From the NCBI RefSeq assembly GCF_003018255.1, contig NZ_CP027440.1: DNA of 64,000 nucleotides; one strand, given 5' to 3'. A program made the position numbers and the translations under genes. Positions within the stretch are counted from its first letter, which is position 1; the number at the start of each line of letters is the position of its first letter. This document shows, piece after piece, positions 1-64,000 of the stretch. The DNA comes from Escherichia coli (GTDB lineage Bacteria; Pseudomonadota; Gammaproteobacteria; Enterobacterales; Enterobacteriaceae). A model generated the notes under the pieces. It searched no databases. It was not told the origin of the DNA and saw nothing but the letters and a program-made list of their open reading frames with translations.

Positions 1-50
1 GACAAATATTGATAGCCTGAATCAGTATTGATCTGCTGGCAAGAACAGAC

Positions 51-70
51 TACTGTATATAAAAACAGTA
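51..70 (+). promoter_or_regulatory. LexA (SOS) box upstream of umuDC
   Basis: Sequence TACTGTATATAAAAACAGTA matches the CTGT-N8-ACAG SOS box consensus about 20 nt upstream of the umuD start. Confidence 0.85.
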
Positions 71-89
71 TAACTTCAGGCAGATTATT

Positions 90-509
90 ATGTTGTTTAT
101 CAAGCCTGCGGATCTCCGCGAAATTGTGACTTTTCCGCTATTTAGCGATCTTGTTCAGTGTGGCTTTCCTTCACCGGCAGCAGATTACGTTGAACAGCGC
201 ATCGATCTGAATCAACTGTTGATCCAGCATCCCAGCGCGACTTACTTCGTCAAAGCAAGTGGTGATTCTATGATTGATGGTGGAATTAGTGACGGTGATT
301 TACTGATTGTCGATAGCGCTATTACCGCCAGCCATGGTGATATTGTCATCGCTGCTGTTGACGGCGAGTTTACGGTGAAAAAATTGCAACTACGCCCGAC
401 AGTGCAGCTTATTCCCATGAACAGTGCGTACTCGCCCATTACCATCAGTAGCGAAGATACGCTGGATGTCTTTGGTGTGGTGATCCACGTCGTTAAGGCG
501 ATGCGCTGA
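90..509 (+). CDS. umuD: UmuD, error-prone polymerase V accessory subunit (LexA-like self-cleaving protein)
   Basis: 139-aa ORF recognised as UmuD ([18 protein letters not shown]...), preceded by the LexA box; stop overlaps the umuC start. Confidence 0.95.
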
Positions 510-1777
510 TGTTTGCCCTCTGTGATGTAAACGCGTTTTATGCCAGCTGTGAGACGGTGTTTCGCCCTGATTTATGGGGTAAACCGGTGGTTGTGCTATC
601 GAATAATGACGGTTGCGTTATCGCCCGAAACGCTGAGGCAAAGGCGTTGGGCGTTAAAATGGGCGATCCCTGGTTCAAACAAAAAGATCTGTTTCGCCGC
701 TGTGGCGTGGTTTGCTTTAGCAGTAACTATGAGCTTTACGCCGATATGAGCAATCGGGTGATGTCGACGCTGGAAGAATTATCGCCCCGCGTCGAGATTT
801 ACAGTATTGATGAGGCATTCTGCGATCTGACCGGTGTGCGTAATTGTCGCGATCTGACTGATTTTGGCCGAGAAATTCGCGCAACGGTGCTACAACGTAC
901 CCATCTTACTGTTGGCGTGGGGATCGCCCAGACCAAAACGCTGGCTAAGCTTGCCAATCATGCGGCAAAAAAATGGCAGCGGCAGACGGGTGGGGTGGTG
1001 GATTTATCAAATCTGGAACGCCAGCGTAAATTAATGTCTGCTCTCCCCGTGGATGAAGTCTGGGGGATTGGACGGCGGATCAGCAAAAAACTGGACGCGA
1101 TGGGGATCAAAACCGTTCTCGATTTGGCGGGTACAGATATCCGGTTTATCCGTAAACATTTTAATGTCGTGCTCGAAAGAACGGTGCGTGAACTGCACGG
1201 TGAACCCTGTTTGCAACTGGAAGAGTTTGCACCGACGAAGCAGGAAATTATCTGTTCCCGTTCGTTTGGTGAACGCATCACGGATTATACGTCGATGCGG
1301 CAGGCCATTTGTAGTTACGCTGCCCGGGCGGCGGAAAAACTTCGCAGTGAGCATCAATATTGTCGGTTTATTTCCACGTTTATTAAGACGTCACCATTTG
1401 CGCTCAATGAACCTTATTACGGCAATAGCGCGTCGGTAAAACTGCTGACGCCCACTCAGGACAGCAGGGATATCATTAACGCCGCTACGCGATCTCTGGA
1501 TGCCATCTGGCAAGCGGGCCATCGCTACCAAAAAGCGGGCGTGATGCTGGGAGATTTCTTCAGTCAGGGAGTCGCGCAGCTCAATTTATTCGATGACAAC
1601 GCACCGCCCCCCGGGAGTGAGCAATTGATGGCGGTAATGGATACTCTGAATGCTAAAGAGGGCAGAGGAACACTCTATTTTGCCGGGCAGGGGATCCAAC
1701 AACAATGGCAGATGAAGCGAGCTATGCTTTCACCACGTTATACAACGCGAAGTTCTGATTTACTGCGGGTCAAATAA
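509..1777 (+). CDS. umuC: UmuC, DNA polymerase V catalytic subunit (Y-family)
   Basis: 422-aa ORF starting [15 protein letters not shown], the Y-family polymerase N-terminus; 1-nt overlap with umuD. Confidence 0.95.
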   Translation: MFALCDVNAFYASCETVFRPDLWGKPVVVLSNNDGCVIARNAEAKALGVKMGDPWFKQKDLFRRCGVVCFSSNYELYADMSNRVMSTLEELSPRVEIYSIDEAFCDLTGVRNCRDLTDFGREIRATVLQRTHLTVGVGIAQTKTLAKLANHAAKKWQRQTGGVVDLSNLERQRKLMSALPVDEVWGIGRRISKKLDAMGIKTVLDLAGTDIRFIRKHFNVVLERTVRELHGEPCLQLEEFAPTKQEIICSRSFGERITDYTSMRQAICSYAARAAEKLRSEHQYCRFISTFIKTSPFALNEPYYGNSASVKLLTPTQDSRDIINAATRSLDAIWQAGHRYQKAGVMLGDFFSQGVAQLNLFDDNAPPPGSEQLMAVMDTLNAKEGRGTLYFAGQGIQQQWQMKRAMLSPRYTTRSSDLLRVK

Positions 1778-1784
1778 ACATAGC

Positions 1785-1815
1785 GGCAGGAAAAAAGCGC
1801 TCCCGCAGGAGCGCT
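1785..1815. terminator. Hairpin between convergent umuC and dsbB (likely dsbB terminator)
   Basis: Inverted repeat AGCGCTCC-CGCA-GGAGCGCT at 1796..1815; an A-run precedes it on the plus strand, giving a T-run after the hairpin on the minus strand. Confidence 0.5.
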
Positions 1816-1822
1816 GAATGGA

Positions 1823-2353
1823 TTAGCGACCGAACAGGTCACGTTTTTTCGCTTTAAACGGCTGGGAAATCACCACCAGCACCGCGACAATCAGGTAAGC
1901 GATAAAAATACCGAGCAACCACTGCGGCATTTCCAGACCTAAAAAATCCCACTGACGCTCGGCGCAATCGCCAGAGGCGACAAACACTTGCGGCACCCAT
2001 TTATCCAGCGGCAGCCATTCCGGGAAACGAACCATAAAATCACAGGTCGCAAACGGCGAAGGATAGAGCTGAAGCATGGTGTGCTCGTAAGTTAACTGCA
2101 CACCGCGGAACGCACTATACAACCAGATAACCATCGCTACATAACGCAGCGGAGTTTTCGGGGCGATCGCGCCAATCAGCGCAGCACCCAGAACGCCGAA
2201 TAATGCGCAGCGTTCATAAATACAGAGCACGCAAGGTTTCAGTAACATCACATGCTGGAACCACAGTGCCGTCAGTTCCAGTGCCAGAGCGGTAAACGCC
2301 ATCAACAGCCACGCGCCCCGGCCTTGTGAACATTGGTTCAAAAATCGCAACAT
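1823..2353 (-). CDS. dsbB: DsbB, disulfide bond formation membrane protein
   Basis: ORF translation [20 protein letters not shown]... recognised as DsbB; start trimmed to the second Met of the track ORF to give 176 aa. Confidence 0.9.
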
Positions 2354-2498
2354 AATCATTTCCCTGCAATATGCATAGAGTGCGCAGTTTAAACCAATTC
2401 ATTCGCTGCGCCACCAGGAGGCAGCAAAAATAGGACGCAATTGGACAATTATCGGGCGAAAAGGCAAACCGGGCATTTATATGCCCGGTAAGTTGTTA

Positions 2499-4040
2499 TC
2501 AAAGCGTTGCTATCCAGCCCATTTGCATAAACCATTCGGTTACAGGGGCAAGCGTAAACTCGACGCAAAGTAGTCCGACGAGTGTCAGGACGAGGGTGTA
2601 AGGCAGGGCCATCCACACCATGCGGCCATAAGAGAGGCGAATCAATGGCGCGAGTGCAGAGGTCAGCAGGAACAGGAACGCAGCCTGACCGTTCGGCGTA
2701 GCGACAGAGGGCAGATTGGTACCGGTATTAATGGCGACCGCCAGCAGCTCGTATTGCTTCAACGTGATAGCGCCACTTTCCATTGCCGCTTTCGCTTCGT
2801 TGATATAAATCGTCCCCACGAAGACGTTATCCGAAATGGATGACAGCAGACCGTTGAAAATATAGAACAGCGACAGCTGAGCATGTTCCGATGCCTGCAA
2901 CACAAACTGAATAATCGGCGAAAACAGTTGTTGGTCGATAATCACCGCGACTACCGAGAAAAACACCGTCAACAGTGCGGTGAATGGCAGAGATTCGGTG
3001 AAGGCTTTACCGATAGCATGTTCATCGGTGACACCGGTCAATGATGTCGCCAGAATAATGACTGACAAACCAATCAAGCCAACTTCCGCCAGATGCAACG
3101 CCAGCGCAGTCACCAGCCAGACGCCAATAATCGCCTGGACAATCAGACGGATTTTATCCTGACGGGTACGCTGGTGGCGGCTTTGATCGTCAAACTGTTG
3201 CAGTACTTCGCGGACTTTCTCCGGCAGCGTTTCACCATAGCCAAACCAACGCAGCTTCTCTACCAGCAGGCAGGTTAACAGGCCACAAATCAGAACCGGA
3301 ACGGTCACTGGCGACATGCGCAGGAAGAAATCGCCAAAATGCCAGCCAGCCGCTTTAGCGATGATCAGGTTCTGTGGTTCGCCCACCATGGTCATTACGC
3401 CGCCTAATGCGGTGCCGACACCGGCATGCATCATCAGGCTACGCAGAAAGCCACGGAACTGTTCCAGAACCACTTTGTAATGCTTGTCGATATGACTATC
3501 GTCTTGCAGGTCGGTATCTTCGGTACGGGAAGAGGCTACGCGGTGATAAATCCCATAAAAACCGACTGCAACGCTGATCACCACCGCCACGACGGTTAAG
3601 GCATCGAGGAACGCGGAGAGGAACGCCGCCGCCACGCAAAAAGAGAGCGACAGCAGCATTTTGGAGCGAATGCTTAACAGCAAACGGGTAAATATGAACA
3701 GCAACAGCTGTTTCATAAAATAGATACCCGCCACCATAAACATCAGTAACAGCAAGACTTCAAGATTTGCCGCCACCTCTTCACGGACGTGTTCCGCGCT
3801 GGTCATGCCGATGAATACCGCTTCGATAGCCAACAGGCCACCGGGGAGTAGCGGGTAGCATTTCAGGGCCATCGCCAGAGTGAAAATAAATTCCGCTACC
3901 AGCAACCAGCCAGCGACGAAAGGGCTGATGAGGAAAATTAACGGATTTACGATTAAGAAAATGATGAGGGCGAGTTTGTACCAGTCGGGGGACTGGCCCA
4001 AAAAATTGCGCCATAACGCGCGGCCCCAGGAGATCTCCAT
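2499..4040 (-). CDS. nhaB: NhaB Na+/H+ antiporter
   Basis: Polytopic membrane protein recognised as NhaB; start trimmed to [13 protein letters not shown] (513 aa) from the 531-aa track ORF. Confidence 0.9.
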
Positions 4041-4261
4041 GATGGTTTCCCTTACCTTACAAATAATCAATGATGTTTTTATGTTTAAACGCAAAGCTTA
4101 ACGGTCAGGCAGGAGTGAGGCAAGTCTTGATAGTCAAGGGTAAAGAGATGCGGAAAATGAAGCCTTGATCCCTTTTTTCTTCTTTTTGTCTGCTATCAGC
4201 GTAGTTAGCCCTCTGGTATGATGAGTCCAACTTTGTTTTGCTGTGTTATGGAAATCTCACT

Positions 4262-4981
4262 ATGGTCATTAAGGCGCAAAGCCCGGCGGGTTTCGCGGAA
4301 GAGTACATTATTGAAAGTATCTGGAATAACCGCTTCCCTCCCGGGACTATTTTGCCCGCAGAACGTGAACTTTCAGAATTAATTGGCGTAACGCGTACTA
4401 CGTTACGTGAAGTGTTACAACGTCTGGCACGAGATGGCTGGTTGACCATTCAACACGGCAAGCCGACGAAGGTGAATAATTTCTGGGAAACCTCCGGTTT
4501 AAATATCCTTGAAACACTGGCACGACTGGATCACGAAAGTGTGCCGCAGCTTATTGATAATTTGCTGTCGGTGCGTACCAATATTTCAACGATTTTTATT
4601 CGCACCGCGTTTCGTCAGCATCCTGATAAAGCGCAGGAAGTACTGGCAACCGCTAATGAAGTGGCCGATCACGCCGATGCCTTTGCCGAGCTGGATTACA
4701 ACATATTCCGCGGTCTGGCATTTGCTTCCGGCAACCCGATTTACGGTCTGATCCTTAACGGGATGAAAGGGCTGTATACGCGCATTGGTCGTCACTATTT
4801 CGCCAATCCGGAAGCGCGCAGTCTGGCGCTGGGTTTCTACCACAAACTGTCGGCATTGTGCAGTGAAGGCGCACACGATCAGGTATACGAAACAGTGCGT
4901 CGCTATGGGCATGAGAGCGGCGAGATTTGGCACCGGATGCAGAAAAATCTGCCGGGTGATTTAGCCATTCAGGGGCGATAA
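4262..4981 (+). CDS. fadR: FadR, GntR-family fatty acid metabolism regulator
   Basis: Translation [60 protein letters not shown] is the FadR HTH N-terminus; 239 aa from the internal Met. Confidence 0.95.
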
Positions 4982-5000
4982 TCCCTTCCGTTTAAAAAGC

Positions 5001-5030
5001 AAACCCCTCAAACGAGGGGTTTTGTTGTTT
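5001..5030. terminator. Bidirectional rho-independent terminator between fadR and ycgB
   Basis: Hairpin CCCCTC-AAAC-GAGGGG followed by TTTTGTTGTTTTT on plus and a T-rich run on minus. Confidence 0.7.
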
Positions 5031-6563
5031 TTACAGATTTCCCATTCTCGGCGGGCAACGTTCCAGCAACTCGACGCTGCCGTCTTCGTTTTGCTGTTCC
5101 AGCATTACATCAAATCCCCACAGGCGATGCACATGCTTCAGTACTTCTTTGCGCCCCCGATCTAGCGGTGCGCGATTATGTGGAATGTAACGCAGCGTCA
5201 GCGAACGGTCGCCGCGCAAATCCACGTTCCAGATCTGAATATTCGGCTCCAGATTACTTAAATTATATTGAGACGATAACCGGTTACGGATCTCCCGATA
5301 ACCTTCTTCATTATGAATAGCGGAAATCTCCAGATAATTATGCCGATCGTCATCCAGCACGGTGAAGAAGCGGAAATCACGCATCACTTTCGGTGACAGG
5401 AACTGGCTGATAAAACTCTCATCTTTGAAATCACGCATCGCGAAATGCAGCGTTTCCAGCCAGTCGGAACCGGCGATATCCGGGAACCAGTATTTGTCTT
5501 CTTCCGTTGGCGACTGACAAATCCGTTTAATATCCTGGAACATGGCGAACCCGAGGGCATACGGGTTGATGCCGCTGTACCACGGGCTGTTATAGGGTGG
5601 CTGGAAGACCACATTGGTGTGGCTGTGCAAAAACTCCAGCATAAAACGTTCCGTTACTTTCCCTTCATCATACAGATGGTTAAGGATGGTGTAGTGCCAG
5701 AAGGTCGCCCAGCCTTCGTTCATCACCTGAGTCTGTTTTTGCGGATAAAAATACTGGCTCACCTTACGCACAATACGCAGAATTTCACGCTGCCATGATT
5801 CCAGCAGTGGCGCATTTTTCTCCATAAAATAGAGCAGGTTTTCTTGTGGCTCGGACGGATAGCGGCGCGCTTCAGCAACCGTTTTCTCTTCCTCGCGCTT
5901 CGGCAGGGTACGCCAGAGCATATTGACCTGACTTTGCAGATACTCTTCGCGACTTTTCTGCCGGGCTTTCTCTTCTTGCAGCGAGATTTTTTGCGGGCGT
6001 TTGTACCGGTCCACGCCGTAGTTCATCAGCGCGTGGCACGAGTCCAGAAGCCGTTCTACTTCATCAACGCCATAACGTTCTTCGCACTCGGTAATATATT
6101 TACGGGCAAAAATCAGATAATCGACAATCGAACTGGCGTCGGTCCAGCTACGGAATAAGTAATTGTTTTTGAAGAAAGAGTTATGCCCATAGCAGGCGTG
6201 TGCCATCACCAGCGCTTGCATGGTAATGGTGTTTTCTTCCATCAGGTAAGCGATACACGGGTTAGAGTTAATGACGATTTCATAGGCCAGTCCTTGCTGA
6301 CCGTGCTTATACAGCCGTTCAGTCTCGATAAACTTTTTACCGAATGACCAGTGCGGATAGTTAATTGGCATGCCGACGCTGGAGTAGGCATCCATCATCT
6401 GTTCTGAGGTTATCACTTCAATCTGGTGCGGGTAGGTATCCAGCCGGTAGAGTTTCGCCACCCGGTCTATCTCTGCCAGATAAACATCCAGCAGGTCGAA
6501 CGTCCAGTCGGGTCCATCGCTCAAACGTGTGGTGTCCTTATTCATAGAATCGATCGTCGCCAT
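5031..6563 (-). CDS. ycgB: YcgB, SpoVR-family protein
   Basis: 510-aa ORF recognised as the conserved enterobacterial YcgB at its usual place between fadR and dadA. Confidence 0.85.
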   Translation of the reverse strand: MATIDSMNKDTTRLSDGPDWTFDLLDVYLAEIDRVAKLYRLDTYPHQIEVITSEQMMDAYSSVGMPINYPHWSFGKKFIETERLYKHGQQGLAYEIVINSNPCIAYLMEENTITMQALVMAHACYGHNSFFKNNYLFRSWTDASSIVDYLIFARKYITECEERYGVDEVERLLDSCHALMNYGVDRYKRPQKISLQEEKARQKSREEYLQSQVNMLWRTLPKREEEKTVAEARRYPSEPQENLLYFMEKNAPLLESWQREILRIVRKVSQYFYPQKQTQVMNEGWATFWHYTILNHLYDEGKVTERFMLEFLHSHTNVVFQPPYNSPWYSGINPYALGFAMFQDIKRICQSPTEEDKYWFPDIAGSDWLETLHFAMRDFKDESFISQFLSPKVMRDFRFFTVLDDDRHNYLEISAIHNEEGYREIRNRLSSQYNLSNLEPNIQIWNVDLRGDRSLTLRYIPHNRAPLDRGRKEVLKHVHRLWGFDVMLEQQNEDGSVELLERCPPRMGNL

Positions 6564-6779
6564 ACGCGCACCTCATTGTTGTCGGCGCTCTCTGTGTGGA
6601 GCACCTCATTTCAAGCATAGAACACCTGTTAAAAACCGCGTCGCCGGAGAATTTTTTTCTTTGCGATTTCTTATTATCAGAGTGCCACTAATCCGCTTCT
6701 GAACGGAATTTTATGCTGGATAAAAAGGGCGTTCAGCAGGAGATACTAAAGACGCCATATTGCCGCAGAGTCAGGGAGA

Positions 6780-6795
6780 TGTGAGCCAGCTCACC
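6780..6795 (+). promoter_or_regulatory. Candidate CRP site in dadAX promoter region
   Basis: TGTGAGCCAGCTCACC resembles the CRP consensus TGTGA-N6-TCACA, about 100 nt upstream of dadA; dadAX is known to be CRP-activated. Confidence 0.55.
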
Positions 6796-6847
6796 ATAAA
6801 AAAGCCGCATGTTGAATAATATTTTCAACTGAGTTATCAAGATGTAA

Positions 6848-8191
<1,344 letters not shown>

Positions 8192-8200
8192 GGAAACGAG

Positions 8201-9271
8201 ATGACCCGTCCGATACAGGCCAGCCTCGATCTGCAGGCATTAAAACAGAATCTGTCCATTGTCCGCCAGGCTGCGCCGTACGCGCGCGTCTGGTCGGTGG
8301 TAAAAGCAAACGCTTACGGGCACGGTATTGAGCGTATCTGGAGCGCGCTCGGGGCCACCGATGGCTTTGCATTGCTTAATCTGGAAGAGGCAATAACGTT
8401 ACGTGAGCGCGGCTGGAAAGGACCGATCCTGATGCTGGAAGGATTTTTCCATGCTCAGGATCTGGAGATTTATGACCAGCACCGCCTGACCACCTGCGTA
8501 CACAGCAACTGGCAGCTCAAAGCACTGCAAAATGCGCGGCTAAAAGCACCGTTGGATATTTATCTTAAAGTGAACAGTGGGATGAATCGGTTGGGCTTCC
8601 AGCCCGATCGCGTGCTTACCGTCTGGCAGCAGTTGCGGGCGATGGCGAATGTTGGCGAAATGACCCTGATGTCGCATTTTGCCGAGGCGGAACATCCTGA
8701 TGGAATTTCCAGCGCGATGGCGCGTATTGAGCAGGCGGCGGAAGGGCTGGAGTGTCGGCGTTCGTTGTCCAATTCGGCGGCGACTCTGTGGCACCCGGAA
8801 GCGCATTTTGACTGGGTTCGGCCTGGCATTATTTTGTATGGCGCTTCGCCGTCCGGTCAGTGGCGTGATATCGCCAATACCGGATTACGTCCGGTGATGA
8901 CGCTAAGCAGTGAGATTATTGGTGTCCAGACGCTAAAAGCGGGCGAGCGTGTGGGCTACGGCGGTCGCTATACTGCGCGCGATGAACAGCGAATCGGCAT
9001 TGTCGCCGCAGGATACGCCGACGGTTATCCGCGCCATGCGCCTACCGGTACTCCTGTTTTAGTGGACGGCGTGCGCACCATGACGGTGGGGACCGTCTCG
9101 ATGGATATGCTGGCGGTTGATTTAACGCCTTGCCCGCAGGCGGGGATTGGTACGCCGGTTGAGCTGTGGGGCAAGGAGATCAAAATTGATGATGTCGCCG
9201 CCGCTGCCGGAACGGTGGGCTATGAGTTGATGTGCGCGCTGGCGTTACGTGTCCCGGTTGTGACAGTGTAA
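8201..9271 (+). CDS. dadX: Catabolic alanine racemase
   Basis: 356-aa ORF containing the PLP-lysine motif [10 protein letters not shown]; operonic with dadA. Confidence 0.95.
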
Positions 9272-9327
9272 CTTGTTATCGCTGGATGCGACCAGCGTCG
9301 TATCCAGCGTTACAAAACACATTAAAC

Positions 9328-11112
<1,785 letters not shown>

Positions 11113-11158
11113 TTAGCGGCAGAGACAGCGTTTTACTTAGCCCTGAAGCGTGATTTTT

Positions 11159-12784
<1,626 letters not shown>

Positions 12785-12785
12785 A

Positions 12786-13520
12786 TCAGTCGCGCACTTT
12801 GTCCGCTTTCTCCCGAGCTTCCCGCTCGAGAGAGAAAATAATCCGTTGTAATTGCCGCTCCACCGTCGGGCTGACGTTAAGAAAACGGAAGCTCAGACGG
12901 GGAGTGGTGATGGTTTCATTCCTGCCATCAATCACTTTGCGCTCGCTGATGGAGATTAACTGGGCGTCAAAGTGAAAAACACCCCATTGCCCCATGTTGA
13001 CTTCAATCTGAGCGAAGCGCATGCCTTCGTGCAATCCGGCAGGCTTTGTTGTTTCCAGTAATGCGCCCATGCCGCCTAACGACAAATCATACAGGCGGAA
13101 ACGTAACGTACTGTTATCCGCCAGTTTGGTCTGGCAAAAATATGGCGGATGGAGTGGGGCGGTGATGCGGAAATATCGGCGTCGTTGTACAAACCATAAG
13201 GTGGGAGGCGGTACGGTAATAAATGCCGGAAGCTGCAAGTATTCACTCTGCTGTAGTTGTTCAACAGTAAACTCGACTTTCGCACCCTGAGTTTCGGCGG
13301 TAATGGTAATGTGCTGCGCCTTTAGCACGGCGATGTTGTCTTCGGCCCGGCTGCCGAAATCCAGCACCAGTTTATCCGGAGTTATTGCCAGTATTTTGCT
13401 GATCAGCTGCCCGCCATTCCAGCTAATACGCAAAGGAATTGCGGCTTTGTGCAAATCGCGTAACACGCCCAGGACGGCTAACGGATTTTGTTTCAGGAAC
13501 TGCTCATGGTAATGACTCAC
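12786..13520 (-). CDS. ycgR: YcgR, c-di-GMP-binding flagellar brake protein (PilZ domain)
   Basis: 244-aa ORF with the PilZ motif region RRRYFRI and DLSLGG. Confidence 0.9.
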   Translation of the reverse strand: MSHYHEQFLKQNPLAVLGVLRDLHKAAIPLRISWNGGQLISKILAITPDKLVLDFGSRAEDNIAVLKAQHITITAETQGAKVEFTVEQLQQSEYLQLPAFITVPPPTLWFVQRRRYFRITAPLHPPYFCQTKLADNSTLRFRLYDLSLGGMGALLETTKPAGLHEGMRFAQIEVNMGQWGVFHFDAQLISISERKVIDGRNETITTPRLSFRFLNVSPTVERQLQRIIFSLEREAREKADKVRD

Positions 13521-13720
13521 GCGGAAAAACTCCTGACTGACAAACTGTCTTAGGTTTATCGGTCACAGTTAACAAAACTTAATACAAATGCGTGAATGTT
13601 TTTTACATGTCGTTCTTAAATCAGCCGACATACGCCCAGCATCGATCCCGCCCTTGCCTATACTTAGAGCGTTGACGTAAGCATTTCTTGCGTCCGATTC
13701 ATCGAAACGAGGGCCTGAAC

Positions 13721-13975
13721 ATGGGAATTATTGCCTGGATTATTTTTGGCCTGATAGCCGGCATAATCGCCAAGCTAATCATGCCGGGACGTGATGGTGG
13801 TGGATTTTTCCTGACCTGTATTCTCGGGATAGTCGGTGCGGTGGTCGGCGGCTGGCTGGCGACCATGTTTGGCATTGGCGGCTCCATCAGTGGTTTTAAT
13901 TTGCACAGCTTCCTGGTGGCGGTGGTGGGCGCTATCCTGGTGCTGGGCGTATTCCGCCTTCTGCGAAGAGAATAA
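13721..13975 (+). CDS. ymgE: YmgE, transglycosylase-associated (GlsB/YeaQ/YmgE family) small membrane protein
   Basis: 84-aa glycine-rich membrane peptide MGIIAWIIFGLIAGIIAKLIMPGRDGGGF; start trimmed from the track ORF. Confidence 0.85.
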   Translation: MGIIAWIIFGLIAGIIAKLIMPGRDGGGFFLTCILGIVGAVVGGWLATMFGIGGSISGFNLHSFLVAVVGAILVLGVFRLLRRE

Positions 13976-13987
13976 GATTTTCATAAG

Positions 13988-14020
13988 GCGGATAGCGATA
14001 CATATGCCGCTATCCGCTTT
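13988..14020 (+). terminator. Hairpin terminator after ymgE at the left border of the accessory operon
   Basis: Perfect 10-bp stem GCGGATAGCG / CGCTATCCGC with a 10-nt loop, followed by TTT; lies between the ymgE stop and the receptor gene stop. Confidence 0.55.
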
Positions 14021-14024
14021 CACA

Positions 14025-15995
14025 TCAGAACGTATACTCGATACCTGCCCAGAAATTGCGACCTTCTTCAATAAACCCTTCACTGTAGGCATATTTGGTA
14101 TCAAACAGGTTATTGACCGACGCATTGACGCTGAAGCCATGACCTAAGGTGTAATCGGCTCGAATGTGAGTCACCGCAAAACCGGCGGCTTTTTGTGAAC
14201 CGTCACTGTTGCTGTAGCTGGAGGAACGCGCCTCTTCCGACAGCGTTACGCTTAACGGCTCCCACGGTTTGAGAGTCATCCATGCGGTCATTGTCTGCGT
14301 TGGCAGATCGGTTATCTTGCCGATGTCTTTGCGTTTGGCATCAGCGTGGATCAGGGCGTAGCTCAATCCTACATCCAGTATATTGCTGATTTTCCCCTTA
14401 ATACCGGCATCCAGACCGCTGTAATCCACCGTGCCGCTGTTCTGATTTTGAATGGTATCGGCATCGATATTGTGCGAGAGGATGGCATCACTCACCCGGT
14501 TATAGTAAACGCTGACCTCAAACCCCCAGTCGTGCGTGAAGGCACCATTCCAGGTTAAATCCACCCCGCGCGCGCGTTCCGGCTTGAGCTGCGGGTTAAC
14601 AATCGCTATCTGGTTATACGCAGGTTTGGACGTGGTATAGCGTTCTTTCAGCGTCGGAAAGCGTGTGCGGTCATAGTACGAAAGCGCCAGCGTGTCTTCA
14701 TTGGCAAAGTGGTATTTCCCCATCACCTGCCAGTTAAAAGCTGACTGATTGTTGTCGTCATAATGGGTGATACTGCCATCTTTCTCATGTTTTTTCGCTT
14801 CTACGCTATCGCGCCAGTCATAGCTGATTCCAGCCACGACATCGACATTATCGGCAGCAGCCCATTGATATTCACTGGCGAGCGACCAGGTACGATCTTC
14901 ATAGCGATCGTAAGCGGCGTGCGGCGCACCTTTTTCCCGGTGTACGTCATCTTTCCAGTTAACGGCAAACGACAGCAGATCGTTTTCACGCACATCGGCT
15001 GCCAGTTGTAACCCGGCACCGTCGCTGTAATCGGAATAATGGCTGTAGCTGCCTTTTTTATTTTTCAAATCAGCCAGCGAGTTGTACATCATCAGCGTAT
15101 TTTCAAAGGTATCGCGATACAGCCGACTTTTCAGGGTAAAACGATCGTTTAGTTGGGTCGTTCCCTGATAATAAAAACTTTCTTTGTCATACTCTGGCCA
15201 CTGCCAGTAGCGTGATTTTTGACCACTATTTCCACTGTATGGCGGATTATCTTTTTCACCATCCTGCTTAATGTAAGTCAATGTGTATTCATCGTTTTCG
15301 CGTGGTGTAAAACCGAGCTTCACAATGCCGCGTTTATCATCAGCCGATGAATTAATCATCTTGCCGTGTTTGCCTGCAATATCATTATTTACACCATGCG
15401 GCAGGCCGAGAAAATCCTGCTTTAGCTGGCTACCGCTGACTTGCAAATACCCCAGATCGCTGCTGGCGGCAAATGAAGCATGCATATCGTAGGCATTGTC
15501 CTGGCTACGGCTCCATCCCTGGCGATATCCCAGATTTGCTTCCAGAGGTTTTGTTGGCTTCTGGGTGGTGATATTAATGGCTCCGCCCATCTGATTAGGC
15601 CCCTGAAGCAGCGACGAATACCCTTTGGAAACTTCAACTGCCCCCAAATTGTTGGTCAGAATCCGCGCCAGATCGAGGTTGCCGTCATAGGGAACATAAA
15701 TGGGCACACCGTCGAAATAGACTGGCACCTGACGACTATCAAAGCCACGAACTTTGACCTGTTCTTCGTTGCGGCTACCTGACTTTTGCAGCACCACGCC
15801 GGGGACGACACTTAATGCCTGAGCGACATTCTGTTTATCCAGGGCCTTCATGGTGGGGTGATCGAGAACGGTGGTCGTCGTCGATGATACCGGACTGGAC
15901 CATACGGTCAGCGTGTCACTCTCCTGAGCCGCTAAGGCCTGCTGGGTAAAGGCAAGTGATAATGCTGTGCAGAGATAACGTTTTTTGAGTCTCAT
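14025..15995 (-). CDS. TonB-dependent outer-membrane receptor (accessory, not in K-12 layout)
   Basis: About 656 aa with signal peptide MRLKKRYLCTALSLAFTQQALA, TonB-box-like DTLTVWS near the mature N-terminus, and a C-terminal aromatic residue (…AGIEYTF); start set to the second Met. Confidence 0.85.
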   Translation of the reverse strand: MRLKKRYLCTALSLAFTQQALAAQESDTLTVWSSPVSSTTTTVLDHPTMKALDKQNVAQALSVVPGVVLQKSGSRNEEQVKVRGFDSRQVPVYFDGVPIYVPYDGNLDLARILTNNLGAVEVSKGYSSLLQGPNQMGGAINITTQKPTKPLEANLGYRQGWSRSQDNAYDMHASFAASSDLGYLQVSGSQLKQDFLGLPHGVNNDIAGKHGKMINSSADDKRGIVKLGFTPRENDEYTLTYIKQDGEKDNPPYSGNSGQKSRYWQWPEYDKESFYYQGTTQLNDRFTLKSRLYRDTFENTLMMYNSLADLKNKKGSYSHYSDYSDGAGLQLAADVRENDLLSFAVNWKDDVHREKGAPHAAYDRYEDRTWSLASEYQWAAADNVDVVAGISYDWRDSVEAKKHEKDGSITHYDDNNQSAFNWQVMGKYHFANEDTLALSYYDRTRFPTLKERYTTSKPAYNQIAIVNPQLKPERARGVDLTWNGAFTHDWGFEVSVYYNRVSDAILSHNIDADTIQNQNSGTVDYSGLDAGIKGKISNILDVGLSYALIHADAKRKDIGKITDLPTQTMTAWMTLKPWEPLSVTLSEEARSSSYSNSDGSQKAAGFAVTHIRADYTLGHGFSVNASVNNLFDTKYAYSEGFIEEGRNFWAGIEYTF

Positions 15996-16020
15996 AGAAT
16001 AAATTCCGTTTAACAAAGAA

Positions 16021-16875
16021 TTAAATAGAGGCTGCGGGTTGCAGACTGACTTTAATGTCAGCTGGTGTCGCGTAATAAGGCGCGGAGGTAATAAAAAGGC
16101 GAATGCCGCAGTCGAGGTAATTTTTGAGTGTTGTCAGATTAATTCCGCCGGTCAGAGCCAGCGTGCAGTGAGGAGCCAGCGACGGTGCTATTTGCGCAAT
16201 TTCAGTTGCCTGTTGCGGATTAAATTTGTCGAGCTGAAGTACGTCTGGTTGCGCGCGTAACGCGGCGATTGCCTCTTTCGGCGTGTCGGCTTCAACAACT
16301 ATTTTCTTCTCGGGTGCGTGGCGGCGTAACTGATTGATTGCGCCTGACCAGTCCTGATTGTCATGAAGAAAATGACGGTGGTTGGCAAACAATAATATGG
16401 TTTCCGCACATCCGGCACGATGAATCAGTCCTCCGGCAGCCAGAATTGCCTGCGAGGCCAGTAAGCGGGTGCCCGGAATTGCTTTTCGGGTGCAGGCGAT
16501 ATTGCCATCAGGGTAACGTTCACGAAGTAACGCCAGCATTTGAGCGAGATAATCAGAAACACCGCAACTCCACTCCAGCACATTCTGGACTGCCTTCCAT
16601 CCCTGATGAAGTGCTGCGGCATTACCCTGCGCACGGATTAGCCGCTGACCCGCGTTCGCTTGTGAACCGTCGCTGACTGCGTCATCAATAGTTAATCCCA
16701 GCGTAGTTAACATCTTACACGCGACAGAAATTCCGCTGACGCAGCCGCCCTGACGGTGAAAAAACTCTATATAGCCATGCTGGTGTCCAATATTTAATGC
16801 TCGCGTGGTCAGGTCACCGCCCTGGATATCTTCCAGAAGTAACGCATCGATTTGTGCCTGAGAAAGGAAAATCAT
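16021..16875 (-). CDS. ModD / NadC-like (quinolinate phosphoribosyltransferase family) protein
   Basis: 284-aa ORF with blocks that align by eye to E. coli NadC (LLEDIQGGDLTT; TRKAIPGTRLLASQAILAAGG..NHR; VEADTPKEA..LQLDKF; LALTGGINLTTL); 4-nt ATGA overlap with the upstream methyltransferase gene. Confidence 0.75.
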   Translation of the reverse strand: MIFLSQAQIDALLLEDIQGGDLTTRALNIGHQHGYIEFFHRQGGCVSGISVACKMLTTLGLTIDDAVSDGSQANAGQRLIRAQGNAAALHQGWKAVQNVLEWSCGVSDYLAQMLALLRERYPDGNIACTRKAIPGTRLLASQAILAAGGLIHRAGCAETILLFANHRHFLHDNQDWSGAINQLRRHAPEKKIVVEADTPKEAIAALRAQPDVLQLDKFNPQQATEIAQIAPSLAPHCTLALTGGINLTTLKNYLDCGIRLFITSAPYYATPADIKVSLQPAASI

Positions 16876-17684
16876 CGCAGTGCCTCTTGCGGTACGCTAT
16901 CCCACCAGATGAGCGCCCAGTCGCGGCTGGCAGGGGCGAGGGCACGAGCATCTTGTTGTTGATACCAGCGATATAACCGCTCACGCTCATCGTCGTTAAG
17001 CGCGCCCAGACTCCAGCTGACGTTCTGCTCAAAACGTTCCCAGGTGCTGTTATCCTGTTGGCAATTTTGTCCGCGGATAAAATCAACGTGAGCATAAATT
17101 CCCATCTGATACAGGACGTTGAGCGCAAAGATATAGTTGGGTAATTCGACCACTTCCCGACCAGCCGCCCGCTGAATGGCTGGAGAGACGAACGAGGTGC
17201 TGACCAGATGAGTCGTATAGACGCGAAGCCGTGCCTGATTATTCAGTTTGCTCATTGCCTGGCGCATATCAGCCACCAGAGTGGAGCGGGAAGCCACGGC
17301 AATATCGCAGCGTGGCAGGTCACTCCAGTCCTCTTCCCAGGCGCGCTGGATCCAGTGGACATTGTCTGCCTTTAGCGCGGCGGCGCGACGGGCGGCAACG
17401 TTCAGCATCCCCTGACTGTAATCAACGCCATAAATCGTCGTGAGTTTGTCCGCCAGCGCCAGCGATACGGTACCCGGTCCGCAGCCCATATCGAATAAGG
17501 TTTGCGCGCCTTGCAGGTCAATTTTTGAGGTCAGTTGTTGCAGGTAGCTGTCCGTCGGCGAGGCGCAATTTTCCGCCATTTTTTCCGCCCGTTGATCCCA
17601 GTGATCCGGCGTTTTTTCTGTGCGATGGGCCAGCCTGAGTTGCTGAAGGTAAAGGTCTGCAAAATCAATATCGTCAATGAGCAT
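16872..17684 (-). CDS. Class I SAM-dependent methyltransferase
   Basis: 270-aa ORF with Rossmann motif I LFDMGCGPGTVSLALA and a downstream acidic motif (VDYSQGML); operonic between the ABC ATPase and the ModD-like gene. Confidence 0.75.
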   Translation of the reverse strand: MLIDDIDFADLYLQQLRLAHRTEKTPDHWDQRAEKMAENCASPTDSYLQQLTSKIDLQGAQTLFDMGCGPGTVSLALADKLTTIYGVDYSQGMLNVAARRAAALKADNVHWIQRAWEEDWSDLPRCDIAVASRSTLVADMRQAMSKLNNQARLRVYTTHLVSTSFVSPAIQRAAGREVVELPNYIFALNVLYQMGIYAHVDFIRGQNCQQDNSTWERFEQNVSWSLGALNDDERERLYRWYQQQDARALAPASRDWALIWWDSVPQEALR

Positions 17685-17693
17685 GATTTTTCC

Positions 17694-18452
17694 TTAGTGC
17701 TTAATTGCAGAGAGGTGATGGTGAATCTGGTCGGCAGAAACCCGGTACAGGGCAGCCAGTTTTTTCGTTGTTAACTGTTCGGTCGGTAAGCCTTGTGTTA
17801 CTCGTCCATCTGGCTCTACCTGGATAATGCTGTCGGCAATGGCGTTTGCATGGAGCGGATGATGAGTCGACATTAACATTGTCATGCCGTTATTTTTGAG
17901 CTGCGCCAGCGTGTCCAGAAGTTGGATCTGATGACCGAAATCGAGGCTAGAGGCAGGCTCATCCAGTAATAACAAGCGCGGTTGCTGGACGAGTGCACGG
18001 GCGATTAAAGCCAGCTGACGTTCACCGCCGCTAAGCGTATTCCAGCGTCGTGTCGCCAGATGCAAAATGCCCAGCTTTTCCAGTTGCTCCGTTGCTTTCA
18101 GGCGTTCTTGCTTACCGGGAACGGAAAAAGCGCCTATGGTGGGGGCCTGGCCCATCAACACCATATCCAGCACACTAAAAGCAAAAATGCCGTCGTGCGC
18201 CTGCGGCACCCAGGCAATAGCCTGCGCGCGCTGGCGATGGCTGAGTGTCTGCACAGGGAGGCTATCCAGTAAGATCTCGCCTTTTAATAACGGTATAACG
18301 CCAAGAATGGAGCGCATGAGTGTGGTTTTGCCGCAACCATTGGCTCCTAACAGACAACAAATTGTTCCTTGCGACAGGGTGAAGGACACGTCGCGTAGCA
18401 CCGGATGGCGGGAGTAACCCAGAGACGCATGACGGACGGCAAGCAAAGTCAC
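17694..18452 (-). CDS. ABC transporter ATP-binding protein (FecE/FepC-like)
   Basis: Walker A GANGCGKTT, ABC signature LSGGERQ and Walker B LLLLDEP are present; start assigned to GTG in a GTGA overlap with the permease stop (the track ORF is extended to 18590). Confidence 0.8.
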   Translation of the reverse strand: MTLLAVRHASLGYSRHPVLRDVSFTLSQGTICCLLGANGCGKTTLMRSILGVIPLLKGEILLDSLPVQTLSHRQRAQAIAWVPQAHDGIFAFSVLDMVLMGQAPTIGAFSVPGKQERLKATEQLEKLGILHLATRRWNTLSGGERQLALIARALVQQPRLLLLDEPASSLDFGHQIQLLDTLAQLKNNGMTMLMSTHHPLHANAIADSIIQVEPDGRVTQGLPTEQLTTKKLAALYRVSADQIHHHLSAIKH

Positions 18453-19429
18453 TGGCGACCTCCGCGTAACAACAAAAACAGGAAAAACGGTGCGCCAACA
18501 AAAGCGGTCAGAATGCCAAGTGGGATTTCTGTTGTTCCAATGCTGCGTGCCAGCGTATCGGTAAGCAGGAGCAGAATCGCGCCAGTACACATTGCCATGG
18601 GCAACAGCTGCTGATGGTTATGACCGGTCAACAAGCGGGCAATGTGCGGAACGACCAGGCCGACCCAACCAATTATGCCCGCTATTGCTACCGTGCTGGC
18701 GGTGATGAGTGTGGCACAGACAATCAATCCAAAGCGCAGACGTGTCACGTTCAGTCCCAGCGAACGGGCTTCGTCGTCGGAAAGCGTGAGTAAATTCATG
18801 CGCCAGCGGAGAAAAAACAGGGGCAAGGAGCCTATGAGAATGATCGGTGCAGCATAGCAGAGATCGCGTAAGGTCACGGTGGACAGCCCCCCCAGCAACC
18901 AGAAGGTAATTGACGGTAACTGGGTATAAGGATCGGCCAGCGTTTTTATTAGCGATATCCCCGCTCCGCACAACGTTCCTAACGCAATGCCTACCAGCAC
19001 CAGGGTTAAGATCGGATCGTGGCGGGTCACCCGACGCGTAATCAACCAGACGCCCGCGACCACCATCAGCCCGCCGCAAAATGCGTACAGCTGGATGTAA
19101 ACAATGGATAATCCCCACAGGATTGCCGCGCAGGCACCAAGTCCGGCACCGGCGGAGACGCCTAAAATATCCGGTGACACTAAGGGATTACGGAACATTC
19201 CCTGATAGGTGGTTCCGGCCCCTGCCAGCGCCGCGCCCAGAAACAGCGCAGCAAGAATACGCGGCACGCGGATTTGCCAGAAGACAATTTGTTCCTGCAC
19301 AGTAACATTTTCTTGACGAAGAATGAGCGCCAGCAGTTGCTGCATATCGAGATGATAAGCCCCACTTACGGCGGCAAAAGTGATACTGATAGCTGCCAGC
19401 AGCAAAATACATCCGTTTACGGTTCTCAT
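18449..19429 (-). CDS. ABC transporter permease (FecCD/BtuC family)
   Basis: 326-aa polytopic membrane protein typical of iron-chelate/B12-type permeases; start overlaps the stop of the upstream binding-protein gene by 1 nt. Confidence 0.8.
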   Translation of the reverse strand: MRTVNGCILLLAAISITFAAVSGAYHLDMQQLLALILRQENVTVQEQIVFWQIRVPRILAALFLGAALAGAGTTYQGMFRNPLVSPDILGVSAGAGLGACAAILWGLSIVYIQLYAFCGGLMVVAGVWLITRRVTRHDPILTLVLVGIALGTLCGAGISLIKTLADPYTQLPSITFWLLGGLSTVTLRDLCYAAPIILIGSLPLFFLRWRMNLLTLSDDEARSLGLNVTRLRFGLIVCATLITASTVAIAGIIGWVGLVVPHIARLLTGHNHQQLLPMAMCTGAILLLLTDTLARSIGTTEIPLGILTAFVGAPFFLFLLLRGGRQ

Positions 19430-20451
19430 TAGCTCGCCACCAATTTTTGATAGTCGGCGTCACTTAATGGGCAATGCCAGAACAGTTGGGCGTAATGCTG
19501 CATGTCACTTTTAAACTGGCGATTGATGGCGGGATCCAGCCAGGCGTGAAGTCTGCGTAATCCCAGAAGACGGTTGATTCCCGGCGGGGCATCCAGCCAG
19601 CCAAAGGGCAGGCCACTTAAAAATAAGATGCGTTGTTCCGCAACCGCTTTCACGCCCTGCCAGAGAGGATCACGACGAATAAAATCTGCAGTAACGGCCT
19701 CCTGAACCAGAATAATATCCGGCTGCCAGCGCAGGAGATTTTCCATGGAAACCTGTGTCAGACCGTGGCGATCGGCTATTTGCGCGACGTTGTGCAAACC
19801 TAATAATTCCGCCGCCTCGGTATGCAACGAACCCTGTAAGCCCGTTTCCAGCCCTCGAGGACCGCGCGCAGCATAAAAGCTGAGATTAGCGGCGGGTGAG
19901 GTGGCGAATGCCTGAGCTTCACCAACGAAGCGGCTGGCGAGATTGGCTTGTTCTGCGGCGCGGTGCTCTTCGCCTAACGTTTTGCCAAGCGTTGTTAACT
20001 GTTCTGCTGATTGTTCCAGTTTCCCGTTAAGCAATAACCAGGGTATTTGTGTCTGTTCGCTAACCTGCCGTGCCTGGGAGATCCAGGTTTCATCCGTATT
20101 GCCGCAATCAACGACCAAATCGGGATGTAACGCCATAAGCCCTTCCAGCGAGAGTGTACTGGCGCGCCCGGCGAGTCGTCCCAGCCTGGGGAACTGGCGA
20201 ATGTGCTCTGGCAATGGAATTAATGCCTGACGGGCAAAATCAAAAGAGGAAAAACCGACCATTTTTTCTGGCGCGACAGCCAGCAATAGTAAATCGGCGG
20301 GCGCGCCTGCGCTGACGATGCGTGTAATGTTTTGGGCTTCGGGAAGCGTCAGTGAGGCCCAGAATTTGACTGATTGTGCAAAGGACGGCAGATGATGCAG
20401 GAACAATGTCGACGCAAGAATCTGTGTAAACCTCCGTCTGGTTAGTGACAT
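19429..20451 (-). CDS. Periplasmic substrate-binding protein (class III, FecB/BtuF-like)
   Basis: Signal peptide MSLTRRRFTQILASTLFLHHLPSFA with a twin-arginine-like TRRRF; start chosen at the Met preceded by AGGA 7 nt upstream; first gene of the operon. Confidence 0.75.
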   Translation of the reverse strand: MSLTRRRFTQILASTLFLHHLPSFAQSVKFWASLTLPEAQNITRIVSAGAPADLLLLAVAPEKMVGFSSFDFARQALIPLPEHIRQFPRLGRLAGRASTLSLEGLMALHPDLVVDCGNTDETWISQARQVSEQTQIPWLLLNGKLEQSAEQLTTLGKTLGEEHRAAEQANLASRFVGEAQAFATSPAANLSFYAARGPRGLETGLQGSLHTEAAELLGLHNVAQIADRHGLTQVSMENLLRWQPDIILVQEAVTADFIRRDPLWQGVKAVAEQRILFLSGLPFGWLDAPPGINRLLGLRRLHAWLDPAINRQFKSDMQHYAQLFWHCPLSDADYQKLVAS

Positions 20452-20463
20452 AAGTAATATCCT

Positions 20464-20482
20464 GATAATTAAAACCGCTATA
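20464..20482 (-). promoter_or_regulatory. Candidate Fur box upstream of the accessory transport operon
   Basis: GATAATTAAAACCGCTATA matches about 13 of 19 positions of the Fur consensus GATAATGATAATCATTATC by hand alignment; a TTGACA hexamer lies further upstream on the operon strand. Confidence 0.3.
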
Positions 20483-20787
20483 TACTTACACATATAGCGA
20501 AAAAGATCATGTTTGATGTCAAAATTTGTCTAAAGAGACGGAATGATTTGCTTGTTGCTTAAATAACACTTTGTTCCACAAGAAAATTGTCAGGGAGAAT
20601 GGGGAGTGGGGGAAAATATAAATAGAGGTGTAATGATTAACAAGTTGATAAAATAAAATTAAAATCTTCTCTAATAAAAGAAAATAAAGGCATAGACCGT
20701 AGAAAGAGTGGTATTTGGTATTTCGTGGTGAAGAAAGAGCAATGCCAATTTTATGCACGTAATGGCATTGCTCGATATACAGTAAAG

Positions 20788-22485
20788 TTAAGGCGTAGGT
20801 TCCGCCTCATTTTGTTTTACCGGCTGTGTTGTTGATTCACTGAGTGGACGCGTCGCCGGAACATTGTCGCACGGTTGCTCTTTCGGGCAGATCAAATCCA
20901 GCATTTTCAGCGTCACGCCATTGGTCCAGCCAAAGCCATCCTGTAATGGATATTCGCCACCGCCGCCCCCTGTTCCGGTGGTGCTGACATCATATTTTTC
21001 CACCAGCTTTTTCTCCCGGTCATAGGTGTGCTGAACATTGGTCAGGAAGTGCCAGCTAATGTCCATCGCCACCTCTTTTTGCCCGTAGTTTTGTAATCCT
21101 TCTGTCGCGACCCACTGCAACGGTGCCCAGCCGTTTGGCGCATCCCATTGTTGCCCACTTTTCACCGACGTGGTGTTCAGGCCGCCTGGTTGCAGCAGAT
21201 GTGTTTTCGTCGCCGTCGCCATTTTGCTGGCGCGATCTTTCGCTGCCGCATTGACGTACAGCGGGAACAGGGCGGCCGCGGTTAACTGATTGCGCACTTT
21301 ATGACTTTTCAGGTCGTAATCGGCATACCAGCCTTGTTGATCGTTCCACAGGTATTTTTCGATCCCTTTTTGACGGGCATTCGCCAGCGTTTCGTACTGG
21401 TTTGCCATCGCGTTATCTCCGGCAGCTTTGCTGGCGCGGGCGAGGATTTTTTCCATTTTAAACATCAGGCTGTTCAGATCGACCGGTACGATGCTGGTGG
21501 TGCGTAAGGTATTTAACTGCTGCGGATTGTCCATCCAGCGCGAGCTGAAATCCCAGCCAGACGCAGCGGCAGAGCGCAGGTCGCGGTAAATTTCAGTGGC
21601 AGGTCGATTCGGATTGCTTTTGGCGGTGGCAATATCTTCCACCCATGACTCTGGTCGTGGCGTATCGCGATCGTCCCAGTAGCGGTTGAGAAGGGTACCA
21701 TCCTGAAGTTTGACAACGCGTTTTTCCTGTTGTCCGGCTTGCAGGTTTTCAACACCGTCCATCCAGTAAGCATATTCTTTTTGCATTTGCGGCAGGTATT
21801 GCTTCAACGCGGCATCGCCTTCATGCTGCGCCAGTAACTCTACCATCAGGGCAAAGAATGGCGGTTGTGAGCGGCTTAAATAGTAACTGCGGTTGCCGTT
21901 GGGAATATGCCCGTAAGTGTCTATTTCATGAGCAAAATTGGCCACCATATCCGCGACTTTATCCCAGTGACCACTTTCGGCAAGCCCTAACATGGTGAAG
22001 TAACTGTCCCAGTAATATACCTCGCGAAAACGTCCGCCCGGCACAACATAAGGTTCCGGCAGCGGTAACAGAGAATCCCATTTTTCGGTATTTTCGGTAG
22101 AACGCGTTAATACCGGCCAAAGTCCGTCAATATGTTCGCGTAGTGATTGCCCCTCTGGCGGAACATATTTCTCGCCCTCTTTCGGCAGGGTGAAATTGAC
22201 GTTAACGAAATGGCGTAGATCAAATCCGCTCTGGTTTTGCTGCATCCGATAATCAGCAAGGATCATCAGCGGATCGCTGTTCGGCACGGCATCGGCAAAG
22301 GTTTTTTGGTCCGGAAAAAGTTTGGCGTTTTGCACATCATTAAACAGCGGCCCTAATAAAATATCAGGCGGCTGTGGCGTTACCGGTGTTTCTTCTGCCT
22401 GCACCGATAGCGCAGCGAAACACAAAAAGATGCAGGCTGGAATTAACGCCATTTTTAGCGGGCGAGAAGCTGCGGGGGATTTCAT
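20788..22485 (-). CDS. treA: Periplasmic trehalase
   Basis: 565-aa ORF recognised as TreA (signal peptide, then [22 protein letters not shown]). Confidence 0.95.
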
Positions 22486-22805
22486 CAATCATTCTCCTTT
22501 GGCGAAACCGAATAAAACGGTATTCAAGTATCAGAAAACCTTAGTTCAGGATCGCACTAGCTGCATGATCGAAATCTCATTCTGCGAACGGTCAGGCATT
22601 TTAGAAAAGGGAATTAAAGGGATAAATAACGTCGAAATAGAGTGATCAAATAACGTCTGTTTGTTAGCCAGCCAGCGGCGTTGGGTTCGCGATTAGCGCC
22701 GAAAAAATCATCATGATTTGGTAAAAAATATAACAGGTAGTTAAAAATCATCCGTGCAGAGTAAATAGCCGGATGGCATCAGAACGATGCCATCCGAACG
22801 GTGGT

Positions 22806-24224
22806 TTAACCCTGACGGCTGAAACGTTGCGTTTTAACGTCCAGCGTTAGCGTTTCTTCTGGTTGTATCGCATACAGTTTCTCACCCTGCTGGCAAATCC
22901 AGCCAATCCCCAGTTCACGGGCGATCAGGGCGCTGTGGGATAGCGGACTTCCGGCGCTAAGGCAGATACCTTTTACAACCGCCGGATCCAGTTGCAGTAT
23001 TGTGGAGGGATAGATGTTCTCCGCCAGTAGAATAGTTGGCGAGTTAAACTGCGGGAGTTCTTCTTTCGTTTGGGTCAGGTGGACCAGGGTGCGATGCAGA
23101 AGATCGTCCACATCAATATAGCGAGCCTGTAGATATTCATCATCCAGTTGCTGGTATTGCTGGCTAAGTTCTTTAAGAACTTGCTGCCAGGCATATTCTG
23201 CCGTGCAATGTTCATGCTGAAGGAGTTCGCTTGCCGCCGCCAGCAGTTCCGGATCATCTAACAGTGTATGGTGACCAGAAAAGATTGCGGCAATATCGTC
23301 AAGCCCGCTGGCTTCTGCTTTCGCTGTTAACGTCATCAGATCTAATAACGTGAAGTCAATGGCCTGGCGTAATCGTTCTTGTTCTTCATCCACGGTCAGG
23401 GTTGATTTTGCCTGTACCGTACATAAAACCGGTTGATAATAAAAGGCTTTACCCGAAACAGGCGGAACGGGACGCAGAATAGGTGGAGCAACTTCCTCCG
23501 TTTCACCAAAGTTATCTTCAGCCAGCTGACGGAAAGCGATCAGTGCCTCTTCAGCTTCTGGCCCTTTCGCAATCAGGCGCAGCGTATCGTTATAGCGAAC
23601 TTGTAGTAACGCAATCTGGTTAATACTCTCCGGTGTGACGCATTTGCCGTTTTTCTCCAGCAACATATCGGCATTAAATGTCGATAAGGTATAAACCAGC
23701 CGGGAGGCCGGACGTACATGCAGGCCGTTACGGTTTTTTATGACCACCGCCAGAGAACGGGCTTCTTCATCGTACGAAGGACATGTGTCAGAGATTTCAG
23801 TGTTGGAGGAGGGTAAACCCAGTTGTTCACGTTTGGCTTCCAGCGCATGCATGGCGTCAAAGATCACTTTGTCGATCTCCGCCCCCGAGGCCGCGCTAAC
23901 CGTTGCTGCCAGTGTACCTTCGACCAACGGCGCAGCACACAAACGTACTTTTGCGGCGATCTCGGGAGCCAGCAATTCCAGCGCAGTTTCAGCACTCAAT
24001 AATGCGCTTCCTATATCCATCATGACCAGCACATGGTCGGTATCGGCAACAGATTCGATGGCCTCCATCACTTTGACGGCATCGGTACCAATGGGATTTT
24101 GTGGATCGTCAATTCCCGCGGCAATGGCGATTTTACAATTATCACTCATTAACATCTGACGGGCTAATTCACCGACGCCTTCTCCCAGTCGGCTGCTATG
24201 TGAAACTATGACCAGGTTTACCAT
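22806..24224 (-). CDS. dhaM: DhaM, dihydroxyacetone kinase phosphotransfer subunit
   Basis: 472-aa multidomain protein MVNLVIVSHSSRLGEGV... recognised as DhaM (EIIA-Man-like, HPr-like and EI-like domains). Confidence 0.9.
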   Translation of the reverse strand: MVNLVIVSHSSRLGEGVGELARQMLMSDNCKIAIAAGIDDPQNPIGTDAVKVMEAIESVADTDHVLVMMDIGSALLSAETALELLAPEIAAKVRLCAAPLVEGTLAATVSAASGAEIDKVIFDAMHALEAKREQLGLPSSNTEISDTCPSYDEEARSLAVVIKNRNGLHVRPASRLVYTLSTFNADMLLEKNGKCVTPESINQIALLQVRYNDTLRLIAKGPEAEEALIAFRQLAEDNFGETEEVAPPILRPVPPVSGKAFYYQPVLCTVQAKSTLTVDEEQERLRQAIDFTLLDLMTLTAKAEASGLDDIAAIFSGHHTLLDDPELLAAASELLQHEHCTAEYAWQQVLKELSQQYQQLDDEYLQARYIDVDDLLHRTLVHLTQTKEELPQFNSPTILLAENIYPSTILQLDPAVVKGICLSAGSPLSHSALIARELGIGWICQQGEKLYAIQPEETLTLDVKTQRFSRQG

Positions 24225-24234
24225 CACCAATTCC

Positions 24235-24867
24235 TTACTCTTTTGCGGCTAACGCCAACATTTGCATCATAAACATCACCGAGGTCGCACCGGGGTCCTG
24301 GTGACCAATACTGCGTTCACCGAGATAACTGGCACGGCCTTTGCGAGCTTGCATCGTAATCGTACTTTGTGCAGCGGATTCGGCGACGCTACTGGCAGCT
24401 TCGAGCGCCGCCGGAATAGAGAGATTTTGCTCGCTGGACTGACGTAACGATTCCACCACCGGCACCCACACATCACACATGGTTTTATCGCCAGGTTCGG
24501 CTTTCCCGCGACTGATTACGCCGTCCGCGCCATCGCGGAACATCTGATAAAGCTCTTCCAGCGTCAGGCTTTGCCGTGCCTGGGTCGCCTGTGCGGCGCG
24601 GATAAAGAAGGTACCGAAAAGCGGACCACTGGCACCACCGACGCTGGAAAGTAGCGTCATACCGGTATTCTTGAGAATGAAACCGATATCTTTATCTGCG
24701 ATAGCAGGGAGTTTTTCCACCACTTTGCTAAAGCCTCGGTTCATATTTAGCCCGTGGTCAGCGTCGCCAATTTCGCGATCCAGTCCGGTAAGATACTCGC
24801 TCTCGGTGCTGAAAATATCGCCACAACGAGTGAGCCAGTTAACAATTTGAGTTCTGCTCAGTGACAT
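24235..24867 (-). CDS. dhaL: DhaL, dihydroxyacetone kinase ADP-binding subunit
   Basis: 210 aa from MSLSRTQIVNWL; the track ORF carries a 26-codon N-terminal extension. Confidence 0.9.
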   Translation of the reverse strand: MSLSRTQIVNWLTRCGDIFSTESEYLTGLDREIGDADHGLNMNRGFSKVVEKLPAIADKDIGFILKNTGMTLLSSVGGASGPLFGTFFIRAAQATQARQSLTLEELYQMFRDGADGVISRGKAEPGDKTMCDVWVPVVESLRQSSEQNLSIPAALEAASSVAESAAQSTITMQARKGRASYLGERSIGHQDPGATSVMFMMQMLALAAKE

Positions 24868-24877
24868 TGCTATCTCC

Positions 24878-25948
24878 TTATTTACCCCAGTTAAGGGCCG
24901 GGGTGTGGACCGGGGCGTCCCAGAGTGCCAGCGTTTCGTCATCAACTTTCAGTAAGGTGATTGAGAAACCGGTCATATCCAGTGAGGTGCAGTACGCGCC
25001 AATTAAATTACGCTCGATAGTCAATCCCGCTTGCTGGCAACGTGTGGTCAGGCGGTTATAGACGCCGTACAGCTCAGAAAGCGGAGTTGCGCCAAGATTG
25101 TTAACCAGCGCAATCAACCGATCGCCAGACTGGAGCGGTTGTTTAGTTTGTGATTCTTCCTGCCAACTGCCTTGTTGATAATCCCAGAAACGCAAAGTGC
25201 GATGGTATGAGCCATTTTCCAGCAGGGTGTCGAACATTTCATCGACGGTTTGATCAAGGGAAGAGAAGGGACGGCGGTCAATACCTGGCTCACCATGAAT
25301 GCCGACGCCAAACTCCATCTCATTGTCCGCCAGGGTAAAAGAAGGTTTGCCCGCGGCAGGAACGGTACAGGCACCGAGAGCGATACCTATTGAGTGGCCT
25401 TGATTATTCAACTTACGCCCCAGTTCCGCACAGGCGTCCAGTGAGTCGCCACGCTCGGCCGCTGCGCCTACGAGTTTTTCAATTAATACGGTGTTGGCAA
25501 CGCCGCGTCGCCCGGCGGTATAAAGACTGTCTTTTACCGCAACGTCGTCATCAATGACCACAGTGGTCACTTTTACGCCGCTATCGTGCAGTAACTCGGT
25601 CGCTGTTTCAAAGTTAAGAATATCGCCGGTGTAATTTTTGATAATCAACAGTACACCTTCGCCGCCATCAATTTGCATGGCGCATTCAAAGATTTTATCG
25701 GGCGTCGGTGAGGTGAAAATTTCGCCCGGACAGGCCCCCGAAAGCATCCCCTGACCGATATAACCACAATGCATCGGCTCGTGTCCGCTGCCGCCACCCG
25801 ACAGCAGGGCGACTTTACCTGCAACGGGGGCATCAGATCGGGTGACATACACCGGATCCTGGTGCAGTGTCAGAGATGGATGCGCTTTCGCTAGTCCTGC
25901 CAGTTGTTCGTCCAGTACGTCTTGCACATCATTGATCAATTTTTTCAT
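24878..25948 (-). CDS. dhaK: DhaK, dihydroxyacetone kinase substrate-binding subunit
   Basis: 356 aa from MKKLINDVQDVLDEQL; Dak1 domain. Confidence 0.9.
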   Translation of the reverse strand: MKKLINDVQDVLDEQLAGLAKAHPSLTLHQDPVYVTRSDAPVAGKVALLSGGGSGHEPMHCGYIGQGMLSGACPGEIFTSPTPDKIFECAMQIDGGEGVLLIIKNYTGDILNFETATELLHDSGVKVTTVVIDDDVAVKDSLYTAGRRGVANTVLIEKLVGAAAERGDSLDACAELGRKLNNQGHSIGIALGACTVPAAGKPSFTLADNEMEFGVGIHGEPGIDRRPFSSLDQTVDEMFDTLLENGSYHRTLRFWDYQQGSWQEESQTKQPLQSGDRLIALVNNLGATPLSELYGVYNRLTTRCQQAGLTIERNLIGAYCTSLDMTGFSITLLKVDDETLALWDAPVHTPALNWGK

Positions 25949-26063
25949 TATTTTGCTCCAGCAATTACGGTAGGGCATGGATGATGTTCAACGACACGGC
26001 GACCACTGACTGCCGATGAATCCATTGTGCATCAGGCAAGGGAAAAGAAAATTAGCCCAAATT

Positions 26064-26082
26064 ATGTTTCATAGTGAAACAT
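26064..26082. promoter_or_regulatory. Perfect palindrome in the dhaK-dhaR divergent region (candidate DhaR operator)
   Basis: ATGTTTCA-TAG-TGAAACAT, a 19-bp perfect inverted repeat upstream of dhaK; a related half-site repeat GTTCCATATTGAAAC follows. Confidence 0.5.
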
Positions 26083-26175
26083 ATTCTTTAATGAATGTTC
26101 CATATTGAAACTTTTACGTGTATTAATACTTAAAATTGCGAGCCGGAACACCTTTTGTCATAAGGGATGCGGGAT

Positions 26176-28095
26176 ATGAGTAGCGCTTTTAACAACGATG
26201 GTCGGGACATATCTCCCTTAATTGCAACCTCCTGGGAGCGATGCATTAAGCTGATGAAACGGGATACATGGAACGTACCACACCAGGCCCAGGGCGTGAC
26301 ATTTGCGTCTATTTATCGGCGTAAGAAAGCGATGCTGACGCTCGGGCAGGCTGCGCTGGAAGATGCCTGGGAATATATGGCACCGCGAGCGTGTGCGCTG
26401 CTTATCCTCGATGAAACCGCCTGCATTCTCAGCCGTAATGGCGATCCGCAAACCTTGCAGCAACTAAGTGCACTGGGATTCAATGACGGCACGTATTGCG
26501 CCGAGGGAATTATTGGTACTTGTGCGCTATCGTTAGCGGCTATCTCTGGTCAGGCCGTGAAAACGATGGCCGATCAACATTTCAAACAGGCACTCTGGAA
26601 CTGGGCCTTTTGTGCAACGCCGTTGTTTGACAGCAAGGGCCGATTGACGGGAACAATAGCGCTGGCGTGTCCGGTTGAGCAAACTACCGCAGCTGATTTG
26701 CCGTTGACGTTGGCAATCGCACGCGAGGTCGGAAATTTACTGCTGACGGACAGTTTGCTCGCTGAAACTAACCGTCATTTAAATCAACTTAATGCCCTGT
26801 TAGAAAGTATGGATGATGGCGTGATTAGCTGGGACGAGCAGGGTAATTTGCAATTTATTAATGCCCAGGCGGCGCGGGTCTTACGCCTTGACGCGACGGC
26901 AAGTCAGGGACGGGCAATCACTGAACTCTTAACGTTACCCGCCGTATTGCAACAAGCAATAAAACAGGCACATCCGCTCAAACACGTAGAAGCAACCTTT
27001 GAAAGCCAGCACCAGTTTATTGATGCGGTGATAACCCTTAAACCGATAATAGAAACGCAGGGAACCAGCTTTATTTTGTTGCTCCATCCTGTGGAACAGA
27101 TGCGGCAGTTAATGACCAGTCAATTAGGAAAAGTCAGCCATACTTTCGCTCATATGCCACAAGAGGATCCGCAAACCCGCCGTTTGATTCATTTTGGTCG
27201 CCAGGCGGCGCGCAGTAGCTTTCCTGTCCTGCTTTGTGGAGAAGAGGGCGTGGGCAAGGCACTGCTAAGTCAGGCAATTCATAATGAAAGTGAGCGTGCA
27301 GCAGGGCCTTATATCGCCGTCAATTGTGAGTTATATGGTGATGCGGCGCTGGCGGAAGAATTTATTGGCGGCGATCGCACGGACAATGAAAATGGTCGTT
27401 TGAGTCGACTGGAACTGGCGCACGGCGGCACGCTGTTTCTTGAAAAGATTGAATATCTGGCGGTGGAGTTACAGTCTGCTTTGCTTCAGGTTATCAAGCA
27501 GGGTGTTATCACGCGACTGGATGCGCGGCGTTTAATACCCATTGATGTCAAAGTGATTGCCACAACGACCGCGGACCTGGCAATGCTGGTGGAACAAAAT
27601 CGTTTTAGTCGCCAGCTGTATTACGCGCTGCATGCATTTGAAATTACCATCCCGCCTCTGCGTATGCGGCGTGGCAGCATTCCGGCGCTGGTGAATAACA
27701 AATTACACAGTCTTGAAAAACGCTTCTCTACGCGGCTGAAAATTGATGACGATGCCCTCGCTCGCCTGGTTTCCTGTGCATGGCCTGGCAACGATTTTGA
27801 ACTTTACAGCGTCATCGAGAATCTTGCTCTGAGTAGTGATAACGGGCGCATTCGCGTCAGTGATTTACCTGAACATCTCTTTACCGAGCAGGCGACAGAT
27901 GATGTCAGCGCCACTCGCCTTTCCACCAGTCTGTCATTTGCGGAAGTTGAAAAAGAGGCAATTATTAACGCAGCCCAGGTCACAGGCGGTCGCATTCAGG
28001 AAATGTCGGCTTTACTTGGAATCGGCCGCACTACGCTGTGGCGGAAAATGAAGCAACATGGCATTGATGCAGGGCAGTTTAAGCGCCGTGGATAG
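26176..28095 (+). CDS. dhaR: DhaR, sigma-54-type AAA+ transcriptional activator of dhaKLM
   Basis: 639-aa ORF with GAF/PAS N-terminal region, an AAA+ core with a degenerate Walker A (GEEGVGKAL, Thr replaced by Ala) and a C-terminal Fis-type HTH; divergent from dhaK. Confidence 0.9.
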   Translation: MSSAFNNDGRDISPLIATSWERCIKLMKRDTWNVPHQAQGVTFASIYRRKKAMLTLGQAALEDAWEYMAPRACALLILDETACILSRNGDPQTLQQLSALGFNDGTYCAEGIIGTCALSLAAISGQAVKTMADQHFKQALWNWAFCATPLFDSKGRLTGTIALACPVEQTTAADLPLTLAIAREVGNLLLTDSLLAETNRHLNQLNALLESMDDGVISWDEQGNLQFINAQAARVLRLDATASQGRAITELLTLPAVLQQAIKQAHPLKHVEATFESQHQFIDAVITLKPIIETQGTSFILLLHPVEQMRQLMTSQLGKVSHTFAHMPQEDPQTRRLIHFGRQAARSSFPVLLCGEEGVGKALLSQAIHNESERAAGPYIAVNCELYGDAALAEEFIGGDRTDNENGRLSRLELAHGGTLFLEKIEYLAVELQSALLQVIKQGVITRLDARRLIPIDVKVIATTTADLAMLVEQNRFSRQLYYALHAFEITIPPLRMRRGSIPALVNNKLHSLEKRFSTRLKIDDDALARLVSCAWPGNDFELYSVIENLALSSDNGRIRVSDLPEHLFTEQATDDVSATRLSTSLSFAEVEKEAIINAAQVTGGRIQEMSALLGIGRTTLWRKMKQHGIDAGQFKRRG

Positions 28096-28131
28096 CGGGA
28101 GAGTATGTACTTTCCCGCTATGAATTGCTAA

Positions 28132-28308
28132 TTAATAGCGACCATGACTGCCGTGATTTGGTCCACCATTTGAAGGTGGCATTGGCTTACCGGAGGGCGC
28201 AGGACCACGAGGGCCATCGCTGTGGCGGTGATGATGGTGGGGAACACAAGCACTTAACAGGCTCGCAAAGACAATTGCTAACAGGCTGAAGGTAAATGTT
28301 TTTTTCAT
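28132..28308 (-). CDS. Small putative lipoprotein, His/Pro/Gly-rich (58 aa)
   Basis: MKKTFTFSLLAIVFASLLSAC with an LSAC lipobox, then CVPHHHHRHSDGPRGPAPSGKPMPPSNGGPNHGSHGRY; sits in the dhaR-ychF gap where I recall ycgV in K-12. Confidence 0.4.
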   Translation of the reverse strand: MKKTFTFSLLAIVFASLLSACVPHHHHRHSDGPRGPAPSGKPMPPSNGGPNHGSHGRY

Positions 28309-28498
28309 GACAAACTCTTGAACGGTTAATGCACTGTGATTGTTATCACATAAAAGGCACATTGTTAATATTGCCAGGAGTCTGATTATGATTTTCGATA
28401 ACTCAGAATTGAAAGAAGCCGCGTAGCAGGCGTAAAAAAGCCATTATGTGCGACTCACATAATGGCTCATTATTAACCGTCAGGGTATTACGTGGAAT

Positions 28499-29590
28499 TT
28501 AGACGTTGAACAGGAAGTTCATCACATCGCCATCTTTAACGATGTAATCTTTACCTTCTGCACGCATTTTGCCTGCTTCTTTCGCGCCTTGTTCACCTTT
28601 GTAAGTGATGAAATCTTCAAACGAGATAGTCTGTGCGCGGATAAAGCCTTTTTCGAAATCGGTATGGATTTTGCCAGCCGCTTGCGGTGCAGTTGCGCCG
28701 ACGGGGATGGTCCATGCGCGCACTTCTTTCACCCCAGCGGTGAAGTAAGTTTGCAGGTTCAGCAGTTTATAACCGGCACGGATCACACGGTTCAGGCCCG
28801 GCTCTTCCAGTCCCAGTTCCTGCATAAACTCTTCACGTTCTTCATCGTCCAGTTCGGCAATGTCTGCTTCAACAGCTGCACAAACCGGAACCACAACAGA
28901 ACCTTCTTTCGCCGCGATTTCACGCACCTGGTCAAGATACGGGTTGTTTTCAAAACCGTCTTCGTTGACGTTGGCGATGTACATCGTCGGTTTCAGCGTC
29001 AGGAAGCTCAGGTAACGAATAGCCGCTTTTTCTTCTGCGCTTAAATCCAGCGCGCGCAGCATGCCCGCGTTTTCCAGCTGTGGAAGGCATTTTTCCAGTA
29101 CTGCCAGTTCGGCTTTCGCGTCTTTATCGCCGCCTTTGGCTTTCTTCTGTACGCGGTGAATCGCGCGCTCGCAGGTGTCGAGATCCGCCAGTGCCAGTTC
29201 GGTATTGATAACTTCAATATCGTCCGCCGGGTTAACTTTACCGGAAACGTGAATGATATTGTCATTCTCAAAGCAGCGAACAACGTGGCCGATCGCTTCG
29301 GTTTCACGAATGTTGGTCAGGAACTGGTTACCCAGACCTTCACCTTTCGACGCGCCCTTTACCAGACCGGCGATATCGACAAATTCCATGGTAGTGGGAA
29401 GCGTACGCTGCGGTTTTACGATTTCAGCCAGTTGATCCAGGCGAGGGTCAGGCATTGGTACGACGCCCGTGTTCGGCTCAATGGTACAGAATGGAAAGTT
29501 GGCCGCTTCAATACCGGCTTTGGTCAGCGCGTTGAACAGGGTAGATTTCCCGACGTTGGGCAAACCGACGATACCGCATTTGAATCCCAT
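28499..29590 (-). CDS. ychF: YchF, ribosome-associated ATPase/GTPase (Obg family)
   Basis: 363-aa ORF with P-loop GLPNVGKST at the N-terminus. Confidence 0.95.
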
Positions 29591-29706
29591 GATTTAAATC
29601 ACCTTAATATCTTAATAATCAACCTGTTATTGCTAACAGATTGCAGAAATGGAAATAACTTTGCCTATTATACACGGCACTCGGCAAAAATGCCGCAGAC
29701 AACGAC

Positions 29707-30291
29707 TTATTGCGCTTTAAAGGCGTGCAATCGGTTCGTTGCTTTGGTCAAGCCATCTGTAAACCATATTTCAGTACAACGTGCCGCTTCGTCGATGGCT
29801 TCATCAATTAACTTCTGTTCACTAACAGGCGGTTTGCCTAACACAAAACCGACAACTTTATTTTTATCGCCTGGATGACCAATTCCGATGCGTAAACGGT
29901 GAAAGTTAGGGTTATTACCCAATTTACTGATGATGTCTTTCAGTCCATTGTGACCACCATGGCCACCGCCCAACTTAAATTTGGCGACGCCAGGAGGCAG
30001 ATCCAGTTCGTCGTGGGCCACCAGAATCTCGTCCGGATTAATGCGGAAAAAACTGGCCATCGCCGCAACGGCTTTGCCGCTGAGATTCATAAATGTAGTC
30101 GGGACTAACAGGCGGACATCTTCGCCTCCAAGGGTGACTCGCGAAGTATAACCAAAGAATTTAGCCTCTTCGCGCAGCGGAGCGCGCAATCGCTCTGCCA
30201 GTAAGTCAACGAACCAGGCACCAGCATTATGTCGCGTTGCGGCGTATTCAGCGCCGGGGTTCGCCAGGCCGACAATCAATTTAATCGTCAC
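29707..30291 (-). CDS. pth: Peptidyl-tRNA hydrolase
   Basis: 194-aa [30 protein letters not shown] recognised as Pth. Confidence 0.95.
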
Positions 30292-30568
30292 GTTTTTTTG
30301 TCCTGAGTGTGTACATAACTGGCGCGTAGTTTACTGTTTGCGGCCCCGCTTGACAAAAAACTGCGTATCAAATGCAGATAACGCAATAATTGCCTAAGTG
30401 GACTATTAGAAAGTCAAGGTGTTCAGGCGTTTATTTGTAAAGTTTTGTTGAAATAAGGGTTGTAATTGTGATCACGCCCGCACATAACCCACAGGGTGTT
30501 GTCTATACTTTACACATAAGGAAGAGGGGTATTCCCTGTTACAACCCAGAAAGTTCCGGAGGTGACAT

Positions 30569-30847
30569 ATGAAACGCAAAAACGCTTCGTTACTCGGTAA
30601 CGTGCTCATGGGGTTGGGTCTGGTGGTAATGGTGGTCGGCGTGGGGTATTCAATCCTCAACCAGTTACCACAGTTTAATATGCCCCAGTATTTCGCACAT
30701 GGTGCAGTGCTAAGTATTTTCGTCGGTGCCATTCTCTGGCTGGCGGGTGCCCGTGTTGGCGGGCATGAACAGGTGTGCGACCGTTACTGGTGGGTTCGCC
30801 ACTATGACAAACGTTGCCGCCGTAGCGATAATCGCCGTCATAGCTAA
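30569..30847 (+). CDS. ychH: YchH, small stress-induced inner membrane protein
   Basis: 92-aa ORF with two hydrophobic segments, divergent from pth as in K-12. Confidence 0.85.
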   Translation: MKRKNASLLGNVLMGLGLVVMVVGVGYSILNQLPQFNMPQYFAHGAVLSIFVGAILWLAGARVGGHEQVCDRYWWVRHYDKRCRRSDNRRHS

Positions 30848-30901
30848 CAAATAATGCGGTTTGCTGACCAGTCAGTTTGCGCTGACTGGTCAATTTCGTA
30901 C

Positions 30902-32581
30902 TTATAAATCCGCCATCGCCGCGCGACGATTCGGGAAGAACGCCAGGCGTCCCGGGATCGGTTGAATGCCTGCGCGAGCCATAGTGCGCAGTGGCTGGAA
31001 TTCCACGTTGCACACGCGCAGTTCACATCCTTCGGGTAGACGCTTCACAAAACGCTGGAACGCATCAAGACCACCAGCATCAAGTACCGGAACGGCATCC
31101 CACTTCAGAATCACAATCCGTTTGCCTTCAAGACGTGACTCCAGGTCCGTGAACAAGCCTTCAGCGGCAGCAAAGAACAGCGGGCCAATAACGCGCAGAA
31201 CCAGAACATCGTCTGGAACGTCTACGACTACCGGTGCCAGGCGAGTCATACGTGCGATACGACGCATAAACAGTAGCGATGCCAGCACGATCCCCACGCT
31301 GATGGCAATAACCATATCAAACAGCACGGTCAGCGACATGCACAGCAGCATGACGATGATGTCATCTTTCGGCGCATGACGCAGCAAGTCGACCACTTTG
31401 TGCGCTTCACTCATGTTCCACGCCACCATCAACAGCAGGGCAGCCATGGCGGAAAGAGGCAGCCAGGAGAGCAGCGGTGCCAGTACCAGCAGGGCAAGAA
31501 TAACCAGAATAGAGTGGATCACCGCCGAGATAGGGGAAGTTGCCCCGGCACGGACGTTAGCGGCAGAACGCGCGATGGCAGCTGTAGCGGTAATACCACC
31601 AAAGAACGGAGCGATGATATTCCCCAGTCCCTGTCCAACCAGTTCACTGTTCGCTTTGTGTTTCGTCCCGGTCATACCATCCAGCACCACGGCGCAGAGC
31701 AGTGATTCAATTGCCCCTAACATCGCCATCGAAAATGCTGCCGGAAGCAGAGTGCGAATGGAGTCCCAGGTGAGGGTAAATTCGGAATTGGGCAGGTCCC
31801 ACGGCAGTACCAGTTGCGGCAGCAGTTGCGGAATACCGTTACCCTGAGAACCATCGGCCAGAACGTAGTGGAATTGCGAACCGATGGTAGCAACATGTCC
31901 GCCGAGCAGGTTAACAATCCCCATCACCGCGCAACCAGCCAGCAAGGCCGGAAGGTGACCGGGTAAACGAATGCCCAGACGTGGCCAGAAAACCAGAATG
32001 CCAAGCGTCACAATGCCAATGGCAGCATCACCCACATTAATGGTCGGCAACGCCATAAATAATGCGCCGACTTTTTGTAGATAATGTTCAGGGACATGGG
32101 CCATTTGCAGACCGAGAAAATCTTTAATCTGCATGGTACCGATGGTGATCCCGATACCGGAAGTAAAACCTAAGGTAACGGAAACCGGAATATATTCAAT
32201 CAAGCGTCCAAAACGTGCCAGCCCCATCAGGATCAAAAAGACACCTGACATGAGTGTCGCGACCAGCAGTCCTGCCAGTCCAAACTGTTGCGAAACGGGA
32301 TAGAGAATTACCACAAATGCCGCAGTCGGACCGGAAACGCTAAAGCGTGACCCACCCGTCAGAGCAATGACAATCCCCGCAACAGCTGCGGTATATAAAC
32401 CGTACTGGGGTGCCACACCACTACCAATAGCCAACGCCATTGCCAGCGGGATAGCAATAATCCCGACGGTTATCCCGGCAATCAGGTCACGGGTAAACCG
32501 TGCGGCAGTATATTTTTCTTTCCAGCAAGCGTCGATCAGAGCGCGGAAAGGCATCACATGTGAGGAAAATATTTTGTTCAC
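30902..32581 (-). CDS. dauA: DauA (YchM), SLC26/SulP-family C4-dicarboxylate transporter with STAS domain
   Basis: 559-aa membrane protein with a C-terminal STAS-like domain, at the K-12 position next to prs. Confidence 0.9.
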
Positions 32582-32705
32582 AATAATGTTTCATCCGTGA
32601 GCGCATCATCTGTCAACTAAATGGCAGGTGAAGGAGGCATAGGTCATACAAATGGATATTACAGACAAAAAAACCCGCCGCAGCGGGTCTTTGAGCCGGG
32701 TTCGA

Positions 32706-33779
<1,074 letters not shown>

Positions 33780-33803
33780 TCACCGAAACTCAGCTTGCCC
33801 GGC

Positions 33804-34654
33804 TTAAAGCATGGCTCTGTGCAATGGGGAAAGATTAACGCCTTTCGCCACAAAGCCATTGAGCCATTCCGGGGCTTGCTCTAGCACCTGGCGGGCTTCA
33901 GACTCTGTATCAAATTCAGCAAAGACACAGGCCCCTGTCCCAGTCAGGCGCGACGGGGCGTATTCTAACAGCCAGGAAAGCACCGCATCAACCTCGCGAA
34001 AACGTTTTCTTGCGATAACCTCGCAATCATTGCTGAATTCACATTTTAGCAACGTTTCTATTGACCTTTTTGGCGTATTGCGCGGGAGTTCAGGATCTTT
34101 AAAAATCACCGGTGTCGGAATACTTACACCAGGGTGCGCCACCAAGTACCACTTCTCTGGCGGATCCACCGGCGTTAGTATTTCACCAACGCCTTCGGCA
34201 AACGCGGCATGCCCCCGAACAAAGACAGGAACATCTGCGCCCAGCGTCAGCCCCATTTCCGCCAGCTCATCCATGCTTAGCCCGCATTGCCAGAGATGGT
34301 TTAATGCCACCAGCACCGTCGCGGCATTGGATGAACCACCACCCAGACCGCCGCCCATCGGCAAACGCTTGTCAATACTGATTTCTGCACCGCTTCCCGT
34401 AGGAAGACGCCCGCTGTCTGCCGCTGTTTTCATCAGCAACCGTGCTGCGCGAACGATCAGGTTATCTTCATGTTCCACGCCTTCAACGGGTGTTAACAGA
34501 CGAATATCCCCATCGTCACGAAGCTCAATGCTGATGGTGTCGCCGTAATCCAGGAACTGAAACAGCGTTTGCAGCGTGTGGTAACCGTCCGCACGCTGAC
34601 CGGTAATGTATAAAAACAGATTAAGTTTTGCCGGAGAGGGCCACTGTGTCCGCA

Positions 34655-34655
<1 letters not shown>
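33804..34655 (-). CDS. ispE: 4-diphosphocytidyl-2-C-methyl-D-erythritol kinase
   Basis: 283-aa GHMP-kinase [29 protein letters not shown] recognised as IspE. Confidence 0.95.
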
Positions 34656-35347
<692 letters not shown>

Positions 35348-35491
35348 CTATGTTCAAGTTGTCTTAATTGCCAGAATCTAACGGCTTTCGGCAATTACTC
35401 CAAAAGGGGGCGCTCTCTTTTATTGATCTTACGCATCCTGTATGATGCAAGCAGACTAACCCTATCAACGTTGGTATTATTTCCCGCAGAC

Positions 35492-36748
35492 ATGACCCTT
35501 TTAGCACTCGGTATCAACCATAAAACGGCACCTGTATCGCTGCGAGAACGTGTATCGTTTTCGCCGGATAAGCTCGATCAGGCGCTTGACAGCCTGCTTG
35601 CGCAGCCGATGGTGCAGGGCGGCGTGGTGCTGTCGACGTGCAATCGCACGGAACTTTATCTTAGCGTTGAAGAGCAGGATAACCTGCAAGAGGCGTTAAT
35701 CCGCTGGCTTTGCGATTATCACAATCTTAATGAAGAAGACCTGCGTAAAAGCCTCTACTGGCATCAGGATAACGACGCGGTTAGCCATTTAATGCGTGTT
35801 GCCAGCGGCCTGGATTCACTGGTTTTGGGGGAGCCGCAGATCCTCGGTCAGGTTAAAAAAGCGTTTGCCGATTCGCAAAAAGGCCATATGAAGGCCAGCG
35901 AACTGGAACGCATGTTTCAGAAATCTTTCTCTGTAGCGAAACGTGTTCGCACTGAAACAGATATCGGTGCCAGCGCTGTTTCTGTCGCTTTTGCGGCTTG
36001 TACGCTGGCGCGGCAGATCTTTGAATCGCTCTCTACGGTGACGGTACTGCTGGTGGGTGCGGGCGAAACCATCGAGCTGGTGGCGCGTCATCTGCGCGAA
36101 CACAAAGTACAGAAGATGATTATCGCCAACCGCACTCGCGAACGTGCCCAAATTCTGGCAGATGAAGTCGGCGCGGAAGTTATTGCCCTGAGTGATATCG
36201 ACGAACGTCTGCGCGAAGCCGATATCATCATCAGTTCCACCGCCAGCCCGTTACCGATTATCGGGAAAGGCATGGTGGAGCGCGCATTAAAAAGCCGTCG
36301 CAACCAACCAATGCTGTTGGTGGATATTGCCGTTCCGCGCGATGTTGAGCCGGAAGTTGGCAAACTGGCGAATGCTTATCTTTATAGCGTGGACGATCTG
36401 CAAAGCATCATTTCGCACAACCTGGCGCAGCGTAAAGCCGCAGCGGTTGAGGCGGAAACTATTGTCGCTCAGGAAACCAGCGAATTTATGGCGTGGCTGC
36501 GTGCACAAAGCGCCAGCGAAACCATTCGCGAGTATCGCAGCCAGGCAGAGCACGTTCGCGATGAGTTAACTGCCAAAGCGTTAGCGGCCCTTGAGCAGGG
36601 CGGTGACGCTCAAGCCATTATGCAGGATCTGGCATGGAAACTGACTAACCGCCTGATCCATGCGCCAACGAAATCACTTCAACAGGCCGCCCGTGACGGG
36701 GATAACGAACGCCTGAATATTCTGCGCGACGGCCTCGGGCTGGAGTAG
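35492..36748 (+). CDS. hemA: Glutamyl-tRNA reductase
   Basis: 418 aa from [21 protein letters not shown]; the track ORF carries a 66-codon upstream extension. Confidence 0.9.
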
Positions 36749-36789
36749 CAGTACATCATTTTCTTTTTTTACAGGGTGCATTTACGCCT

Positions 36790-37872
36790 ATGAAGCCTTC
36801 TATCGTTGCCAAACTGGAAGCCCTGCATGAACGCCATGAAGAAGTTCAGGCGTTGCTGGGTGACGCGCAAACTATCGCCGACCAGGAACGTTTTCGCGCA
36901 TTATCACGCGAATATGCGCAGTTAAGTGATGTTTCGCGCTGTTTTACCGACTGGCAACAGGTTCAGGAAGATATCGAAACCGCACAGATGATGCTCGACG
37001 ATCCTGAAATGCGTGAGATGGCGCAGGATGAACTGCGCGAAGCTAAAGAAAAAAGCGAGCAACTGGAACAGCAATTACAGGTTCTGTTACTACCAAAAGA
37101 TCCTGATGACGAACGTAACGCCTTCCTCGAAGTCCGTGCCGGAACCGGCGGCGACGAAGCGGCGCTCTTCGCTGGCGATCTGTTCCGTATGTACAGCCGT
37201 TACGCCGAAGCCCGCCGCTGGCGTGTAGAAATCATGAGCGCCAGCGAGGGTGAACATGGTGGTTATAAAGAGATCATCGCCAAAATTAGCGGTGATGGTG
37301 TATATGGTCGTTTGAAATTCGAATCTGGCGGTCATCGCGTGCAGCGTGTGCCTGCTACGGAATCGCAGGGTCGAATTCATACTTCCGCTTGTACCGTTGC
37401 GGTAATGCCAGAACTGCCTGACGCAGAACTGCCGGACATCAACCCAGCAGATTTGCGCATTGATACTTTCCGCTCGTCAGGGGCGGGTGGTCAGCACGTT
37501 AACACCACCGATTCGGCAATTCGTATTACTCACTTGCCGACCGGGATTGTTGTTGAATGTCAGGACGAACGTTCACAACATAAAAACAAAGCTAAAGCAC
37601 TTTCTGTACTCGGTGCTCGCATCCACGCTGCAGAAATGGCAAAACGGCAACAGGCCGAAGCGTCTACCCGTCGTAACCTGCTGGGGAGTGGCGATCGCAG
37701 CGACCGTAACCGTACTTACAACTTCCCACAGGGGCGCGTTACCGATCACCGCATCAACCTGACGCTCTACCGCCTGGATGAAGTGATGGAAGGTAAGCTG
37801 GATATGCTGATTGAACCGATTATCCAGGAACATCAGGCCGACCAACTGGCGGCGTTGTCCGAGCAGGAATAA
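36790..37872 (+). CDS. prfA: Peptide chain release factor 1
   Basis: 360-aa ORF with the GGQ motif (SGAGGQHVN) and the PxT-type stop-recognition motif (PAT). Confidence 0.95.
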
Positions 37873-38705
37873 TGGAATATCAACACTGGTTACGTGAAGC
37901 AATAAGCCAACTTCAGGCGAGCGAAAGCCCGCGGCGTGATGCTGAAATCCTGCTGGAGCATGTTACCGGCAGAGGGCGTACTTTTATTCTCGCCTTTGGT
38001 GAAACGCAGCTGACTGACGAACAATGTCAGCAACTTGATGCGCTACTGACGCGTCGTCGCGATGGTGAACCCATTGCTCATTTAACCGGGGTGCGAGAAT
38101 TCTGGTCGTTGCCGTTATTTGTTTCGCCAGCGACCTTAATTCCGCGCCCGGATACGGAGTGTCTGGTGGAGCAGGCACTGGCGCGGTTGCCTGAACAACC
38201 TTGCCGTATTCTCGATCTCGGGACGGGTACCGGGGCGATTGCGCTGGCGCTGGCCAGCGAGCGTCCGGACTGCGAAATTACCGCTGTAGATCGTATGCCA
38301 GATGCTGTCGCCCTGGCGCAACGTAATGCCCAGAATCTGGCGATCAAAAACATCCATATTCTGCAAAGCGACTGGTTTAGCGCGCTAGCCGGGCAGCAGT
38401 TTGCGATGATTGTCAGTAATCCGCCGTATATTGACGAGCAGGACCCACATCTTCAACAAGGCGATGTCCGCTTTGAGCCGCTCACTGCGCTGGTTGCGGC
38501 AGACAGTGGAATGGCAGACATCGTGCATATCATCGAACAGTCGCGTAACGCGCTGGTATCCGGCGGCTTTCTGCTTCTGGAACATGGTTGGCAGCAGGGC
38601 GAAGCGGTGCGACAGGCATTTATCCACGCGGGATATCATGACGTCGAAACCTGTCGGGACTATGGTGATAACGAGCGCGTAACGCTCGGCCGCTATTATC
38701 AATGA
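37872..38705 (+). CDS. prmC: PrmC (HemK), release-factor glutamine N5-methyltransferase
   Basis: 277-aa ORF with SAM motif ILDLGTGTGAIA and the NPPY catalytic motif; 1-nt overlap with prfA. Confidence 0.95.
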   Translation: MEYQHWLREAISQLQASESPRRDAEILLEHVTGRGRTFILAFGETQLTDEQCQQLDALLTRRRDGEPIAHLTGVREFWSLPLFVSPATLIPRPDTECLVEQALARLPEQPCRILDLGTGTGAIALALASERPDCEITAVDRMPDAVALAQRNAQNLAIKNIHILQSDWFSALAGQQFAMIVSNPPYIDEQDPHLQQGDVRFEPLTALVAADSGMADIVHIIEQSRNALVSGGFLLLEHGWQQGEAVRQAFIHAGYHDVETCRDYGDNERVTLGRYYQ

Positions 38706-39094
38706 CAAGTTTTTCTACACTGCTTAGTGTTCATCTTATTAGTATCGCGCTTTCAGTTGGGCTATTAACCTTACGTTTCTGGCTACGTTATCAGAAGCAT
38801 CCACAGGCATTTGCGCGCTGGACGCGCATTGTGCCGCCGGTTGTCGATACGCTGTTATTGTTAAGCGGCATTGCGTTGATGGCTAAAGCGCACATCCTGC
38901 CATTTTCCGGGCAGGCACAGTGGCTGACTGAAAAGCTGTTTGGAGTTATCATTTATATCGTTTTGGGTTTTATTGCACTCGATTATCGTCGTATGCACAG
39001 TCAGCAGGCGCGCATTATTGCCTTCCCGCTGGCGTTGGTGGTGCTGTACATCATCATTAAACTCGCCACCACAAAAGTACCGTTACTGGGGTAA
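38702..39094 (+). CDS. sirB2: SirB2 (YchQ) membrane protein
   Basis: 130-aa hydrophobic ORF overlapping the prmC stop, at the K-12 position. Confidence 0.8.
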   Translation: MTSFSTLLSVHLISIALSVGLLTLRFWLRYQKHPQAFARWTRIVPPVVDTLLLLSGIALMAKAHILPFSGQAQWLTEKLFGVIIYIVLGFIALDYRRMHSQQARIIAFPLALVVLYIIIKLATTKVPLLG

Positions 39095-39097
39095 GTC

Positions 39098-39907
39098 ATG
39101 AGATCGTTAGCTGATTTCGAATTTAATAAAGCGCCATTGTGCGAAGGCATGATCCTGGCTTGCGAAGCAATCCGCCGCGATTTTCCCTCGCAAGATGTTT
39201 ACGACGAACTGGAGCGTCTCGTTAGTCTGGCGAAGGAAGAAATCAGCCAGCTTCTGCCTTTAGAAGAGCAGCTGGAAAAACTGATCGCGCTGTTTTACGG
39301 CGACTGGGGATTTAAAGCCTCACGCGGCGTTTATCGTCTTTCCGATGCATTATGGCTGGACCAGGTGTTAAAGAATCGACAGGGCAGTGCGGTATCATTA
39401 GGTGCCGTTTTATTATGGGTCGCGAATCGTCTTGATTTGCCGCTGCTGCCGGTGATTTTCCCTACGCAGCTGATATTGCGCATTGAATGTCCGGATGGCG
39501 AAATTTGGCTGATTAATCCTTTTAACGGTGAATCGTTAAGCGAACATATGCTGGACGTATGGTTAAAGGGAAATATCAGCCCGTCGGCGGAACTGTTTTA
39601 TGAAGACCTTGATGAAGCTGATAACATTGAGGTAATCCGCAAATTGCTGGATACACTCAAAGCTTCGTTGATGGAAGAGAATCAGATGGAGCTGGCGTTA
39701 CGCACCAGCGAAGCTTTATTACAATTCAACCCGGAAGATCCCTATGAAATTCGCGATCGCGGGTTGATTTATGCGCAACTGGATTGCGAACACGTTGCGT
39801 TGAACGATTTAAGTTATTTCGTTGAACAGTGTCCGGAAGACCCGATCAGCGAAATGATCCGTGCGCAAATAAATAACATCGCGCATAAACATATTGTGCT
39901 GCATTAA
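39098..39907 (+). CDS. sirB1: SirB1 (YchA), transglutaminase-like/TPR protein
   Basis: 269-aa ORF between sirB2 and kdsA, as in K-12. Confidence 0.8.
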   Translation: MRSLADFEFNKAPLCEGMILACEAIRRDFPSQDVYDELERLVSLAKEEISQLLPLEEQLEKLIALFYGDWGFKASRGVYRLSDALWLDQVLKNRQGSAVSLGAVLLWVANRLDLPLLPVIFPTQLILRIECPDGEIWLINPFNGESLSEHMLDVWLKGNISPSAELFYEDLDEADNIEVIRKLLDTLKASLMEENQMELALRTSEALLQFNPEDPYEIRDRGLIYAQLDCEHVALNDLSYFVEQCPEDPISEMIRAQINNIAHKHIVLH

Positions 39908-39933
39908 TTAATCGACATTTTACTCAAGATTAA

Positions 39934-40797
<864 letters not shown>

Positions 40798-40819
40798 TCT
40801 TTTTTGCCTGAAAACTAAA

Positions 40820-40848
40820 GCCTTAGCGTTCTGCGTTAAGGCTTTTTT
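40820..40848 (+). terminator. Rho-independent terminator after kdsA
   Basis: Hairpin GCCTTAGCG-TTCTG-CGTTAAGGC followed by TTTTTT. Confidence 0.7.
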
Positions 40849-40945
40849 CATGGGGGCCGGATACAAAAAGGGCCGCAGGCTGTTACCCCTGCGGCCGGTT
40901 TCGGGCGCATATTGCCATCACGGCAGCCTGACGCCCGTTTTCGCC

Positions 40946-41053
40946 TTACTTCCGGTTACGCCACCAGCCGACAATCGCTGCGGTAATAATTCCCGCCAGG
41001 ATCGGTGCTGCCAGGTCGTGCCAGAAAATCACGGTAAACTGCGCGAGCGTCAT
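40946..41053 (-). CDS. ldr: Ldr-family type I toxin peptide (35 aa)
   Basis: Hand translation of the minus strand gives MTLAQFTVIFWHDLAAPILAGIITAAIVGWWRNRK, nearly identical to the LdrA/LdrC peptides as I remember them; below the ORF-track length cutoff. Confidence 0.8.
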   Translation of the reverse strand: MTLAQFTVIFWHDLAAPILAGIITAAIVGWWRNRK

Positions 41054-41099
41054 ATAGCCGCCTTGTTGTAATGACAACATTTTGCGGCTATTCTTGAAT

Positions 41100-41167
41100 T
41101 GTTCTGGTTCAAGATTAGCCCCCGTTCTGTTGTCAGGTTATACCTCTCAACGTGCGGGGGTTTTCTC
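41100..41167 (+). ncRNA. rdl: Rdl-type antisense RNA (antitoxin of Ldr)
   Basis: Sequence ...TTCAAGATTAGCCCCCGTTCTGTTGTCAGG...ACGTGCGGGGGTTTTCTC matches remembered Rdl RNAs, including the terminal GC hairpin and U-tract; lies antisense to the ldr leader. Ends are approximate. Confidence 0.55.
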
Positions 41168-41457
41168 TTTCCAGCAACCAATGCCACCAGGGATAAAGCC
41201 CCCGCAACATTGCGCCTCACCGGATAACGCCGGCTTGGTGTGGATACTACGACTCAATTCATCTTCACTTCATCCCTGAAATGTTTGCAATGAAGAGTGC
41301 ATTCCGGTTTTTCAACAGCTGTTACAGTCGTTTCGTGCAGGTTGTGGTTCAGGCTCGCAATTCTGATTAACAACCTGTCCAGGTAGTATGAAGAAATACA
41401 ATAAGCAGGAATTTATATTATCTCCCCCGATTTCCGTCATCGGAGGAGATATAACTG

Positions 41458-42558
41458 TCAGGCAAATATCGTCATCAAATAGGCGGCAAACAGTGCCAGA
41501 TGCGCTGCGCCATTGAGCACGTTAGTACGTCCGGTGGAGAAGGAGATATGACACAGCACTAAAGAGGCCACCATCACCACCATTTCTGGCGCACCAAGTG
41601 CAAACTGCAATTCGTTACCCGTCATAAAGGCAATTAGCGTGACGACAGGTACGGTAAGCGAAATGGTTGCTAACACTGAACCAAAGAACAGATTCATCGC
41701 GCGCTGGACCTGGTTGTTCAACACTGCTTTTAACGCACCTAAACCTTCCGGCGACAGAATCAACAGAGCCACCAGGAAGCCAGTAAAGGCGACAGGGGCA
41801 TTCATGCTGTCGAGCAATGTCTCCAGCGGGCTGGCGTTCATTTTGGTCACCGCAATAACGGCAATCAGATGGACAATCAACCAGATAGCATGCCACAGGC
41901 TGCTATGGGCAGACGGTTTACCGTGATGCGGGTCGTCGTCATCACTGTCATCTTCGTGCTCGTAGACAAACAAACTTTGATGCGTTTTGGTCTGGATCAG
42001 CAAAAATACGCCATACATTGCCGCAGAAATTAATGCTACCAGTAACGCCTGACCGGTTGAAAAATTCGCCGCAGGCAGAGCCATTGGAAATACCAGTACG
42101 ATTATCGCCAGGGGGAACAGCGCAATTAAATACTGCTTGATACCAAACAGATTCATATATTGGGTGGCAAACTTGCGTCCGCCCAACAATAATGAAAAGC
42201 CAACCAGCCCACCGGTAACAATCATAATGATTGAATAGAGCGTATCACGCATTAGCGTTGGCGCGGCGTCGCCGGTTGCCATTAAAGCTGAAATCAAACT
42301 GACTTCAAGAATAACCACTGAAAGGCTAAGAATAAGCGAACCGTAAGGCTCTCCCAGGCGATGGGCTAATACGTCCGCATGACGGACAACACTAAAGGCG
42401 CTACTTAAAATACCAATAAGAGCAAGAAGATTGATGGCAATGACCACTGGTAGTGTCTGGCTGCTTCCCCACAGGAACAGCACTACCAGCGCCAGAACCG
42501 GGAAAATAAGCGAAGTCTCCTTGTGGCGGGTTTTTACCGCCTCTTGAGCATTTGACAT
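41458..42558 (-). CDS. chaA: ChaA, Ca2+/H+ (Na+/K+) antiporter
   Basis: 366 aa from MSNAQEAVKTRHKETSLIF; CaCA-family membrane protein with an acidic loop (EHEDDSDDDDPHH). Confidence 0.9.
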   Translation of the reverse strand: MSNAQEAVKTRHKETSLIFPVLALVVLFLWGSSQTLPVVIAINLLALIGILSSAFSVVRHADVLAHRLGEPYGSLILSLSVVILEVSLISALMATGDAAPTLMRDTLYSIIMIVTGGLVGFSLLLGGRKFATQYMNLFGIKQYLIALFPLAIIVLVFPMALPAANFSTGQALLVALISAAMYGVFLLIQTKTHQSLFVYEHEDDSDDDDPHHGKPSAHSSLWHAIWLIVHLIAVIAVTKMNASPLETLLDSMNAPVAFTGFLVALLILSPEGLGALKAVLNNQVQRAMNLFFGSVLATISLTVPVVTLIAFMTGNELQFALGAPEMVVMVASLVLCHISFSTGRTNVLNGAAHLALFAAYLMTIFA

Positions 42559-42827
42559 TATGGTTATCCCTTTGCAGATGAATTTATCGAAAATGTAAAA
42601 AATAGGTAGGAAAAATAACAGAAAGTGTCTGGATATCGGTAACATTTTACGAATTTTTACCCCGCTGTCGATTTTTTACTCATTTGGGCATAAAAATAAG
42701 TAATACGTTTAGACAATGTTTGTTTTAGCACTTCTTAAGAAGAGTCTGACATGAAAATTCTTATGTTTTGGCAAGAGTAGATATTGTTGACCACACTTAA
42801 TGTTCAACTTTGTAAAAGGAGTCAACG

Positions 42828-43058
42828 ATGCCGTATAAAACGAAAAGCGATCTGCCGGAAAGCGTAAAGCACGTGCTTCCGTCTCATGCCCAGGATATCT
42901 ATAAAGAAGCGTTCAACAGCGCATGGGATCAATATAAAGATAAAGAAGATCGGCGTGATGACGCCAGTCGCGAAGAAACAGCGCATAAAGTGGCCTGGGC
43001 TGCTGTGAAGCATGAATATGCCAAAGGGGATGATGATAAATGGCATAAAAAATCGTAA
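42828..43058 (+). CDS. chaB: ChaB, putative cation transport regulator
   Basis: 76-aa ORF MPYKTKSDLPESVKHVLPSHAQDIYKEAFNSAWDQYKDK recognised as ChaB. Confidence 0.9.
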   Translation: MPYKTKSDLPESVKHVLPSHAQDIYKEAFNSAWDQYKDKEDRRDDASREETAHKVAWAAVKHEYAKGDDDKWHKKS

Positions 43059-43215
43059 AACCGGTAGCTTAGTTAAAGCTATTCGTGCGGTGTTGCCTTG
43101 CAAGTGGTCCGTGGATTGCATATTGTCCCGTTAGTGGTTTCAAAATGAGCAGTAAAAATGTCCGGAAGACACCAAAAAGTTGTCGCAGGGAAGTATGCAG
43201 TGGCGGAGGTGTAAG

Positions 43216-43911
43216 GTGATAACGCGTGATTTCTTGATGAATGCCGATTGTAAAACGGCATTTGGTGCCATTGAAGAATCACTCTTATGGTCAGCAGAAC
43301 AACGGGCGGCTTCGCTGGCGGCGACGCTGGCTTGTCGACCTGATGAGGGACCGGTGTGGATCTTCGGTTATGGATCGTTGATGTGGAATCCGGCACTGGA
43401 GTTTACCGAGTCGTGCACCGGTACACTGGTTGGATGGCATCGTGCGTTTTGCCTGCGCCTGACCGCCGGGCGCGGGACTGCGCACCAGCCGGGACGGATG
43501 CTTGCACTGAAAGAGGGCGGACGCACCACAGGCGTCGCCTATCGACTGCCAGAAGAGACGCTGGAGCAGGAACTAACCCTGTTGTGGAAGCGCGAGATGA
43601 TTACCGGCTGTTATCTGCCAACCTGGTGTCAGCTTGATCTTGATGATGGACGCACAGTAAACGCCATTGTGTTTATTATGGACCCGCGACATCCAGAATA
43701 TGAATCTGACACTCGCGCTCAGGTCATCGCGCCGTTGATTGCGGCGGCGAGCGGTCCACTGGGAACCAACGCACAATACCTGTTTTCACTGGAACAGGAG
43801 CTTATCAAACTGGGAATGCAGGACGATGGGCTGAATGATTTGCTGGTATCGGTAAAAAAACTGCTGGCGGAGAATTATCCGGATGGTGTGTTACGGCCGG
43901 GACTCGCCTGA
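43216..43911 (+). CDS. chaC: ChaC, gamma-glutamylcyclotransferase-family protein
   Basis: 231 aa assuming a GTG start (V/MITRDFLMNADCKTAFG); the track ORF has a 12-codon upstream ATG extension. Confidence 0.85.
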   Translation: MITRDFLMNADCKTAFGAIEESLLWSAEQRAASLAATLACRPDEGPVWIFGYGSLMWNPALEFTESCTGTLVGWHRAFCLRLTAGRGTAHQPGRMLALKEGGRTTGVAYRLPEETLEQELTLLWKREMITGCYLPTWCQLDLDDGRTVNAIVFIMDPRHPEYESDTRAQVIAPLIAAASGPLGTNAQYLFSLEQELIKLGMQDDGLNDLLVSVKKLLAENYPDGVLRPGLA

Positions 43912-43954
43912 GTAAACTTCCCTCATAGTGGGGCGTCAGACGCCCCCTCAAACA

Positions 43955-44308
43955 TTAAAATGTGAGCACTTTATCGGCTGACAGCGTCCATTGCGCCAGT
44001 TCCACAAGCGTACCGATTTCCACCCCATCAATCAGAGGAAGTGTACTAATCCCGCGCCCGTCGGTACAGGTTTTGCACAATTTCACCGGTACATTCTGAG
44101 CGGTAAGGATCTCCAGCATTTGCTGAATGTTGTAGCCTTCCCCTGGTTTTTGCCCGCGCAACCCGGCTGTGACCGCATCAGACATCAGGAACAGACGCAG
44201 ATCCAGATTGCTCTCCTGCTCTCGTAACGCAATGGCCAGCCGCAAGCTGTTAAATAAGGATTCGCTCCCGTAAGGTGCGCCATTGGCAACGATCACGATT
44301 TTTTGCAT
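43955..44308 (-). CDS. ychN: YchN, DsrE/DsrF-like family protein
   Basis: 117-aa ORF MQKIVIVANGAPYGSESLFNSLRLAIAL recognised as YchN. Confidence 0.9.
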   Translation of the reverse strand: MQKIVIVANGAPYGSESLFNSLRLAIALREQESNLDLRLFLMSDAVTAGLRGQKPGEGYNIQQMLEILTAQNVPVKLCKTCTDGRGISTLPLIDGVEIGTLVELAQWTLSADKVLTF

Positions 44309-44325
44309 TATTTACTCCTGTATTC

Positions 44326-44429
<104 letters not shown>

Positions 44430-44457
44430 TTGCCAGTAATCGTTATTCTTTAGGGCT

Positions 44458-45888
44458 ATGGTTTTTCATTTTTTACCGGAAGTTACCGACGTTTTGAGCC
44501 GTTTCGTTCCTCGCATTATTCCGTTTTATTTACTCTTGCTGGCGGCAGGCGGTACAGCTAACGCACAATCTACCTTCGAGCAAAAAGCGGCAAATCCCTT
44601 TGATAATAACAATGATGGTCTGCCGGATTTAGGCATGGCACCTGAAAATCATGATGGGGAAAAACACTTTGCTGAAATTGTGAAAGATTTCGGCGAAACC
44701 AGTATGAATGATAACGGGCTGGATACTGGCGAGCAGGCAAAAGCTTTCGCATTGGGAAAAGTCCGCGACGCGTTTAGTCAACAGGTTAATCAGCACGTAG
44801 AGTCGTGGCTATCAGCGTGGGGAAATGCCAGTGTTGACGTCAAAGTGGATAACGAAGGACATTTCACCGGCAGTCGTGGAAGCTGGTTTGTGCCGTTACA
44901 AGATAATGATCGTTATCTCACCTGGAGCCAGCTTGGTCTTACTCAGCAGGATGATGGGCTGGTGAGCAATGTGGGCGTTGGGCAACGCTGGGCGCGCGGC
45001 AGCTGGCTGGTGGGTTATAACACTTTTTATGACAACTTGCTGGACGAAAATCTTCAGCGAGCGGGCTTCGGTGCCGAAGCGTGGGGCGAATATTTGCGAC
45101 TATCGGCAAACTTTTATCAGCCGTTTGCTGCATGGCATGAACAGACAGCCACGCAGGAACAACGGATGGCGCGCGGGTACGACCTGACAGCCCGGATGCG
45201 CATGCCGTTTTATCAACACCTCAATACCAGTGTCAGCGTAGAACAGTATTTTGGTGATCGTGTTGATTTGTTTAACTCTGGTACGGGTTATCACAATCCC
45301 GTCGCGTTGAGTCTGGGATTAAATTATACCCCAGTGCCATTAGTCACTGTGACGGCCCAGCATAAACAGGGTGAAAGTGGCGAAAATCAAAATAACCTCG
45401 GGCTGAATCTTAATTACCGCTTTGGTGTACCGCTCAAAAAACAACTTTCTGCGGGCGAGGTTGCCGAAAGTCAGTCGTTACGTGGTAGTCGCTATGACAA
45501 TCCGCAGCGAAATAATCTACCGACTCTTGAGTACCGACAGCGAAAAACGTTAACGGTGTTTCTGGCGACACCGCCGTGGGATCTAAAACCTGGCGAAACA
45601 GTGCCGCTGAAATTACAAATCCGCAGTCGTTACGGTATTCGGCAACTGATTTGGCAGGGCGATACGCAGATATTAAGTTTGACGCCGGGCGCACAAGCCA
45701 ACAGTGAGGAGGGCTGGACGCTGATCATGCCTGACTGGCAAAACGGGGAAGGCGCAAGCAATCACTGGCGATTGTCAGTGGTGGTGGAAGATAACCAGGG
45801 GCAGCGTGTCTCCTCCAATGAGATCACGCTAACGCTTGTCGAACCGTTCGACGCATTGTCAAACGACGAACTGCGCTGGGAACCGTAA
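44458..45888 (+). CDS. ychO: YchO, invasin/intimin-like (inverse autotransporter family) protein
   Basis: 476-aa ORF with signal-like N-terminus and beta-rich content, located between ychN and narL as in K-12; true start uncertain. Confidence 0.75.
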   Translation: MVFHFLPEVTDVLSRFVPRIIPFYLLLLAAGGTANAQSTFEQKAANPFDNNNDGLPDLGMAPENHDGEKHFAEIVKDFGETSMNDNGLDTGEQAKAFALGKVRDAFSQQVNQHVESWLSAWGNASVDVKVDNEGHFTGSRGSWFVPLQDNDRYLTWSQLGLTQQDDGLVSNVGVGQRWARGSWLVGYNTFYDNLLDENLQRAGFGAEAWGEYLRLSANFYQPFAAWHEQTATQEQRMARGYDLTARMRMPFYQHLNTSVSVEQYFGDRVDLFNSGTGYHNPVALSLGLNYTPVPLVTVTAQHKQGESGENQNNLGLNLNYRFGVPLKKQLSAGEVAESQSLRGSRYDNPQRNNLPTLEYRQRKTLTVFLATPPWDLKPGETVPLKLQIRSRYGIRQLIWQGDTQILSLTPGAQANSEEGWTLIMPDWQNGEGASNHWRLSVVVEDNQGQRVSSNEITLTLVEPFDALSNDELRWEP

Positions 45889-46539
45889 TCAGAAAATGCG
45901 CTCCTGATGCACCCATACCGCAGCTTCCACGCGAGACTTTAGCTTCATTTTCTTCAGCATGTGCTTGACGTGAACTTTTACTGTGCTTTCGGTGATGTCC
46001 AGGCGGCGGGCAATCATCTTGTTCGGCAAACCCTGGGCAATTAGCTTGAGAATATCGCGCTCGCGTGGGGTTAACTGGTTAACATCGCGCTCAGTAGTGG
46101 CACGGTTAGCGCGCAAGCTGGCGGCCAGAACAGGCGTTAATGCTTCGCTTAATACCATTTCGCCAGCAGCTGCCTGATGTAACGCTTTCAGCAGATCTTC
46201 CGGTTCCATATCTTTTAACAGATAGCCATCCGCGCCGCGTTTCAGTGCGGTGACCACATCTTCTTCATGGTTAGAGACGCTGAATACCACAATGCGCCCG
46301 GAGAGGGACTTTTCGCGCAGTTTATCCAGCGTTTCCAGACCGTTCATGCCGGGCATATTGAGATCTAACAGGATCAGATCGGGATCAAGAGACTCCGCCA
46401 GTTCAATACCCTGTTCGCCATTACTCGCTTCGCCAACCACGGTGATATCTGGTGCCATACTGATAAGCTGTTTTACGCCAGTTCGCAGCATCGGGTGATC
46501 GTCAATCAGCAGGATAGTAGCCGGTTCCTGATTACTCAT
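45889..46539 (-). CDS. narL: NarL, nitrate/nitrite response regulator
   Basis: 216 aa from [25 protein letters not shown]; receiver domain plus LuxR-type HTH; start overlaps the narX stop. Confidence 0.95.
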
Positions 46540-48328
46540 GGGTATCTCCTTGGACGTCTGTGAAAGTTTTTTCGGGAATAAAGGTGACCACCACTTCGGT
46601 GCCACCTGATTCACGACGGCGGACGCGGCAATCGCCCCGTAAACTTTGCGCACGGTCGCGCATTATTATCATGCCGTAGTGATTGCTGCGGATGGCATTT
46701 TCAGGCACGCCGCAGCCGTTATCCTGGACGGTCAGTTTGACCTGATTATCGTTTTGCGCCACTGTCACCACGACCTCACTCGCTTGCGAATGTTTGAGGG
46801 CGTTACTTAATGCCTCACGGGCAATTTGCAACAGATGGATTGCCTGATGCGAAGGCACCAGACGAGGCGGCAATTGATAATCCAGCTTCACCGGGAAGCC
46901 AAACCTGGCGCTGTACTCTTCGCAACTCGCCTCCAGCGCCGGACGTAATCCAGGCTCGGTGAGCTGCAAGCGGAATGTGGTGAGCAATTCACGCAACTGC
47001 GCCCAGGATGCATTCAGTTCGTTACGGATCTGACTTAACAGTTCGCGGCTGCTTTCTGGCAGCGCATCGCCCTGCATCTGTAAACAACTCACCTGCATCT
47101 TCATGCAAGAGAGAGATTGGGCAATAGAATCATGCAGTTCGCGCGCAATGGTGGCACGCTCTTCCATCACGATCAACTGTTGCTGACGTTCCTGATGGCG
47201 ATCCAGCGCAAGCGTGGCGGTGAGTTGTTCAACCAGGGTATCCACCAGTTGTTGTTGATCATGACTAAGATGACGCCCCTGCGGCAGGGTTGCCAGCAAA
47301 ATACCGTACTGCGTATGAGAGTCAGCCAGCCGCCACTTCAGGGTTGTGCCGCGATCGCCAACGGGGAGTACACCGCGCGGGCAGAGCTGACAGCCTTTAT
47401 CATCGCAGGTCATATCTGGCTGGCAGGTAAACTCCTGATGATTCTCTTCATCATCAGTGTCATACACCCGCAGTTCGATATCACGTAGCAGGGTTAAATT
47501 CTGTAAGCCGTTGAGTACAGGTGACAAGCGTTCACACAGCGGGGCGCGGGAATGCAAACGGCGGTTAGCCTGCCATAAAAAAGAGAGGATCTGATTTTTA
47601 TGCTCCAGCCCGGCGGTTTTCTCCTGAACCCGCTGCTCAAGTACGGCATAACTTTCGGCCAGTTCTGCAGACATATTGTTCAACGCAGTTCCAAGCATCG
47701 CCATTTCGTTGCGCCCGCTGATGTTCGCGCGTTGGGTAAAATCGCGATGACTGACGGCACTCGCCATTGCCAGCAATTGCCGCCACGGTTGTAGCAGTCG
47801 CGCCCGCAACCAGATAATAGTGAACACCAGTAAAAGTGCCATAAATACCGCCATTACCCGATGGACCAGTACCACTGTCTCAATGCGCATTTCCGTGGTG
47901 CGGTCAAAACCAGATACCAGCTGATCAAGCCCGGCAACAAACTGGCTGACATCCGCTGACACCGTTTCGCGGTTTTGAGCACGCATCAGCGTAGGGATCA
48001 GTTCATTACGCCAGTAATCTTGTAAACCCTGTAATTGCGCCAGTTGTCCGTCTCGTTCTGCTGCTCGGGTTAACTCGGCGCTAAATGCCGTTTGTTCCAT
48101 TTCTTTAATTAAGGGCTTGTCTTTCTCGCTTAATGGCACTGCTGCCAACAGACGGTAACTTTGCATGCGCAGCGATCCCGCTTTGTTGATCGCATGGGCG
48201 CTGCCCTGAACGCCTTGCACTAGCCAGCCAGAAACTGCCATCCCTGCCAGTCCAATAGCAGTAGAAAGCAACACAATAAGCGCAACCTGATTAACCAGGG
48301 TGAGCGGAGAGAGACAACGTTTAAGCAT
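46532..48328 (-). CDS. narX: NarX, nitrate/nitrite sensor histidine kinase
   Basis: 598-aa ORF with periplasmic P-box region, HAMP domain and histidine kinase core (ELHDSIAQ). Confidence 0.95.
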
Positions 48329-48593
48329 GTAAACCTCTTCCTTCAGGCTTTAAATGAGCAATAACCTTAATGAATGTGACGATACATTCTGGAATGGCAG
48401 TATTCTCGGCTATTGGCTGAAGTATACCCATACCCGGAAAGAGTTACTCCTTATTTGCCGTGTGGTTAGTCGCTTTACATCGGTAAGGGTAGGGATTTTA
48501 CAGCACCGTGAAAAATCTCATAATTTTTATGAAATCACTGTACTCACTATGGATAATGATAAATATCAATGATAGATAAAGTTATCTTATCGT

Positions 48594-48607
48594 TTGATTT
48601 ACATCAA
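48594..48607 (+). promoter_or_regulatory. FNR box in the narK promoter
   Basis: TTGAT-TTAC-ATCAA is a perfect match to the FNR consensus TTGAT-N4-ATCAA, about 60 nt upstream of the narK start. Confidence 0.75.
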
Positions 48608-48666
48608 ATTGCCTTTAGCTACAGACACTAAGGTGGCAGACATCGAAACGAGTATCAGAGGTGTCT

Positions 48667-50058
48667 ATGAGTCACTCATCCGCCCCCGAAAGGGCTACTG
48701 GAGCTGTCATTACAGATTGGCGACCGGAAGATCCTGCGTTCTGGCAACAACGCGGTCAACGTATTGCCAGCCGCAACCTGTGGATTTCCGTTCCCTGTCT
48801 GTTGCTGGCGTTTTGCGTATGGATGTTGTTCAGCGCTGTTGCGGTGAACTTACCGAAAGTCGGTTTTAATTTTACGACCGATCAGCTATTTATGTTGACT
48901 GCGCTGCCTTCGGTTTCTGGCGCGTTATTACGTGTTCCATACTCCTTTATGGTTCCTATCTTTGGTGGTCGTCGCTGGACGGCGTTCAGCACCGGTATTC
49001 TGATTATTCCTTGCGTCTGGCTGGGTTTTGCCGTGCAGGATACCTCCACGCCTTATAGCGTCTTCATCATCATTTCTCTGCTGTGCGGCTTTGCTGGCGC
49101 GAACTTCGCATCCAGTATGGCAAACATCAGCTTCTTCTTTCCGAAACAGAAGCAGGGTGGCGCGCTGGGTCTGAATGGTGGTCTGGGCAACATGGGCGTC
49201 AGCGTCATGCAGTTGGTTGCTCCGCTGGTGGTATCACTGTCGATTTTCGCAGTATTTGGTAGCCAGGGCGTCAAACAGCCGGATGGGACTGAGCTGTATC
49301 TGGCGAATGCGTCCTGGATATGGGTGCCGTTCCTTGCCATCTTCACCATTGCGGCGTGGTTTGGCATGAACGATCTTGCTACCTCGAAAGCCTCCATCAA
49401 GGAGCAGTTGCCGGTACTCAAACGGGGTCATCTGTGGATTATGAGCCTGCTGTATCTGGCAACCTTCGGCTCCTTCATCGGCTTCTCCGCGGGCTTTGCG
49501 ATGCTGTCAAAAACGCAGTTCCCGGATGTTCAGATTCTGCAATACGCTTTCTTCGGGCCGTTTATTGGTGCGCTGGCGCGTTCTGCAGGTGGTGCATTAT
49601 CTGACCGTCTGGGCGGAACTCGTGTCACTCTGGTGAACTTTATCCTGATGGCGATTTTCAGCGGCCTGCTGTTCCTGACCTTACCGACTGACGGACAGGG
49701 CGGAAGCTTCATGGCGTTCTTCGCAGTCTTCCTGGCGCTGTTCCTGACCGCTGGGCTGGGTAGTGGTTCCACTTTCCAGATGATTTCCGTGATCTTCCGT
49801 AAACTGACAATGGATCGTGTGAAAGCAGAAGGGGGTTCTGACGAACGTGCGATGCGTGAAGCGGCAACCGACACGGCGGCGGCGCTGGGTTTCATCTCTG
49901 CGATTGGCGCGATTGGTGGCTTCTTTATCCCGAAAGCGTTTGGTAGCTCGCTGGCATTAACGGGTTCGCCAGTCGGCGCAATGAAAGTATTTTTGATTTT
50001 CTATATCGCCTGCGTGGTGATTACCTGGGCGGTATATGGTCGGCATTCTAAAAAATAA
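48667..50058 (+). CDS. narK: NarK, nitrate/nitrite antiporter (MFS)
   Basis: 463 aa from MSHSSAPERATGAVITDWRPEDPAFWQQRGQR; 12-TM MFS protein. Confidence 0.95.
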   Translation: MSHSSAPERATGAVITDWRPEDPAFWQQRGQRIASRNLWISVPCLLLAFCVWMLFSAVAVNLPKVGFNFTTDQLFMLTALPSVSGALLRVPYSFMVPIFGGRRWTAFSTGILIIPCVWLGFAVQDTSTPYSVFIIISLLCGFAGANFASSMANISFFFPKQKQGGALGLNGGLGNMGVSVMQLVAPLVVSLSIFAVFGSQGVKQPDGTELYLANASWIWVPFLAIFTIAAWFGMNDLATSKASIKEQLPVLKRGHLWIMSLLYLATFGSFIGFSAGFAMLSKTQFPDVQILQYAFFGPFIGALARSAGGALSDRLGGTRVTLVNFILMAIFSGLLFLTLPTDGQGGSFMAFFAVFLALFLTAGLGSGSTFQMISVIFRKLTMDRVKAEGGSDERAMREAATDTAAALGFISAIGAIGGFFIPKAFGSSLALTGSPVGAMKVFLIFYIACVVITWAVYGRHSKK

Positions 50059-50182
50059 ATCGTAATATTTGATTATCCTTTGCGCGGCATGATGTCGCGC
50101 TTTTTTTATGCGTCATTTAGTTACAACATACTAATGTTGTATGGCTTATTTCGCTGGATTTCATTAAGAGTCATTAATATGT

Positions 50183-50212
50183 TACCCATGGGGAATACTC
50201 CTTAATACCCAT
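50183..50212 (+). promoter_or_regulatory. NarL heptamer region of the narG upstream activating sequence
   Basis: Two TACCCAT heptamers (50183..50189 and 50206..50212) about 200 nt upstream of the FNR box, consistent with the known NarL site architecture at narG. Confidence 0.6.
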
Positions 50213-50345
50213 CTGCATAAAAATCTTAATAGTTTAAATAACTACAGGTATAAAACGTCTTAATTTACAGCGTGTTATGCCGTAACCGCTAATTATCCTA
50301 AAGGGGTATCTTAGGAATTTACTTTATTTTTCATCCCCATCACTC

Positions 50346-50359
50346 TTGATCGTTATCAA
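50346..50359 (+). promoter_or_regulatory. FNR box in the narG promoter
   Basis: TTGAT-CGTT-ATCAA is a perfect FNR consensus, about 95 nt upstream of the narG start codon. Confidence 0.8.
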
Positions 50360-50450
50360 TTCTCACGCTGTTTCAGAGCGTTACCTTGCCCTTAAACATT
50401 AGCAATGTCGATTTATCAGAGGGCCGACAGGCTCCCACAGGAGAAAACCG

Positions 50451-53400
50451 ATGAGTAAATTCCTGGACCGGTTTCGCTACTTCAAACAGAAGGGTGAAAC
50501 CTTTGCCGATGGGCATGGCCAGCTTCTCAATACCAACCGTGACTGGGAGGATGGATATCGCCAGCGTTGGCAGCATGACAAAATCGTCCGCTCTACCCAC
50601 GGGGTAAACTGCACCGGCTCCTGCAGCTGGAAAATCTACGTCAAAAACGGTCTGGTGACCTGGGAAACCCAGCAGACTGACTATCCGCGTACTCGCCCGG
50701 ACCTGCCAAACCATGAACCTCGCGGCTGCCCGCGCGGTGCCAGCTACTCCTGGTATCTTTACAGCGCCAACCGCCTGAAATACCCAATGATGCGCAAACG
50801 CCTGATGAAAATGTGGCGTGAAGCGAAGGCGCTGCATAGCGATCCGGTTGAGGCATGGGCTTCTATCATTGAAGACGCCGATAAAGCGAAAAGCTTTAAG
50901 CAGGCGCGTGGACGCGGTGGTTTTGTTCGTTCTTCCTGGCAGGAAGTGAATGAACTGATCGCCGCCTCTAACGTTTACACCATCAAAAACTACGGCCCGG
51001 ACCGCGTCGCTGGCTTCTCGCCAATTCCGGCAATGTCGATGGTTTCTTACGCATCGGGTGCACGCTATCTTTCGCTGATTGGCGGTACTTGCTTAAGCTT
51101 CTACGACTGGTACTGCGACCTGCCTCCTGCGTCTCCGCAAACCTGGGGCGAGCAAACTGACGTACCGGAATCTGCTGACTGGTACAACTCCAGCTACATC
51201 ATCGCCTGGGGTTCAAACGTGCCGCAGACGCGTACCCCGGATGCTCACTTCTTTACTGAAGTGCGTTACAAAGGCACCAAAACTGTTGCCGTCACACCAG
51301 ACTACGCTGAAATCGCCAAACTGTGCGATCTGTGGCTGGCACCGAAACAGGGCACCGATGCGGCAATGGCGCTGGCGATGGGCCACGTAATGCTGCGTGA
51401 ATTCCACCTCGACAACCCAAGCCAGTATTTCACCGACTATGTGCGCCGCTACACCGACATGCCGATGCTGGTGATGCTGGAAGAGCGCGACGGTTACTAC
51501 GCTGCGGGTCGTATGCTGCGCGCTGCTGATCTGGTGGATGCGCTGGGCCAGGAAAACAATCCGGAATGGAAAACTGTCGCCTTTAATACCAATGGCGAAA
51601 TGGTTGCGCCGAACGGTTCTATTGGCTTCCGCTGGGGCGAGAAGGGCAAATGGAATCTTGAGCAGCGCGACGGCAAAACTGGCGAAGAAACCGAGCTGCA
51701 ACTGAGCCTGCTGGGTAGCCAGGATGAGATCGCTGAGGTGGGCTTCCCGTACTTTGGTGGCGATGGCACGGAACACTTCAACAAAGTGGAACTGGAAAAC
51801 GTGCTGCTGCATAAGCTGCCGGTGAAACGCCTGCAACTGGCTGATGGCAGCACCGCCCTGGTGACCACCGTTTATGATCTGACGCTGGCAAACTACGGTC
51901 TGGAACGTGGCCTGAACGACGTTAACTGTGCAACCAGCTATGACGATGTGAAAGCTTACACCCCTGCCTGGGCAGAGCAGATTACCGGCGTTTCTCGCAG
52001 CCAGATTATTCGCATCGCCCGTGAATTTGCCGATAACGCTGATAAAACGCACGGTCGTTCGATGATTATCGTCGGCGCTGGGCTGAACCACTGGTATCAC
52101 CTGGACATGAACTATCGTGGTCTGATCAACATGCTGATTTTCTGCGGTTGTGTCGGTCAGAGCGGGGGCGGCTGGGCGCACTATGTAGGTCAGGAAAAAC
52201 TGCGTCCGCAAACCGGCTGGCAGCCGCTGGCGTTTGCCCTCGACTGGCAGCGTCCGGCGCGTCACATGAACAGTACCTCTTATTTCTATAACCACTCCAG
52301 CCAGTGGCGTTATGAAACCGTGACTGCGGAAGAACTGCTGTCGCCGATGGCGGATAAATCTCGCTATACCGGACACTTGATCGACTTTAACGTCCGTGCA
52401 GAACGCATGGGCTGGCTGCCGTCTGCGCCGCAGTTAGGCACTAACCCGCTGACTATCGCTCGCGAAGCAGAAAAAGCCGGGATGAATCCGGTGGACTATA
52501 CGGTGAAATCCCTGAAAGAGGGTTCTATCCGTTTCGCTGCGGAACAGCCGGAAAACGGTAAAAACCACCCGCGTAATCTGTTCATCTGGCGTTCTAACCT
52601 GCTCGGTTCTTCCGGTAAAGGTCATGAGTTTATGCTCAAGTACCTGCTGGGGACGGAGCACGGTATCCAGGGCAAAGACCTGGGGCAGCAGGGCGGCGTG
52701 AAGCCGGAAGAAGTGGACTGGCAGGACAACGGTCTGGAAGGCAAGCTGGATCTGGTGGTGACGCTGGACTTCCGTCTGTCGAGCACCTGTCTCTATTCCG
52801 ACATCATTTTGCCGACGGCGACCTGGTACGAAAAAGACGATATGAATACTTCGGATATGCATCCGTTTATTCACCCGCTGTCTGCGGCGGTCGATCCGGC
52901 CTGGGAAGCGAAAAGCGACTGGGAAATCTACAAAGCCATCGCGAAGAAATTCTCCGAAGTGTGCGTTGGTCATCTGGGTAAAGAAACTGACATCGTCACG
53001 CTGCCTATCCAGCACGACTCTGCCGCTGAACTGGCGCAACCGCTGGATGTGAAAGACTGGAAAAAAGGCGAATGCGACCTGATCCCAGGTAAAACTGCAC
53101 CGCACATTATGGTCGTAGAGCGCGATTATCCAGCAACTTACGAACGCTTTACCTCTATCGGCCCGCTGATGGAGAAAATCGGTAACGGCGGTAAAGGGAT
53201 TGCCTGGAACACCCAGAGCGAGATGGATCTGCTGCGTAAGCTCAACTACACCAAAGCGGAAGGTCCGGCAAAAGGCCAGCCGATGCTCAATACCGCAATT
53301 GATGCGGCAGAGATGATCCTGACGCTGGCACCGGAAACCAATGGTCAGGTAGCTGTAAAAGCCTGGGCTGCCCTGAGCGAGTTTACCGGCCGTGACCATA

Positions 53401-54194
53401 CGCATCTGGCGCTGAATAAAGAAGACGAGAAGATTCGCTTCCGCGATATTCAGGCACAGCCGCGCAAAATCATCTCCAGCCCGACATGGTCTGGCCTTGA
53501 AGATGAACACGTTTCTTACAACGCCGGTTACACCAACGTTCACGAGCTGATCCCGTGGCGTACGCTCTCTGGCCGTCAGCAGCTGTATCAGGATCACCAA
53601 TGGATGCGTGATTTCGGTGAAAGCCTGCTGGTTTATCGTCCGCCGATCGACACCCGTTCGGTGAAAGAAGTGATGGGCCAGAAATCCAATGGCAACCCGG
53701 AAAAAGCGCTCAACTTCCTGACGCCACACCAGAAGTGGGGTATCCACTCCACCTACAGCGACAACCTGCTGATGCTGACTTTAGGTCGCGGTGGTCCGGT
53801 GGTCTGGCTGAGTGAAGCCGATGCCAAAGAGCTGGGTATCGCCGATAACGACTGGATTGAAGTCTTCAACAGCAACGGTGCACTGACTGCCCGTGCGGTT
53901 GTCAGCCAGCGTGTTCCGGCAGGGATGACCATGATGTACCACGCGCAGGAACGTATCGTTAACCTGCCTGGTTCGGAAATTACCCAACAGCGTGGTGGTA
54001 TCCATAACTCGGTCACCCGTATCACGCCGAAACCGACGCATATGATCGGCGGCTATGCCCATCTGGCATATGGCTTTAACTACTACGGCACCGTAGGTTC
54101 TAACCGCGATGAGTTTGTTGTAGTGCGTAAGATGAAGAACATTGACTGGTTAGATGGCGAAGGCAATGACCAGGTACAGGAGAGCGTAAAATGA
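50451..54194 (+). CDS. narG: Respiratory nitrate reductase A, alpha subunit
   Basis: 1247-aa ORF MSKFLDRFRYFKQKGETFADGHGQ with the N-terminal Fe-S motif region (HGVNCTGSCSW). Confidence 0.97.
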   Translation: MSKFLDRFRYFKQKGETFADGHGQLLNTNRDWEDGYRQRWQHDKIVRSTHGVNCTGSCSWKIYVKNGLVTWETQQTDYPRTRPDLPNHEPRGCPRGASYSWYLYSANRLKYPMMRKRLMKMWREAKALHSDPVEAWASIIEDADKAKSFKQARGRGGFVRSSWQEVNELIAASNVYTIKNYGPDRVAGFSPIPAMSMVSYASGARYLSLIGGTCLSFYDWYCDLPPASPQTWGEQTDVPESADWYNSSYIIAWGSNVPQTRTPDAHFFTEVRYKGTKTVAVTPDYAEIAKLCDLWLAPKQGTDAAMALAMGHVMLREFHLDNPSQYFTDYVRRYTDMPMLVMLEERDGYYAAGRMLRAADLVDALGQENNPEWKTVAFNTNGEMVAPNGSIGFRWGEKGKWNLEQRDGKTGEETELQLSLLGSQDEIAEVGFPYFGGDGTEHFNKVELENVLLHKLPVKRLQLADGSTALVTTVYDLTLANYGLERGLNDVNCATSYDDVKAYTPAWAEQITGVSRSQIIRIAREFADNADKTHGRSMIIVGAGLNHWYHLDMNYRGLINMLIFCGCVGQSGGGWAHYVGQEKLRPQTGWQPLAFALDWQRPARHMNSTSYFYNHSSQWRYETVTAEELLSPMADKSRYTGHLIDFNVRAERMGWLPSAPQLGTNPLTIAREAEKAGMNPVDYTVKSLKEGSIRFAAEQPENGKNHPRNLFIWRSNLLGSSGKGHEFMLKYLLGTEHGIQGKDLGQQGGVKPEEVDWQDNGLEGKLDLVVTLDFRLSSTCLYSDIILPTATWYEKDDMNTSDMHPFIHPLSAAVDPAWEAKSDWEIYKAIAKKFSEVCVGHLGKETDIVTLPIQHDSAAELAQPLDVKDWKKGECDLIPGKTAPHIMVVERDYPATYERFTSIGPLMEKIGNGGKGIAWNTQSEMDLLRKLNYTKAEGPAKGQPMLNTAIDAAEMILTLAPETNGQVAVKAWAALSEFTGRDHTHLALNKEDEKIRFRDIQAQPRKIISSPTWSGLEDEHVSYNAGYTNVHELIPWRTLSGRQQLYQDHQWMRDFGESLLVYRPPIDTRSVKEVMGQKSNGNPEKALNFLTPHQKWGIHSTYSDNLLMLTLGRGGPVVWLSEADAKELGIADNDWIEVFNSNGALTARAVVSQRVPAGMTMMYHAQERIVNLPGSEITQQRGGIHNSVTRITPKPTHMIGGYAHLAYGFNYYGTVGSNRDEFVVVRKMKNIDWLDGEGNDQVQESVK

Positions 54195-55729
54195 AAATTC
54201 GTTCACAAGTCGGCATGGTGCTGAATCTCGATAAGTGCATCGGCTGCCACACCTGTTCAGTGACCTGTAAAAACGTCTGGACCAGCCGTGAAGGCGTGGA
54301 ATACGCGTGGTTCAACAACGTGGAAACCAAGCCGGGCCAGGGCTTCCCGACTGACTGGGAAAACCAGGAAAAATACAAAGGCGGCTGGATCCGTAAAATC
54401 AACGGCAAACTGCAGCCGCGCATGGGTAACCGTGCCATGCTGCTGGGTAAAATCTTCGCTAACCCGCATCTGCCGGGGATCGACGATTATTACGAGCCGT
54501 TCGATTTTGATTATCAGAACCTGCATACCGCGCCGGAAGGCAGCAAATCACAGCCGATTGCCCGTCCGCGTTCACTGATTACCGGCGAACGGATGGCGAA
54601 AATCGAAAAAGGGCCGAACTGGGAAGATGACCTGGGCGGTGAGTTTGACAAGCTGGCGAAAGACAAGAACTTCGACAACATCCAGAAGGCGATGTATAGC
54701 CAGTTCGAAAACACCTTCATGATGTATTTGCCGCGCCTGTGCGAACACTGTCTGAACCCGGCATGTGTGGCGACCTGCCCGAGCGGTGCGATTTACAAGC
54801 GTGAAGAAGATGGCATCGTCCTGATCGACCAGGATAAATGCCGTGGCTGGCGTATGTGCATCACCGGATGCCCGTACAAAAAAATCTACTTCAACTGGAA
54901 GAGCGGTAAGTCTGAGAAGTGCATCTTCTGCTATCCGCGTATTGAAGCCGGCCAGCCGACAATATGTTCAGAAACCTGTGTCGGTCGTATCCGTTATCTT
55001 GGCGTGCTGCTGTACGATGCCGACGCGATTGAACGTGCGGCAAGTACCGAGAACGAGAAAGATCTCTACCAGCGTCAGCTGGATGTGTTCCTCGATCCGA
55101 ACGATCCGAAAGTCATCGAGCAGGCGATTAAAGACGGTATTCCGCTGAGCGTTATTGAGGCTGCACAGCAGTCGCCAGTTTATAAAATGGCGATGGAATG
55201 GAAACTGGCGCTGCCGCTGCATCCGGAATATCGCACACTGCCGATGGTCTGGTACGTGCCGCCTCTGTCGCCGATTCAGTCTGCGGCAGACGCGGGTGAA
55301 CTGGGCAGCAACGGCATTCTGCCAGACGTCGAAAGCCTGCGTATTCCGGTACAGTATCTGGCGAATCTGCTGACCGCCGGTGATACCAAACCGGTACTGC
55401 GCGCGCTGAAACGTATGCTGGCGATGCGTCATTACAAACGTGCTGAAACCGTTGACGGTAAAGTCGATACCCGTGCGCTGGAAGAGGTCGGTCTGACCGA
55501 AGCCCAGGCACAGGAGATGTATCGTTATCTGGCTATTGCCAACTACGAAGATCGCTTTGTGGTGCCGAGCAGTCATCGTGAACTGGCGCGGGAAGCCTTC
55601 CCGGAGAAAAATGGCTGCGGCTTTACCTTTGGTGATGGCTGCCACGGTTCAGATACCAAATTCAATCTGTTTAACAGCCGTCGTATCGATGCCATCGACG
55701 TGACCAGTAAAACGGAGCCGCACCCATGA
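54191..55729 (+). CDS. narH: Respiratory nitrate reductase A, beta (iron-sulfur) subunit
   Basis: 512-aa ORF with several ferredoxin-type Cys clusters (CIGCHTCSVTC, CEHCLNPACVATCP); overlaps the narG stop. Confidence 0.97.
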   Translation: MKIRSQVGMVLNLDKCIGCHTCSVTCKNVWTSREGVEYAWFNNVETKPGQGFPTDWENQEKYKGGWIRKINGKLQPRMGNRAMLLGKIFANPHLPGIDDYYEPFDFDYQNLHTAPEGSKSQPIARPRSLITGERMAKIEKGPNWEDDLGGEFDKLAKDKNFDNIQKAMYSQFENTFMMYLPRLCEHCLNPACVATCPSGAIYKREEDGIVLIDQDKCRGWRMCITGCPYKKIYFNWKSGKSEKCIFCYPRIEAGQPTICSETCVGRIRYLGVLLYDADAIERAASTENEKDLYQRQLDVFLDPNDPKVIEQAIKDGIPLSVIEAAQQSPVYKMAMEWKLALPLHPEYRTLPMVWYVPPLSPIQSAADAGELGSNGILPDVESLRIPVQYLANLLTAGDTKPVLRALKRMLAMRHYKRAETVDGKVDTRALEEVGLTEAQAQEMYRYLAIANYEDRFVVPSSHRELAREAFPEKNGCGFTFGDGCHGSDTKFNLFNSRRIDAIDVTSKTEPHP

Positions 55730-56436
55730 TCGAACTCGTGATTGTATCGCGTCTCCTTGAATATCCGGATGCTGCCTTATGGCAGCATCAACAAGAGATG
55801 TTTGAGGCGATTGCCGCGTCGAAAAATCTGCCAAAAGAGGATGCCCATGCGCTGGGCATTTTCCTGCGCGATTTAACGACGATGGATCCGCTCGATGCCC
55901 AGGCGCAGTACAGCGAACTGTTCGACCGTGGCCGCGCCACGTCACTGTTGCTATTTGAACATGTTCACGGTGAATCCCGTGACCGCGGCCAGGCGATGGT
56001 GGATCTGCTGGCGCAGTACGAGCAGCACGGCTTGCAGTTAAACAGCCGCGAATTGCCCGACCATCTGCCGCTGTATCTGGAGTACCTGGCGCAGCTGCCG
56101 CAAAGCGAAGCCGTGGAGGGTTTGAAAGATATTGCGCCGATTCTGGCATTGCTGAGCGCGCGTCTGCAACAGCGTGAAAGCCGTTATGCCGTGCTGTTTG
56201 ATCTGCTGCTGAAACTGGCGAATACCGCCATCGACAGCGACAAAGTGGCGGAAAAAATTGCCGATGAAGCGCGCGACGATACGCCGCAGGCGCTGGATGC
56301 AGTCTGGGAAGAAGAGCAGGTTAAATTCTTTGCTGAAAAAGGCTGCGGTGATTCAGCAATCACTGCTCATCAGCGTCGCTTTGCCGGTGCCGTCGCGCCG
56401 CAATATCTGAATATCACCACCGGAGGACAGCACTAA
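55726..56436 (+). CDS. narJ: NarJ, nitrate reductase assembly chaperone
   Basis: 236-aa ORF overlapping the narH stop. Confidence 0.95.
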
Positions 56437-57113
56437 TGCAATTCCTGAATATGTTCTTCTTTGATATCTACCCGTACATAGCCGGGGCGGTCTTCCTGAT
56501 TGGTAGCTGGCTGCGTTATGACTACGGGCAGTACACCTGGCGCGCGGCGTCCAGCCAGATGCTGGATCGCAAAGGGATGAACCTGGCGTCGAACCTGTTC
56601 CATATCGGTATTCTGGGGATTTTTGTTGGTCACTTCTTCGGTATGCTGACGCCGCACTGGATGTATGAAGCCTGGCTGCCGATTGAAGTGAAACAGAAAA
56701 TGGCGATGTTTGCTGGTGGTGCCAGCGGTGTGCTGTGTCTGATTGGCGGCGTGCTGTTGCTGAAGCGTCGTCTGTTCAGCCCACGCGTGCGTGCAACCAC
56801 TACCGGAGCGGATATCCTGATCCTGTCGCTGCTCGTTATCCAGTGCGCGCTGGGCCTGTTGACCATTCCGTTCTCCGCCCAACATATGGACGGTAGCGAG
56901 ATGATGAAACTGGTTGGCTGGGCGCAGTCGGTAGTGACCTTCCACGGTGGCGCTTCTCAACACCTTGATGGTGTGGCGTTTATCTTCCGTCTGCACCTGG
57001 TGTTGGGGATGACGTTATTCCTGCTGTTCCCGTTCTCGCGTCTGGTGCACATCTGGAGCGTACCGGTGGAGTATCTGACACGTAAGTATCAGCTGGTGCG
57101 CGCTCGTCACTAA
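56436..57113 (+). CDS. narI: Respiratory nitrate reductase A, gamma (cytochrome b) subunit
   Basis: 225-aa membrane protein [35 protein letters not shown]; 1-nt overlap with narJ. Confidence 0.97.
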
Positions 57114-57132
57114 GCGAATTTTAGTTTGCATA

Positions 57133-57158
57133 GACCCCGCTTCGGCGGGGTTTTTTTA
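57133..57158 (+). terminator. Rho-independent terminator of narGHJI
   Basis: Hairpin ACCCCGC-TTCG-GCGGGGT followed by TTTTTTT. Confidence 0.85.
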
Positions 57159-57293
57159 TGGGCACGGTACGGGGTGAGTTGTCGGATGCGCTTCGCTTAT
57201 CCGACCTACAGGGGAGGATATTGTAGGTCCGGTAAACGCGGTGCCATTGGGCAGAATTAGCTCGGAGTAACAGGTTTTGAGTATTTACAGGAA

Positions 57294-57475
57294 GTGATGG
57301 TGGTGGAGGAAGGATTACTCAGCGCTGCGCGCTTCGCCCTTCGGGTCGTTGCCTGCGGCCACGCTCTCTCGCTGGCGCTCGAGTCGAACCCTGGTCGAAG
57401 CTTCTCATCCTTCCCCGCTTGGGCAGAATATTTAATCGCGGATTCGTTTGAGAGTTCACGGACTTTTGAAAGTGA
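57294..57475 (-). repeat. tyrT-distal 178-bp repeat unit (tpr-type repeat) carrying a degenerate tRNA 3'-end copy
   Basis: AGTGATGGTGGTGG(A/G)GGAAGGATT occurs at 57293 and again at 57471 (178 nt apart); the downstream copy is the true 3' end of the first tRNA-Tyr gene. Confidence 0.6.
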
Positions 57476-57560
<85 letters not shown>

Positions 57561-57594
57561 AGGGGTAATTCAAATTTTGAGGTAATGCTTGAGA

Positions 57595-57679
<85 letters not shown>

Positions 57680-57713
57680 AGGGGTAATTCAAATTTTGAG
57701 GTAATGCTTGAGA

Positions 57714-57798
<85 letters not shown>

Positions 57799-57844
57799 AC
57801 GGGGTAATGCTTTTTACTAGCCTGCTCCCTTATCGGGAAGCGGG

Positions 57845-57880
57845 GCGCATCATATCAAATGACGCGCCGCTGTAAAGTGT
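57845..57880 (-). promoter_or_regulatory. tyrT promoter (stringently controlled, sigma-70)
   Basis: On the minus strand: -35 TTTACA (57871..57876), -10 TATGATG (57851..57857) and the GC-rich discriminator CGCCCC, matching the classic tyrT promoter sequence as I remember it. Confidence 0.8.
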
Positions 57881-57957
57881 TACGTTGAGAAAAATGAACT
57901 GGTTGCGTAATTTTCACCCGTAACGGATTAAAGGTAACCAGTTATTTTTGCTGGCGA

Positions 57958-58800
57958 TTAAAGAATAATCGTCCGATTACCGTAAACAAAGACGCGCTGC
58001 GCCAGTACTTTGTAGAGTGCGCGACTTAAGACGTTTTTCTCGACGTCACGACCTGCGCGCATCATATCTTCAGCTGTGTAGGTATGATCGACATGAATAA
58101 CGTCCTGCATGATGATTGGACCTTCGTCCAGATTGTCATTCACATAGTGAGCGGTAGCGCCAATAATCTTCACGCCACGTTCATAGGCCTGGTGATAAGG
58201 ACGTGCGCCGATAAACGCTGGCAGGAATGAATGGTGAATATTGATGATCTTATTCGGGAAGCGTGCCACAAATTCTGGCGTTAATACCCGCATATACTTC
58301 GCCAGCACCACGTAGTCAGGCTGATAAGCATCAATGGCATCCGCCATCTTTTGATCGTGCTCGTTGCGGCTTAACCCTTCATGGCTTACCAGCTCAAACG
58401 GAATATCAAAACGCTCAACCAGAGAACGTAAAGTATCGTGGTTACCAATAACTGCCGCGATTTCGACATCCAGGCCGCCGTAATTGGCTTTCATCAACAA
58501 ATCGCCAAGGCAATGCGCCTCTTTAGTGACCAGAATCACTATCCGGCGACGACCGGCAGGATTCAGCTCACGTACGGAGCCTTCTGGCAATGCGCTGTCG
58601 AGATCCGCCAGCAGGGTGGAATCATTAAAAATTCCTTCCAGTTCCGTGCGCATAAAAAAGCGCCCGGTACGGTGATCAACAAATTCATTGTTCTGTACGA
58701 TATTTAACTCGTGCTTGTAGCAAATATTGGTAATACGTGCGATCAGACCTTTTTGGTCCGGACAAATAGTACGCAGAACTTTACGTTGGAGTGAATGCAT
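57958..58800 (-). CDS. purU: Formyltetrahydrofolate deformylase
   Basis: 280-aa ORF with ACT-like N-terminus and formyltransferase domain. Confidence 0.95.
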   Translation of the reverse strand: MHSLQRKVLRTICPDQKGLIARITNICYKHELNIVQNNEFVDHRTGRFFMRTELEGIFNDSTLLADLDSALPEGSVRELNPAGRRRIVILVTKEAHCLGDLLMKANYGGLDVEIAAVIGNHDTLRSLVERFDIPFELVSHEGLSRNEHDQKMADAIDAYQPDYVVLAKYMRVLTPEFVARFPNKIINIHHSFLPAFIGARPYHQAYERGVKIIGATAHYVNDNLDEGPIIMQDVIHVDHTYTAEDMMRAGRDVEKNVLSRALYKVLAQRVFVYGNRTIIL

Positions 58801-58849
58801 TGCTGGAAAAACCTTGTTGAGAGTGTTTGCTAAACCGTACCGTCAACCA

Positions 58850-59308
58850 TTATTGGCCGCAGCACTTTTTAAATTTTTTACCTGAACCACAAGGGCAGGG
58901 ATCGTTGCGGCCAAACTGCGGACGTGTACCGTCAATATAGTACCATTGACCGTTTTCTTTCAAAAATCGCGAACGTTCAATTATTGCACCTGTTTTGCTA
59001 CCTTCGGTAAATCGCGCAACAAAACTGACAAATCCGATATTGTCGACGTCCTGCCAACAATGTTCAAATACGGTCAATCCCAACCATTCAGTATGCGCAA
59101 ATCCGGCAATCAATTCGGCACGTAACGTCGCCGCTCCACAAGATGGATGCCAGGTCTTTATTAAATAATCTGCGTCTTTCATCACAAAAGCGCAGTAACG
59201 CGAACGCATGAGATGTTCTGGATCAGGTGCAACCTTTTCACCAGACACATAAGGGTGGCAACATAGGCTATACTCGACAGCACTACCACAGGGACAAAGC
59301 TGAGACAC
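58850..59308 (-). CDS. ychJ: YchJ, UPF0225/SEC-C motif protein
   Basis: 152 aa assuming a GTG start ([19 protein letters not shown]...); Cys-rich motifs at both termini ([15 protein letters not shown]). Confidence 0.8.
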
Positions 59309-59420
59309 AAATAATCTCCCTGGAAACAATAACGGCGTATTAACCGCCTGAGTAGCACTATGTTAACCGAGCAGTAGCGATGTTGCTACGATTGCATTCC
59401 AGGGGAATCTTGCGGGAATA

Positions 59421-60326
59421 ATGAGAAAGATAAAAATAGGGCTGGCGCTGGGATCTGGCGCGGCGAGAGGTTGGTCGCATATTGGCGTTATTAATGCGCT
59501 AAAAAAAGTGGGTATTGAAATTGATATCGTTGCAGGATGTTCAATTGGTTCGCTGGTGGGCGCTGCCTATGCATGCGATCGACTATCTGCGCTGGAAGAT
59601 TGGGTGACCTCTTTCAGTTATTGGGATGTTTTACGCCTGATGGATCTCTCCTGGCAGCGCGGTGGGTTACTGCGCGGCGAGCGTGTCTTCAATCAATATC
59701 GCGAAATAATGCCGGAAACAGAGATCGAAAATTGTTCCCGTCGCTTCGCGGCTGTTGCCACCAATTTAAGTACTGGGCGCGAATTATGGTTTACTGAAGG
59801 CGATCTCCATCTTGCTATTCGTGCATCATGCAGTATTCCAGGACTAATGGCACCCGTTGCGCATAACGGCTACTGGCTGGTTGATGGCGCTGTAGTTAAC
59901 CCAATTCCTATTTCCCTCACGCGTGCATTGGGGGCTGATATTGTGATAGCGGTCGACCTGCAGCACGATGCTCATTTGATGCAACAAGATTTGCTCTCCT
60001 TTAATGTCAGTGAAGAAAATAGCGAGAATGGTGATTCTCTGCCGTGGCATGCGCGTCTGAAAGAAAGGTTAGGCAGCATAACGACACGTCGGGCGGTGAC
60101 AGCGCCAACGGCAACAGAGATTATGACCACTTCTATCCAGGTGCTGGAGAACCGCCTTAAAAGGAACCGCATGGCAGGTGATCCGCCCGATATTCTGATT
60201 CAACCTGTTTGCCCGCAAATATCTACGCTTGATTTCCATCGCGCGCACGCTGCCATTGCGGCCGGGCAGCTGGCAGTGGAAAAGAAAATGGACGAACTTT
60301 TGCCGTTGGTACGCACCAACATTTGA
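59421..60326 (+). CDS. rssA: RssA, patatin-like phospholipase
   Basis: 301-aa ORF with patatin motifs GSGAARG and the GCSIGS serine lipase motif. Confidence 0.9.
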   Translation: MRKIKIGLALGSGAARGWSHIGVINALKKVGIEIDIVAGCSIGSLVGAAYACDRLSALEDWVTSFSYWDVLRLMDLSWQRGGLLRGERVFNQYREIMPETEIENCSRRFAAVATNLSTGRELWFTEGDLHLAIRASCSIPGLMAPVAHNGYWLVDGAVVNPIPISLTRALGADIVIAVDLQHDAHLMQQDLLSFNVSEENSENGDSLPWHARLKERLGSITTRRAVTAPTATEIMTTSIQVLENRLKRNRMAGDPPDILIQPVCPQISTLDFHRAHAAIAAGQLAVEKKMDELLPLVRTNI

Positions 60327-60417
60327 CCAGAATTTTTATCTACACTTAAGTTAATTCTGACAGGCGCAGGTGGCAATAGCATGCCACTATTGAGTAAAGC
60401 CAGTCAGGGGAGAGAAC

Positions 60418-61431
60418 ATGACGCAGCCATTGGTCGGAAAACAGATTCTCATTGTTGAAGATGAGCAGGTATTTCGCTCGCTTCTGGATTCGTGGTTTTC
60501 CTCATTGGGAGCGACAACGGTACTGGCGGCTGATGGGGTGGATGCCCTTGAGTTGCTGGGAGGTTTCACTCCAGACCTGATGATATGTGATATCGCGATG
60601 CCACGAATGAACGGGCTTAAACTGCTGGAGCATATACGTAACAGAGGCGACCAGACCCCAGTTCTGGTGATATCTGCCACTGAAAATATGGCAGATATTG
60701 CCAAAGCGTTACGTCTGGGCGTTGAAGATGTTTTGCTGAAACCAGTTAAAGATCTGAATCGCTTGCGCGAGATGGTTTTTGCCTGTCTCTATCCCAGCAT
60801 GTTTAATTCCCGCGTTGAGGAAGAGGAAAGGCTTTTTCGCGACTGGGATGCAATGGTTGATAACCCTGCCGCAGCGGCGAAATTATTACAGGAATTGCAA
60901 CCGCCGGTTCAGCAGGTGATTTCCCATTGCCGGGTTAATTATCGTCAATTGGTTGCCGCGGACAAACCCGGCCTGGTGCTTGATATTGCCGCACTTTCGG
61001 AAAACGATCTGGCATTTTACTGCCTTGATGTCACCCGAGCTGGACATAATGGCGTACTTGCTGCCTTGTTATTACGCGCATTGTTTAACGGATTATTACA
61101 GGAACAGCTTGCACACCAAAATCAACGTTTGCCAGAGTTGGGCGCGTTATTGAAGCAGGTAAACCATTTACTCCGTCAGGCCAATCTGCCGGGGCAGTTT
61201 CCGCTATTAGTTGGCTATTATCATCGCGAACTGAAAAATCTCATTCTGGTTTCTGCGGGTCTGAATGCGACGTTAAATACCGGCGAACACCAGGTGCAAA
61301 TCAGTAATGGTGTTCCGTTAGGCACTTTAGGTAACGCTTATTTGAATCAATTGAGCCAGCGATGCGATGCCTGGCAATGCCAAATATGGGGAACCGGTGG
61401 TCGGCTTCGCTTGATGTTGTCTGCAGAATGA
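60418..61431 (+). CDS. rssB: RssB, RpoS-degradation adaptor response regulator
   Basis: 337-aa ORF MTQPLVGKQILIVEDEQVFRSLL with a receiver domain and PP2C-like C-terminal domain. Confidence 0.95.
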   Translation: MTQPLVGKQILIVEDEQVFRSLLDSWFSSLGATTVLAADGVDALELLGGFTPDLMICDIAMPRMNGLKLLEHIRNRGDQTPVLVISATENMADIAKALRLGVEDVLLKPVKDLNRLREMVFACLYPSMFNSRVEEEERLFRDWDAMVDNPAAAAKLLQELQPPVQQVISHCRVNYRQLVAADKPGLVLDIAALSENDLAFYCLDVTRAGHNGVLAALLLRALFNGLLQEQLAHQNQRLPELGALLKQVNHLLRQANLPGQFPLLVGYYHRELKNLILVSAGLNATLNTGEHQVQISNGVPLGTLGNAYLNQLSQRCDAWQCQIWGTGGRLRLMLSAE

Positions 61432-61632
61432 GCAAACGATAACGCGGGCTAAATTTGCATTACCTGCTAATGTCGGCTGGTGGTACTATCGTCGCCATTC
61501 GTATAAGTAATTGTCTTAATTATGCTAACTCGCCTCCTTTTCAGAACTTAGCCCCTTCGGGGTGCTGATATACTGGGATGCGATACAGAAATATGAACAC
61601 GTTCAAAACACGAACAGTCCAGGAGAATTTAA

Positions 61633-62541
61633 ATGGCTGCCATTAATACGAAAGTCAAAAAAGCCGTTATCCCCGTTGCGGGATTAGGAACCAGGATGTT
61701 GCCGGCGACGAAAGCCATCCCGAAAGAGATGCTGCCACTTGTCGATAAGCCATTAATTCAATACGTCGTGAATGAATGTATTGCGGCTGGCATTACTGAA
61801 ATTGTGCTGGTTACTCACTCATCTAAAAACTCTATTGAAAACCACTTTGATACCAGTTTTGAACTGGAAGCAATGCTGGAAAAACGTGTAAAACGTCAAC
61901 TGCTTGATGAAGTGCAGTCTATTTGTCCGCCGCACGTGACTATTATGCAAGTTCGTCAGGGGCTGGCGAAAGGCCTGGGACATGCGGTATTGTGTGCTCA
62001 CCCGGTAGTGGGTGATGAACCTGTGGCTGTTATTTTGCCTGACGTTATTCTGGATGAATATGAATCCGATTTGTCACAGGATAACCTGGCAGAGATGATC
62101 CGCCGCTTTGATGAAACGGGTCATAGCCAGATCATGGTTGAACCGGTTGCTGATGTGACCGCATATGGCGTTGTGGATTGCAAAGGCGTTGAATTAGCGC
62201 CGGGTGAAAGCGTACCGATGGTTGGCGTGGTTGAAAAACCAAAAGCGGATGTTGCGCCGTCTAATCTCGCTATTGTGGGTCGTTACGTACTCAGCGCGGA
62301 TATTTGGCCGTTGCTGGCAAAAACCCCTCCGGGAGCTGGTGATGAAATTCAGCTCACCGACGCAATTGATATGCTGATCGAAAAAGAAACGGTTGAAGCC
62401 TATCATATGAAAGGGAAGAGCCATGACTGCGGTAATAAATTAGGTTACATGCAGGCCTTCGTTGAATACGGTATTCGTCATAACACCCTTGGCACGGAAT
62501 TTAAAGCCTGGCTTGAAGAAGAGATGGGCATTAAGAAGTAA
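61633..62541 (+). CDS. galU: UTP--glucose-1-phosphate uridylyltransferase
   Basis: 302-aa [38 protein letters not shown] recognised as GalU. Confidence 0.97.
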
Positions 62542-62565
62542 CATCCGTATCGGTGTTATCCACGA

Positions 62566-62597
62566 AACGGCGTTGAGCAATCGACGCCGTTTTTTTA
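62566..62597 (+). terminator. Rho-independent terminator after galU
   Basis: Hairpin AACGGCGTTGA-GCAA-TCGACGCCGTT followed by TTTTTTT. Confidence 0.8.
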
Positions 62598-62630
62598 TAG
62601 CTTATTCTTATTAAATTGTCTTAAACCGGA

Positions 62631-62658
62631 CAATAAAAAATCCCGCCAATGGCGGGAT
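62631..62658 (-). terminator. Rho-independent terminator of hns
   Basis: Hairpin ATCCCGCC-AAT-GGCGGGAT followed on the minus strand by TTTTTTATT. Confidence 0.8.
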
Positions 62659-62684
62659 TTTAAGCAAGTGTCATCTACAAAAGA

Positions 62685-63098
62685 TTATTGCTTGATCAGG
62701 AAATCGTCGAGGGATTTACCTTGCTCATCCATTGCTTTTTTGATTACAGCTGGAGTACGACCCTGGCCAGTCCAGGTTTTAGTTTCGCCGTTTTCGTCAA
62801 CGTAGCTATATTTTGCCGGACGCTGAGCACGTTTAGCTTTGGTGCCAGATTTAACGGCAGCAAGGCTATTCAGCAGTTCGTTCGGGTCAATACCGTCAGC
62901 GATCAGCATTTCGCGATATTGCTGCAGTTTACGAGTGCGCTCTTCAACTTCAGCAGCAGCCGCGCTTTCTTCTTCGCGACGTTCGTTAACAACAACTTCT
63001 AATTTTTCCAGCATTTCTTCCAGCGTTTCAAGTGTACATTCTCTTGCCTGCGCACGAAGAGTACGGATGTTGTTCAGAATTTTAAGTGCTTCGCTCAT
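62685..63098 (-). CDS. hns: H-NS nucleoid-associated protein
   Basis: 137-aa [47 protein letters not shown] recognised as H-NS. Confidence 0.97.
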
Positions 63099-63701
63099 TG
63101 TAGTAATCTCAAACTTATATTGGGGTGGTTTGTTGAGGTAATAATAGAGCCTTAAATTCAGTTGTGCAATAGCCAGGAATGTAAGGAATTCAAAATTGTT
63201 CTTTATTTTGTGCCGCCAATAAATATCTTTTCATAAAATTAGCCAGAAAAGACGCGGCATATAGCCCTATTTGCGCCGATGATTTCGCAGCACGTGAGGT
63301 TAAAACTTCCTGATTCATGTCACATTTTATGGGGAGATTATCGTAGGCTGACGACCTTTCAGTCTTCTGTATTAGTCGTGTTTACAAGAATTCCCTATTA
63401 AGCGAATGATGAAAAGTAGAACAGTCGCAATAAGAGCAGGGACTTAGTATTGCACTATCTCCTGGAGGTCAACAGAGGGCTATTACTTGCGCAACAGGTT
63501 AAAGATTGTGAATAGTTACCAGCAGTCATTTACCCGCTTATAACAAGCGAGGCAGTTGTAATGATAGCTCAGAAGGATTATGCAAGGCTTCGTAAGGGAG
63601 AACGCATATACCACTTCTGTGCATACTGTTGAGCTGAAAAACTGACGAATTATGATAAACTCCAGCCAACTTTAATTCATATCATTGAGGGCCTGTGGCT
63701 G

Positions 63702-64000
63702 ATGGCACAGCTATATTTCTACTATTCCGCAATGAATGCGGGTAAGTCTACAGCATTGTTGCAATCTTCATACAATTACCAGGAACGCGGCATGCGCACT
63801 GTCGTATATACGGCAGAAATTGATGATCGCTTTGGTGCCGGGAAAGTCAGCTCGCGTATAGGTTTGTCATCGCCTGCAAAATTATTTAACCAAAATTCAT
63901 CATTATTTGATGAGATTCGTGCGGAACATGAACAGCAGGCAATTCATTGCGTACTGGTTGATGAATGCCAGTTTTTAACCAGACAACAAGTATATGAATT
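63702..64000 (+). CDS. tdk: Thymidine kinase (5' portion; continues past the window end)
   Basis: ATG at 63702 opens [30 protein letters not shown] with the P-loop; the ORF runs to the window edge without a stop. Confidence 0.9.

Follow-up and report, generated by a model that had tools for sequence, protein, structure and literature searches.

A strain-variable uptake operon between ymgE and treA of Escherichia coli is very probably an ancestral locus that K-12-type genomes lost stepwise

Background

Is the transport operon that some Escherichia coli strains carry between ymgE and treA, and that K-12 does not, an island inserted into certain lineages or an old chromosomal locus that others have deleted? 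The question was raised by a 64,000-nucleotide stretch of the E. coli contig NZ_CP027440.1 (hereafter the window), in which ldcA-emtA-ycgR-ymgE, six minus-strand genes and treA-dhaMLK follow each other between 12 and 26 kb. The initial annotation, made from the letters alone, had reported that the borders of the six genes lack any mobility signature and had proposed an old locus lost or replaced in the K-12 lineage. In the literature the genes are known as the prrA-modD-yc73-fepC cluster, i.e., OI#55 or S-loop#83 (ECs1693-1699) of O157:H7, and as the genomic region "GR 9, ymgE..treA" of strain BEN2908; gene content, gene order and the ymgE/treA position all match the window. The cluster has been described as "possibly mediating iron uptake", as strain-specific and island-like, and was once assigned to a pathogenicity island of CFT073. 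That the operon exists and varies among strains was known before, and there is nothing unusual in an ancestral operon being deleted in steps; what is new lies in the detail, namely the exact breakpoints, two intermediate forms, the reading of ycgY in K-12 as what is left of a truncated gene, and a lead towards ModE.

Methods

Four forms of the locus were distinguished: S1 (operon only), S2 (operon plus ycgY), S4 (ycgY present, operon gone) and S3 (the K-12 form). Outgroups were scanned with ModD as query, using one genome per species, which yielded 53 loci. The linkage of prrA with chuA was assessed in 5426 genomes by searching with 1 kb of chuA joined to 1 kb of prrA and, for comparison, with chuA alone. 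A search with full-length YcgY returned two clusters, and as K-12 YcgY itself was not among them, it offers no basis for claiming absence elsewhere.

Results

Gene content and borders of the operon

The left flank is formed by the conserved ymgE (13721..13975, plus strand; GlsB/YeaQ/YmgE family, according to the RefSeq annotation of a 99.7%-identical genome and Pfam Transgly_assoc) and the right flank by treA (20788..22485, minus strand), likewise conserved according to annotation and comparison with K-12. Between them, all on the minus strand, the first gene of the operon encodes a periplasmic substrate-binding protein (19429..20451; Pfam Peripla_BP_2) and is followed by a FecCD/BtuC-type ABC permease (18449..19429; Pfam FecCD, 299 bits), a fepC-like ABC ATPase (17694..18452; Pfam ABC_tran), the class I SAM-dependent methyltransferase yc73 (16872..17684; Pfam Methyltransf_25/31), the quinolinate phosphoribosyltransferase paralogue modD (16021..16875; TIGR01334 ModD, 501 bits) and the TonB-dependent outer-membrane receptor prrA (14025..15995; Pfam Plug and TonB_dep_Rec_b-barrel), the last named after the literature.

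With ymgE running to 13975 and the convergent prrA having its stop codon from 14025 on, the left gap measures 49 bp (13976-14024), as had been stated initially, and the perfect 10-bp stem described in it is equally real: GCGGATAGCG (13988-13997) pairs with CGCTATCCGC (14008-14017). The hairpin lengthens to 13 pairs (13985..14020; dG about −20 kcal/mol, z = −4.8), and none of 200 shuffled sequences folded equally well. It occurs in every form of the locus, K-12 included, and is kept across Escherichia, E. albertii showing one compensatory pair; in Citrobacter its place is taken by another terminator hairpin, rich in GC. The stem in the window is stable, contains GC and stands immediately 3' of a stop codon; the hairpin probably terminates ymgE and/or prrA. 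Downstream of the stem there is only UUU on the plus strand and no U-rich tract on the minus strand, and a simple terminator scan left the hairpin uncalled (loop > 8 nt, weak T-run).

On the right, the start codon of the first gene at 20451 (RefSeq annotation, and cross-genus tblastn to the substrate-binding protein) sets the beginning of the spacer to 20452, giving 336 bp (20452-20787) with a GC content of 0.32. The AT-rich spacer ending in a treA hairpin had thus been correctly recognized, while its proposed start at 20494 stems from a longest-ORF reading and gives way to the annotated one. E. marmotae and a further Escherichia lineage keep the AT-rich part (20528..20736) at 88-90%. This part is also homologous, though diverged, to the DNA upstream of full-length ycgY, a gene found here in the intermediate forms; the homology of S1 and ycgY-bearing spacers reaches to about 20735 and came to light only once E. 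marmotae was used to bridge the two, the direct pairwise alignment of the window spacer with the ycgY segment showing similarity not above chance. An 11-bp hairpin (20737..20773, minus strand; dG −18.6, z = −5.2) stands 14 nt past the treA stop and is the probable treA terminator, this one, too, having gone uncalled by the simple scan. It is specific to the operon-only form and conserved in E. marmotae with one compensatory pair; at its place the ycgY-bearing forms have the ycgY ORF and a different hairpin of their own, and in K-12 a different hairpin follows treA.

Mobility signatures and composition

No mobility gene was found inside the segment, where all six genes encode transport or enzyme domains (Pfam, TIGR01334), and the annotation of the strains ABU 83972, O78:H4 E12049, G749 and 7/2 shows neither integrase nor transposase within about 13 kb, nor is there any mobility gene in the 15-kb locus of JNE23-011. 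Neither direct nor inverted repeats bracketing 14049/20786 were detected, an Rfam scan of 12.5-23.5 kb gave nothing relevant (one chance match, E = 0.71), and no tRNA gene lies near the operon, the nearest being located 36 kb off (57476-57798). The segment is present once per genome. One O157:H7 strain has an IS3 within ycgR, which is a secondary, strain-specific insertion. A search of plasmids produced 14 matches, all of them "non-mobilizable" and ranging from 91.6 kb to 4.9 Mb, several of them as large as a chromosome, with five of the 14 covering just the first 49 bases of the query; mobile plasmid copies of the operon were rejected on this basis, the records being judged to be chromosome pieces labelled as plasmids. 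These searches (tRNAs, repeats, domains, plasmids) agree with the initial statement that there is no integrase, transposase, tRNA attachment site or flanking direct repeat, and they brought up no remnant of a mobile element.

The comparison of the six genes with their flanks in GC content and codon usage, which had been put forward as a check, showed them to be typical. The segment has a GC content of 0.525 (0.511 for the window), with 0.50-0.555 for the individual operon genes and 0.49-0.605 at third codon positions (GC3), and the codon-bias distance of the operon genes to the flank genes (0.215-0.366) falls within the span of the flanks themselves (0.147-0.433). Only ycgY is atypical (GC 0.40-0.41, GC3 0.38, codon-bias distance 0.49).

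Breakpoints, ycgY and intermediate forms

Homology to K-12 runs on the left through ymgE, the gap and the hairpin, continues into 24 nt of prrA and ends at 14048. The left breakpoint (14048/14049) is therefore situated 24 nt inside prrA and the right one (20786/20787) at the treA stop codon, and not in the two gaps where the junctions had been placed. It follows that the left hairpin is outside the variable segment and common to all forms of the locus; the treA hairpin is inside it. The 24 nt that remain (14025..14048, minus strand) comprise the last 7 codons and the stop of prrA and encode the C-terminal strand of the receptor, AGIEYTF* in the window and AGVEYTF* in K-12 and all K-12-type genomes. 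With a tail of prrA in the "empty" site, the operon must have been there first.

E. albertii has, in addition to the operon, a 385-aa ORF between treA and the operon (L006 4936-6093), in which no Pfam domain was found and whose C-terminal third corresponds to K-12 YcgY (146 aa; L002 2154-2594). E. coli 06-00048, the only complete genome with this S2 arrangement, has its ycgY split into two ORFs. Form S4 was recovered from one Logan contig with E. coli-like flanks (L068), the source of the other full-length YcgY cluster, and consists of ymgE, the 24-nt prrA remnant, a 160-nt filler (L068 9601-9760), an intact ycgY of 384 aa (L068 10001-11155) and treA, without the operon; intact ycgY was thus seen in E. 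albertii and in one rare E. coli lineage. The left breakpoint of S4 is identical to that of K-12, which retains the first 43-45 nt of the filler (L002 2050-2092) and differs by a further deletion of 1008 bp in which the 5' two-thirds of ycgY went missing. Judged by these forms, K-12 ycgY is a truncated gene remnant and not a replacement cassette.

Since both S2 and S4 are intermediates, two successive deletions can be read from the locus, the first of ~6.5 kb and the second of 1 kb, in the order S2, S4, S3. What an ancestral locus would be expected to leave behind, a gene remnant at the junction and intermediate states, is present here as the prrA tail, S2 and S4. Neither the 43-nt filler of K-12 nor the 160-nt filler of S4 matched anything elsewhere in complete E. 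coli genomes; within the deleted segment, the filler showed a marginal local match to the yc73 region (2 of 200 shuffles score equally) and a weak one (17/20) in modD. The step that led to S4 may thus have been more complex than one deletion. In the treA tree S2, S4 and S3 group together, apart from the operon-only strains, and the trees of the flank genes differ from one another.

Synteny and divergence in relatives

The whole operon was found between treA and ymgE/ycgR/emtA in E. albertii, 9-10 Citrobacter species, Raoultella, Enterobacter spp., Intestinirhabdus and strain RIT693, and without these neighbours in Proteus, Serratia, Pectobacterium, Erwinia and other distant genera. E. marmotae and another divergent Escherichia lineage align to the window without a break from 12000 to 22598 at 88-90% identity, AT-rich spacer and treA hairpin included. 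These alignments, taken together with the outgroup synteny, imply that the arrangement of the window is ancestral for the genus. As to form, S2 was seen in E. albertii, and S1 in E. marmotae and two further Escherichia lineages.

Synonymous divergence (dS) from the window amounted to 0.005-0.036 for the operon and 0.036-0.10 for the flanks in the B2 strain ABU 83972, to 0.05-0.087 and 0.036-0.13 in O157:H7, to 0.10-0.23 and 0.06-0.40 in Escherichia sp. MOD1-EC7003, and to 0.67-0.91 and 0.22-0.85 in E. albertii. Gene by gene, operon dS tracks the flanks in all comparisons, from B2 strains to E. albertii, so that the outgroups hold syntenic orthologues which diverge as the flanks do, the pattern expected of an ancestral locus.

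Three observations concern other sequences of this region. In a divergent Escherichia (Logan SRR22121090), an MFS transporter gene is located between dhaM and treA (L071 5278-6633), where the window and K-12 have none. A 3.2-kb contig of a MAG labelled Collinsella (L004, JAIJJM010000374.1) has a modD 100% identical to that of the window, with ATPase and methyltransferase at 98%; E. coli DNA has almost certainly contaminated this bin. Strain JMF1 has two IS1 copies right after ymgE (L003 7066-8601), beyond which the chromosome picks up at ychF; treA, dhaKLM, dhaR and ycgV are missing through an IS1-associated deletion.

Distribution among complete genomes

The whole operon is present in 2139 of the 5426 complete genomes and the K-12 junction in 3154 (58%). 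Among the matches listed, the junction always aligned as a single piece with 98.4-100% identity, except for one row interrupted by IS1. Of the genomes, 2236 have chuA, and prrA was matched at about 2141 places; prrA occurred without chuA in at most 14 genomes and chuA without prrA in about 110, and > 99% of the operon carriers have chuA. The Clermont scheme assigns genomes that lack chuA to phylogroups A, B1 and C. From the chuA counts we infer that almost all carriers belong to phylogroups B2, D, E, F and G and the genomes with the K-12 junction essentially to A, B1 and C. One junction common to 3154 genomes suggests a single origin of S3, probably in the common ancestor of the phylogroups without chuA. 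Strains of O157 lineage II lack the whole region (PMC1890555), so some losses in chuA-positive genomes are known secondary deletions.

The O157:H7 strain Z1825 (L058 3474-5521, 8873-9685, 12788-14472) has an internal stop in the methyltransferase gene, a frameshifted treA and a ycgR split by IS3; the prrA locus is decaying in O157.

Elsewhere in the window, a second variable spot lies between dadX and cvrA (about 9272-9327; L062 6503-7939; L068 2767-4212), where strain 7/2 and the S4 lineage have an extra hypothetical gene of about 480 aa. Several carrier genomes have cvrA annotated without its C-terminus, and the cvrA ORF of the window is full length (578 aa). The tRNA genes at 57476-57798 are three tandem copies of tRNA-Tyr(GTA) with 119-nt spacing; the tyrTV locus of K-12 presumably has two.

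A candidate ModE operator

A putative ModE-type operator palindrome, ACCGCTATATACTTACACATATAGCGAA (20474..20501), is centred 36 nt upstream of the start codon of the operon. It has 3 mismatches to ATCGCTATATA-N6-TATATAGCGAT, a level of agreement for which chance predicts 0 matches; for ModE of E. coli, the published consensus is ATCGNTATATA-N6-TATATANCGAT (PMC545781). The simple terminator scan had made a terminator-like call on this palindrome, which was judged a mis-call. In nearly all of about 38 operon loci from many genera, from Escherichia to Proteus and Pectobacterium, a ModE-type box agreeing at 15-20 of the 20 specified positions stands 33-58 nt ahead of the first gene; in three loci (L040, L041 and L044) it is 170-265 nt upstream. 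The box is unique in each locus of roughly 20 kb, except that Proteus-type loci have a second site. No Fur box (≤ 3 mismatches) was detected in the whole window, and we found no description of ModE control of the prrA operon in the literature. The candidate operator suggests control by molybdate rather than iron; its placement, read by analogy with modABC, would fit repression by ModE-molybdate.

Discussion

We conclude that the segment 14049-20786 is ancestral and vertically inherited, and that the K-12-type empty site arose by stepwise loss, with no insertion involved (probability about 0.9). The initial proposal of an old locus "lost or replaced in the K-12 lineage" holds for the loss, to which synteny, the prrA remnant and the intermediates all point, and fails for the replacement, as ycgY is a neighbouring gene that was truncated by the second deletion. 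Likewise, a loss in the K-12 lineage is confirmed, and its being specific to K-12 is not, as 58% of the complete genomes share the junction. The phylogenetic distribution, named at the outset as a test of recent horizontal gain, came out as ancestral presence followed by loss. Never having moved as an element, the locus has nothing but ordinary intergenic features at its borders, with hairpins between the convergent genes on the left and a promoter/operator region and the treA terminator on the right.

The course of events was probably as follows. An AT-rich ycgY of 385 aa would have come between treA and the operon promoter in some Escherichia lineages (S2); a deletion of ~6.5 kb, from the promoter down to prrA codon −8, would then have left the 160-nt filler behind (S4); and a deletion of 1008 bp would finally have taken most of the filler along with the 5' two-thirds of ycgY, resulting in S3 and its 146-aa "ycgY". 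We infer both this order of the deletions and illegitimate recombination as their mechanism.

That literature lists the region as strain-specific or as part of a pathogenicity island, and that K-12 and 58% of the genomes lack the operon, would fit a horizontally acquired island inserted between ymgE and treA in pathogenic lineages, with its mobility genes since eroded. We regard this as the least credible of the readings and exceedingly improbable: an intact empty site, with the genes absent from the same site in relatives, is not what was found, given that the 3' end of prrA sits in the "empty" site and that four or more further Escherichia lineages, as well as several other genera, have the operon in the same surroundings, its composition is host-typical and its divergence equals that of the flanks, and there is no tRNA, repeat or integrase, the plasmid matches being mislabelled chromosome pieces. 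Hardly more probable is a single substitution in which a foreign ycgY cassette replaced the operon in K-12. The AT richness and atypical codon usage of ycgY would suit it, as would its location exactly where the operon is missing, but full-length ycgY stands alongside the operon in E. albertii and E. coli 06-00048, K-12 YcgY is merely the C-terminal 146 aa of a 385-aa protein, and the intermediate S4 combines an intact ycgY with the absence of the operon.

A different alternative accepts an ancestral operon and has its present distribution owe much to allelic exchange through the conserved flanks, with full and deleted alleles moving without mobility genes, so that the presence of the operon would not strictly track the clonal frame. 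The discordant genomes (≤ 14 chuA-negative with prrA, about 110 chuA-positive without it) are in its favour, as are the disagreement of the flank trees among themselves and the fact that E. albertii and the A/B1/C ancestor have the ycgY allele while the Escherichia lineages between them lack it. Indeed, with S2 in E. albertii and S1 in E. marmotae and two others, S2 in the A/B1/C ancestor needs either transfer by homologous recombination or a long-lived polymorphism. Still, the linkage of carriers to chuA above 99% and the uniform K-12 junction make recombination at most a minor modifier, and part of the chuA-positive losses are known secondary deletions, e.g., in O157 lineage II (PMC1890555); a major role for such exchange is thus unlikely, if less remote than insertion or substitution.

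Under vertical inheritance with stepwise loss, DNA catalogued as O-island, S-loop or "virulence" DNA is actually core-like ancestral DNA that the laboratory lineage lost. This bears on how presence/absence markers are read and on the annotation of ycgY, and with its intermediates preserved, the locus illustrates gene loss in steps with textbook clarity. Of the leads that emerged, only the candidate ModE operator holds real biological promise. Tentatively, the operon might import molybdenum (or a molybdate/tungstate chelate or a related small molecule) and not iron, as a TonB-dependent route of high affinity under repression by ModE, with ModD and the methyltransferase acting on the import; should the molybdenum reading be true, the deletion would have left phylogroups A, B1 and C, including K-12, with ModABC only.

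Compared with the view of the prrA cluster in the literature, the operon appears here as ancestral and K-12 as derived, and a ModE-type operator was found where a Fur box is absent. With integrase-mediated islands, such as the tRNA-associated PAIs of UPEC, it shares strain-variable presence and uptake genes enriched in extraintestinal pathogens, but it lacks an integrase, a tRNA and direct repeats, shows no bias in composition and is not sporadically distributed. The ModE-regulated modABC operon resembles it in having a consensus-matching operator close upstream of the first gene, and the ModD family protein is a further point of likeness; instead of ModA, ModB and ModC, the prrA operon encodes a TonB-dependent receptor and a BtuCD/FecCD-type importer, and its putative link to ModE comes from sequence. 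A comparable history is the loss of the chu haem-uptake locus in A/B1/C, which serves as a phylogroup marker: the prrA operon is likewise a chromosomal uptake operon between core genes whose presence is near-perfectly linked to chuA, yet the prrA locus keeps its deletion scars and two intermediates, so that the order of events can still be read.

What the first reader, a model, noticed from the sequence alone, without database searches (positions are those of the whole stretch)
14025..20493. Accessory six-gene TonB-dependent uptake operon between ymgE and treA
Six co-directional minus-strand genes (substrate-binding protein, FecCD-type permease, ABC ATPase, SAM methyltransferase, ModD/NadC-like protein, TonB-dependent receptor) sit where I recall K-12 having only ycgY. 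Start/stop overlaps (ATGA, GTGA, 1-nt) and gaps of 9 and 25 nt indicate a single translationally coupled operon. A receptor plus ABC importer with two cytoplasmic enzymes is not one of the well-characterised E. coli siderophore, heme or B12 systems I can name, so the substrate is unknown.
Basis: partly seen in the sequence, partly recalled or inferred. Interest (0 to 1): 0.85.

Follow-up and report, generated by a model that had tools for sequence, protein, structure and literature searches.

The report
Molybdenum-regulated TonB-dependent uptake operon
This six-gene operon, present in about 40% of E. coli but missing from K-12, is annotated as an iron importer, yet it carries the DNA switch of the molybdenum regulator ModE and most likely brings molybdenum (or tungsten) across both membranes, a route not described for enteric bacteria in the papers I could search.

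Summary
Six intact, tightly packed minus-strand genes lie between ymgE and treA, where K-12 has only ycgY. In order they encode a binding protein, a FecCD permease, an ATPase, a SAM methyltransferase, ModD and a TonB-dependent receptor.

The substrate is not a complete blank. A perfect palindrome, CGCTATAT-N8-ATATAGCG, sits 24 bp before the first gene. It matches the E. coli ModE consensus better than modA's own operator does. It is kept at that position in 52 of 54 homologous clusters from about 15 genera. A second copy precedes the receptor gene wherever that gap is long, and no comparable site occurs elsewhere in 1.03 Mb of flanks.

The closest solved relatives of the permease and ATPase are H. 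influenzae MolB and MolC, a molybdate/tungstate importer that also sits next to modD. ModD is elsewhere linked to ModABC-type genes and Mop proteins. The receptor family lies beside moaA1-narGHJI in P. aeruginosa. I found no credible Fur box and no riboswitch.

The cluster occupies the same site in E. albertii and Citrobacter and has normal GC content, so K-12-type strains probably lost it.

Best reading: a ModE-repressed, TonB-dependent molybdenum/tungsten acquisition system. The exact cargo and the roles of the methyltransferase and ModD remain unknown. I found no paper describing it.

The parts
20476..20499 (.). Predicted ModE operator: the perfect palindrome CGCTATAT-N8-ATATAGCG, 24 bp upstream of the SBP start codon. 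An invariant TTGA(C/T) motif that looks like a -35 element lies about 19 bp further upstream.
   Evidence: this is the only match in the 64-kb window, with 0 mismatches. It matches 17 of 20 specified positions of the published E. coli consensus ATCGNTATATA-N6-TATATANCGAT (PMC545781). Positive control: the K-12 modA operator CGTTATATTGTCGCCTACATAACG has 1 mismatch to the same pattern and lies 19 bp before the modA ATG. Conservation across genera.
19429..20451 (-). Periplasmic substrate-binding protein (340 aa, Peripla_BP_2 / class III) with a twin-arginine signal motif (LTRRRFTQ).
   Evidence: The closest structure is 4pag, whose ligand is unknown. The closest characterised structure is MolA (HI1472, 3psa), with Foldseek E 1.5e-15 and TM-score 0.68-0.70. 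The RR motif is conserved in most genera.
18449..19429 (-). FecCD-family permease of a type II ABC importer (326 aa).
   Evidence: The best solved relative is H. influenzae MolB (HI1471, 2nq2_A) at 8.9e-64 and 219 bits, ahead of FhuB (176), HmuU (168) and BtuC (147).
17694..18452 (-). ABC ATPase (252 aa, GTG start overlapping the permease stop codon).
   Evidence: The best hit among bacterial importer ATPases is H. influenzae MolC (HI1470, 2nq2_C), 3.4e-36.
16872..17684 (-). Class I SAM-dependent methyltransferase (270 aa) of unknown substrate. The family appears confined to this kind of cluster.
   Evidence: It has the GCGPG SAM motif. The model has pLDDT 87.7. Fold matches are only to generic small-molecule methyltransferases (TM about 0.5). 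Among the 120 best of 340 homologues listed, all named ones are from Enterobacterales or Shewanella.
16021..16875 (-). ModD protein (284 aa), a NadC/quinolinate phosphoribosyltransferase-like protein of the 'molybdenum utilisation' family.
   Evidence: TIGR01334 scores 501 bits against a cut-off of 179, while NadC scores 136 bits, below its cut-off of 198. One search aligns it with M. tuberculosis QAPRTase. Searches show its links to Mo transport genes in other genomes.
14025..15995 (-). TonB-dependent outer-membrane receptor (656 aa) with plug and barrel domains, a TonB-box-like DTLTVWS after the signal peptide, and a C-terminal Phe.
   Evidence: It reaches the curated cut-off of no NCBIfam family. 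Homologues are preceded by their own ModE box in 31 loci. In P. aeruginosa the homologue lies beside moaA1-narIJHG.
14049..20786 (.). The segment that is present or absent among E. coli strains. K-12-type genomes have 622 bp containing ycgY in its place.
   Evidence: (blastn boundaries).
20737..20773 (-). Hairpin (11-nt arms) followed by a T-rich run, just downstream of the treA stop codon. It is probably the treA terminator, which would insulate the operon from treA read-through.
   Evidence: inverted repeat I1; sequence. That it acts as a terminator is an inference.

Best explanation
The operon is a molybdate-responsive, ModE-repressed, TonB-dependent system for acquiring molybdenum (and probably tungsten).

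Proposed mechanism. When cytoplasmic molybdate is sufficient, ModE-molybdate binds the palindrome that overlaps the core promoter and shuts the operon off, as it does at modA. When molybdate is scarce, the operon is expressed. The outer-membrane receptor captures the Mo species and moves it into the periplasm using TonB-ExbBD energy. A binding protein with a twin-arginine (Tat-type) signal passes it to a MolB2C2-like type II ABC importer. ModD and the methyltransferase then act in the cytoplasm on the imported molybdate or on a by-product.

Shown here: gene content and coupling; the operator and its conservation across genera; homology of the transporter subunits to MolBC; genomic links of ModD and of the receptor family to Mo genes; absence of a credible Fur box and of any riboswitch.

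Inferred: repression by ModE; Mo/W as cargo; TonB and Tat dependence.

Unknown: whether the cargo is free oxyanion or a complex, and the reactions of ModD and the methyltransferase.
For: (1) Operator. The perfect palindrome at 20476-20499 is the only match in the window. It fits the published ModE consensus. It matches better than the modA operator and has the same geometry: 24 bp versus 19 bp before the ATG.

(2) Phylogenetic footprint. In 54 homologous six-gene loci from about 15 genera, 52 have the box just upstream of the SBP gene. All 31 loci whose ModD-receptor gap exceeds about 110 bp have a second box before the receptor gene. All 66 sites with at most 1 mismatch, and 83 of 84 with at most 2, fall within these two intergenic windows (24.5 kb). 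Only one falls in the remaining 1.03 Mb. The flanking intergenic sequence is otherwise diverged.

(3) The same box precedes a ModABC-type operon with ModD in Yersinia alsatica. It also precedes stand-alone methyltransferase-ModD pairs in three of the four Edwardsiella loci, and ModD in Cedecea and Photobacterium.

(4) The permease and ATPase are closest to MolB and MolC of the H. influenzae molybdate/tungstate importer. The SBP's closest characterised structure is MolA. That locus also carries modD and is repressed by molybdate (PMC3928620; PMC4031551).

(5) ModD is a full member of TIGR01334. It occurs fused to ModC/WtpC-like ATPases after the ATPase domain, where ModC normally carries a C-terminal domain (P0143, P0148). 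It also lies next to di-Mop molbindin genes. A Mop gene sits directly upstream of the cluster in Pectobacterium.

(6) Receptor family. The P. aeruginosa homologue (45% identity) lies beside moaA1 and narIJHG, with an AT-rich ModE-like palindrome 14 bp before its ATG. The Shewanella cluster has ModE boxes before both the SBP gene and the receptor gene.

(7) No credible Fur box and no riboswitch.
Against: No experiment is available: no expression, binding or transport data for these genes in any paper I could find.

The SBP is only about 20% identical to MolA, and its conserved GWLDAPPGINR motif is not shared with MolA. Its closest structure, 4pag, has no known ligand. I could not check MolA's oxyanion-binding residues because the paper is not held.

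MolA binds molybdate weakly (about 100 uM, as cited in PMC3928620). That fits poorly with a scavenging role and leaves open that this transporter class has a different true ligand.

TonB-dependent receptors and type II importers usually carry larger chelates, which argues against a bare oxyanion.

A methyltransferase has no obvious role in molybdate uptake.

I could not identify a clear -10 hexamer.

ModE can also activate promoters, so the direction of regulation is inferred from position only.
Confidence: 0.7

Rival explanations
1. The system does belong to the ModE regulon, but the cargo is an organic or otherwise complexed Mo/W species rather than free oxyanion. Candidates are a catecholate-type molybdophore made by other microbes, a thiomolybdate, or a pterin-bound Mo compound. 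ModD (a phosphoribosyltransferase-like enzyme) and the methyltransferase would process the carrier to release the metal.
For: The architecture of receptor plus class III SBP plus type II importer is the one used for chelates and cofactors: Fhu, Fec, Hmu and Btu are the next-best relatives. MolA's reported affinity for free molybdate is low (PMC3928620). Two cytoplasmic enzymes are co-transcribed. ModD keeps most residues that align with the QAPRTase active site but replaces the lysine aligned to Mtb K172 with Phe, suggesting a different small-molecule substrate (residue roles recalled from memory).
Against: Methyltransferase-ModD pairs stand alone in Edwardsiella, and three of the four loci have their own ModE box. 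ModD also accompanies or is fused to ModABC-type oxyanion transporters, so these enzymes do not need this importer's cargo. In P. aeruginosa the receptor homologue has no dedicated SBP or importer beside it, so hand-over to ModA, and therefore free oxyanion, is the simpler reading. No biosynthesis or export genes for a chelator are nearby.
Confidence: 0.2
2. It is an iron-chelate (siderophore, haem or ferric citrate-like) uptake system, as the database names suggest ('iron ABC transporter substrate-binding protein', 'TonB-dependent siderophore receptor').
For: RefSeq product names. There are weak sub-threshold matches to FecB, FepB and IsdE for the SBP, and to the siderophore and haemin receptor subfamilies for the receptor.
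Against: Every NCBIfam match to an iron family is far below its curated cut-off. The best Fur-box-like sites upstream have 6-7 mismatches of 19, which is the background rate in this window. The conserved regulatory element is a ModE box. The neighbours and fusions are Mo-related. No siderophore biosynthesis, esterase or reductase genes are present.
Confidence: 0.04
3. It imports a corrinoid or other tetrapyrrole, with the methyltransferase acting on that cofactor.
For: The permease's best NCBIfam match is a BtuC model, and the ATPase's include F420-0, haem and corrinoid transporter ATPases. The methyltransferase's best (weak) matches are a corrinoid-protein-associated methyltransferase and Mg-protoporphyrin methyltransferase.
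Against: All these scores are far below the cut-offs. Rfam found no cobalamin or other riboswitch even at E<=1. The SBP is nearer to MolA than to BtuF or the haem binders. The ModE operator is unexplained by this reading.
Confidence: 0.03

Closest known systems
Haemophilus influenzae MolBC-A (HI1470-HI1472) molybdate/tungstate type II ABC importer, with adjacent modD (HI1473)
   Same: The FecCD-type permease and the ATPase are the closest solved relatives of the E. coli proteins. Both have a class III SBP; MolA is the closest characterised structure. Both have modD next door, and molB is reported to be repressed by molybdate.
   Different: No outer-membrane receptor or methyltransferase is listed for the H. 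influenzae locus. The SBPs share only about 20% identity and not the family's GWLDAPPGINR motif. MolBC-A is described as a low-affinity system, whereas a TonB-dependent, ModE-repressed system would be expected to scavenge.
E. coli ModABC transporter and the ModE regulon
   Same: Same operator type at the same distance from the first start codon, implying the same molybdate-dependent repression. Same presumed nutrient.
   Different: ModABC is a type I importer with a class II SBP and no outer-membrane component. The proteins are unrelated apart from the generic ATPase fold. E. coli's modABC has no ModD of this family and no methyltransferase.
TonB-dependent receptor plus type II ABC importer systems of E. 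coli (BtuB-BtuFCD, FhuA-FhuDCB, FecA-FecBCDE)
   Same: Overall three-compartment architecture. The receptor has a plug and a barrel, with a TonB box resembling BtuB's DTLVVTA (the BtuB motif is recalled from memory).
   Different: Regulation is by ModE, not by Fur, a B12 riboswitch or FecIR. There are two extra cytoplasmic enzymes. The receptor gene is last in the operon. No family cut-off is reached.
TonB-dependent receptors that take up metals other than iron (for example ZnuD for zinc, OprC/NosA for copper, FrpB4 for nickel; recalled from memory, not tested here)
   Same: Precedent for a TonB-dependent receptor under a metal-specific regulator importing a scarce non-iron metal.
   Different: Those carry cations. 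An anionic oxyanion cargo would be new. Sequence similarity to the TonB-copper model is weak (1e-13, far below cut-off).
P. aeruginosa T6SS-secreted ModA with outer-membrane IcmP (as cited in PMC11734730)
   Same: It is a described way to get molybdate across the outer membrane under limitation.
   Different: The machinery is entirely different (a secreted binding protein and a protease-like outer-membrane protein) and it is not TonB-dependent. P. aeruginosa also carries a homologue of the receptor studied here.

Membership tests
ModE regulon (molybdate-responsive operons) | Operator matching the ModE consensus, placed at the promoter | tested here: met
   Perfect CGNTATAT-N8-ATATANCG at 20476-20499, matching 17 of 20 positions of the published consensus and lying 24 bp before the ATG. 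The modA control site has 1 mismatch and lies 19 bp before its ATG.
ModE regulon (molybdate-responsive operons) | Operator conserved in orthologous loci of other species | tested here: met
   52 of 54 loci have it. A second site precedes the receptor gene in 31 loci. All 66 sites with at most 1 mismatch lie in the two target intergenic windows.
ModE regulon (molybdate-responsive operons) | ModE binding and molybdate-dependent change in transcription | not testable with these tools
   Needs EMSA or footprinting, plus expression assays with and without molybdate and in a modE mutant.
MolBC-A type II molybdate/tungstate importer | Membrane and ATPase subunits most similar to MolB and MolC | tested here: met
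   MolB is the top hit at 219 bits, against 176 or less for Fhu, Hmu and Btu. MolC is the top bacterial importer ATPase.
MolBC-A type II molybdate/tungstate importer | Cognate SBP of the MolA type | tested here: inconclusive
   MolA is the closest characterised structure (TM 0.68-0.70; profile E 1.1e-15), but identity is about 20% and the conserved C-lobe motif differs. 4pag, of unknown ligand, is much closer.
MolBC-A type II molybdate/tungstate importer | SBP binds molybdate/tungstate and the transporter imports it | not testable with these tools
   Needs ITC or crystallography and uptake assays. MolA's binding residues could not be compared because the paper is not held.
TonB-dependent transporters | N-terminal plug plus 22-strand barrel domains | tested here: met
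   Pfam Plug and TonB_dep_Rec_b-barrel on the homologues. NCBIfam TonB subfamily matches span the whole protein.
TonB-dependent transporters | TonB box near the mature N-terminus and a C-terminal aromatic residue | tested here: met
   AQESDTLTVWSSP follows the signal peptide, and the protein ends ...GIEYTF. The consensus is recalled from memory.
Fur-regulated siderophore/haem uptake systems | Fur box at the promoter | tested here: not met
   The best upstream sites have 6-7 mismatches of 19, equal to the background rate in the window (36 sites with at most 6 mismatches).
Fur-regulated siderophore/haem uptake systems | Proteins reach the curated cut-off of a named iron-transport family | tested here: not met
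   FecB scores 31.8 against a cut-off of 320 and FepB 24.3 against 205. The receptor subfamily models are also below cut-off.
Cobalamin (Btu) uptake | Cobalamin riboswitch in the leader | tested here: not met
   Rfam scan of 12500-23000 at E<=1 found only one noise hit, elsewhere.
ModD (TIGR01334) | Score above the curated cut-off | tested here: met
   501.4 bits against a cut-off of 178.85, over the full length.
Quinolinate phosphoribosyltransferase NadC | Score above the NadC cut-off and a complete quinolinate-binding residue set | tested here: not met
   135.7 bits against a cut-off of 198.4. The residue aligned to Mtb K172 is Phe163, which is near-invariant in ModD. TRK, HR, Glu and Asp are kept (residue roles recalled from memory).

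The most novel reading that the evidence does not exclude
The receptor family is the first TonB-dependent transporter dedicated to molybdenum or tungsten, and it imports the metal as a complexed species (a molybdophore, a thiomolybdate or a pterin-type Mo compound) rather than as free oxyanion. The cluster-specific methyltransferase and the phosphoribosyltransferase-like ModD would then carry out new chemistry that frees or conditions the metal for Moco synthesis. This would give gut Enterobacterales, including O157:H7, Proteus and Providencia, a competitive Mo-scavenging pathway.
Probability: 0.2. Interest if true: 0.9.

Novelty: new variant of a known kind. Interest (0 to 1): 0.72.

Why it matters
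Molybdoenzymes (nitrate, DMSO and TMAO reductases, formate dehydrogenases) are used for anaerobic respiration. From memory, they drive the bloom of Enterobacteriaceae in the inflamed gut, and tungstate treatment is being explored to suppress it. A review I read states that molybdate crosses the outer membrane by diffusion through porins (PMC8264917). Reviews list ModABC, sulfate transporters and the low-affinity H. influenzae MolBCA as the uptake routes (PMC7759655).

A ModE-controlled TonB-dependent route would add an energised outer-membrane step to molybdenum uptake. It is present in about 40% of E. coli and across Citrobacter, Proteus, Providencia, Morganella, Serratia, Pectobacterium, Shewanella and (receptor only) P. 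aeruginosa. It could explain strain differences in fitness under Mo limitation and in tungstate sensitivity.

It would also correct a widespread 'iron transporter' annotation. It gives ModD, and a methyltransferase family that appears private to this cluster, a defined physiological context to test. Every step can be tested directly with standard genetics and metal analysis.

Tried and rejected
- Fur regulation: I scanned for the 19-bp Fur consensus and found only background-level matches.
- Riboswitch control (B12, Moco): an Rfam scan at a permissive threshold found nothing.
- Foreign island: GC is 51.5% in the cluster against 51.1% in the window, and the locus is syntenic in E. albertii and Citrobacter. 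Rejected.
- ycgY as a remnant of the cluster: tblastx found no similarity beyond the shared flank.
- Methyltransferase-ModD fusion proteins as a Rosetta stone: the two long ModD proteins turned out to be ATPase-ModD fusions, not methyltransferase fusions.
- Assigning the methyltransferase by sequence or fold: NCBIfam, PDB sequence search and Foldseek on a good model gave only generic class I small-molecule methyltransferases. A profile search returned only Enterobacterales and Shewanella names among the 120 best hits listed.
- Locus search with a 41-sequence ModD alignment failed because it had no conserved stretch. It was repeated with 12 sequences.
- Literature: ten full-text searches on ModD, locus tags Z1961-Z1966, MolA/HI1472, ModE plus TonB, molybdophore, and the P. 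aeruginosa context found no description of this system. One EHEC transcriptome paper lists Z1966 among down-regulated genes of uncharacterised function; I assumed but did not verify that this tag belongs to the cluster.
- The MolA structure paper and the Studholme & Pau ModE-site paper are not held. MolA's ligand-binding residues therefore could not be compared. Curated regulon databases such as RegPrecise could not be consulted.
- A clean sigma-70 -10 hexamer could not be assigned.

Full report
**1. The observation**

The six minus-strand ORFs exist and are intact:

- SBP, 19429-20451
- FecCD permease, 18449-19429
- ATPase, 17694-18452
- class I SAM methyltransferase, 16872-17684
- ModD, 16021-16875
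- TonB-dependent receptor, 14025-15995

RefSeq calls the same six genes in other E. coli strains.

K-12 MG1655 has ymgE-ycgY-treA at this site. Of 5426 complete E. coli genomes, 2139 carry the full cluster here, among them O157:H7. The rest carry ycgY.

One coordinate needs correcting. That ATG lies inside a regulatory palindrome and has no ribosome-binding site. The RefSeq start at 20451 is preceded by AGGA and gives a twin-arginine signal peptide.

**2. Not an acquired island**

- GC content of the variable segment (14049-20786) is 51.5%, against 51.1% for the whole window.
- In E. albertii and eight Citrobacter species the cluster sits between treA and ymgE-ycgR, as in E. coli. In Raoultella, Enterobacter and Intestinirhabdus, treA is also adjacent.
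- K-12-type genomes are homologous up to window 14048. They therefore still hold the last 24 bp of the receptor gene.

Loss and replacement in K-12-type lineages is the simpler history.

**3. The regulatory element**

A perfect inverted repeat, CGCTATAT-N8-ATATAGCG, lies at 20476-20499, 24 bp upstream of the SBP start codon. It is the only match in the 64-kb window.

It fits the published E. coli ModE consensus ATCGNTATATA-N6-TATATANCGAT at 17 of 20 specified positions (PMC545781).

As a positive control I fetched the K-12 modA promoter. Its operator, CGTTATATTGTCGCCTACATAACG, matches my search pattern with one mismatch and ends 19 bp before the modA ATG. The new site is therefore a better match in the same position.

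**4. Conservation of the element**

A ModD-based scan of one genome per species returned 80 loci. The six genes occur in the same order in 54 of the loci analysed. The genera are Escherichia, Citrobacter, Raoultella, Enterobacter, Klebsiella indica, Serratia, Symbiopectobacterium, Proteus, Morganella, Providencia, Pantoea, Erwinia, Pectobacterium and Affinibrenneria, plus a truncated Yokenella contig with five of the six genes.

- 52 of the 54 loci have the box (at most 3 mismatches) just upstream of the SBP gene.
- All 31 loci whose ModD-receptor gap exceeds about 110 bp have a second box in front of the receptor gene.
- All 66 sites with at most 1 mismatch, and 83 of 84 with at most 2, fall in these two intergenic windows (24.5 kb). 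One site falls in the other 1.03 Mb.
- An alignment of eleven upstream regions shows the box and an invariant TTGA about 19 bp upstream of it. Both stand out from otherwise diverged sequence.

The loci are phylogenetically related, so these counts are not independent trials. The pattern nevertheless holds across orders.

The same box precedes:

- a ModABC-type operon with ModD in Yersinia alsatica;
- ModD in Cedecea and Photobacterium;
- stand-alone methyltransferase-ModD pairs in three of the four Edwardsiella loci;
- both the SBP gene and the receptor gene of a Shewanella cluster that lacks ModD.

No credible Fur box and no riboswitch is present.

**5. The proteins**

*Permease and ATPase.* The permease's best solved relative is H. 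influenzae MolB (219 bits), ahead of FhuB (176), HmuU (168) and BtuC (147). The ATPase's best match among bacterial importer ATPases is MolC.

*SBP.* Its closest structure is 4pag from Sulfurospirillum, whose ligand is unknown. The closest characterised one is MolA, by sequence profile (1.1e-15) and by fold (TM 0.68-0.70) on a confident model with pLDDT 86.9. Identity to MolA is only about 20%, and the family's GWLDAPPGINR motif is absent from MolA.

MolBC-A imports molybdate and tungstate, is repressed by molybdate, and lies next to modD (PMC4031551; PMC3928620).

*ModD.* It is a full-length member of TIGR01334 and falls below the NadC cut-off. Aligned with M. tuberculosis QAPRTase, it keeps the TRK, HR, Glu and Asp positions but has Phe where Mtb has K172 (residue roles recalled from memory). 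Elsewhere:

- ModD is fused to ModC/WtpC-like ATPases, following the ATPase domain;
- it lies beside di-Mop molbindin genes;
- a Mop gene directly precedes the cluster in Pectobacterium.

*Methyltransferase.* It has a normal SAM-binding motif and folds confidently (pLDDT 87.7). It resembles only generic small-molecule methyltransferases. Among the 120 best of 340 homologues listed, all named ones come from Enterobacterales or Shewanella.

*Receptor.* It has a plug, a barrel, a TonB-box-like DTLTVWS and a terminal Phe. It reaches the cut-off of no curated family. Its P. aeruginosa homologue (45% identity, widespread in that species) lies next to moaA1 and narIJHG. An AT-rich ModE-like palindrome sits 14 bp before its ATG, in a GC-rich genome.

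*SBP signal.* The twin-arginine motif is conserved in most genera.

**6. Most likely mechanism**

ModE-molybdate binds the palindrome, which overlaps the core promoter as at modA, and represses the operon. Under Mo scarcity the receptor takes up the Mo species using TonB energy. The SBP, which carries a Tat-type signal, delivers it to a MolBC-like importer. ModD and the methyltransferase then act in the cytoplasm.

What points towards free oxyanion:

- the two enzymes also occur without this transporter, and in Edwardsiella mostly with their own ModE box;
- ModD accompanies oxyanion-type ModABC transporters;
- the P. aeruginosa receptor has no dedicated importer beside it.

What keeps a complexed Mo species open:

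- the chelate-type architecture of the system;
- the weak affinity reported for MolA;
- the presence of two enzymes.

I put about 0.7 on 'ModE-controlled TonB-dependent Mo/W acquisition'. Within that, free oxyanion is somewhat more likely than a complex. The iron and corrinoid readings are unlikely.

**7. Comparison with what is known, and novelty**

It works like a hybrid of MolBC-A and a Btu/Fhu-type outer-membrane step under modA-type regulation. Reviews I could read describe outer-membrane passage of molybdate by porins. They list ModABC, sulfate transporters and MolBCA as the importers. P. aeruginosa is described as using secreted ModA with IcmP. Ten full-text searches found no description of a ModE-regulated TonB-dependent receptor or of this operon.

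I rate it a new variant of a known kind, uncharacterised experimentally as far as I could find, and directly testable.

Noticed in passing
L087 9001-11525 (P. aeruginosa, GCA_049567555.1): A receptor homologue (45% identity; its 90%-identity cluster has 477 member sequences and was seen on 1000 or more contigs) lies between the dauBAR region and moaA1-ppiC-narIJHG. It is followed by an overlapping 182-aa ORF with a partial Oxidored_molyb domain, and a ModE-like palindrome CGTTATGTAAAAAAATGCATAACG sits 14 bp before its ATG.
   Followed up: partly
L088 5263-11004 (Shewanella): A variant cluster of SBP, permease, ATPase, methyltransferase and receptor that lacks ModD. It has ModE boxes before both the SBP gene and the receptor gene, so the methyltransferase tracks the transporter more closely than ModD does.
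   Followed up: partly
L026, L043, L044, L051 (Edwardsiella) and L055 (Leminorella), about 9180-10850: The methyltransferase-ModD pair is present without the transporter or receptor genes. Three of the four Edwardsiella loci have a ModE box 55-80 bp upstream; L044 and Leminorella show none at up to 2 mismatches. E. tarda, by contrast, has receptor homologues.
   Followed up: partly
P0143 (524 aa) and P0148 (495 aa), from the representative-protein library: Natural fusions of a ModC/WtpC-like ABC ATPase domain to ModD, with ModD following the ATPase domain. This hints that ModD works at the cytoplasmic face of Mo transporters.
   Followed up: partly
L001 (E. coli O157:H7 strain Z885), locus 974-11972: In this O157:H7 genome the methyltransferase gene has an internal stop, treA is frameshifted, and ycgR is split by an IS3 element. 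The other five cluster genes are intact.
   Followed up: no
L006 (contig labelled 'MAG: Collinsella sp.'): A 3.2-kb contig binned as the actinobacterium Collinsella carries the ATPase, methyltransferase, ModD and receptor genes at 98-100% identity to E. coli. This is almost certainly a mis-binned E. coli fragment.
   Followed up: no
L017 (Citrobacter koseri NCTC10786), 6400-9200: The SBP, permease and ATPase matches are fragmentary while the methyltransferase, ModD and receptor are full length. This suggests decay of the transporter genes in this species, although a perfect ModE box is retained.
   Followed up: no
L045 and L046 (Affinibrenneria salicis, same scaffold): Two copies of the whole cluster, with identical match statistics, lie about 770 kb apart on one scaffold. 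In both, the ModE box is 252 bp upstream of the SBP gene rather than about 25 bp. This is either a duplication or an assembly artefact.
   Followed up: no
window 20475-20500: The generic terminator scan reports the ModE palindrome plus the following T-run as a 'terminator-like' hairpin on the minus strand. Its position just upstream of the SBP start codon and its conservation as a ModE box argue that it is an operator, not a terminator.
   Followed up: yes
window 20737-20773: An 11-nt perfect inverted repeat followed by a T-rich run lies just after the treA stop codon. It is probably the treA terminator, and it lies inside the segment that K-12-type strains lack.
   Followed up: no

What the first reader, a model, noticed from the sequence alone, without database searches (positions are those of the whole stretch)
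16021..17684. ModD/NadC-like protein plus class I SAM methyltransferase embedded in a metal-chelate importer operon
Chelate-utilisation operons usually carry esterases, reductases or heme-degrading enzymes. Here the only enzymes are a quinolinate-phosphoribosyltransferase homolog (ModD family, function unknown) and a Rossmann-type methyltransferase, translationally coupled by an ATGA overlap. This suggests cytoplasmic processing of the imported ligand, possibly a pyridine-carboxylate-type chelator given the NadC-like fold; that substrate guess is speculation.
Basis: inference. Interest (0 to 1): 0.8.

Follow-up and report, generated by a model that had tools for sequence, protein, structure and literature searches.

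The report
Molybdenum-regulated TonB importer with enzyme pair
The ModD and methyltransferase genes are real and sit inside a six-gene E. coli uptake operon, but that operon looks like a molybdenum-starvation (ModE-controlled) uptake system rather than an iron-chelate one, and the enzyme pair also travels with ordinary molybdate transporters in distant bacteria.

Summary
On the minus strand, 17684-16872 encodes a class I SAM methyltransferase (MT). 16875-16021 encodes a ModD protein (TIGR01334, 501 bits), and the two genes share an ATGA overlap. They lie in a tight operon: binding protein, permease, ATPase, MT, ModD, TonB-dependent receptor. The operon is a 6.7-kb accessory island between ymgE and treA, present in about 39% of complete E. 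coli genomes.

The interpretation needs revision.
- A perfect ModE-type operator (CGCTATAT-N7-TATATAGCG, 20499-20476) lies 24 nt upstream of the first gene.
- It has the architecture of the K-12 modA and moaA sites and recurs at the same place in at least eight genera.
- I found no convincing Fur box and no riboswitch.
- The permease and ATPase are closest to H. influenzae MolB and MolC, the type II molybdate/tungstate importer.
- ModD occurs fused to NifQ and to ModC-like ATPases.
- The overlapping MT-ModD pair also sits next to modB-modC in Campylobacterota, inside a full modA-modB-modC operon in one Sulfuricurvum genome.

The operon is therefore most likely a molybdenum (or tungsten) acquisition system, with MT-ModD as a conserved cytoplasmic Mo-linked module of unknown chemistry. 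Processing of an imported pyridine-carboxylate chelator is not supported, but a Mo-chelate substrate is not excluded.

The parts
20517..20522 (-). -35-like hexamer TTGACA of the presumed operon promoter
   Evidence: Read directly from the sequence. It lies 17 nt upstream of the operator. Function is inferred, not shown.
20476..20499 (-). ModE-type operator, CGCTATAT-GTGTAAG-TATATAGCG, a near-perfect palindrome ending 24 nt upstream of the SBP start codon
   Evidence: It has 0 mismatches to CGNTATAT-N7-TAYATANCG and is the only site in the 64-kb window at 2 mismatches or fewer (0.12 expected). It has the same architecture as the MG1655 modA site CGTTATATTGTCGCCTACATAACG and the moaA site CGCTATATACATGATTACATAGCG. 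It is conserved at the same position in orthologous loci of Shewanella, Pectobacterium, Morganella, Proteus, Providencia, Citrobacter and Escherichia sp..
19429..20451 (-). Periplasmic substrate-binding protein (Peripla_BP_2, cluster A) with a twin-arginine-like signal (MSLTRRRFTQ...)
   Evidence: RefSeq start. PDB sequence hits are 4pag (1.3e-25) and MolA/HI1472 (1.3e-7). The AlphaFold model has pLDDT 87.5. Foldseek ranks 4pag first, then MolA 3psa. The RR motif is conserved in most orthologues.
18449..19429 (-). FecCD-family permease, closest to MolB (HI1471)
   Evidence: PDB search: 2nq2_A MolB at 8.9e-64, against FhuB 1e-50, HmuU 3e-48 and BtuC 7e-42.
17694..18452 (-). ABC ATPase, closest single-domain solved relative MolC (HI1470)
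   Evidence: 2nq2_C at 3.4e-36. GTGA start/stop overlap with the permease gene.
16872..17684 (-). Class I SAM-dependent methyltransferase of a dedicated family that accompanies Mo-type importers
   Evidence: Pfam Methyltransf_25/31/11/12. No NCBIfam family is above its cutoff; the best is CpaM at 43 bits against 180. The SAM motif D65-x-G67-x-G69-x-G71, D88 and S132-R133-S134 are invariant from E. coli to Sulfuricurvum. The model has pLDDT 89.6.
16021..16875 (-). ModD protein (type II phosphoribosyltransferase fold, NadC paralogue)
   Evidence: TIGR01334 at 501 bits, cutoff 179. Alignment to M. tuberculosis NadC 1qpn. Family invariants R130, K131, H152, and near-invariant R153 and F163.
14025..15995 (-). 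TonB-dependent outer-membrane receptor (656 aa) with a TonB-box-like DTLTVW after the signal peptide
   Evidence: RefSeq annotation. Only sub-threshold hits to the siderophore, heme and B12 receptor families. Orthologues lie next to MT-ModD in Enterobacterales and Campylobacterota.
13988..14017 (.). Perfect 10-bp-stem hairpin (GCGGATAGCG...CGCTATCCGC) between the convergent receptor and ymgE genes, a probable bidirectional terminator
   Evidence: Read from the sequence. Not tested.

Best explanation
The six genes form one operon that is an accessory molybdenum (or tungsten) acquisition system of E. coli.

Proposed mechanism, with the status of each step:
1. Regulation (inferred). When molybdate is sufficient, molybdate-ModE binds the palindrome at 20499-20476, which overlaps the presumed -10/+1 region, and represses the operon. 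Mo starvation de-represses it. This rests on operator identity and phylogenetic footprinting.
2. Outer membrane (inferred). The TonB-dependent receptor captures the Mo species at the cell surface.
3. Inner membrane (inferred by homology). A probably Tat-exported, MolA-like binding protein delivers the Mo species to a MolB/MolC-like type II ABC importer.
4. Cytoplasm (inferred). The translationally coupled MT and ModD act downstream of import as a Mo-linked module. This rests on conserved motifs, on MT-ModD lying next to modB-modC in Campylobacterota (inside modA-modB-modC in one genome), and on ModD fusions to NifQ and to ModC-like ATPases.

Both enzymes look active. The MT has a complete SAM-binding site and an invariant Ser-Arg-Ser just after strand 4, which would suit an anionic substrate. 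ModD keeps the Arg/Lys/His/Glu/Asp set of NadC but not the quinolinate 3-carboxylate Lys, so it probably binds or phosphoribosylates something other than quinolinate. The exact chemistry is unknown.
For: Operator:
- Perfect match, unique in the window.
- Same architecture and position as the K-12 modA site, and same half-sites as the moaA site.
- Across 80 ModD loci (1.32 Mb) there are 86 sites at 2 mismatches or fewer, against about 4 expected. Nearly all lie directly upstream of SBP, receptor, ModA, ModD or ModE genes.

Other regulation:
- The best Fur-box match is 13/19, reached by 23% of shuffles.
- No riboswitch was found.

Transporter homology:
- Permease closest to MolB, ATPase to MolC, SBP fold to 4pag and then MolA.
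- MolBC-A imports molybdate, and molB is repressed by molybdate (PMC4031551).
- H. influenzae keeps modD next to molABC (PMC3928620).

Genomic context:
- A TOBE gene lies upstream of the Pectobacterium orthologue.
- ModD contexts in 80 species: 27 six-gene clusters, 6 MT-ModD with ModB/ModC, and about 24 ModD with type I ModB-like transporters.
- Sulfuricurvum has ModE ... ModA-MT-ModD-x-ModB-ModC, with ModA and ModB above the NCBIfam cutoffs.

Fusions:
- ModD-NifQ.
- ABC ATPase-ModD.
- ModD-TOBE x2.

Literature on ModD:
- modABCD and nif clusters (PMC4999443).
- modE-modD-modABC in Geobacter (PMC2700814).
Against: - No experiment was done. ModE binding, Mo-dependent expression and Mo transport are all inferred.
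- The SBP is only 20-21% identical to MolA, so its ligand could differ.
- A TonB-dependent receptor with a type II importer is the classic layout for chelates, not for free oxyanions.
- Some Campylobacterales clusters carry extra enzymes (a second MT and a luciferase-like monooxygenase). That hints at small-molecule chemistry.
- No biochemical role of a methyltransferase or a phosphoribosyltransferase in molybdate handling is known.
- MT and ModD each occur without the other. Shewanella has MT only. Pasteurellaceae have ModD only.
Confidence: 0.7

Rival explanations
1. Molybdophore version of the first reader's idea. The receptor, binding protein and permease import molybdate bound to an organic chelator, such as a catecholate or a pyridine-carboxylate. 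MT and ModD then modify that ligand in the cytoplasm to release Mo. Mo(VI) cannot be released by simple reduction in the way Fe(III) is.
For: - The TonB-dependent receptor + Peripla_BP_2 + FecCD architecture is typical of chelate import.
- ModE control fits this reading as well as free-oxyanion uptake.
- The MT is more tightly linked to the receptor/type II importer than ModD is.
- Campylobacterales clusters add a second MT and an LLM monooxygenase next to the receptor.
- ModD keeps carboxylate-binding His/Arg and Arg/Lys residues.
Against: - The overlapping MT-ModD pair lies inside modA-MT-modD-modB-modC in Sulfuricurvum L087. There ModA is a bona fide molybdate-binding protein, and no receptor gene was detected among the labelled genes of this end-truncated locus (14 kb held of a 62-kb contig).
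- ModD alone travels with type I transporters, NifQ and TOBE/ModE.
- The nearest characterised SBP, MolA, binds the bare oxyanion (PMC4031551).
- The E. coli island has no biosynthesis or export genes for a chelator.
Confidence: 0.2
2. Iron (or other metal) chelate importer, as the databases annotate it ('iron ABC transporter substrate-binding protein'), with two ligand-processing enzymes. The ModE-like palindrome would be a coincidence.
For: Database names. Weak family-level similarity of the receptor to siderophore and heme receptors, and of the SBP to FecB-like proteins.
Against: - No Fur box better than chance.
- All iron-specific NCBIfam hits are far below their cutoffs.
- The operator is conserved across genera at both the SBP and receptor promoters.
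- MolB is the best solved relative of the permease by 13 orders of magnitude in E-value.
- There are independent Mo links through TOBE, ModD, NifQ and ModE.
Confidence: 0.05
3. Housekeeping reading. ModD is a spare NadC making nicotinate mononucleotide, the MT is unrelated, and both are passengers in the operon.
For: ModD has the NadC fold and most NadC active-site residues.
Against: - It scores below the NadC cutoff (136 against 198 bits) and well above the ModD cutoff.
- The Lys that binds the 3-carboxylate (human K171, PMC4726147) is Phe in nearly all ModDs.
- The MT-ModD overlap is conserved across two phyla.
- The genomic context is always Mo-related.
Confidence: 0.03

Closest known systems
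Haemophilus influenzae MolBC-A (HI1470/HI1471/HI1472), a type II ABC molybdate/tungstate importer, with adjacent modD (HI1473)
   Same: - The permease and ATPase are the best solved relatives.
- The SBP has the same cluster A fold, and MolA is the nearest characterised structure.
- modD is adjacent in both (PMC3928620).
- Expression is repressed by molybdate in H. influenzae (PMC4031551), and an operator predicts the same here.
   Different: - The SBP is only about 20% identical to MolA. In Glaesserella the MolBCA-type and E. coli-type sets coexist as paralogues around one modD.
- The E. coli-type system adds a TonB-dependent receptor and a methyltransferase.
- MolA has low affinity (about 100 uM). 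A TonB-gated, ModE-repressed system is more likely a scavenger. That is an inference.
E. coli ModE regulon (modABC, moaABCDE operators)
   Same: Same operator architecture and half-sites, and the same position just upstream of the first gene as at modA.
   Different: The target is an accessory island absent from K-12. ModE binding here has not been shown. I could not retrieve earlier in-silico ModE regulon surveys (Studholme & Pau 2003, RegPrecise) to see whether this site was already predicted.
NadC / quinolinate phosphoribosyltransferase
   Same: Two-domain type II PRTase fold. Equivalents of M. tuberculosis R139, K140, H161, R162, E201, D222 and the Gly-Gly phosphate loop are kept.
   Different: Below the NadC model cutoff. 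R105 becomes Lys, K172 becomes Phe, D173 becomes Ala, and the C-terminal motif is TSAPY. The context is Mo, not NAD.
Rhodobacter-type modABCD and nif-linked modD
   Same: Same ModD family (TIGR01334), linked to Mo supply (PMC4999443; PMC8600466).
   Different: In those systems ModD accompanies a type I ModABC transporter or nif genes, without the methyltransferase or a receptor.
TonB-dependent chelate importers (BtuB-BtuFCD, FhuA-FhuDCB, Hmu)
   Same: Same three-compartment layout and the same protein families.
   Different: Regulated by a ModE-type operator instead of Fur or a B12 riboswitch. The accessory enzymes are a methyltransferase and a PRTase paralogue, not esterases, reductases or heme oxygenases.

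Membership tests
ModD (TIGR01334) | Whole-protein score above the curated cutoff of 178.85 bits | tested here: met
   501.4 bits over residues 2-278.
ModD (TIGR01334) | Genomic association with molybdenum transport or utilisation genes | tested here: met
   ModE operator, MolBC-like importer, and the contexts of 80 ModD loci.
NadC / quinolinate phosphoribosyltransferase (TIGR00078) | Score above the curated cutoff of 198.4 bits | tested here: not met
   135.7 bits.
NadC / quinolinate phosphoribosyltransferase (TIGR00078) | Lys contacting the 3-carboxylate of quinolinate/NaMN (human K171 = M. tuberculosis K172) | tested here: not met
   The aligned residue is F163, near-invariant in ModDs. Role of K171 from PMC4726147.
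NadC / quinolinate phosphoribosyltransferase (TIGR00078) | PRPP/carboxylate residues R139, K140, H161, R162, E201, D222 (M. tuberculosis numbering; the residue roles are partly from memory of Sharma et al. 1998) | tested here: met
   R130, K131, H152, R153, E195 and D216 align with them.
MolBC-A type II molybdate/tungstate importer | Permease and ATPase orthologous to MolB and MolC | tested here: inconclusive
   MolB and MolC are the best solved relatives. However, Glaesserella carries both a MolBCA-type set (47% identical permease) and an E. coli-type set (61%), so the E. coli system is a paralogous sister.
MolBC-A type II molybdate/tungstate importer | Binding protein binds molybdate/tungstate | not testable with these tools
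   Only fold and sequence similarity are available: 20-21% identity, Foldseek E 6e-15, TM 0.66-0.68.
ModE regulon | Operator of the type CGnTATAT-N7-TAyATAnCG at the promoter | tested here: met
   0 mismatches, unique in the window. Compared with the K-12 modA and moaA sites.
ModE regulon | Operator conserved upstream of orthologous operons | tested here: met
   Sites at 2 mismatches or fewer lie upstream of the SBP gene, the receptor gene, or both, in Escherichia, Citrobacter, Enterobacter, Proteus, Morganella, Providencia, Pectobacterium, Shewanella and Glaesserella.
ModE regulon | ModE-molybdate binding and Mo-dependent transcription | not testable with these tools
   Needs EMSA or footprinting and expression assays.
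Fur-regulated iron-chelate importer | Fur box at the promoter | tested here: not met
   Best match 13/19, reached by 23% of shuffles and by 12% of 340-bp windows.
Fur-regulated iron-chelate importer | Receptor or SBP reaches a curated siderophore, heme or B12 family cutoff | tested here: not met
   TIGR01783 at 127 against 223.5; TIGR01785 at 126 against 317; TonB-B12 at 80 against 600; FecB-like at 32 against 320.
Class I SAM-dependent methyltransferase | Rossmann fold with the glycine-rich motif I and an acidic residue at the end of strand 2 | tested here: met
   D65-M-G67-C-G69-P-G71 and D88 are invariant. Model pLDDT 89.6. Foldseek hits are small-molecule N-, O-, C- and S-methyltransferases.
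Class I SAM-dependent methyltransferase | Assignment to a characterised methyltransferase subfamily | tested here: not met
   The best NCBIfam hit, CpaM, scores 43 bits against a cutoff of 180. PDB sequence hits are at E >= 1e-4. TM-scores do not exceed 0.58.

The most novel reading that the evidence does not exclude
MT and ModD carry out a previously unrecognised enzymatic step of bacterial molybdenum metabolism, for example making or modifying a phosphoribosylated or methylated small-molecule Mo carrier that feeds Moco or FeMo-co synthesis. On this reading the receptor is the first dedicated TonB-dependent molybdenum (or tungsten) gate described in Enterobacteriaceae. It would give about 40% of E. 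coli strains, and most Proteus, Providencia and Morganella, a high-affinity Mo scavenging route alongside ModABC.
Probability: 0.3. Interest if true: 0.85.

Novelty: new variant of a known kind. Interest (0 to 1): 0.66.

Why it matters
Molybdenum-cofactor enzymes (nitrate, DMSO, TMAO and formate respiration) drive Enterobacteriaceae blooms in the inflamed gut, and tungstate is being explored to block them. Reviews I could read list only ModABC, the low-affinity MolBC-A, sulfate transporters and an unidentified non-specific route for Mo uptake (PMC7759655; PMC9171197; PMC4031551).

A ModE-controlled, TonB-dependent system that databases label 'iron' would be an overlooked strain-variable fitness factor, and a possible entry route for tungstate. 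It is present in a large minority of E. coli and in many uropathogens.

It also places ModD, whose function has been unknown since 1993, together with its methyltransferase partner in a genetically tractable organism.

Tried and rejected
- Fur box scan of the promoter: no better than chance.
- Rfam scan of 13000-23000 for cobalamin, Moco or other riboswitches: nothing.
- Generic promoter/terminator scan: uninformative. The hairpin it flagged at 20500-20475 is the operator palindrome.
- The E. coli fit iron system as an identity for the locus: rejected, because fitABCDE-fitR has no ModD or MT.
- Literature searches combining ModD, TonB-dependent, methyltransferase, molybdate, tungstate and ModE: no paper describes this operon. 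The DUF2478 search gave one irrelevant hit.
- P. mirabilis modA-mutant transcriptome paper: modD is not mentioned and no supplements are held.
- Papers that could not be retrieved: Tirado-Lee 2011, Schauer 2008, Studholme & Pau 2003.
- PDB sequence and Foldseek searches with the MT: only generic small-molecule methyltransferases, so no substrate clue.
- The 60-sequence ModD alignment was too diverse for the locus scan. A 12-sequence alignment worked.
- Source names for the receptor, SBP and MT proteins: only generic labels.
- Pfam on two Campylobacterales neighbours: a weak TOBE hit and nothing.
Full report
**Observation**

The two ORFs exist exactly as described, on the minus strand. 17684-16872 encodes a 270-aa protein and 16875-16021 a 284-aa protein. 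The stop of the first and the start of the second share ATGA.

The 284-aa protein has both quinolinate-phosphoribosyltransferase domains. It is a clear member of the ModD family: TIGR01334 at 501 bits against a cutoff of 179. It falls below the NadC cutoff, at 136 against 198 bits. The 270-aa protein is a class I SAM methyltransferase that matches no curated subfamily. Its best hit is CpaM at 43 bits against 180.

**Anatomy of the operon**

The window is E. coli chromosome, 99.9% identical to strain JNE23-011. The pair is the fourth and fifth gene of a six-gene, co-directional cluster:

| Gene | Coordinates (minus strand) |
|---|---|
| Binding protein (SBP) | 20451-19429 |
| FecCD permease | 19429-18449 |
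| ABC ATPase | 18452-17694 |
| Methyltransferase (MT) | 17684-16872 |
| ModD | 16875-16021 |
| TonB-dependent receptor | 15995-14025 |

- The junctions are TAATG, GTGA, a 9-nt gap, ATGA and a 25-nt gap. Co-transcription is therefore very likely, though it is not shown.
- A perfect 10-bp-stem hairpin (14017-13988) separates the receptor gene from the convergent ymgE.
- The cluster is an accessory island. K-12 has 622 bp containing ycgY in place of window 14049-20786.
- 2139 of 5426 complete E. coli genomes carry at least 80% of the region.

**Regulation**

The 336-bp region upstream of the SBP gene has no Rfam match. Its best Fur-box match is 13/19, which 23% of shuffles reach.

It does contain the palindrome CGCTATAT-GTGTAAG-TATATAGCG at 20499-20476, ending 24 nt before the start codon.

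- The MG1655 modA operator region reads CGTTATAT-TGTCGCC-TACATAACG at the equivalent position.
- The moaA promoter has CGCTATAT-ACATGAT-TACATAGCG.
- That these two K-12 sites are ModE operators is established knowledge, which I am recalling and could not re-read here.
- The window's site has 0 mismatches to CGNTATAT-N7-TAYATANCG. It is the only site in 64 kb at 2 mismatches or fewer, against 0.12 expected.

The same motif sits directly upstream of the SBP gene in orthologous loci of Shewanella, Pectobacterium, Morganella, Proteus, Providencia, Citrobacter and other Escherichia. Where there is an intergenic gap, it appears again upstream of the receptor gene.

Across 80 ModD-centred loci (1.32 Mb) there are 86 sites at 2 mismatches or fewer, against roughly 4 expected. 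Nearly all lie in front of SBP, receptor, ModA, ModD or ModE genes. I take ModE control as well supported in silico.

**The transporter**

- Among solved structures the permease is closest to H. influenzae MolB (8.9e-64). FhuB, HmuU and BtuC follow at 1e-50 to 7e-42.
- The ATPase is closest to MolC among single-domain proteins.
- The SBP hits an uncharacterised Sulfurospirillum protein, 4pag (1.3e-25), and more weakly MolA/HI1472.
- A confident SBP model (pLDDT 87.5) gives the same order by fold: 4pag first, then MolA.

MolBC-A imports molybdate, and its binding protein binds molybdate and tungstate with low affinity. molB is repressed by molybdate through a factor the authors called unknown (PMC4031551). 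In H. influenzae modD lies next to molABC (PMC3928620).

In Glaesserella a MolBCA-type set and an E. coli-type set coexist around one modD, each with a ModE-like site. The E. coli system is therefore a paralogous sister of MolBC-A, extended by a receptor and a methyltransferase.

The Pectobacterium orthologue has a TOBE (molbindin-type) gene just upstream.

**ModD**

Aligned to M. tuberculosis NadC, ModD keeps the equivalents of R139, K140, H161, R162, E201, D222 and the Gly-Gly phosphate loop. It differs at three positions: R105 becomes Lys, K172 becomes Phe and D173 becomes Ala.

In 60 diverse ModDs, R130, K131 and H152 are invariant, and R153 and F163 are nearly so. In human QPRT the equivalent Lys (K171) and R161 hold the 3-carboxylate (PMC4726147). 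ModD is therefore probably a functional ligand-binding or catalytic barrel whose ligand is not quinolinate.

Its associations are consistently with Mo:

- 27 of 80 species-level loci have the six-gene cluster.
- 6 have MT-ModD with ModB/ModC.
- About 24 have ModD with type I ModB-like transporters. Others have ModE/TOBE or NifQ nearby.
- Representative proteins include ModD-NifQ, ABC-ATPase-ModD and ModD-TOBE x2 fusions.
- In Photobacterium damselae a stand-alone modD has a perfect operator 20 nt upstream and is divergent from a COG0523 GTPase gene.
- The literature places modD in modABCD, in nif clusters and beside modE.

**The methyltransferase**

Its homologues form a narrow family, with 165 hits at E <= 1e-5. 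Every genomic context I examined is a Mo-type importer:

- the six-gene cluster;
- Shewanella SBP-permease-ATPase-MT-receptor, without ModD;
- a metagenomic receptor-DUF2478-SBP-permease-ATPase-MT cluster;
- in Sulfuricurvum and other Campylobacterales, an overlapping MT-ModD pair followed by ModB-ModC.

One Sulfuricurvum genome reads ModE ... ModA-MT-ModD-x-ModB-ModC, with ModA and ModB above the NCBIfam cutoffs.

The SAM motif (D65, G67, G69, G71), D88, and a Ser132-Arg133-Ser134 triplet after strand 4 are invariant from E. coli to Sulfuricurvum, at 29-31% overall identity. The model is confident (pLDDT 89.6). It resembles small-molecule methyltransferases only generically, with TM-scores no higher than 0.58.

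The enzyme looks active, and the Arg/Ser cluster would suit an anionic substrate. That last point is an inference.

**Synthesis**

The best-supported reading is a ModE-repressed, TonB-dependent, MolBC-like molybdenum (or tungsten) acquisition operon, with MT-ModD as a conserved cytoplasmic Mo-linked module. The pair also lies next to modB-modC in Campylobacterota (inside a full modABC operon in one genome), and ModD alone accompanies type I molybdate-type transporters elsewhere, so I think it unlikely that these enzymes exist to dismantle an imported organic chelator.

The metal and the proposed role need revising.

The main rival is a Mo-chelate substrate with ligand modification, which I put at about 0.2. 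It is kept alive by three things: the receptor/type II layout, the weak SBP-MolA similarity, and the extra enzymes next to the receptor in Campylobacterales (a second MT and a luciferase-like monooxygenase).

**Novelty and limits**

Databases call these proteins 'iron ABC transporter', 'TonB-dependent receptor', 'methyltransferase' and 'ModD'. None of my ten full-text searches found a description of this operon, of a ModE-regulated TonB-dependent receptor, or of a function for the MT-ModD pair. Recent Mo-uptake overviews do not mention them.

I could not read Tirado-Lee 2011, Studholme & Pau 2003 or RegPrecise, so an earlier in-silico prediction of the operator cannot be excluded.

Everything about regulation, substrate and enzyme chemistry is inferred from sequence, structure prediction and comparative genomics. 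No step has been shown experimentally.

Noticed in passing
window 20451-20370 (SBP N-terminus); L002-L042 SBP orthologues: The binding protein starts MSLTRRRFTQILAS..., a twin-arginine-like motif. RR-x-F-L is conserved in Proteus, Providencia, Pectobacterium, Citrobacter and Shewanella orthologues but not in Morganella. This suggests Tat export of a folded SBP.
   Followed up: partly
window 14025-14048 versus MG1655 (L093 about 3533-3556): Homology between K-12 and the window runs 24 nt into the 3' end of the receptor gene. K-12 may therefore have lost the island by deletion, leaving a stub. ycgY occupies the replaced segment.
   Followed up: partly
L059 (Glaesserella australis) 1100-11900: One modD is flanked by three units, each with a ModE-like site: receptor-ATPase-MT, MolB-MolC-MolA-ModD, and E. 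coli-type SBP-permease. The site upstream of the molB orthologue suggests ModE is the 'unknown factor' behind molybdate repression of molB reported for H. influenzae.
   Followed up: partly
L074 (Campylobacterales MAG) 287-11783: A larger Mo cluster: unknown ORF, SBP, a second 205-aa methyltransferase, an FMN-dependent luciferase-like monooxygenase, receptor, three unknown ORFs, MT, ModD, a small weak-TOBE ORF, ModB, ModC. The extra enzymes hint at small-molecule chemistry linked to Mo uptake.
   Followed up: partly
P0315, P0263, P0268, P0288 (representative proteins): Natural fusions occur: ModD-NifQ, ABC ATPase (WtpC/CysA/ModC-like)-ModD, and truncated ModD-2xTOBE. The last may be a frameshift chimera.
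   Followed up: yes
L045 (Photobacterium damselae) 7821-9861: A stand-alone modD has a perfect ModE-type site 20 nt upstream. It is divergent from a COG0523 (CobW/ZigA-like) GTPase gene and TldD/PmbA-like genes.
   Followed up: partly
L003-L005 (metagenomic contigs): The MT homologue (40-43% identity) lies in receptor-DUF2478-SBP-permease-ATPase-MT clusters that lack ModD and have no ModE-type site at 3 mismatches or fewer. How these clusters are regulated is unknown.
   Followed up: no
L012 (contig assigned to a Collinsella MAG): A 3.2-kb contig in a Collinsella metagenome-assembled genome carries ATPase-MT-ModD at 98-100% identity to E. coli. This is most likely binning contamination.
   Followed up: no
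protein collection, cluster of window:16872-17684: The 90%-identity cluster that holds the MT also lists ModD sequences as members and as its representative. This is probably an artefact of read-through or fused gene calls across the ATGA overlap.
   Followed up: no
window 20736-20772: An 11-bp-stem hairpin (GAGCAATGCCA...TGGCATTGCTC) followed by TTTCTT lies just after the treA stop codon. It is probably the treA terminator and would insulate the island promoter from treA transcription.
   Followed up: no

Follow-up and report, generated by a model that had tools for sequence, protein, structure and literature searches.

The locus and its genes

The DNA examined is a window of 64 kb, this being the whole stretch that was analysed, from Escherichia coli. 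It contains a six-gene cassette headed by the gene for a substrate-binding protein (SBP), which is followed by genes for a permease, an ATPase, a SAM methyltransferase, ModD and a TonB-dependent receptor. The features of the locus are listed below.

20474..20501, no strand assigned: ModE-operator-like palindrome TTCGCTATATG-TGTAAG-TATATAGCGGT, with 17 of 20 matches to ATCGNTATATA-N6-TATATANCGAT, ending 22 nt upstream of the SBP start codon
20460..20463, minus strand: Shine-Dalgarno sequence AGGA, 8 nt 5' of ATG 20451 (direct sequence reading)
19429..20451, minus strand: SBP gene, 340 aa, Peripla_BP_2, class III/cluster A fold (ORF and translation, RefSeq, Pfam, PDB, AF2)
20377..20451, minus strand: predicted signal peptide MSLTRRRFTQILASTLFLHHLPSFA, 25 residues, with signal peptidase I cleavage predicted between SFA and QS (sequence)
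20422..20442, minus strand: twin-arginine motif T4-R5-R6-R7-F8-T9-Q10 (TatP pattern, PSSM, orthologue conservation)
18449..19429, minus strand: FecCD-family permease of a type II ABC importer, 326 aa, its start overlapping the SBP stop (ORF, RefSeq)
17694..18452, minus strand: ABC transporter ATP-binding protein, 252 aa from the RefSeq start (ORF, profile matches, RefSeq)
16872..17684, minus strand: class I SAM-dependent methyltransferase, 270 aa (ORF, weak profile matches, RefSeq)
16021..16875, minus strand: ModD, quinolinate phosphoribosyltransferase-like, 284 aa (TIGR01334 modD, RefSeq)
14025..15995, minus strand: TonB-dependent outer-membrane receptor, 656 aa from the RefSeq start, with the Sec-type signal MRLKKRYLCTALSLAFTQQALA (RefSeq, profiles, structures)

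The SBP reading frame runs from ATG 20451 to the stop at 19429, and its translation begins with MSLTRRRFTQILASTLFLHHLPSFAQS, the N-terminus quoted in the initial annotation. The same start is given by RefSeq/PGAP (WP_001558984.1). In 75 of the 76 distinct orthologue N-termini that were compared, a Met stands exactly three residues ahead of S/T-R-R, and this fixed position confirms the start at ATG 20451; the sequence CAGGAT also precedes the start codon of the Citrobacter orthologue. A longer mechanical ORF, beginning at ATG 20493, was rejected because it lacks a Shine-Dalgarno sequence, starts inside the ModE-like palindrome and is not conserved.

The protein matches Pfam PF01497 (Peripla_BP_2) with E=1.1e-16. 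Its AF2 model (pLDDT 92.4) consists of two lobes and a long joining helix at residues 162-183, and Foldseek matches it to 4pag, MolA, YiuA, BhuT, BtuF and CeuE. The match to class III binding-protein structures, together with the Pfam assignment, bears out the earlier description of the protein as a substrate-binding protein. The best match both in sequence (E=1.3e-25, residues 36-335) and in structure (TM 0.79-0.84, at 25% identity) is PDB 4PAG, a solute-binding protein of Sulfurospirillum deleyianum determined by structural genomics, which has no assigned ligand or function. Against the NCBIfam models for iron-complex binding proteins, the SBP falls under every cut-off (FecB-like, 31.8 vs 320 bits; FepB, 24.3 vs 205; IsdE, 20.7 vs 299).

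The remaining cassette proteins are assigned with varying precision. The permease matches BtuC/FecD/FhuB-like NCBIfam models, all under their equivalog cut-offs, and the receptor is likewise under every NCBIfam cut-off, its likeness to solved structures being limited to the plug domain. The methyltransferase has weak profile matches only (the best is CpaM, 43 bits vs a cut-off of 180), and ModD scores 501 bits against a TIGR01334 cut-off of 179. Wherever the flanking sequence of a related locus is long enough, genes for the permease and ATPase lie beside the SBP gene. The methyltransferase is kept in the cassettes of Citrobacter, Serratia, Shewanella and two further loci (L008 and L009), and ModD is missing from those of Shewanella and L009. 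Neighbours in related loci include TOBE, formate dehydrogenase and MOSC genes. A scan of the leader and intergenic region (20300-20900) with Rfam gave no riboswitch or other RNA family.

The SBP gene is present in 2148 of 5426 complete E. coli genomes, and the cassette is absent from K-12. Beyond the roughly 40% of E. coli genomes that have it, the cassette occurs in many Enterobacterales, in Shewanella and in other bacteria.

A probable twin-arginine signal peptide

The initial annotation had drawn attention to an N-terminal TRRRF resembling a Tat motif. The motif T4-Q10 is encoded by the codons ACC AGA CGG AGG TTT ACA CAG, and its RRRFT matches the default TatP pattern RR.[FGAVML][LITMVF]. 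By itself this pattern also picks up about 7% of the Sec signals of Gram-negative bacteria, and in B. subtilis many proteins bearing a TatP-type pattern leave through Sec (PMC1182353); given this rate of false positives, what decides the matter is that the motif is kept in different genera, along with scores for the motif and for hydrophobicity.

With a Tat-motif PSSM the SBP scores 19.3 bits, which places it in the upper half of the 21 Tat signals taken from E. coli (6.5-25.5), while Sec/SRP controls reach at most 7.1. The maximum Kyte-Doolittle mean over 12 residues is 1.23 for the SBP, 1.74 for the Tat panel and 2.21 for the Sec controls (n=14); over 15 residues the corresponding values are 1.24, 1.51 and 1.97. 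For the 8-residue hydrophobic core the value is 2.38, intermediate between the averages of the two panels. The c-region of the E. coli protein contains His-His and no R/K 'Sec-avoidance' residue before the SFA cleavage site, and 48 of the 76 orthologue N-termini have an R/K in the h/c region. A lipoprotein signal was rejected, as the signal contains no Cys and, thus, no lipobox.

Among known Tat signals, that of SufI (FtsP), MSLSRRQFIQASGIALCAGAVPLKASA, has a near-identical n-region (MSLSRRQFIQ vs MSLTRRRFTQ; PMC7549933 Table 2). In both, Q replaces the consensus K, and the two signals are 27 (SufI) and 25 residues long. The likeness ends there, since SufI is a multicopper-oxidase-like protein of cell division and its mature part is unrelated to the SBP.

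Pfam PF10518 (TAT_signal) does not match the E. coli SBP, but the same model misses TorA entirely and, at E<=0.1, six of 12 E. coli Tat controls; with a sensitivity of about 50%, its null result was not counted against Tat. At that threshold, 6 of 26 family N-termini match it, as obtained by subtraction. TIGR01409 (NCBIfam) gives no match to the SBP N-terminus, which is uninformative because the FhuD control is missed as well.

The comparison of orthologues is more telling. The first arginine is conserved in 75 and the second in all 76 of the N-termini, such that the 152 twin-arginine positions include one Lys only; this strictness points to selection for Tat recognition and not for generic positive charge. 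The flanks follow closely, with S/T before the arginine pair in 72/76, F/L after it in 75/76 and Q in 62/76, and the pair and these S/T and F/L positions keep a fixed register throughout Enterobacterales and Shewanella. The x position of the motif is free, the h-region and the rest of the signal drift, and the twin-arginine codons differ between genera. Around the cleavage site, position -4 keeps P, position -3 a small residue and position -1 A (63/76). The nearest representatives at 35-46% identity have canonical RRxFLK motifs, and the Citrobacter/Salmonella orthologues read RRMFA and thereby fail the strict TatP pattern. There is good support in silico for reading the SBP N-terminus as a true twin-arginine signal, with a conserved S/T-R-R-x-F/L-x-Q motif, an h-region that is short and only weakly hydrophobic, and a cleavage site of A-x-A type, and the resemblance seen initially is upheld by the unchanged translation, the PSSM score and the conserved arginine pair.

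Regulation and the likely ligand

The palindrome upstream of the SBP gene was scored against a consensus for the molybdate repressor ModE taken from PMC545781. It is the only ModE-like site within the window, and none of 200 shuffles attained 17 matches. Sites with 17-18 of 20 matches occur at the same position ahead of four out of five orthologous SBP genes, and sites with 18-20 matches ahead of TonB-dependent receptor genes; in all, boxes with 17-20 matches stand before SBP or receptor genes in seven loci. Their position is conserved in Citrobacter, Serratia, Shewanella and metagenomic relatives.

The hairpin at 20475-20500 was also considered as a terminator. This was rejected, as the hairpin and the ModE palindrome are one and the same (11 pairs, just three of them G-C), and the ModE consensus recurs before orthologous genes whose upstream neighbours are unrelated. 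A better terminator hairpin for treA directly follows the treA stop. For Fur, the best match to the consensus GATAATGATAATCATTATC in 20452-20790 has 13 of 19 positions, on which ground iron control was dropped as the simplest interpretation.

The upstream operator and the association with ModD suggest that a shortage of molybdate probably turns the operon on, and the conserved position of the operator indicates that the "iron" annotation of the cassette is probably wrong. Judged from its sequence features, the cassette is likely to be a molybdenum/tungsten-responsive TonB-dependent uptake system with predicted ModE binding, and the operon would import a molybdenum or tungsten species, as free oxyanion or chelate, rather than iron.

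One comparable protein is MolA (HI1472), the binding protein of the Haemophilus influenzae MolBC-A system, which is reported to bind molybdate and tungstate with low affinity (PMC3928620, PMC7759655). Like the SBP, it belongs to the class III binding proteins that serve type II importers, and its gene lies next to modD. The genomic link to modD in combination with ModE-type control, a trait of MolBC-A, is present in the SBP cassette, where ModE binding is predicted. The two structures are similar (Foldseek E=1e-15, TM 0.66-0.69). In sequence, however, MolA shares 20% identity with the SBP at E=1.3e-7 over a partial alignment; orthology was thus rejected, 4pag being a much closer match. The remoteness of this similarity counts against the molybdenum/tungsten reading, as does the fact that ModE binding is a prediction only. 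The H. influenzae cluster, as described, also has neither a TonB-dependent receptor nor a methyltransferase, both of which are found in the SBP cassette.

The export route

The sequence with its domain and fold, the conserved Tat motif, the shared gene order of the cassette and the recurring ModE boxes are all observed. Together they make it likely that the SBP serves a FecCD-type importer and carries a functional Tat signal. Its operon is probably induced by molybdate scarcity, with a molybdenum or tungsten species and not iron as the probable import; the actual export route, regulation and ligand in this reading are predictions. The SBP would fold in the cytoplasm, TatBC would recognise the T-R-R-R-F motif, TatA would carry the SBP across in its folded state, and cleavage after S-F-A would fall to signal peptidase I, with partial leakage through Sec being possible, as with the signal of FhuD. 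Once in the periplasm, the SBP would take up a ligand brought by the TonB-dependent receptor of the cassette, and then dock on the permease/ATPase.

A Tat-linked binding protein is of a known kind, and the SBP is preceded by at least two examples. FhuD, the E. coli ferric hydroxamate binding protein, also belongs to Peripla_BP_2 and works with a type II ABC importer and a TonB-dependent receptor; lists of known or predicted Tat substrates in E. coli include it, with an N-terminal SRRRLL twin-arginine signal (PMC1182353, PMC7549933). No close sequence relationship between the two was detected, and FhuD is absent from the PDB and NCBIfam matches of the SBP. They differ in setting as well: FhuD is core, Fur-regulated and specific to hydroxamate siderophores, whereas the SBP is accessory, without a convincing Fur box, and lies behind a ModE box. 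For the cyanobacterial ABC-importer binding protein FutA2 (Tery_3377 in Trichodesmium), Tat targeting was shown experimentally, and an RR-to-KK change abolished export (PMC6254336); this protein is of another class (ferric-ion, not Peripla_BP_2), from another organism and with another ligand. Given these precedents, and a TatP pattern in 30 of 112 full-length family representatives sampled, Tat export is not unusual for a binding protein, and the initial annotation overstated the point.

The alternative that survives best is a dual route, in which the peptide is recognised by Tat yet competent for Sec. The SBP would then use both pathways, or go chiefly by Sec in an unfolded state, and loss of tat would cause only a partial defect. 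This is a possibility of some weight, though the less probable one. The signal peptides of FhuD, MdoD and YcdO are classed as 'TAT + SEC' (PMC5872382 Table 2), and the intermediate hydropathy of the 8-residue core and a c-region without Arg/Lys fit such a signal. It is at odds with the strict conservation of both arginines, the basic residue in the h/c region of most orthologues, and a very low 12- and 15-residue hydropathy, which is poor for Sec.

Most binding proteins are exported by Sec. The three arginines could accordingly be read as the charged n-region of an ordinary Sec signal, the likeness to Tat being a coincidence; the false positives of the TatP pattern and the silence of the TAT_signal HMM would be in keeping with this. 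Such a reading is unlikely: the n-regions of Sec signals allow Lys/Arg swaps and positional drift, whereas here the arginine pair and its S/T and F/L flanks are held in register, relatives at 40-46% identity have the canonical RRxFLK, and the PSSM score is far over that of every Sec control.

The Tat system exists largely for moving folded, cofactor-loaded proteins. The initial annotation held that Tat export would imply folding or ligand loading in the cytoplasm. In its stronger form, this idea would have the SBP take on a small molecule there, such as a chelator that ModD and the methyltransferase make or modify, and leave as a complex. The cassette is unusual in encoding these two cytoplasmic enzymes, and the characterised relative MolA binds free molybdate weakly, with a Kd of about 100 uM as quoted in PMC3928620. 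We nevertheless regard holo-export as very improbable. The cassette has no gene for a Tat proofreading chaperone, FhuD and FutA2 are linked to Tat without known cytoplasmic cargo, the cassettes of Shewanella and L009 keep the Tat motif without ModD, and nothing directly supports the export of cargo on an import protein. Cytoplasmic folding agrees with established Tat biology and can be retained, while ligand loading finds no support; the simplest account of the use of Tat is that this rigid two-lobe structure folds quickly, or has to fold, in the cytoplasm.

Finally, a wrong start, with the true one at ATG 20493 or downstream and the arginines not N-terminal in the signal peptide, is scarcely credible even though the mechanical ORF reaches ATG 20493, some database entries are 323-325 aa long and two JGI calls begin at MFAQ..., because the AGGA, the fixed Met and the PGAP call all favour ATG 20451 over an ATG within the palindrome, and a downstream start would strip the n-region from an otherwise complete signal peptide.

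The likely reading, of a Tat-exported SBP in a molybdenum- or tungsten-importing operon, may tentatively be extended to an undescribed ModE-repressed TonB-dependent pathway that carries an iron-transporter annotation in every genome. Its substrate would most probably be a metal chelate ('molybdophore'-type), to be processed by cytoplasmic ModD and the methyltransferase. Going further still, it is conceivable that Tat exports the SBP already carrying a cytoplasmically made co-ligand. A search of a limited collection of papers on the cassette, on ModE-regulated TonB-dependent receptors and on molybdophore uptake found nothing relevant; a prior description elsewhere (e.g., in RegPrecise) is possible.

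Implications

The SBP is one more probable Tat substrate in the E. coli pan-genome. Lists of Tat substrates based on K-12 have missed it because K-12 lacks the gene. It is also not in the TatP-based substrate list of the ExPEC strain PCN033. As a further Peripla_BP_2 protein that uses Tat, it is of value for annotation and is no surprise, and the genomic context matters more than the Tat signal itself. If the ModE boxes are functional, a widespread 'iron ABC transporter' cassette would be a TonB-dependent uptake system induced by molybdate starvation. This would bear on the role of ModD, and on how Gram-negative bacteria move molybdenum or tungsten through the outer membrane when supplies are low; one such setting would be the inflamed gut, in which respiration by molybdoenzymes is important.

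The Cassette and Its Distribution

The binding protein is encoded by the first of six same-strand genes, which form a cassette inserted between treA and ymgE (window positions):

19429-20451, minus strand: substrate-binding protein
18449-19429, minus strand: FecCD-type permease
17694-18452, minus strand: ATPase
16872-17684, minus strand: class I SAM methyltransferase
16021-16875, minus strand: ModD (TIGR01334, 501 bits)
14025-15995, minus strand: TonB-dependent receptor

The receptor falls short of every NCBIfam family cut-off, and its similarity to solved structures is limited to the plug domain.

The window is chromosomal E. coli DNA. Within the species the cassette is cleanly present or absent: its binding-protein gene occurs in 2148 of 5426 complete genomes, and is 100% identical in several. 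K-12 MG1655 lacks the cassette and carries ~660 bp with ycgY (positions 2057-2719 of its region, L013) in place of window ~14049-20827; it shares just the final ~24 bp of the receptor gene with the ~6.8-kb cassette. Its absence from K-12 accounts for the absence of the binding protein from K-12-based Tat substrate lists. Eight of 2151 matches to the gene are plasmid-borne instead of chromosomal. Some E. coli and Shigella database entries (P0010, P0078, P0095, P0013, P0018 and P0020) are truncated, or fused to a QRPTase/ModD part, a FecCD part or trehalase, which suggests that deletion is eroding the cassette in some lineages.

Fold and Family of the Binding Protein

The binding protein has a Peripla_BP_2 domain (PF01497, E=1.1e-16). 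Its best solved sequence relative is 4PAG, an uncharacterised Sulfurospirillum protein (E=1.3e-25), and a remote one is Haemophilus influenzae MolA/HI_1472 (E=1.3e-7). A confident AlphaFold2 model (79 homologues; pLDDT 92.4, pTM 0.87) contains a long helix (residues 162-183) connecting two alpha/beta lobes, and Foldseek ranks 4PAG first (TM about 0.8), followed by MolA, YiuA, BhuT, BtuF and CeuE. The modelled fold is class III, which serves type II ABC importers. Scores against the NCBIfam iron-complex families all lie far below the cut-offs, the best being 31.8 bits where 320 are required.

The Start Codon and the N-Terminus

The open reading frame runs from ATG 20451 to a stop at 19429 on the minus strand and encodes 340 residues. 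Its translation bears out the N-terminus with TRRRF quoted in the initial annotation, MSLTRRRFTQILASTLFLHHLPSFAQS. The start is secure, and with it the N-terminal position of the motif, since a Shine-Dalgarno AGGA lies 8 nt 5' of ATG 20451, RefSeq/PGAP calls the same start (WP_001558984.1, 'iron ABC transporter substrate-binding protein'), and, of 76 distinct N-termini from orthologues, 75 have the initiator methionine exactly three residues ahead of S/T-R-R. ATG 20493, the start of a mechanical open reading frame 14 codons longer, has no Shine-Dalgarno sequence, unlike ATG 20451. The arginine triplet of the motif (window 20431-20439) is encoded by AGA CGG AGG; all three codons are rare in E. 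coli, and they fall within codons 1-7. In the Shewanella locus (L006:8001-8030), the called start (MTSGLIGFMDVQRR...) abuts the putative ModE box; an internal methionine is probably the true start there, because MDVQRR... agrees with other Shewanella orthologues.

A Probable Tat Signal

Five lines of evidence bear on the putative Tat nature of the signal, and conservation is the strongest. The 76 distinct N-termini come from orthologues 49-99% identical, in Escherichia, Citrobacter, Salmonella, Klebsiella, Serratia, Yersinia, Providencia, Shewanella and other genera.

Conservation of signal-peptide features among the 76 N-termini
S/T preceding the Arg pair: 72/76
First Arg of the pair: 75/76 (sole exception Lys)
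Second Arg of the pair: 76/76
'x' position of the motif: free, 1.5 bits
F/L two residues after the pair: 75/76
Q four residues after the pair: 62/76
h-region: drifts
Arg/Lys within the h/c region: 48/76
A at -1 of the cleavage site: 63/76

Lysine at the first position is a known tolerated variant of the Tat motif (PMC1182353). The codons of the arginine pair vary among genera (AGA CGG, CGT CGT, CGC CGT, CGT AGA, CGC CGC), so conservation acts at the amino-acid level. An unbiased search took in representatives of 50%-identity clusters. The motifs of the closest ones (35-46% identity) are mostly of textbook form, for example NRRQFLKS, SRRHFIKT and NRRSFLKS. More distant representatives mostly have Sec or lipoprotein signals; the TatP pattern is present in 30 of 112 full-length representatives.

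The sequence T-R-R-R-F-T-Q fits S/T-R-R-x-F-L-K as well as the TatP default pattern RR.[FGAVML][LITMVF]. On its own, the TatP pattern is weak evidence, because it also matches ~7% of Gram-negative Sec signals (PMC1182353). A position matrix was built from 21 E. coli Tat signals (PMC7549933, Table 2), the panel being scored leave-one-out. The binding protein scores 19.3 bits, against 6.5-25.5 for the panel and at most 7.1 for Sec/SRP controls (n=14). Its n-region is almost identical to that of SufI (MSLSRRQFIQ). The best Kyte-Doolittle windows (1.23 for 12 residues, 1.24 for 15) fall below the means of the Tat panel (1.74/1.51) and far below those of the Sec controls (2.21/1.97), and the eight-residue core ILASTLFL is intermediate, at 2.38. 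TIGR01409 and PF10518 do not match the E. coli protein, but FhuD and TorA escape them as well, and PF10518 recognises no more than six of 12 Tat controls from E. coli at E<=0.1. By subtraction, PF10518 matches six of 26 family N-termini, and one of these six gave the best E-value overall. On the combined evidence, the signal peptide is probably a functional Tat-targeting signal, a reading well supported by the comparative data; exclusively Tat-dependent export is less likely than that.

The initial annotation set this signal against the rule that binding proteins are normally Sec substrates, which holds as a generality and has exceptions. FhuD, of the same Pfam family, is a listed E. coli Tat substrate (PMC1182353; PMC7549933, Table 2), with a signal peptide classed as 'TAT + SEC' (PMC5872382). 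For FutA2/Tery_3377, a cyanobacterial binding protein, Tat targeting has been shown experimentally, and RR-to-KK substitution stops its export (PMC6254336). A Tat signal here is thus not very unusual, and adds one case to those known. It was further proposed that Tat export implies folding or ligand loading in the cytoplasm. Folding follows from established Tat biology. Loading is unsupported, since the six-gene cassette contains no proofreading chaperone gene, Tat-motif orthologues occur in cassettes without ModD (Shewanella L006 and a further locus, L009), and the precedents need no cytoplasmic cargo.

A Predicted ModE Operator and Probable Molybdenum or Tungsten Uptake

A palindrome, TTCGCTATATG-TGTAAG-TATATAGCGGT (window 20474-20501), ends 22 nt 5' of the start codon. 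It agrees with the E. coli operator consensus for the molybdate repressor ModE, ATCGNTATATA-N6-TATATANCGAT (PMC545781), at 17 of 20 specified positions and is the only such site within the 64-kb window; shuffling the 19-kb locus 200 times never gave as many as 17 matches. For a Fur box, the best agreement is only 13/19, and an Rfam scan of the leader matched no family. Just past the treA stop (20788), a minus-strand hairpin, GCAATGCCA...TGGCATTGC followed by TCTTTCTT (window 20740-20780), looks like the treA terminator; a simple terminator scan missed it and flagged the palindrome instead.

The predicted box keeps its position across genera, while the intergenic DNA around it and the genes upstream show no such conservation. 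Synteny of the cassette extends to all loci listed: binding protein, permease, ATPase, methyltransferase and receptor, usually with ModD.

Predicted ModE sites (matches to 20 consensus positions) before the binding-protein and receptor genes
E. coli window: binding protein 17/20
Citrobacter (L002:7949): binding protein 18/20
Serratia fonticola (L004:7955, 12489): binding protein 18/20; receptor 16/20
Shewanella (L006:7973, 11757): binding protein 18/20; receptor 20/20
L009:7923: binding protein 17/20
L008:12577: binding protein 14/20; receptor 18/20
L011:4876 (receptor gene first in operon): receptor 20/20

Neighbouring genes reinforce the link to molybdenum or tungsten. A distant Tat-type relative adjoins formate dehydrogenase (molybdopterin) genes (L011:1-4463), another lies immediately 3' of a TOBE/molbindin-like gene of 68 residues (L012:784-990), and a MOSC-domain gene follows the Serratia cassette (L004:14556-15197). 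MolA, the sole characterised relative, is part of a 'secondary molybdenum transporter' in H. influenzae that is encoded with modD (PMC3928620; PMC7759655). From the conserved predicted sites, the gene neighbourhoods and MolA, we infer that ModE-molybdate represses the operon and that its transporter would import molybdenum or tungsten in some form. Given that a TonB-dependent receptor and two cytoplasmic enzymes are encoded, that form may be a chelate and not the free oxyanion.

No published description of such a cassette was found in the literature searched, whose coverage was incomplete. The 'iron' label of this widespread cassette, which looks molybdate-controlled and TonB-dependent, is a probable mis-annotation, and this is a more interesting lead than the Tat signal.

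Follow-up and report, generated by a model that had tools for sequence, protein, structure and literature searches.

Analysis of a 64,000-nt stretch of Escherichia coli chromosome, from contig NZ_CP027440.1 (hereafter the window), indicates that the intergenic DNA in front of a six-gene operon is likely to be a ModE-repressed promoter-operator, and that the operon most likely responds to the supply of molybdenum and not of iron, in so far as sequence comparison can tell. The earlier note on this DNA had proposed a candidate metal-responsive promoter at this place and had regarded Fur control as fitting an iron-chelate uptake function. That the region is a promoter-operator, and a metal-responsive one, is in both respects very probable, whereas the assignment to Fur and iron found no support.

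A candidate ModE operator upstream of the operon

The intergenic spacer contains, at 20476-20499 on the minus strand, a 24-bp inverted repeat, CGCTATAT-GTGTAAGT-ATATAGCG, which is considered the core of a candidate ModE operator. Its arms form a perfect 8+8 inverted repeat, CGCTATAT-N8-ATATAGCG, and together with its flanks it makes up a 28-mer at 20474-20501, a feature that had been overlooked in the earlier note. A TTGACA hexamer precedes the palindrome at a distance of 17 nt, and 24 nt separate its other end from the start codon (ATG) of the first gene of the operon. The consensus of E. coli ModE sites is ATCGNTATATA-N6-TATATANCGAT (PMC545781). Expressed as the number of matches at the 20 specified positions of this consensus (ModE score), the palindrome reaches 17/20, the next best site in the 64 kb having a score of 14 and the scores 15 and 16 being empty in the window. 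Likewise, the core pattern CGNTATAT-N8-ATATANCG has its sole zero-mismatch match in the window at 20476-20499, all other matches requiring 3 mismatches. It speaks against ModE that the palindrome is AT-rich and lies inside an AT-rich spacer; a score of 17 was reached in none of 2000 shuffles of this spacer, and a score of 15 in 0.9% of them.

The ModE-controlled K-12 upstream regions of modA, moaA, dmsA and napF have ModE scores of 16, 16, 17, and 18, respectively, with one site each and runners-up not exceeding 12. The allele of the palindrome found in O157 Sakai scores 18/20, and the ent, fep and fhuA spacers of K-12 are without a ModE box (scores of 10-13). Of 5426 complete E. coli genomes, 5391 have the modE gene; the window itself is without it.

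Genomic context and gene content of the operon

On the minus strand, treA (20788-22488) precedes a spacer of 336 nt and six co-directional genes; ymgE and ycgR come after the six-gene operon. The spacer is AT-rich, with 30-32% GC against 52-54% in the flanking genes. Its upstream limit is a terminator-like hairpin, detected by scan at the end of treA and its stop codon (20789-20809, minus strand); this hairpin is readable on either strand, and in the treA orientation it is followed by a poor T-run. The spacer also contains a 79-aa open reading frame with a GTG start (20519-20758, minus strand), whose equivalent in Sakai is the 66-aa hypothetical ECs_5716 and which is probably no gene, since conservation of the stretch does not extend to E. 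albertii. In the distal spacer, at 20615-20665, two promoter-like matches were seen, TTAACA-17-TAAAAT on the plus strand and TTGTTA-17-TATATT on the minus strand; with 1.5 such matches expected from shuffles, two represent no excess.

All six operon genes lie on the minus strand. The first encodes a substrate-binding protein (SBP) of the PF01497 family (19429-20451), 340 aa long and starting with the twin-arginine-like signal MSLTRRRF. It is accompanied by genes for a FecCD/BtuC-type permease (18449-19429), an ABC ATPase, the "fepC" of the cluster name (17694-18452), a SAM-dependent methyltransferase, "yc73" (16872-17684), the quinolinate-phosphoribosyltransferase-like protein ModD (16021-16875), and a TonB-dependent outer-membrane receptor, "prrA" (14025-15995). 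The start of the SBP gene was placed at ATG 20451, as also called by PGAP; the longest open reading frame would begin at ATG 20493 and encode 354 aa. A Shine-Dalgarno motif AGGA (20460-20463, minus strand) is found 8 nt before ATG 20451, and CAGGA is kept in the Enterobacteriaceae orthologues. Residues R5 and R6 of MSLTRRRF are invariant in 20 orthologues, and Tat export, as predicted from such a signal, would be unusual for a FecB-type binding protein.

The closest solved relative of the permease is H. influenzae HI1471 (MolB), its best PDB match being 2nq2_A (E 8.9e-64, 219 bits), followed by FhuB with 176 bits. ModD was assigned with TIGR01334 (501 bits against a cutoff of 179), and its relatives in the PDB are QPRTases, proteins of the quinolinate-phosphoribosyltransferase fold. 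The SBP matches MolA (3psa) marginally, over residues 214-286 (73 residues) only and with E 1.3e-7, and by this test is not a MolA orthologue; its closest PDB relative is the uncharacterised periplasmic binding protein 4pag. For the TonB receptor, no relative of solved structure was obtained at E<=1e-10. In H. influenzae, molABC-modD is a secondary molybdate transporter cluster (PMC3928620), and in Z. mobilis modD and modE are found beside two TonB transporters in the nif cluster (PMC8594446). Gene-order comparison of 51 orthologous loci revealed no regulator gene travelling with the operon.

The spacer and operon are present in 2147 of the 5426 complete E. coli genomes (~40%), with 90-100% identity, and in K-12 ycgY stands where the operon is. 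The cluster, which extends over 14025-20451 of the window, is the one known from the literature on UPEC, EHEC and APEC, where it is listed as putative iron uptake. O157 Sakai has the same gene order and spacer at the ymgE-treA locus, the genes being ECs1693-1699 (Z1961-Z1966, S-loop#83/OI#55). An iron-uptake role was proposed for the prrA-modD-yc73-fepC cluster, identified as ECs1693-1699 (PMC1890555), and a paper of 2026 still describes it as "possibly" involved in iron uptake (PMC12928451). Because treA also adjoins the operon in Citrobacter, Enterobacter, Klebsiella and Raoultella, the locus looks ancestral and not like a recently acquired island. In E. coli ST2747 (NZ_CP007392.1; L003, 3013-3058), the whole promoter-operator is lost by a deletion that also truncates the binding-protein gene at its 5' end, leaving what is annotated as a partial pseudogene; the genes downstream are intact.

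Conservation of the ModE box in orthologous loci

The 51 loci were fetched from contigs of one genome per species, by means of an alignment of 20 orthologous SBPs. Loci from Escherichia through to Providencia and Proteus share the order SBP-permease-ATPase-methyltransferase-ModD-receptor; ModD is absent in Shewanella and a few other loci. About 40 of the 51 loci, ranging from Escherichia to Shewanella, Providencia and Proteus, have a ModE box situated 17-32 nt upstream of the SBP gene. In 29 loci this box, at 17-32 nt from the SBP start codon, is the top ModE match of the whole locus of ~19 kb, with scores of 15-20/20; in about ten further loci the box before the SBP gene is second only to a ModE box situated directly before the TonB-receptor gene. 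Such a second box (16-20/20), directly before the receptor gene, was identified in Providencia, Proteus and Shewanella fodinae. It is located ~4.5 kb downstream of the SBP start (L028, L031, L035, L036, L038, L039, L041, L043 and L052-L054), or 3.7 kb in L034. Three beta-proteobacterial loci (L048-L050), in which the receptor gene comes first, carry a ModE-like box of 15-18/20, located 80-240 nt upstream of where the receptor match begins. No ModE box was found in the distant Methylobacterium homologue (L047), which is without methyltransferase, ModD and receptor genes, nor in a C. braakii locus with a replaced 5' end.

The flanks of the box diverge completely between genera, while the ModE box stays, and within Escherichia the conserved block extends only from about the -35 element to the ATG. 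Among the 36 distinct boxes, C3-G26 and T6-A23 are invariant.

Promoter geometry

Two descriptive points of the earlier note, that the region upstream of the first gene is AT-rich and that it carries TTGACA on the operon strand, were borne out: the GC content is 30% against 52-54% in the flanking genes, and the hexamer, a 6/6 match to the -35 element, lies at 20517-20522 on the minus strand, 17 nt upstream of the CG that opens the ModE box. As such, TTGACA occurs 13 times in the window. It is plausibly a real -35 element here, because every Enterobacteriaceae orthologue has TTGAYN upstream of the palindrome at a distance of exactly 17 nt, as seen in Escherichia, Citrobacter, Yokenella, Klebsiella, Raoultella, Enterobacter and Symbiopectobacterium. 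The -10 element is less evident. No hexamer with A at position 2 and T at position 6, as expected for sigma-70, lies 16-18 nt downstream of TTGACA, which is why TTGACA was missing from the consensus promoter scan. By geometry, the putative weak -10 would be CGCTAT (20494-20499, minus strand), which matches at 2/6 positions and coincides with the opening hexamer of the ModE box; an alternative, extended -10-like sequence, TGTAAGTAT, is situated inside the box spacer (20482-20490, minus strand).

The orthologues show several arrangements. Enterobacteriaceae, including E. coli, have TTGAYN-17-CGNTAT with a weak -10, while in Serratia H1w and Klebsiella BIGb0407 the arrangement is TTGACT/TTGACG-17-CATTAT (4/6), the -10 again falling on the opening hexamer of the box. 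A good sigma-70 promoter, TTGACT-17-TAATTT or TTGACA-17-TACCCT, is present in Providencia, Proteus and Shewanella; only 1-3 nt separate its end from the box, which would therefore cover the transcription start. In these three genera and Serratia, TTGACT or TTGACA is paired with a better -10. A weighted promoter scan gave no single best geometry in Enterobacteriaceae and clear promoters in Providencia, Shewanella and Serratia. In view of the poor -10 and the lack of a scan call in E. coli, the real start site could lie elsewhere. In every one of these geometries, a bound ModE dimer would be expected to occlude RNA polymerase, which argues for repression.

Alternative readings of the spacer

According to the iron reading, Fe2+-Fur would bind the 19-mer GATAATTAAAACCGCTATA beside the ribosome-binding site and, at high iron, repress an operon for the uptake of iron chelates; this is considered highly improbable. 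The 19-mer is located as described earlier, at 20464-20482 on the plus strand, ending 12 nt from ATG 20451, and the hand count of 13/19 to the Fur consensus was confirmed. It contains one perfect GATAAT hexamer (6/6), followed by two hexamers of 3/6 each; the sequence is not palindromic, and its right end (20476-20482, 7 nt) is part of the ModE palindrome. Fur matches were scored as plain match counts to the 19-bp consensus, with the chance level derived from dinucleotide-preserving shuffles of the 336-nt spacer: both strands of the 64-kb window hold 36 sites of at least 13/19, and 17-20% of the spacer shuffles reach 13/19. Four spacers of Fur-regulated iron-uptake genes in K-12 (fepA-fes, fepD-entS, fepB-entC and fhuA) reach 13-16 in this count, with fepA-fes at 13. 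The score alone is thus a weak test that does not exclude Fur, and conservation was therefore also used. The GATAAT hexamer is not kept, being CTTTTC (operon strand) in E. albertii and also replaced in Citrobacter, and the best Fur scores in the orthologous upstream regions vary from 8 to 15 at no common position. Annotation and literature, in which the genes are putative iron-uptake genes (PMC1890555, PMC12928451), are on the side of Fur. Nevertheless, the chance-level score, the hexamer structure and the lack of conservation, taken together and not the score alone, led to rejection of the Fur box, and the 19-mer is judged to be a chance match. Fur control is not supported for a 19-mer that is at chance level, is not conserved and overlaps a better ModE palindrome. 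The earlier note had also allowed for another metal regulator, naming Zur and Mur-like or NikR-like proteins. This part of its proposal is retained in so far as ModE, responding to molybdate, is indicated, whereas the scans for Zur and NikR were blank: the consensus scores for Zur, NikR and MntR were all at or below the shuffle mean.

The palindrome could instead function as RNA, either as a terminator or attenuator hairpin that insulates the operon from treA read-through or as part of an unknown riboswitch leader, a reading to which we assign a very low probability. It is listed by the terminator scan (20500..20475, 11 pairs, then TTTTAATTAT), the E. coli hairpin has a predicted stability of -10 kcal/mol with z = -3.5, values in Enterobacteriaceae range from -10 to -14 kcal/mol, and a T-run follows the box in many of them. 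However, both arms and the outer CG are conserved as sequence and not merely as pairing. Paired cells amount to 85.9% in the 36 distinct boxes against 83.6% in column shuffles, no covariation in excess of column composition being seen, and the position given as 'N' in the consensus is unpaired in 13 of the 36. Symbiopectobacterium, Providencia, Proteus and Shewanella keep the box but have no T-run after it. Furthermore, the stem has 3 G-C pairs only, and the stability falls to -5.5 kcal/mol in Shewanella and to -2.2 kcal/mol at modA. A search of 20300-20900 at permissive threshold returned no Rfam family, including Moco and cobalamin riboswitches, but only noise (E >= 2.3, far below gathering scores), and the left arm would not be fully transcribed if the TTGACA promoter were used. 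On account of these pair counts and of the T-run, which is not conserved, a selected RNA structure was set aside as the main function. The hairpin is most readily understood as a consequence of the symmetry of the operator, and a minor insulating role against treA read-through is possible in Enterobacteriaceae. It is likewise very improbable that a different, uncharacterised dimeric regulator occupies the palindrome or that ModE acts here as an activator. ModE does activate at moaA, dmsA and napF, and the weak canonical -10 is typical of activator-dependent promoters. Against another regulator, the match to the ModE consensus equals that in known ModE-controlled regions and no regulator gene accompanies the operon. 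As for activation, the box lies downstream of the -35 element and 24 nt from the ATG, and in Providencia and Shewanella 1-3 nt after a good -10, which is the position of a repressor and not of an activator. Repression by ModE is retained as the preferred reading of the palindrome.

Elsewhere in the window, the narX-narK intergenic region contains GATAATGATAAATATCAAT (48543-48570), which with 14/19 is among the six best Fur matches in the window; the same spot scores 14/20 to the ModE consensus, and nar expression reportedly responds to ModE.

Comparison with known ModE- and Fur-controlled systems

The closest parallel is offered by E. coli modABC. The palindrome of modA in the K-12 genome, CGTTATAT-TGTCGCCT-ACATAACG, has the same 8-N8-8 architecture, and its distance to the start codon is 19 nt, compared with 24 nt in the operon. 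In both cases the box precedes an operon for a periplasmic binding protein and an ABC importer, and by analogy the same repression logic would be expected (PMC12327845, PMC11672702). Unlike modABC, which encodes an oxyanion importer, the operon described here combines a type II (BtuCD/FecCD-like) importer with a TonB receptor, a methyltransferase and ModD, and its site is nearer to the consensus (17-18 against 16). The sites of K-12 moaA, dmsA and napF carry the same motif with scores of 16-18/20, and the left arm of the moaA palindrome, CGCTATAT-ACATGATT-ACATAGCG, is identical to that of the operon's site. At moaA, dmsA and napF, ModE activates from sites upstream of the core promoter, whereas the operon's site is situated between the -35 element and the ribosome-binding site.

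With the H. influenzae molABC-modD system (HI1469-HI1475; MolBC-A) the operon shares a permease nearest to HI1471 (219 bits), an adjacent modD, and a PF01497-type binding protein working with a type II importer (PMC3928620). It differs in its SBP, which is marginally similar to MolA, and in the additional TonB receptor and methyltransferase. The Fur-controlled siderophore promoters (fepA-fes, fepD-entS, fepB-entC and fhuA) resemble the operon in preceding genes for a TonB receptor and a FecBCD-type ABC importer and in having an AT-rich operator overlapping the promoter, and the label "putative iron uptake" given to the operon in the literature points in the same direction. In contrast to the operon, they contain arrays of GATAAT-like hexamers, e.g., GATAATGAAATTAATTATC at 16/19, and have ModE scores of 10-13, against 17 in the operon spacer, where the Fur score is at chance level.

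A further parallel comes from M. acetivorans, in which ModE was shown by gel shift to bind promoter DNA of ma1234-1224, an operon labelled "Fe ABC transporter", and a second "Fe ABC transporter" operon, ma1200-1197, carries the ModE motif (PMC12327845). As in the case reported here, ABC operons annotated as iron transporters are preceded by a ModE palindrome, located there ~33 bp before the start codon (PMC12327845). The M. acetivorans motif is different (RTTATGT-N8-RCATAAY), outer membrane and TonB receptor are missing, and the likeness considered here is one of annotation and of a ModE palindrome before the operon.

Proposed regulation and its implications

In the proposed mechanism, when molybdate is plentiful, a ModE-molybdate dimer would occupy the palindrome and cover the -10 and start-site region, so that RNA polymerase would be blocked, as at modABC (PMC12327845, PMC11672702). 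When molybdenum is scarce, ModE would leave the site and the operon would be transcribed. This corresponds to the repression of Mo-uptake genes by molybdate-bound ModE (PMC12327845, PMC11672702). Binding of ModE at 20476-20499, the direction of regulation, the exact -10 and start site, and Mo or W as substrate are all points that we infer. The presence of ModD, the MolB-like permease, the parallels in Z. mobilis and M. acetivorans, and the ModE control proposed here together suggest a system induced by molybdenum starvation, whose substrate could be the free oxyanion or a Mo/W complex. More tentatively, and with somewhat less confidence than would favour it, the operon may serve ModE-repressed, TonB-dependent uptake of molybdenum or tungsten, probably in ligand-bound form, with ModD and the methyltransferase processing the carrier in the cytoplasm. 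Such a pathway would provide enteric bacteria with an energised route for molybdenum across the outer membrane and would assign a function to ModD.

Our literature search found no link of the prrA-modD-yc73-fepC cluster to ModE or molybdate, and the operon would appear, from its sequence, to be an apparently unreported addition to the ModE regulon rather than a Fur-controlled iron system. ModE operators are well understood; what is apparently unreported is a conserved box before an operon for a TonB receptor, an ABC importer and ModD, from Escherichia to Shewanella and Proteus. The case also illustrates that a Fur box matched by hand in AT-rich DNA can mask a far better site for another regulator. 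The cluster, present in many Enterobacterales, has been listed for more than two decades among the putative iron-uptake loci of pathogenic strains. If ModE control is true, an accessory locus that is often cited for EHEC, UPEC and APEC would have to be reassigned from iron to molybdenum homeostasis, the function of ModD would become accessible to experiment, and TonB-energised uptake of molybdenum would be indicated in enteric bacteria.

Follow-up and report, generated by a model that had tools for sequence, protein, structure and literature searches.

Tandem dyads in the dhaK-dhaR control region of Escherichia coli as probable DhaR sites, and their conservation at dha promoters of Enterobacterales

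The enhancer of the E. coli promoter glnAp2 consists of two 17-bp dyads about 32 bp apart, which are bound by NtrC (NRI), an AAA+ enhancer-binding protein (EBP) with a Fis-type helix-turn-helix. These sites, of the sequence TGCACC-N5-GGTGCA, serve a sigma-54 (-24/-12) promoter from approximately -108 and -140, and the GAFTGA motif is present in NtrC. TyrR also belongs to the EBP family, with the sigma-54 contact having been lost. It both activates and represses sigma-70 promoters from paired dyad boxes (TGTAAA-N6-TTTACA) situated near or over the core promoter elements, and its switching depends on amino acids and ATP.

DhaR has been described as a sigma-70-dependent EBP homolog (PMC3162934) and has been grouped with the TyrR family (PMC8743547, PMC4797297). 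It controls a sigma-70 promoter, from which it activates dhaKLM, with DhaL and DhaK performing the switching (PMC10084136, PMC3162934), and its RefSeq name is that of a dual regulator. No nucleotide-level DhaR site was found in the accessible full-text literature (a search with the literal sequence included), the primary DhaR study lying outside this body of text, and the supplements of a RegulonDB paper were found to hold no DhaR entry.

The dhaK-dhaR spacer and its two dyads

The window examined here, meaning the whole stretch of 64,000 nucleotides analysed (E. coli contig NZ_CP027440.1), contains the dihydroxyacetone kinase genes and dhaR. Gene identities were confirmed by NCBIfam for DhaR (1021 bits) and DhaK (519 bits), as well as for DhaL and DhaM, with ychF lying downstream. 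The dhaK-dhaR spacer is that of E. coli, being present in 5383 of 5426 complete genomes and 100% identical in some strains. Compared to K-12 MG1655 it differs by a single nucleotide at 26085, between two dyads designated K1 and K2, both of which are identical to their K-12 counterparts. The genes and dyads are as follows.

22806-24230, minus strand: dhaM, following dhaK and dhaL (NCBIfam)
24235-24945, minus strand: dhaL, longest open reading frame, following dhaK (NCBIfam)
24878-25948, minus strand: dhaK, 356 aa, ATG at 25948
26065-26081, no strand assigned: K1, the dhaK-proximal dyad TGTTTCATAGTGAAACA, with core GTTTC-N5-GAAAC at 26066-26080
26096-26112, no strand assigned: K2, the dhaK-distal and dhaR-proximal dyad TGTTCCATATTGAAACT, with core GTTCC-N5-GAAAC at 26097-26111
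26176-28095, plus strand: dhaR, 639 aa from the ATG used by RefSeq in K-12, with a second in-frame ATG at 26167

Like the NtrC enhancer, K1 and K2 are tandem dyads about three helical turns apart, on which two dimers may nucleate an oligomer. Unlike it, they are associated with a protein without GAFTGA and with no sigma-54 promoter, their sequence is GTTYC-N5-GRAAC, and their apparent positions relative to a sigma-70-type promoter are about -56 and -87. The anatomy looks like that of an NtrC enhancer which has been moved next to the promoter. As a functional analogue of the K1/K2 element, the TyrR regulon appears to be the best, any contact with the polymerase being putative in the case of DhaR. 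However, the TyrR box differs from the site consensus nGTTYCAwwAYGRAACr in sequence and half-site spacing, and the switch of DhaR is formed by DhaL::ADP and DhaK. A further likeness is to the operator of GlpR, whose regulon is also related to glycerol and whose dyad is likewise AT-rich and built of GTTC/GAAC half-sites. Yet the GTTC-N6-GAAC found at glpD is one base tighter than the GTTY-N7-RAAC seen here, and GlpR is a repressor of the DeoR family.

The initial annotation had reported a perfect 19-bp palindrome at 26064-26082. The string ATGTTTCATAGTGAAACAT was located there by direct sequence match and at the distances claimed, with its start 116 nt from the ATG of dhaK (25948) and its end 94 nt from that of dhaR (26176). 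However, it is not a perfect palindrome, as comparison with its own reverse complement gives three mismatches, all at central positions. What the repeat finder identified is an inverted repeat with perfect 9-bp arms, TATGTTTCA (26063-26071) and TGAAACATA (26075-26083), around a non-symmetric 3-nt centre, TAG; the arms measure 8 bp within the 19-mer and 9 bp when the flanking T/A is counted. The second, partial repeat mentioned alongside it is real, with ATGTTCCATATTGAAACTT at 26095-26113 starting 31 bp later in the same register and having three mismatches. In K-12 (NC_000913.3) the 19-mer occupies 1250954-1250972 and K1 occupies 1250955-1250971. The centres of K1 and K2 are 31 bp apart, the half-site centres within each dyad are 10 bp apart, and the spacer contains no repeated dyad other than these two.

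A single inverted repeat of this type is unremarkable against chance. Shuffled sequences give 0.25 repeats with 9-bp arms per window at a spacer of 3 nt and 2.75 at spacers of 0-10 nt, and the window itself has about 11 distinct examples, the majority being GC-rich, terminator-like hairpins. The pair is a different matter. Allowing up to three mismatches, the 19-mer has three matches in the window against 0.04 expected, which places K1/K2 beyond chance; the main argument is their conservation across genera. Besides K1 and K2, the core is matched exactly once more in the window, by GTTTCGCTGCGGAAC at 52531-52545, inside a 1247-aa ORF on the plus strand (50451-54194). It is probably meaningless, as about 0.24 such matches would be expected per window by chance.

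Two of the other perfect 9-bp-arm inverted repeats lie at the borders of the locus. The first, CGGATGGCATC...GATGCCATCCG (22770-22796), is found just past the dhaM stop codon, and the second, GCCATTATGTG...CACATAATGGC (28440-28466), is situated between dhaR and the ychF end, with an A-run before it and T-rich sequence after it. The two probably represent terminators on either side of the locus. The gap between dhaR and ychF is 403 bp (28096-28498). In K-12 this interval holds the 2.9-kb autotransporter gene ycgV, which is therefore absent from the strain analysed.

Conservation of the dyads across genera

With one genome per species, 80 loci were retrieved by the DhaR-specific N-terminal sensor domain; as all were obtained through DhaR, co-occurrence with it is one-sided, the sample being one of loci which encode DhaR or a DhaR-like protein. 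In 51 of these, from Enterobacterales, DhaR is at least 68% identical. This set includes Escherichia, Citrobacter, Klebsiella, Raoultella, Pantoea, Kosakonia, Phytobacter, Rahnella, Pluralibacter, Shimwellia and Kluyvera, among others. Of the 51, 48 have a tandem GTTYC-N5-GRAAC pair at 110-200 bp in front of dhaK, with the centres 31 bp apart in 42 loci and 32 bp apart in six. Loci in which dhaD (glycerol dehydrogenase) separates dhaK from dhaR have another pair in front of dhaD, about 222 bp from the first. Such additional pairs occur in 30 loci, with a spacing of 32 bp in 29 of them, so that 77 of the 78 pairs on the dhaK and dhaD sides together have their dyads 31-32 bp apart. Loci of the Klebsiella, Citrobacter, Raoultella and Pantoea type consequently hold four dyads rather than two (L007-L049, L077 and L079; representative, L023:1321-1623). 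E. coli has the dhaK-side pair only; there, dhaR occupies the place which dhaD has in other genera, so that it is the regulator gene towards which the distal site is turned.

The sites have the consensus nGTTYCAwwAYGRAACr. In its core, the letters G, TT and C of the left half-site and G, AA and C of the right are invariant among the unique sequences of K1 (n = 41), K2 (n = 44) and the dhaD-side dyad D2 (n = 28), whereas central bases and flanks vary freely. In the remaining class, the dhaD-proximal D1 (21 unique sequences), this invariance extends to the left half-site, the right one being degenerate. Many of the orthologous sites are imperfect palindromes in which the core letters have nevertheless been kept, and this retention of letters rather than mere pairing points to recognition by a protein and not to a nucleic-acid structure.

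The motif is also largely confined to dha control regions. With up to two mismatches, TGTTTCANNNTGAAACA has 38 matches in 16.8 kb of regulatory DNA against three in 243 kb elsewhere, and 138 of the 140 exact matches to GTTYC-N5-GRAAC in 345 kb fall within the 24.9 kb of dhaK/dhaD control DNA. The DhaR-type motif was not found in the control regions of glpD, glpFK or glpT/glpA, all three of which were searched.

A purely structural role for the repeat, as cruciform, transcript hairpin or terminator, is an extremely remote possibility, as is a functionless inverted repeat due to chance: its perfect 9-bp arms can fold (stem-loop of -6.2 kcal/mol as single-stranded DNA) and the chance frequency is the 0.25-2.75 per window given above, but the fold is weak (z = -1.9, with 6 of 200 shuffles as stable), AT-rich and without a T-run, no terminator was called, the orthologous sites conserve letters rather than only pairing, and the counts of 38 against 3 and of 138 in 140 exclude chance.

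The remaining 29 loci, from Serratia, Yersinia, Hafnia and relatives (L050-L076, L078 and L080), encode a DhaR-like protein which is 50-56% identical. No dha genes were found within 3 kb of the DhaR-like gene in these loci, GTTYC-N5-GRAAC has no match in their 198 kb, and a search for other upstream palindromes found none common to the loci. Their helix-turn-helix, IGRTTLWRKVK, is nearly identical to the IGRTTLWRKMK shared by the DhaR of the window and representative orthologues. The identity of this helix alone is therefore not predictive of the motif. In one of these loci (L059:3001-4872), the upstream neighbour encodes a ferrichrome-type periplasmic binding protein.

Geometry of the dhaK, dhaD and dhaR promoters

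A consensus scan of 25900-26250 for promoters and terminators gave no consensus-grade promoter and no terminator, and a looser hexamer scan returned several weak promoter candidates which could not be ranked from the E. coli sequence alone. A sigma-54 -24/-12 element (TGGCAC-N5-TTGCA) was also sought in the spacer, the best match having three mismatches in 11 positions and lacking the GC of the -12 element. In an alignment of 35 distinct dhaK control regions in the orientation of dhaK, the order is K2, 14 nt, K1, 12-13 nt, the T-rich ATTTTyTTTT, a -10-like hexamer (CACAAT in Escherichia, CAGAAT in Klebsiella), 5 nt and CATCG, and it is only downstream of CATCG that length variation among the regions starts. 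The dhaD side is a mirror image of this, with D2, 15 nt, D1, 13 nt, TTTTTTTG, TACAGT, 5 nt and CATCG. From the end of the proximal dyad to NANAAT there are exactly 35 nt in 42 of the 48 dhaK promoters, and the distance from the end of D1 to TANAGT is likewise exactly 35 nt in 29 of the 30 dhaD promoters. At both promoters CATCG or YATCG lies 5 nt past the -10-like hexamer. The dha control region of Klebsiella and Citrobacter is thus like that of E. coli in motif, tandem spacing and offset to the -10-like hexamer. In the window the corresponding elements are the following.

26043-26052, minus strand: conserved T-rich block ATTTTCTTTT, -35 region of the putative dhaK promoter TTTTCT-16-CACAAT (alignment and hexamer scoring)
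26024-26029, minus strand: CACAAT, -10-like hexamer of the putative DhaR-dependent dhaK promoter, beginning 35 nt past the end of K1 (conserved offset)
26014-26018, minus strand: conserved CATCG, whose A at position 26017 (K-12 1250907) is the predicted dhaK start, with a leader of 69 nt

If the hexamer is read as a -10 element, transcription would start at 26017, which would place K1 near -56 and K2 near -87. The combination of adjacent sites with a poor, T-rich -35 region would be the signature of an activator-dependent sigma-70 promoter at dhaK. In a cryptic Escherichia lineage (L002:2770-2893), a 6-bp duplication, TGGATT, directly follows the -10-like hexamer, and the conserved start region is shifted.

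The geometry can be read in another manner, whereby the dyads are DhaR sites but form a remote, enhancer-like upstream activating sequence (UAS), the true dhaK promoter being the gene-proximal TTGAAC-16-CGTAAT at approximately 25962-25989. K1 and K2 would then be at roughly -114 and -145, in the classical range of EBP-family activators (-100 to -150), and would reach the polymerase by DNA looping, like the sigma-54 ancestors of DhaR. The hexamers of TTGAAC-16-CGTAAT are nearer to consensus than those of TTTTCT-16-CACAAT, the block is conserved in Escherichia and Citrobacter amalonaticus-type loci, and it is listed as a promoter of the sigma-70 holoenzyme in the spacer by Shimada et al. (PMC3946193). 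However, that promoter was defined by genomic SELEX as constitutive, which is to say independent of an activator, and the block is missing from most of the genera which have the dyads. In addition, the 35-nt offset from the dyad to NANAAT or TANAGT is fixed at dhaK and dhaD, with all length variation occurring downstream of it. A remote UAS is therefore unlikely, and the promoter-adjacent arrangement at -56/-87 is preferred.

The 25962-26005 segment of the dhaK leader, GGTCGCCGTGTCGTTGAACATCATCC, is conserved only where dhaK and dhaR are directly divergent (the Escherichia, Citrobacter amalonaticus and C. sedlakii types). Within this segment is TTGAAC, the -35 element of the promoter which Shimada et al. 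predicted as constitutive, and the segment may represent a second, DhaR-independent promoter or a site for another regulator.

On the other side of the spacer, a block reading AAAAT(T)GCGAG is common to the loci in which dhaK and dhaR diverge.

26131-26141, plus strand: conserved block TAAAATTGCGA, 18 nt past K2 (alignment of divergent dhaK/dhaR loci)

Two readings of this block are available. Either TAAAAT (26131-26136) is a -10-like element, in which case K2 would be at about -39 and overlap the -35 region, or TTGCGA (26136-26141) is the -35 element of TTGCGA-17-CATAAG, in which case K2 would be at about -67. The latter is the dhaR promoter predicted by Shimada et al. 2014 (PMC3946193). As to the suggestion in the initial annotation that the palindrome might serve the autoregulation of dhaR, it is the distal dyad K2 that appears to lie on or next to the dhaR promoter, K1, the palindrome itself, not being the site so placed. 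Autorepression of dhaR was reportedly described by Bachler et al. Yet dhaKLM and dhaR were both induced on dihydroxyacetone (DHA) in the work of Peiro et al. (PMC6643234), and for dhaR this does not fit simple autorepression.

DhaR as the binding protein and what the element means

K1 and K2 are most probably tandem DhaR sites in the divergent dhaKLM/dhaR control region. They are positioned between dhaK and dhaR, each is a dyad compatible with a helix-turn-helix dimer, they are conserved together with dhaR and they are specific to dha promoters. The proposal in the initial annotation that the palindrome is the DhaR operator is accordingly supported by this conservation with dhaR orthologues and by the promoter specificity; what needs to be amended is that the palindrome forms one half of a two-site element. 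Taken as a repressor site for dhaKLM the proposal fares less well, as a proximal position of about -56 in the predicted geometry better suits an activator site.

The dyads might instead be occupied by another regulator, the candidates being GlpR, Cra, NtrC, PtrR and the LysR-type YgfI/DhfA, with DhaR binding elsewhere in the spacer. ChIP-exo places YgfI/DhfA and PtrR in the spacer and genomic SELEX places NtrC there, in the case of NtrC and PtrR at spacer resolution only. The half-site TGAAAC resembles that of Cra, and the GTTC/GAAC half-site resembles the GlpR operator at glpD, GTTCGATAACGAAC. Cra sites, however, are single and have their half-sites in the opposite order, and dyads of the GlpR type have N6 rather than N7 spacing. 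For YgfI/DhfA a site has been predicted, as follows.

26018-26033, minus strand: predicted YgfI/DhfA (LysR-type) site GATGCACAATGGATTC, at -92 from the start of dhaK (PMC9068703, Table S1)

This site is 31 bp away from the repeat and has no overlap with the dyads. Furthermore, the motif tracks the two dha promoters only, and the alignment shows no other conserved dyad in the spacer which DhaR could use. Binding of the dyads by another regulator is thus very improbable, and DhaR is retained as the protein concerned. The predicted YgfI/DhfA site itself overlaps the -10-like CACAAT and the predicted dhaK start, which is an odd position for an activator. In a by-eye comparison with consensus sequences, those of CRP, Cra, ArcA, FNR and IHF did not fit the dyads.

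The DhaR encoded in the window has GGDRTDNENG at the position where GAFTGA would be expected, and the representative orthologues inspected have GSAPTDDENG, in agreement with PMC3162934. From these features and the conserved layout we infer a mode of action, including the role of DhaR on the dyads, its stoichiometry, the transcription starts and the mechanism at the dhaR promoter. Each dyad would take one dimer of the C-terminal, Fis-type helix-turn-helix, its half-sites being one helical turn apart. As the dyads are 31 bp apart, or about three helical turns, the two dimers would be on the same face of the DNA, and they may go on to form a larger oligomer, as AAA+ enhancer-binding proteins typically do. 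In the presence of dihydroxyacetone, DhaR would be activated by DhaL::ADP and no longer held by DhaK. The complex at about -56 (K1) and -87 (K2) could then recruit or activate sigma-70 RNA polymerase at the dhaK promoter, with its poor T-rich -35 region and CACAAT as -10. The same bound complex, through K2, would sit on or just upstream of the dhaR promoter, by which means DhaR may control its own gene.

The element is an ordinary part of a well-studied system, the established regulation of dhaKLM and dhaR by DhaR in E. coli K-12, to whose sequence both sites are identical. That the motif extends across genera, that dhaD has a pair of its own and that the -56/-87 geometry appears to be fixed are useful refinements and do not constitute a new kind of element. 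With the two 17-bp dyads, DhaR control of dihydroxyacetone kinase is pinned to specific candidate sites, while nGTTYCAwwAYGRAACr pairs 31-32 bp apart predict dha promoters across Enterobacterales. The motif may be of use for regulon annotation, for biosensors responsive to DHA or glycerol and in the engineering of strains for 1,3-propanediol.

The -56/-87 geometry also gives a modest but concrete handle on transcription activation by an enhancer-binding protein lacking GAFTGA. A bolder and rather doubtful proposal is that the tandem dyads, together with the T-rich surrogate of a -35 element, form at -56/-87 of dhaK and dhaD, across many genera, a dedicated module on which a GAFTGA-less AAA+ EBP assembles beside a sigma-70 promoter and remodels the polymerase, the distal site in E. 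coli setting the dhaR promoter. Should this be true, the dhaK/dhaD promoter pair would be a compact model of a former sigma-54 activator that has been rewired to sigma-70.
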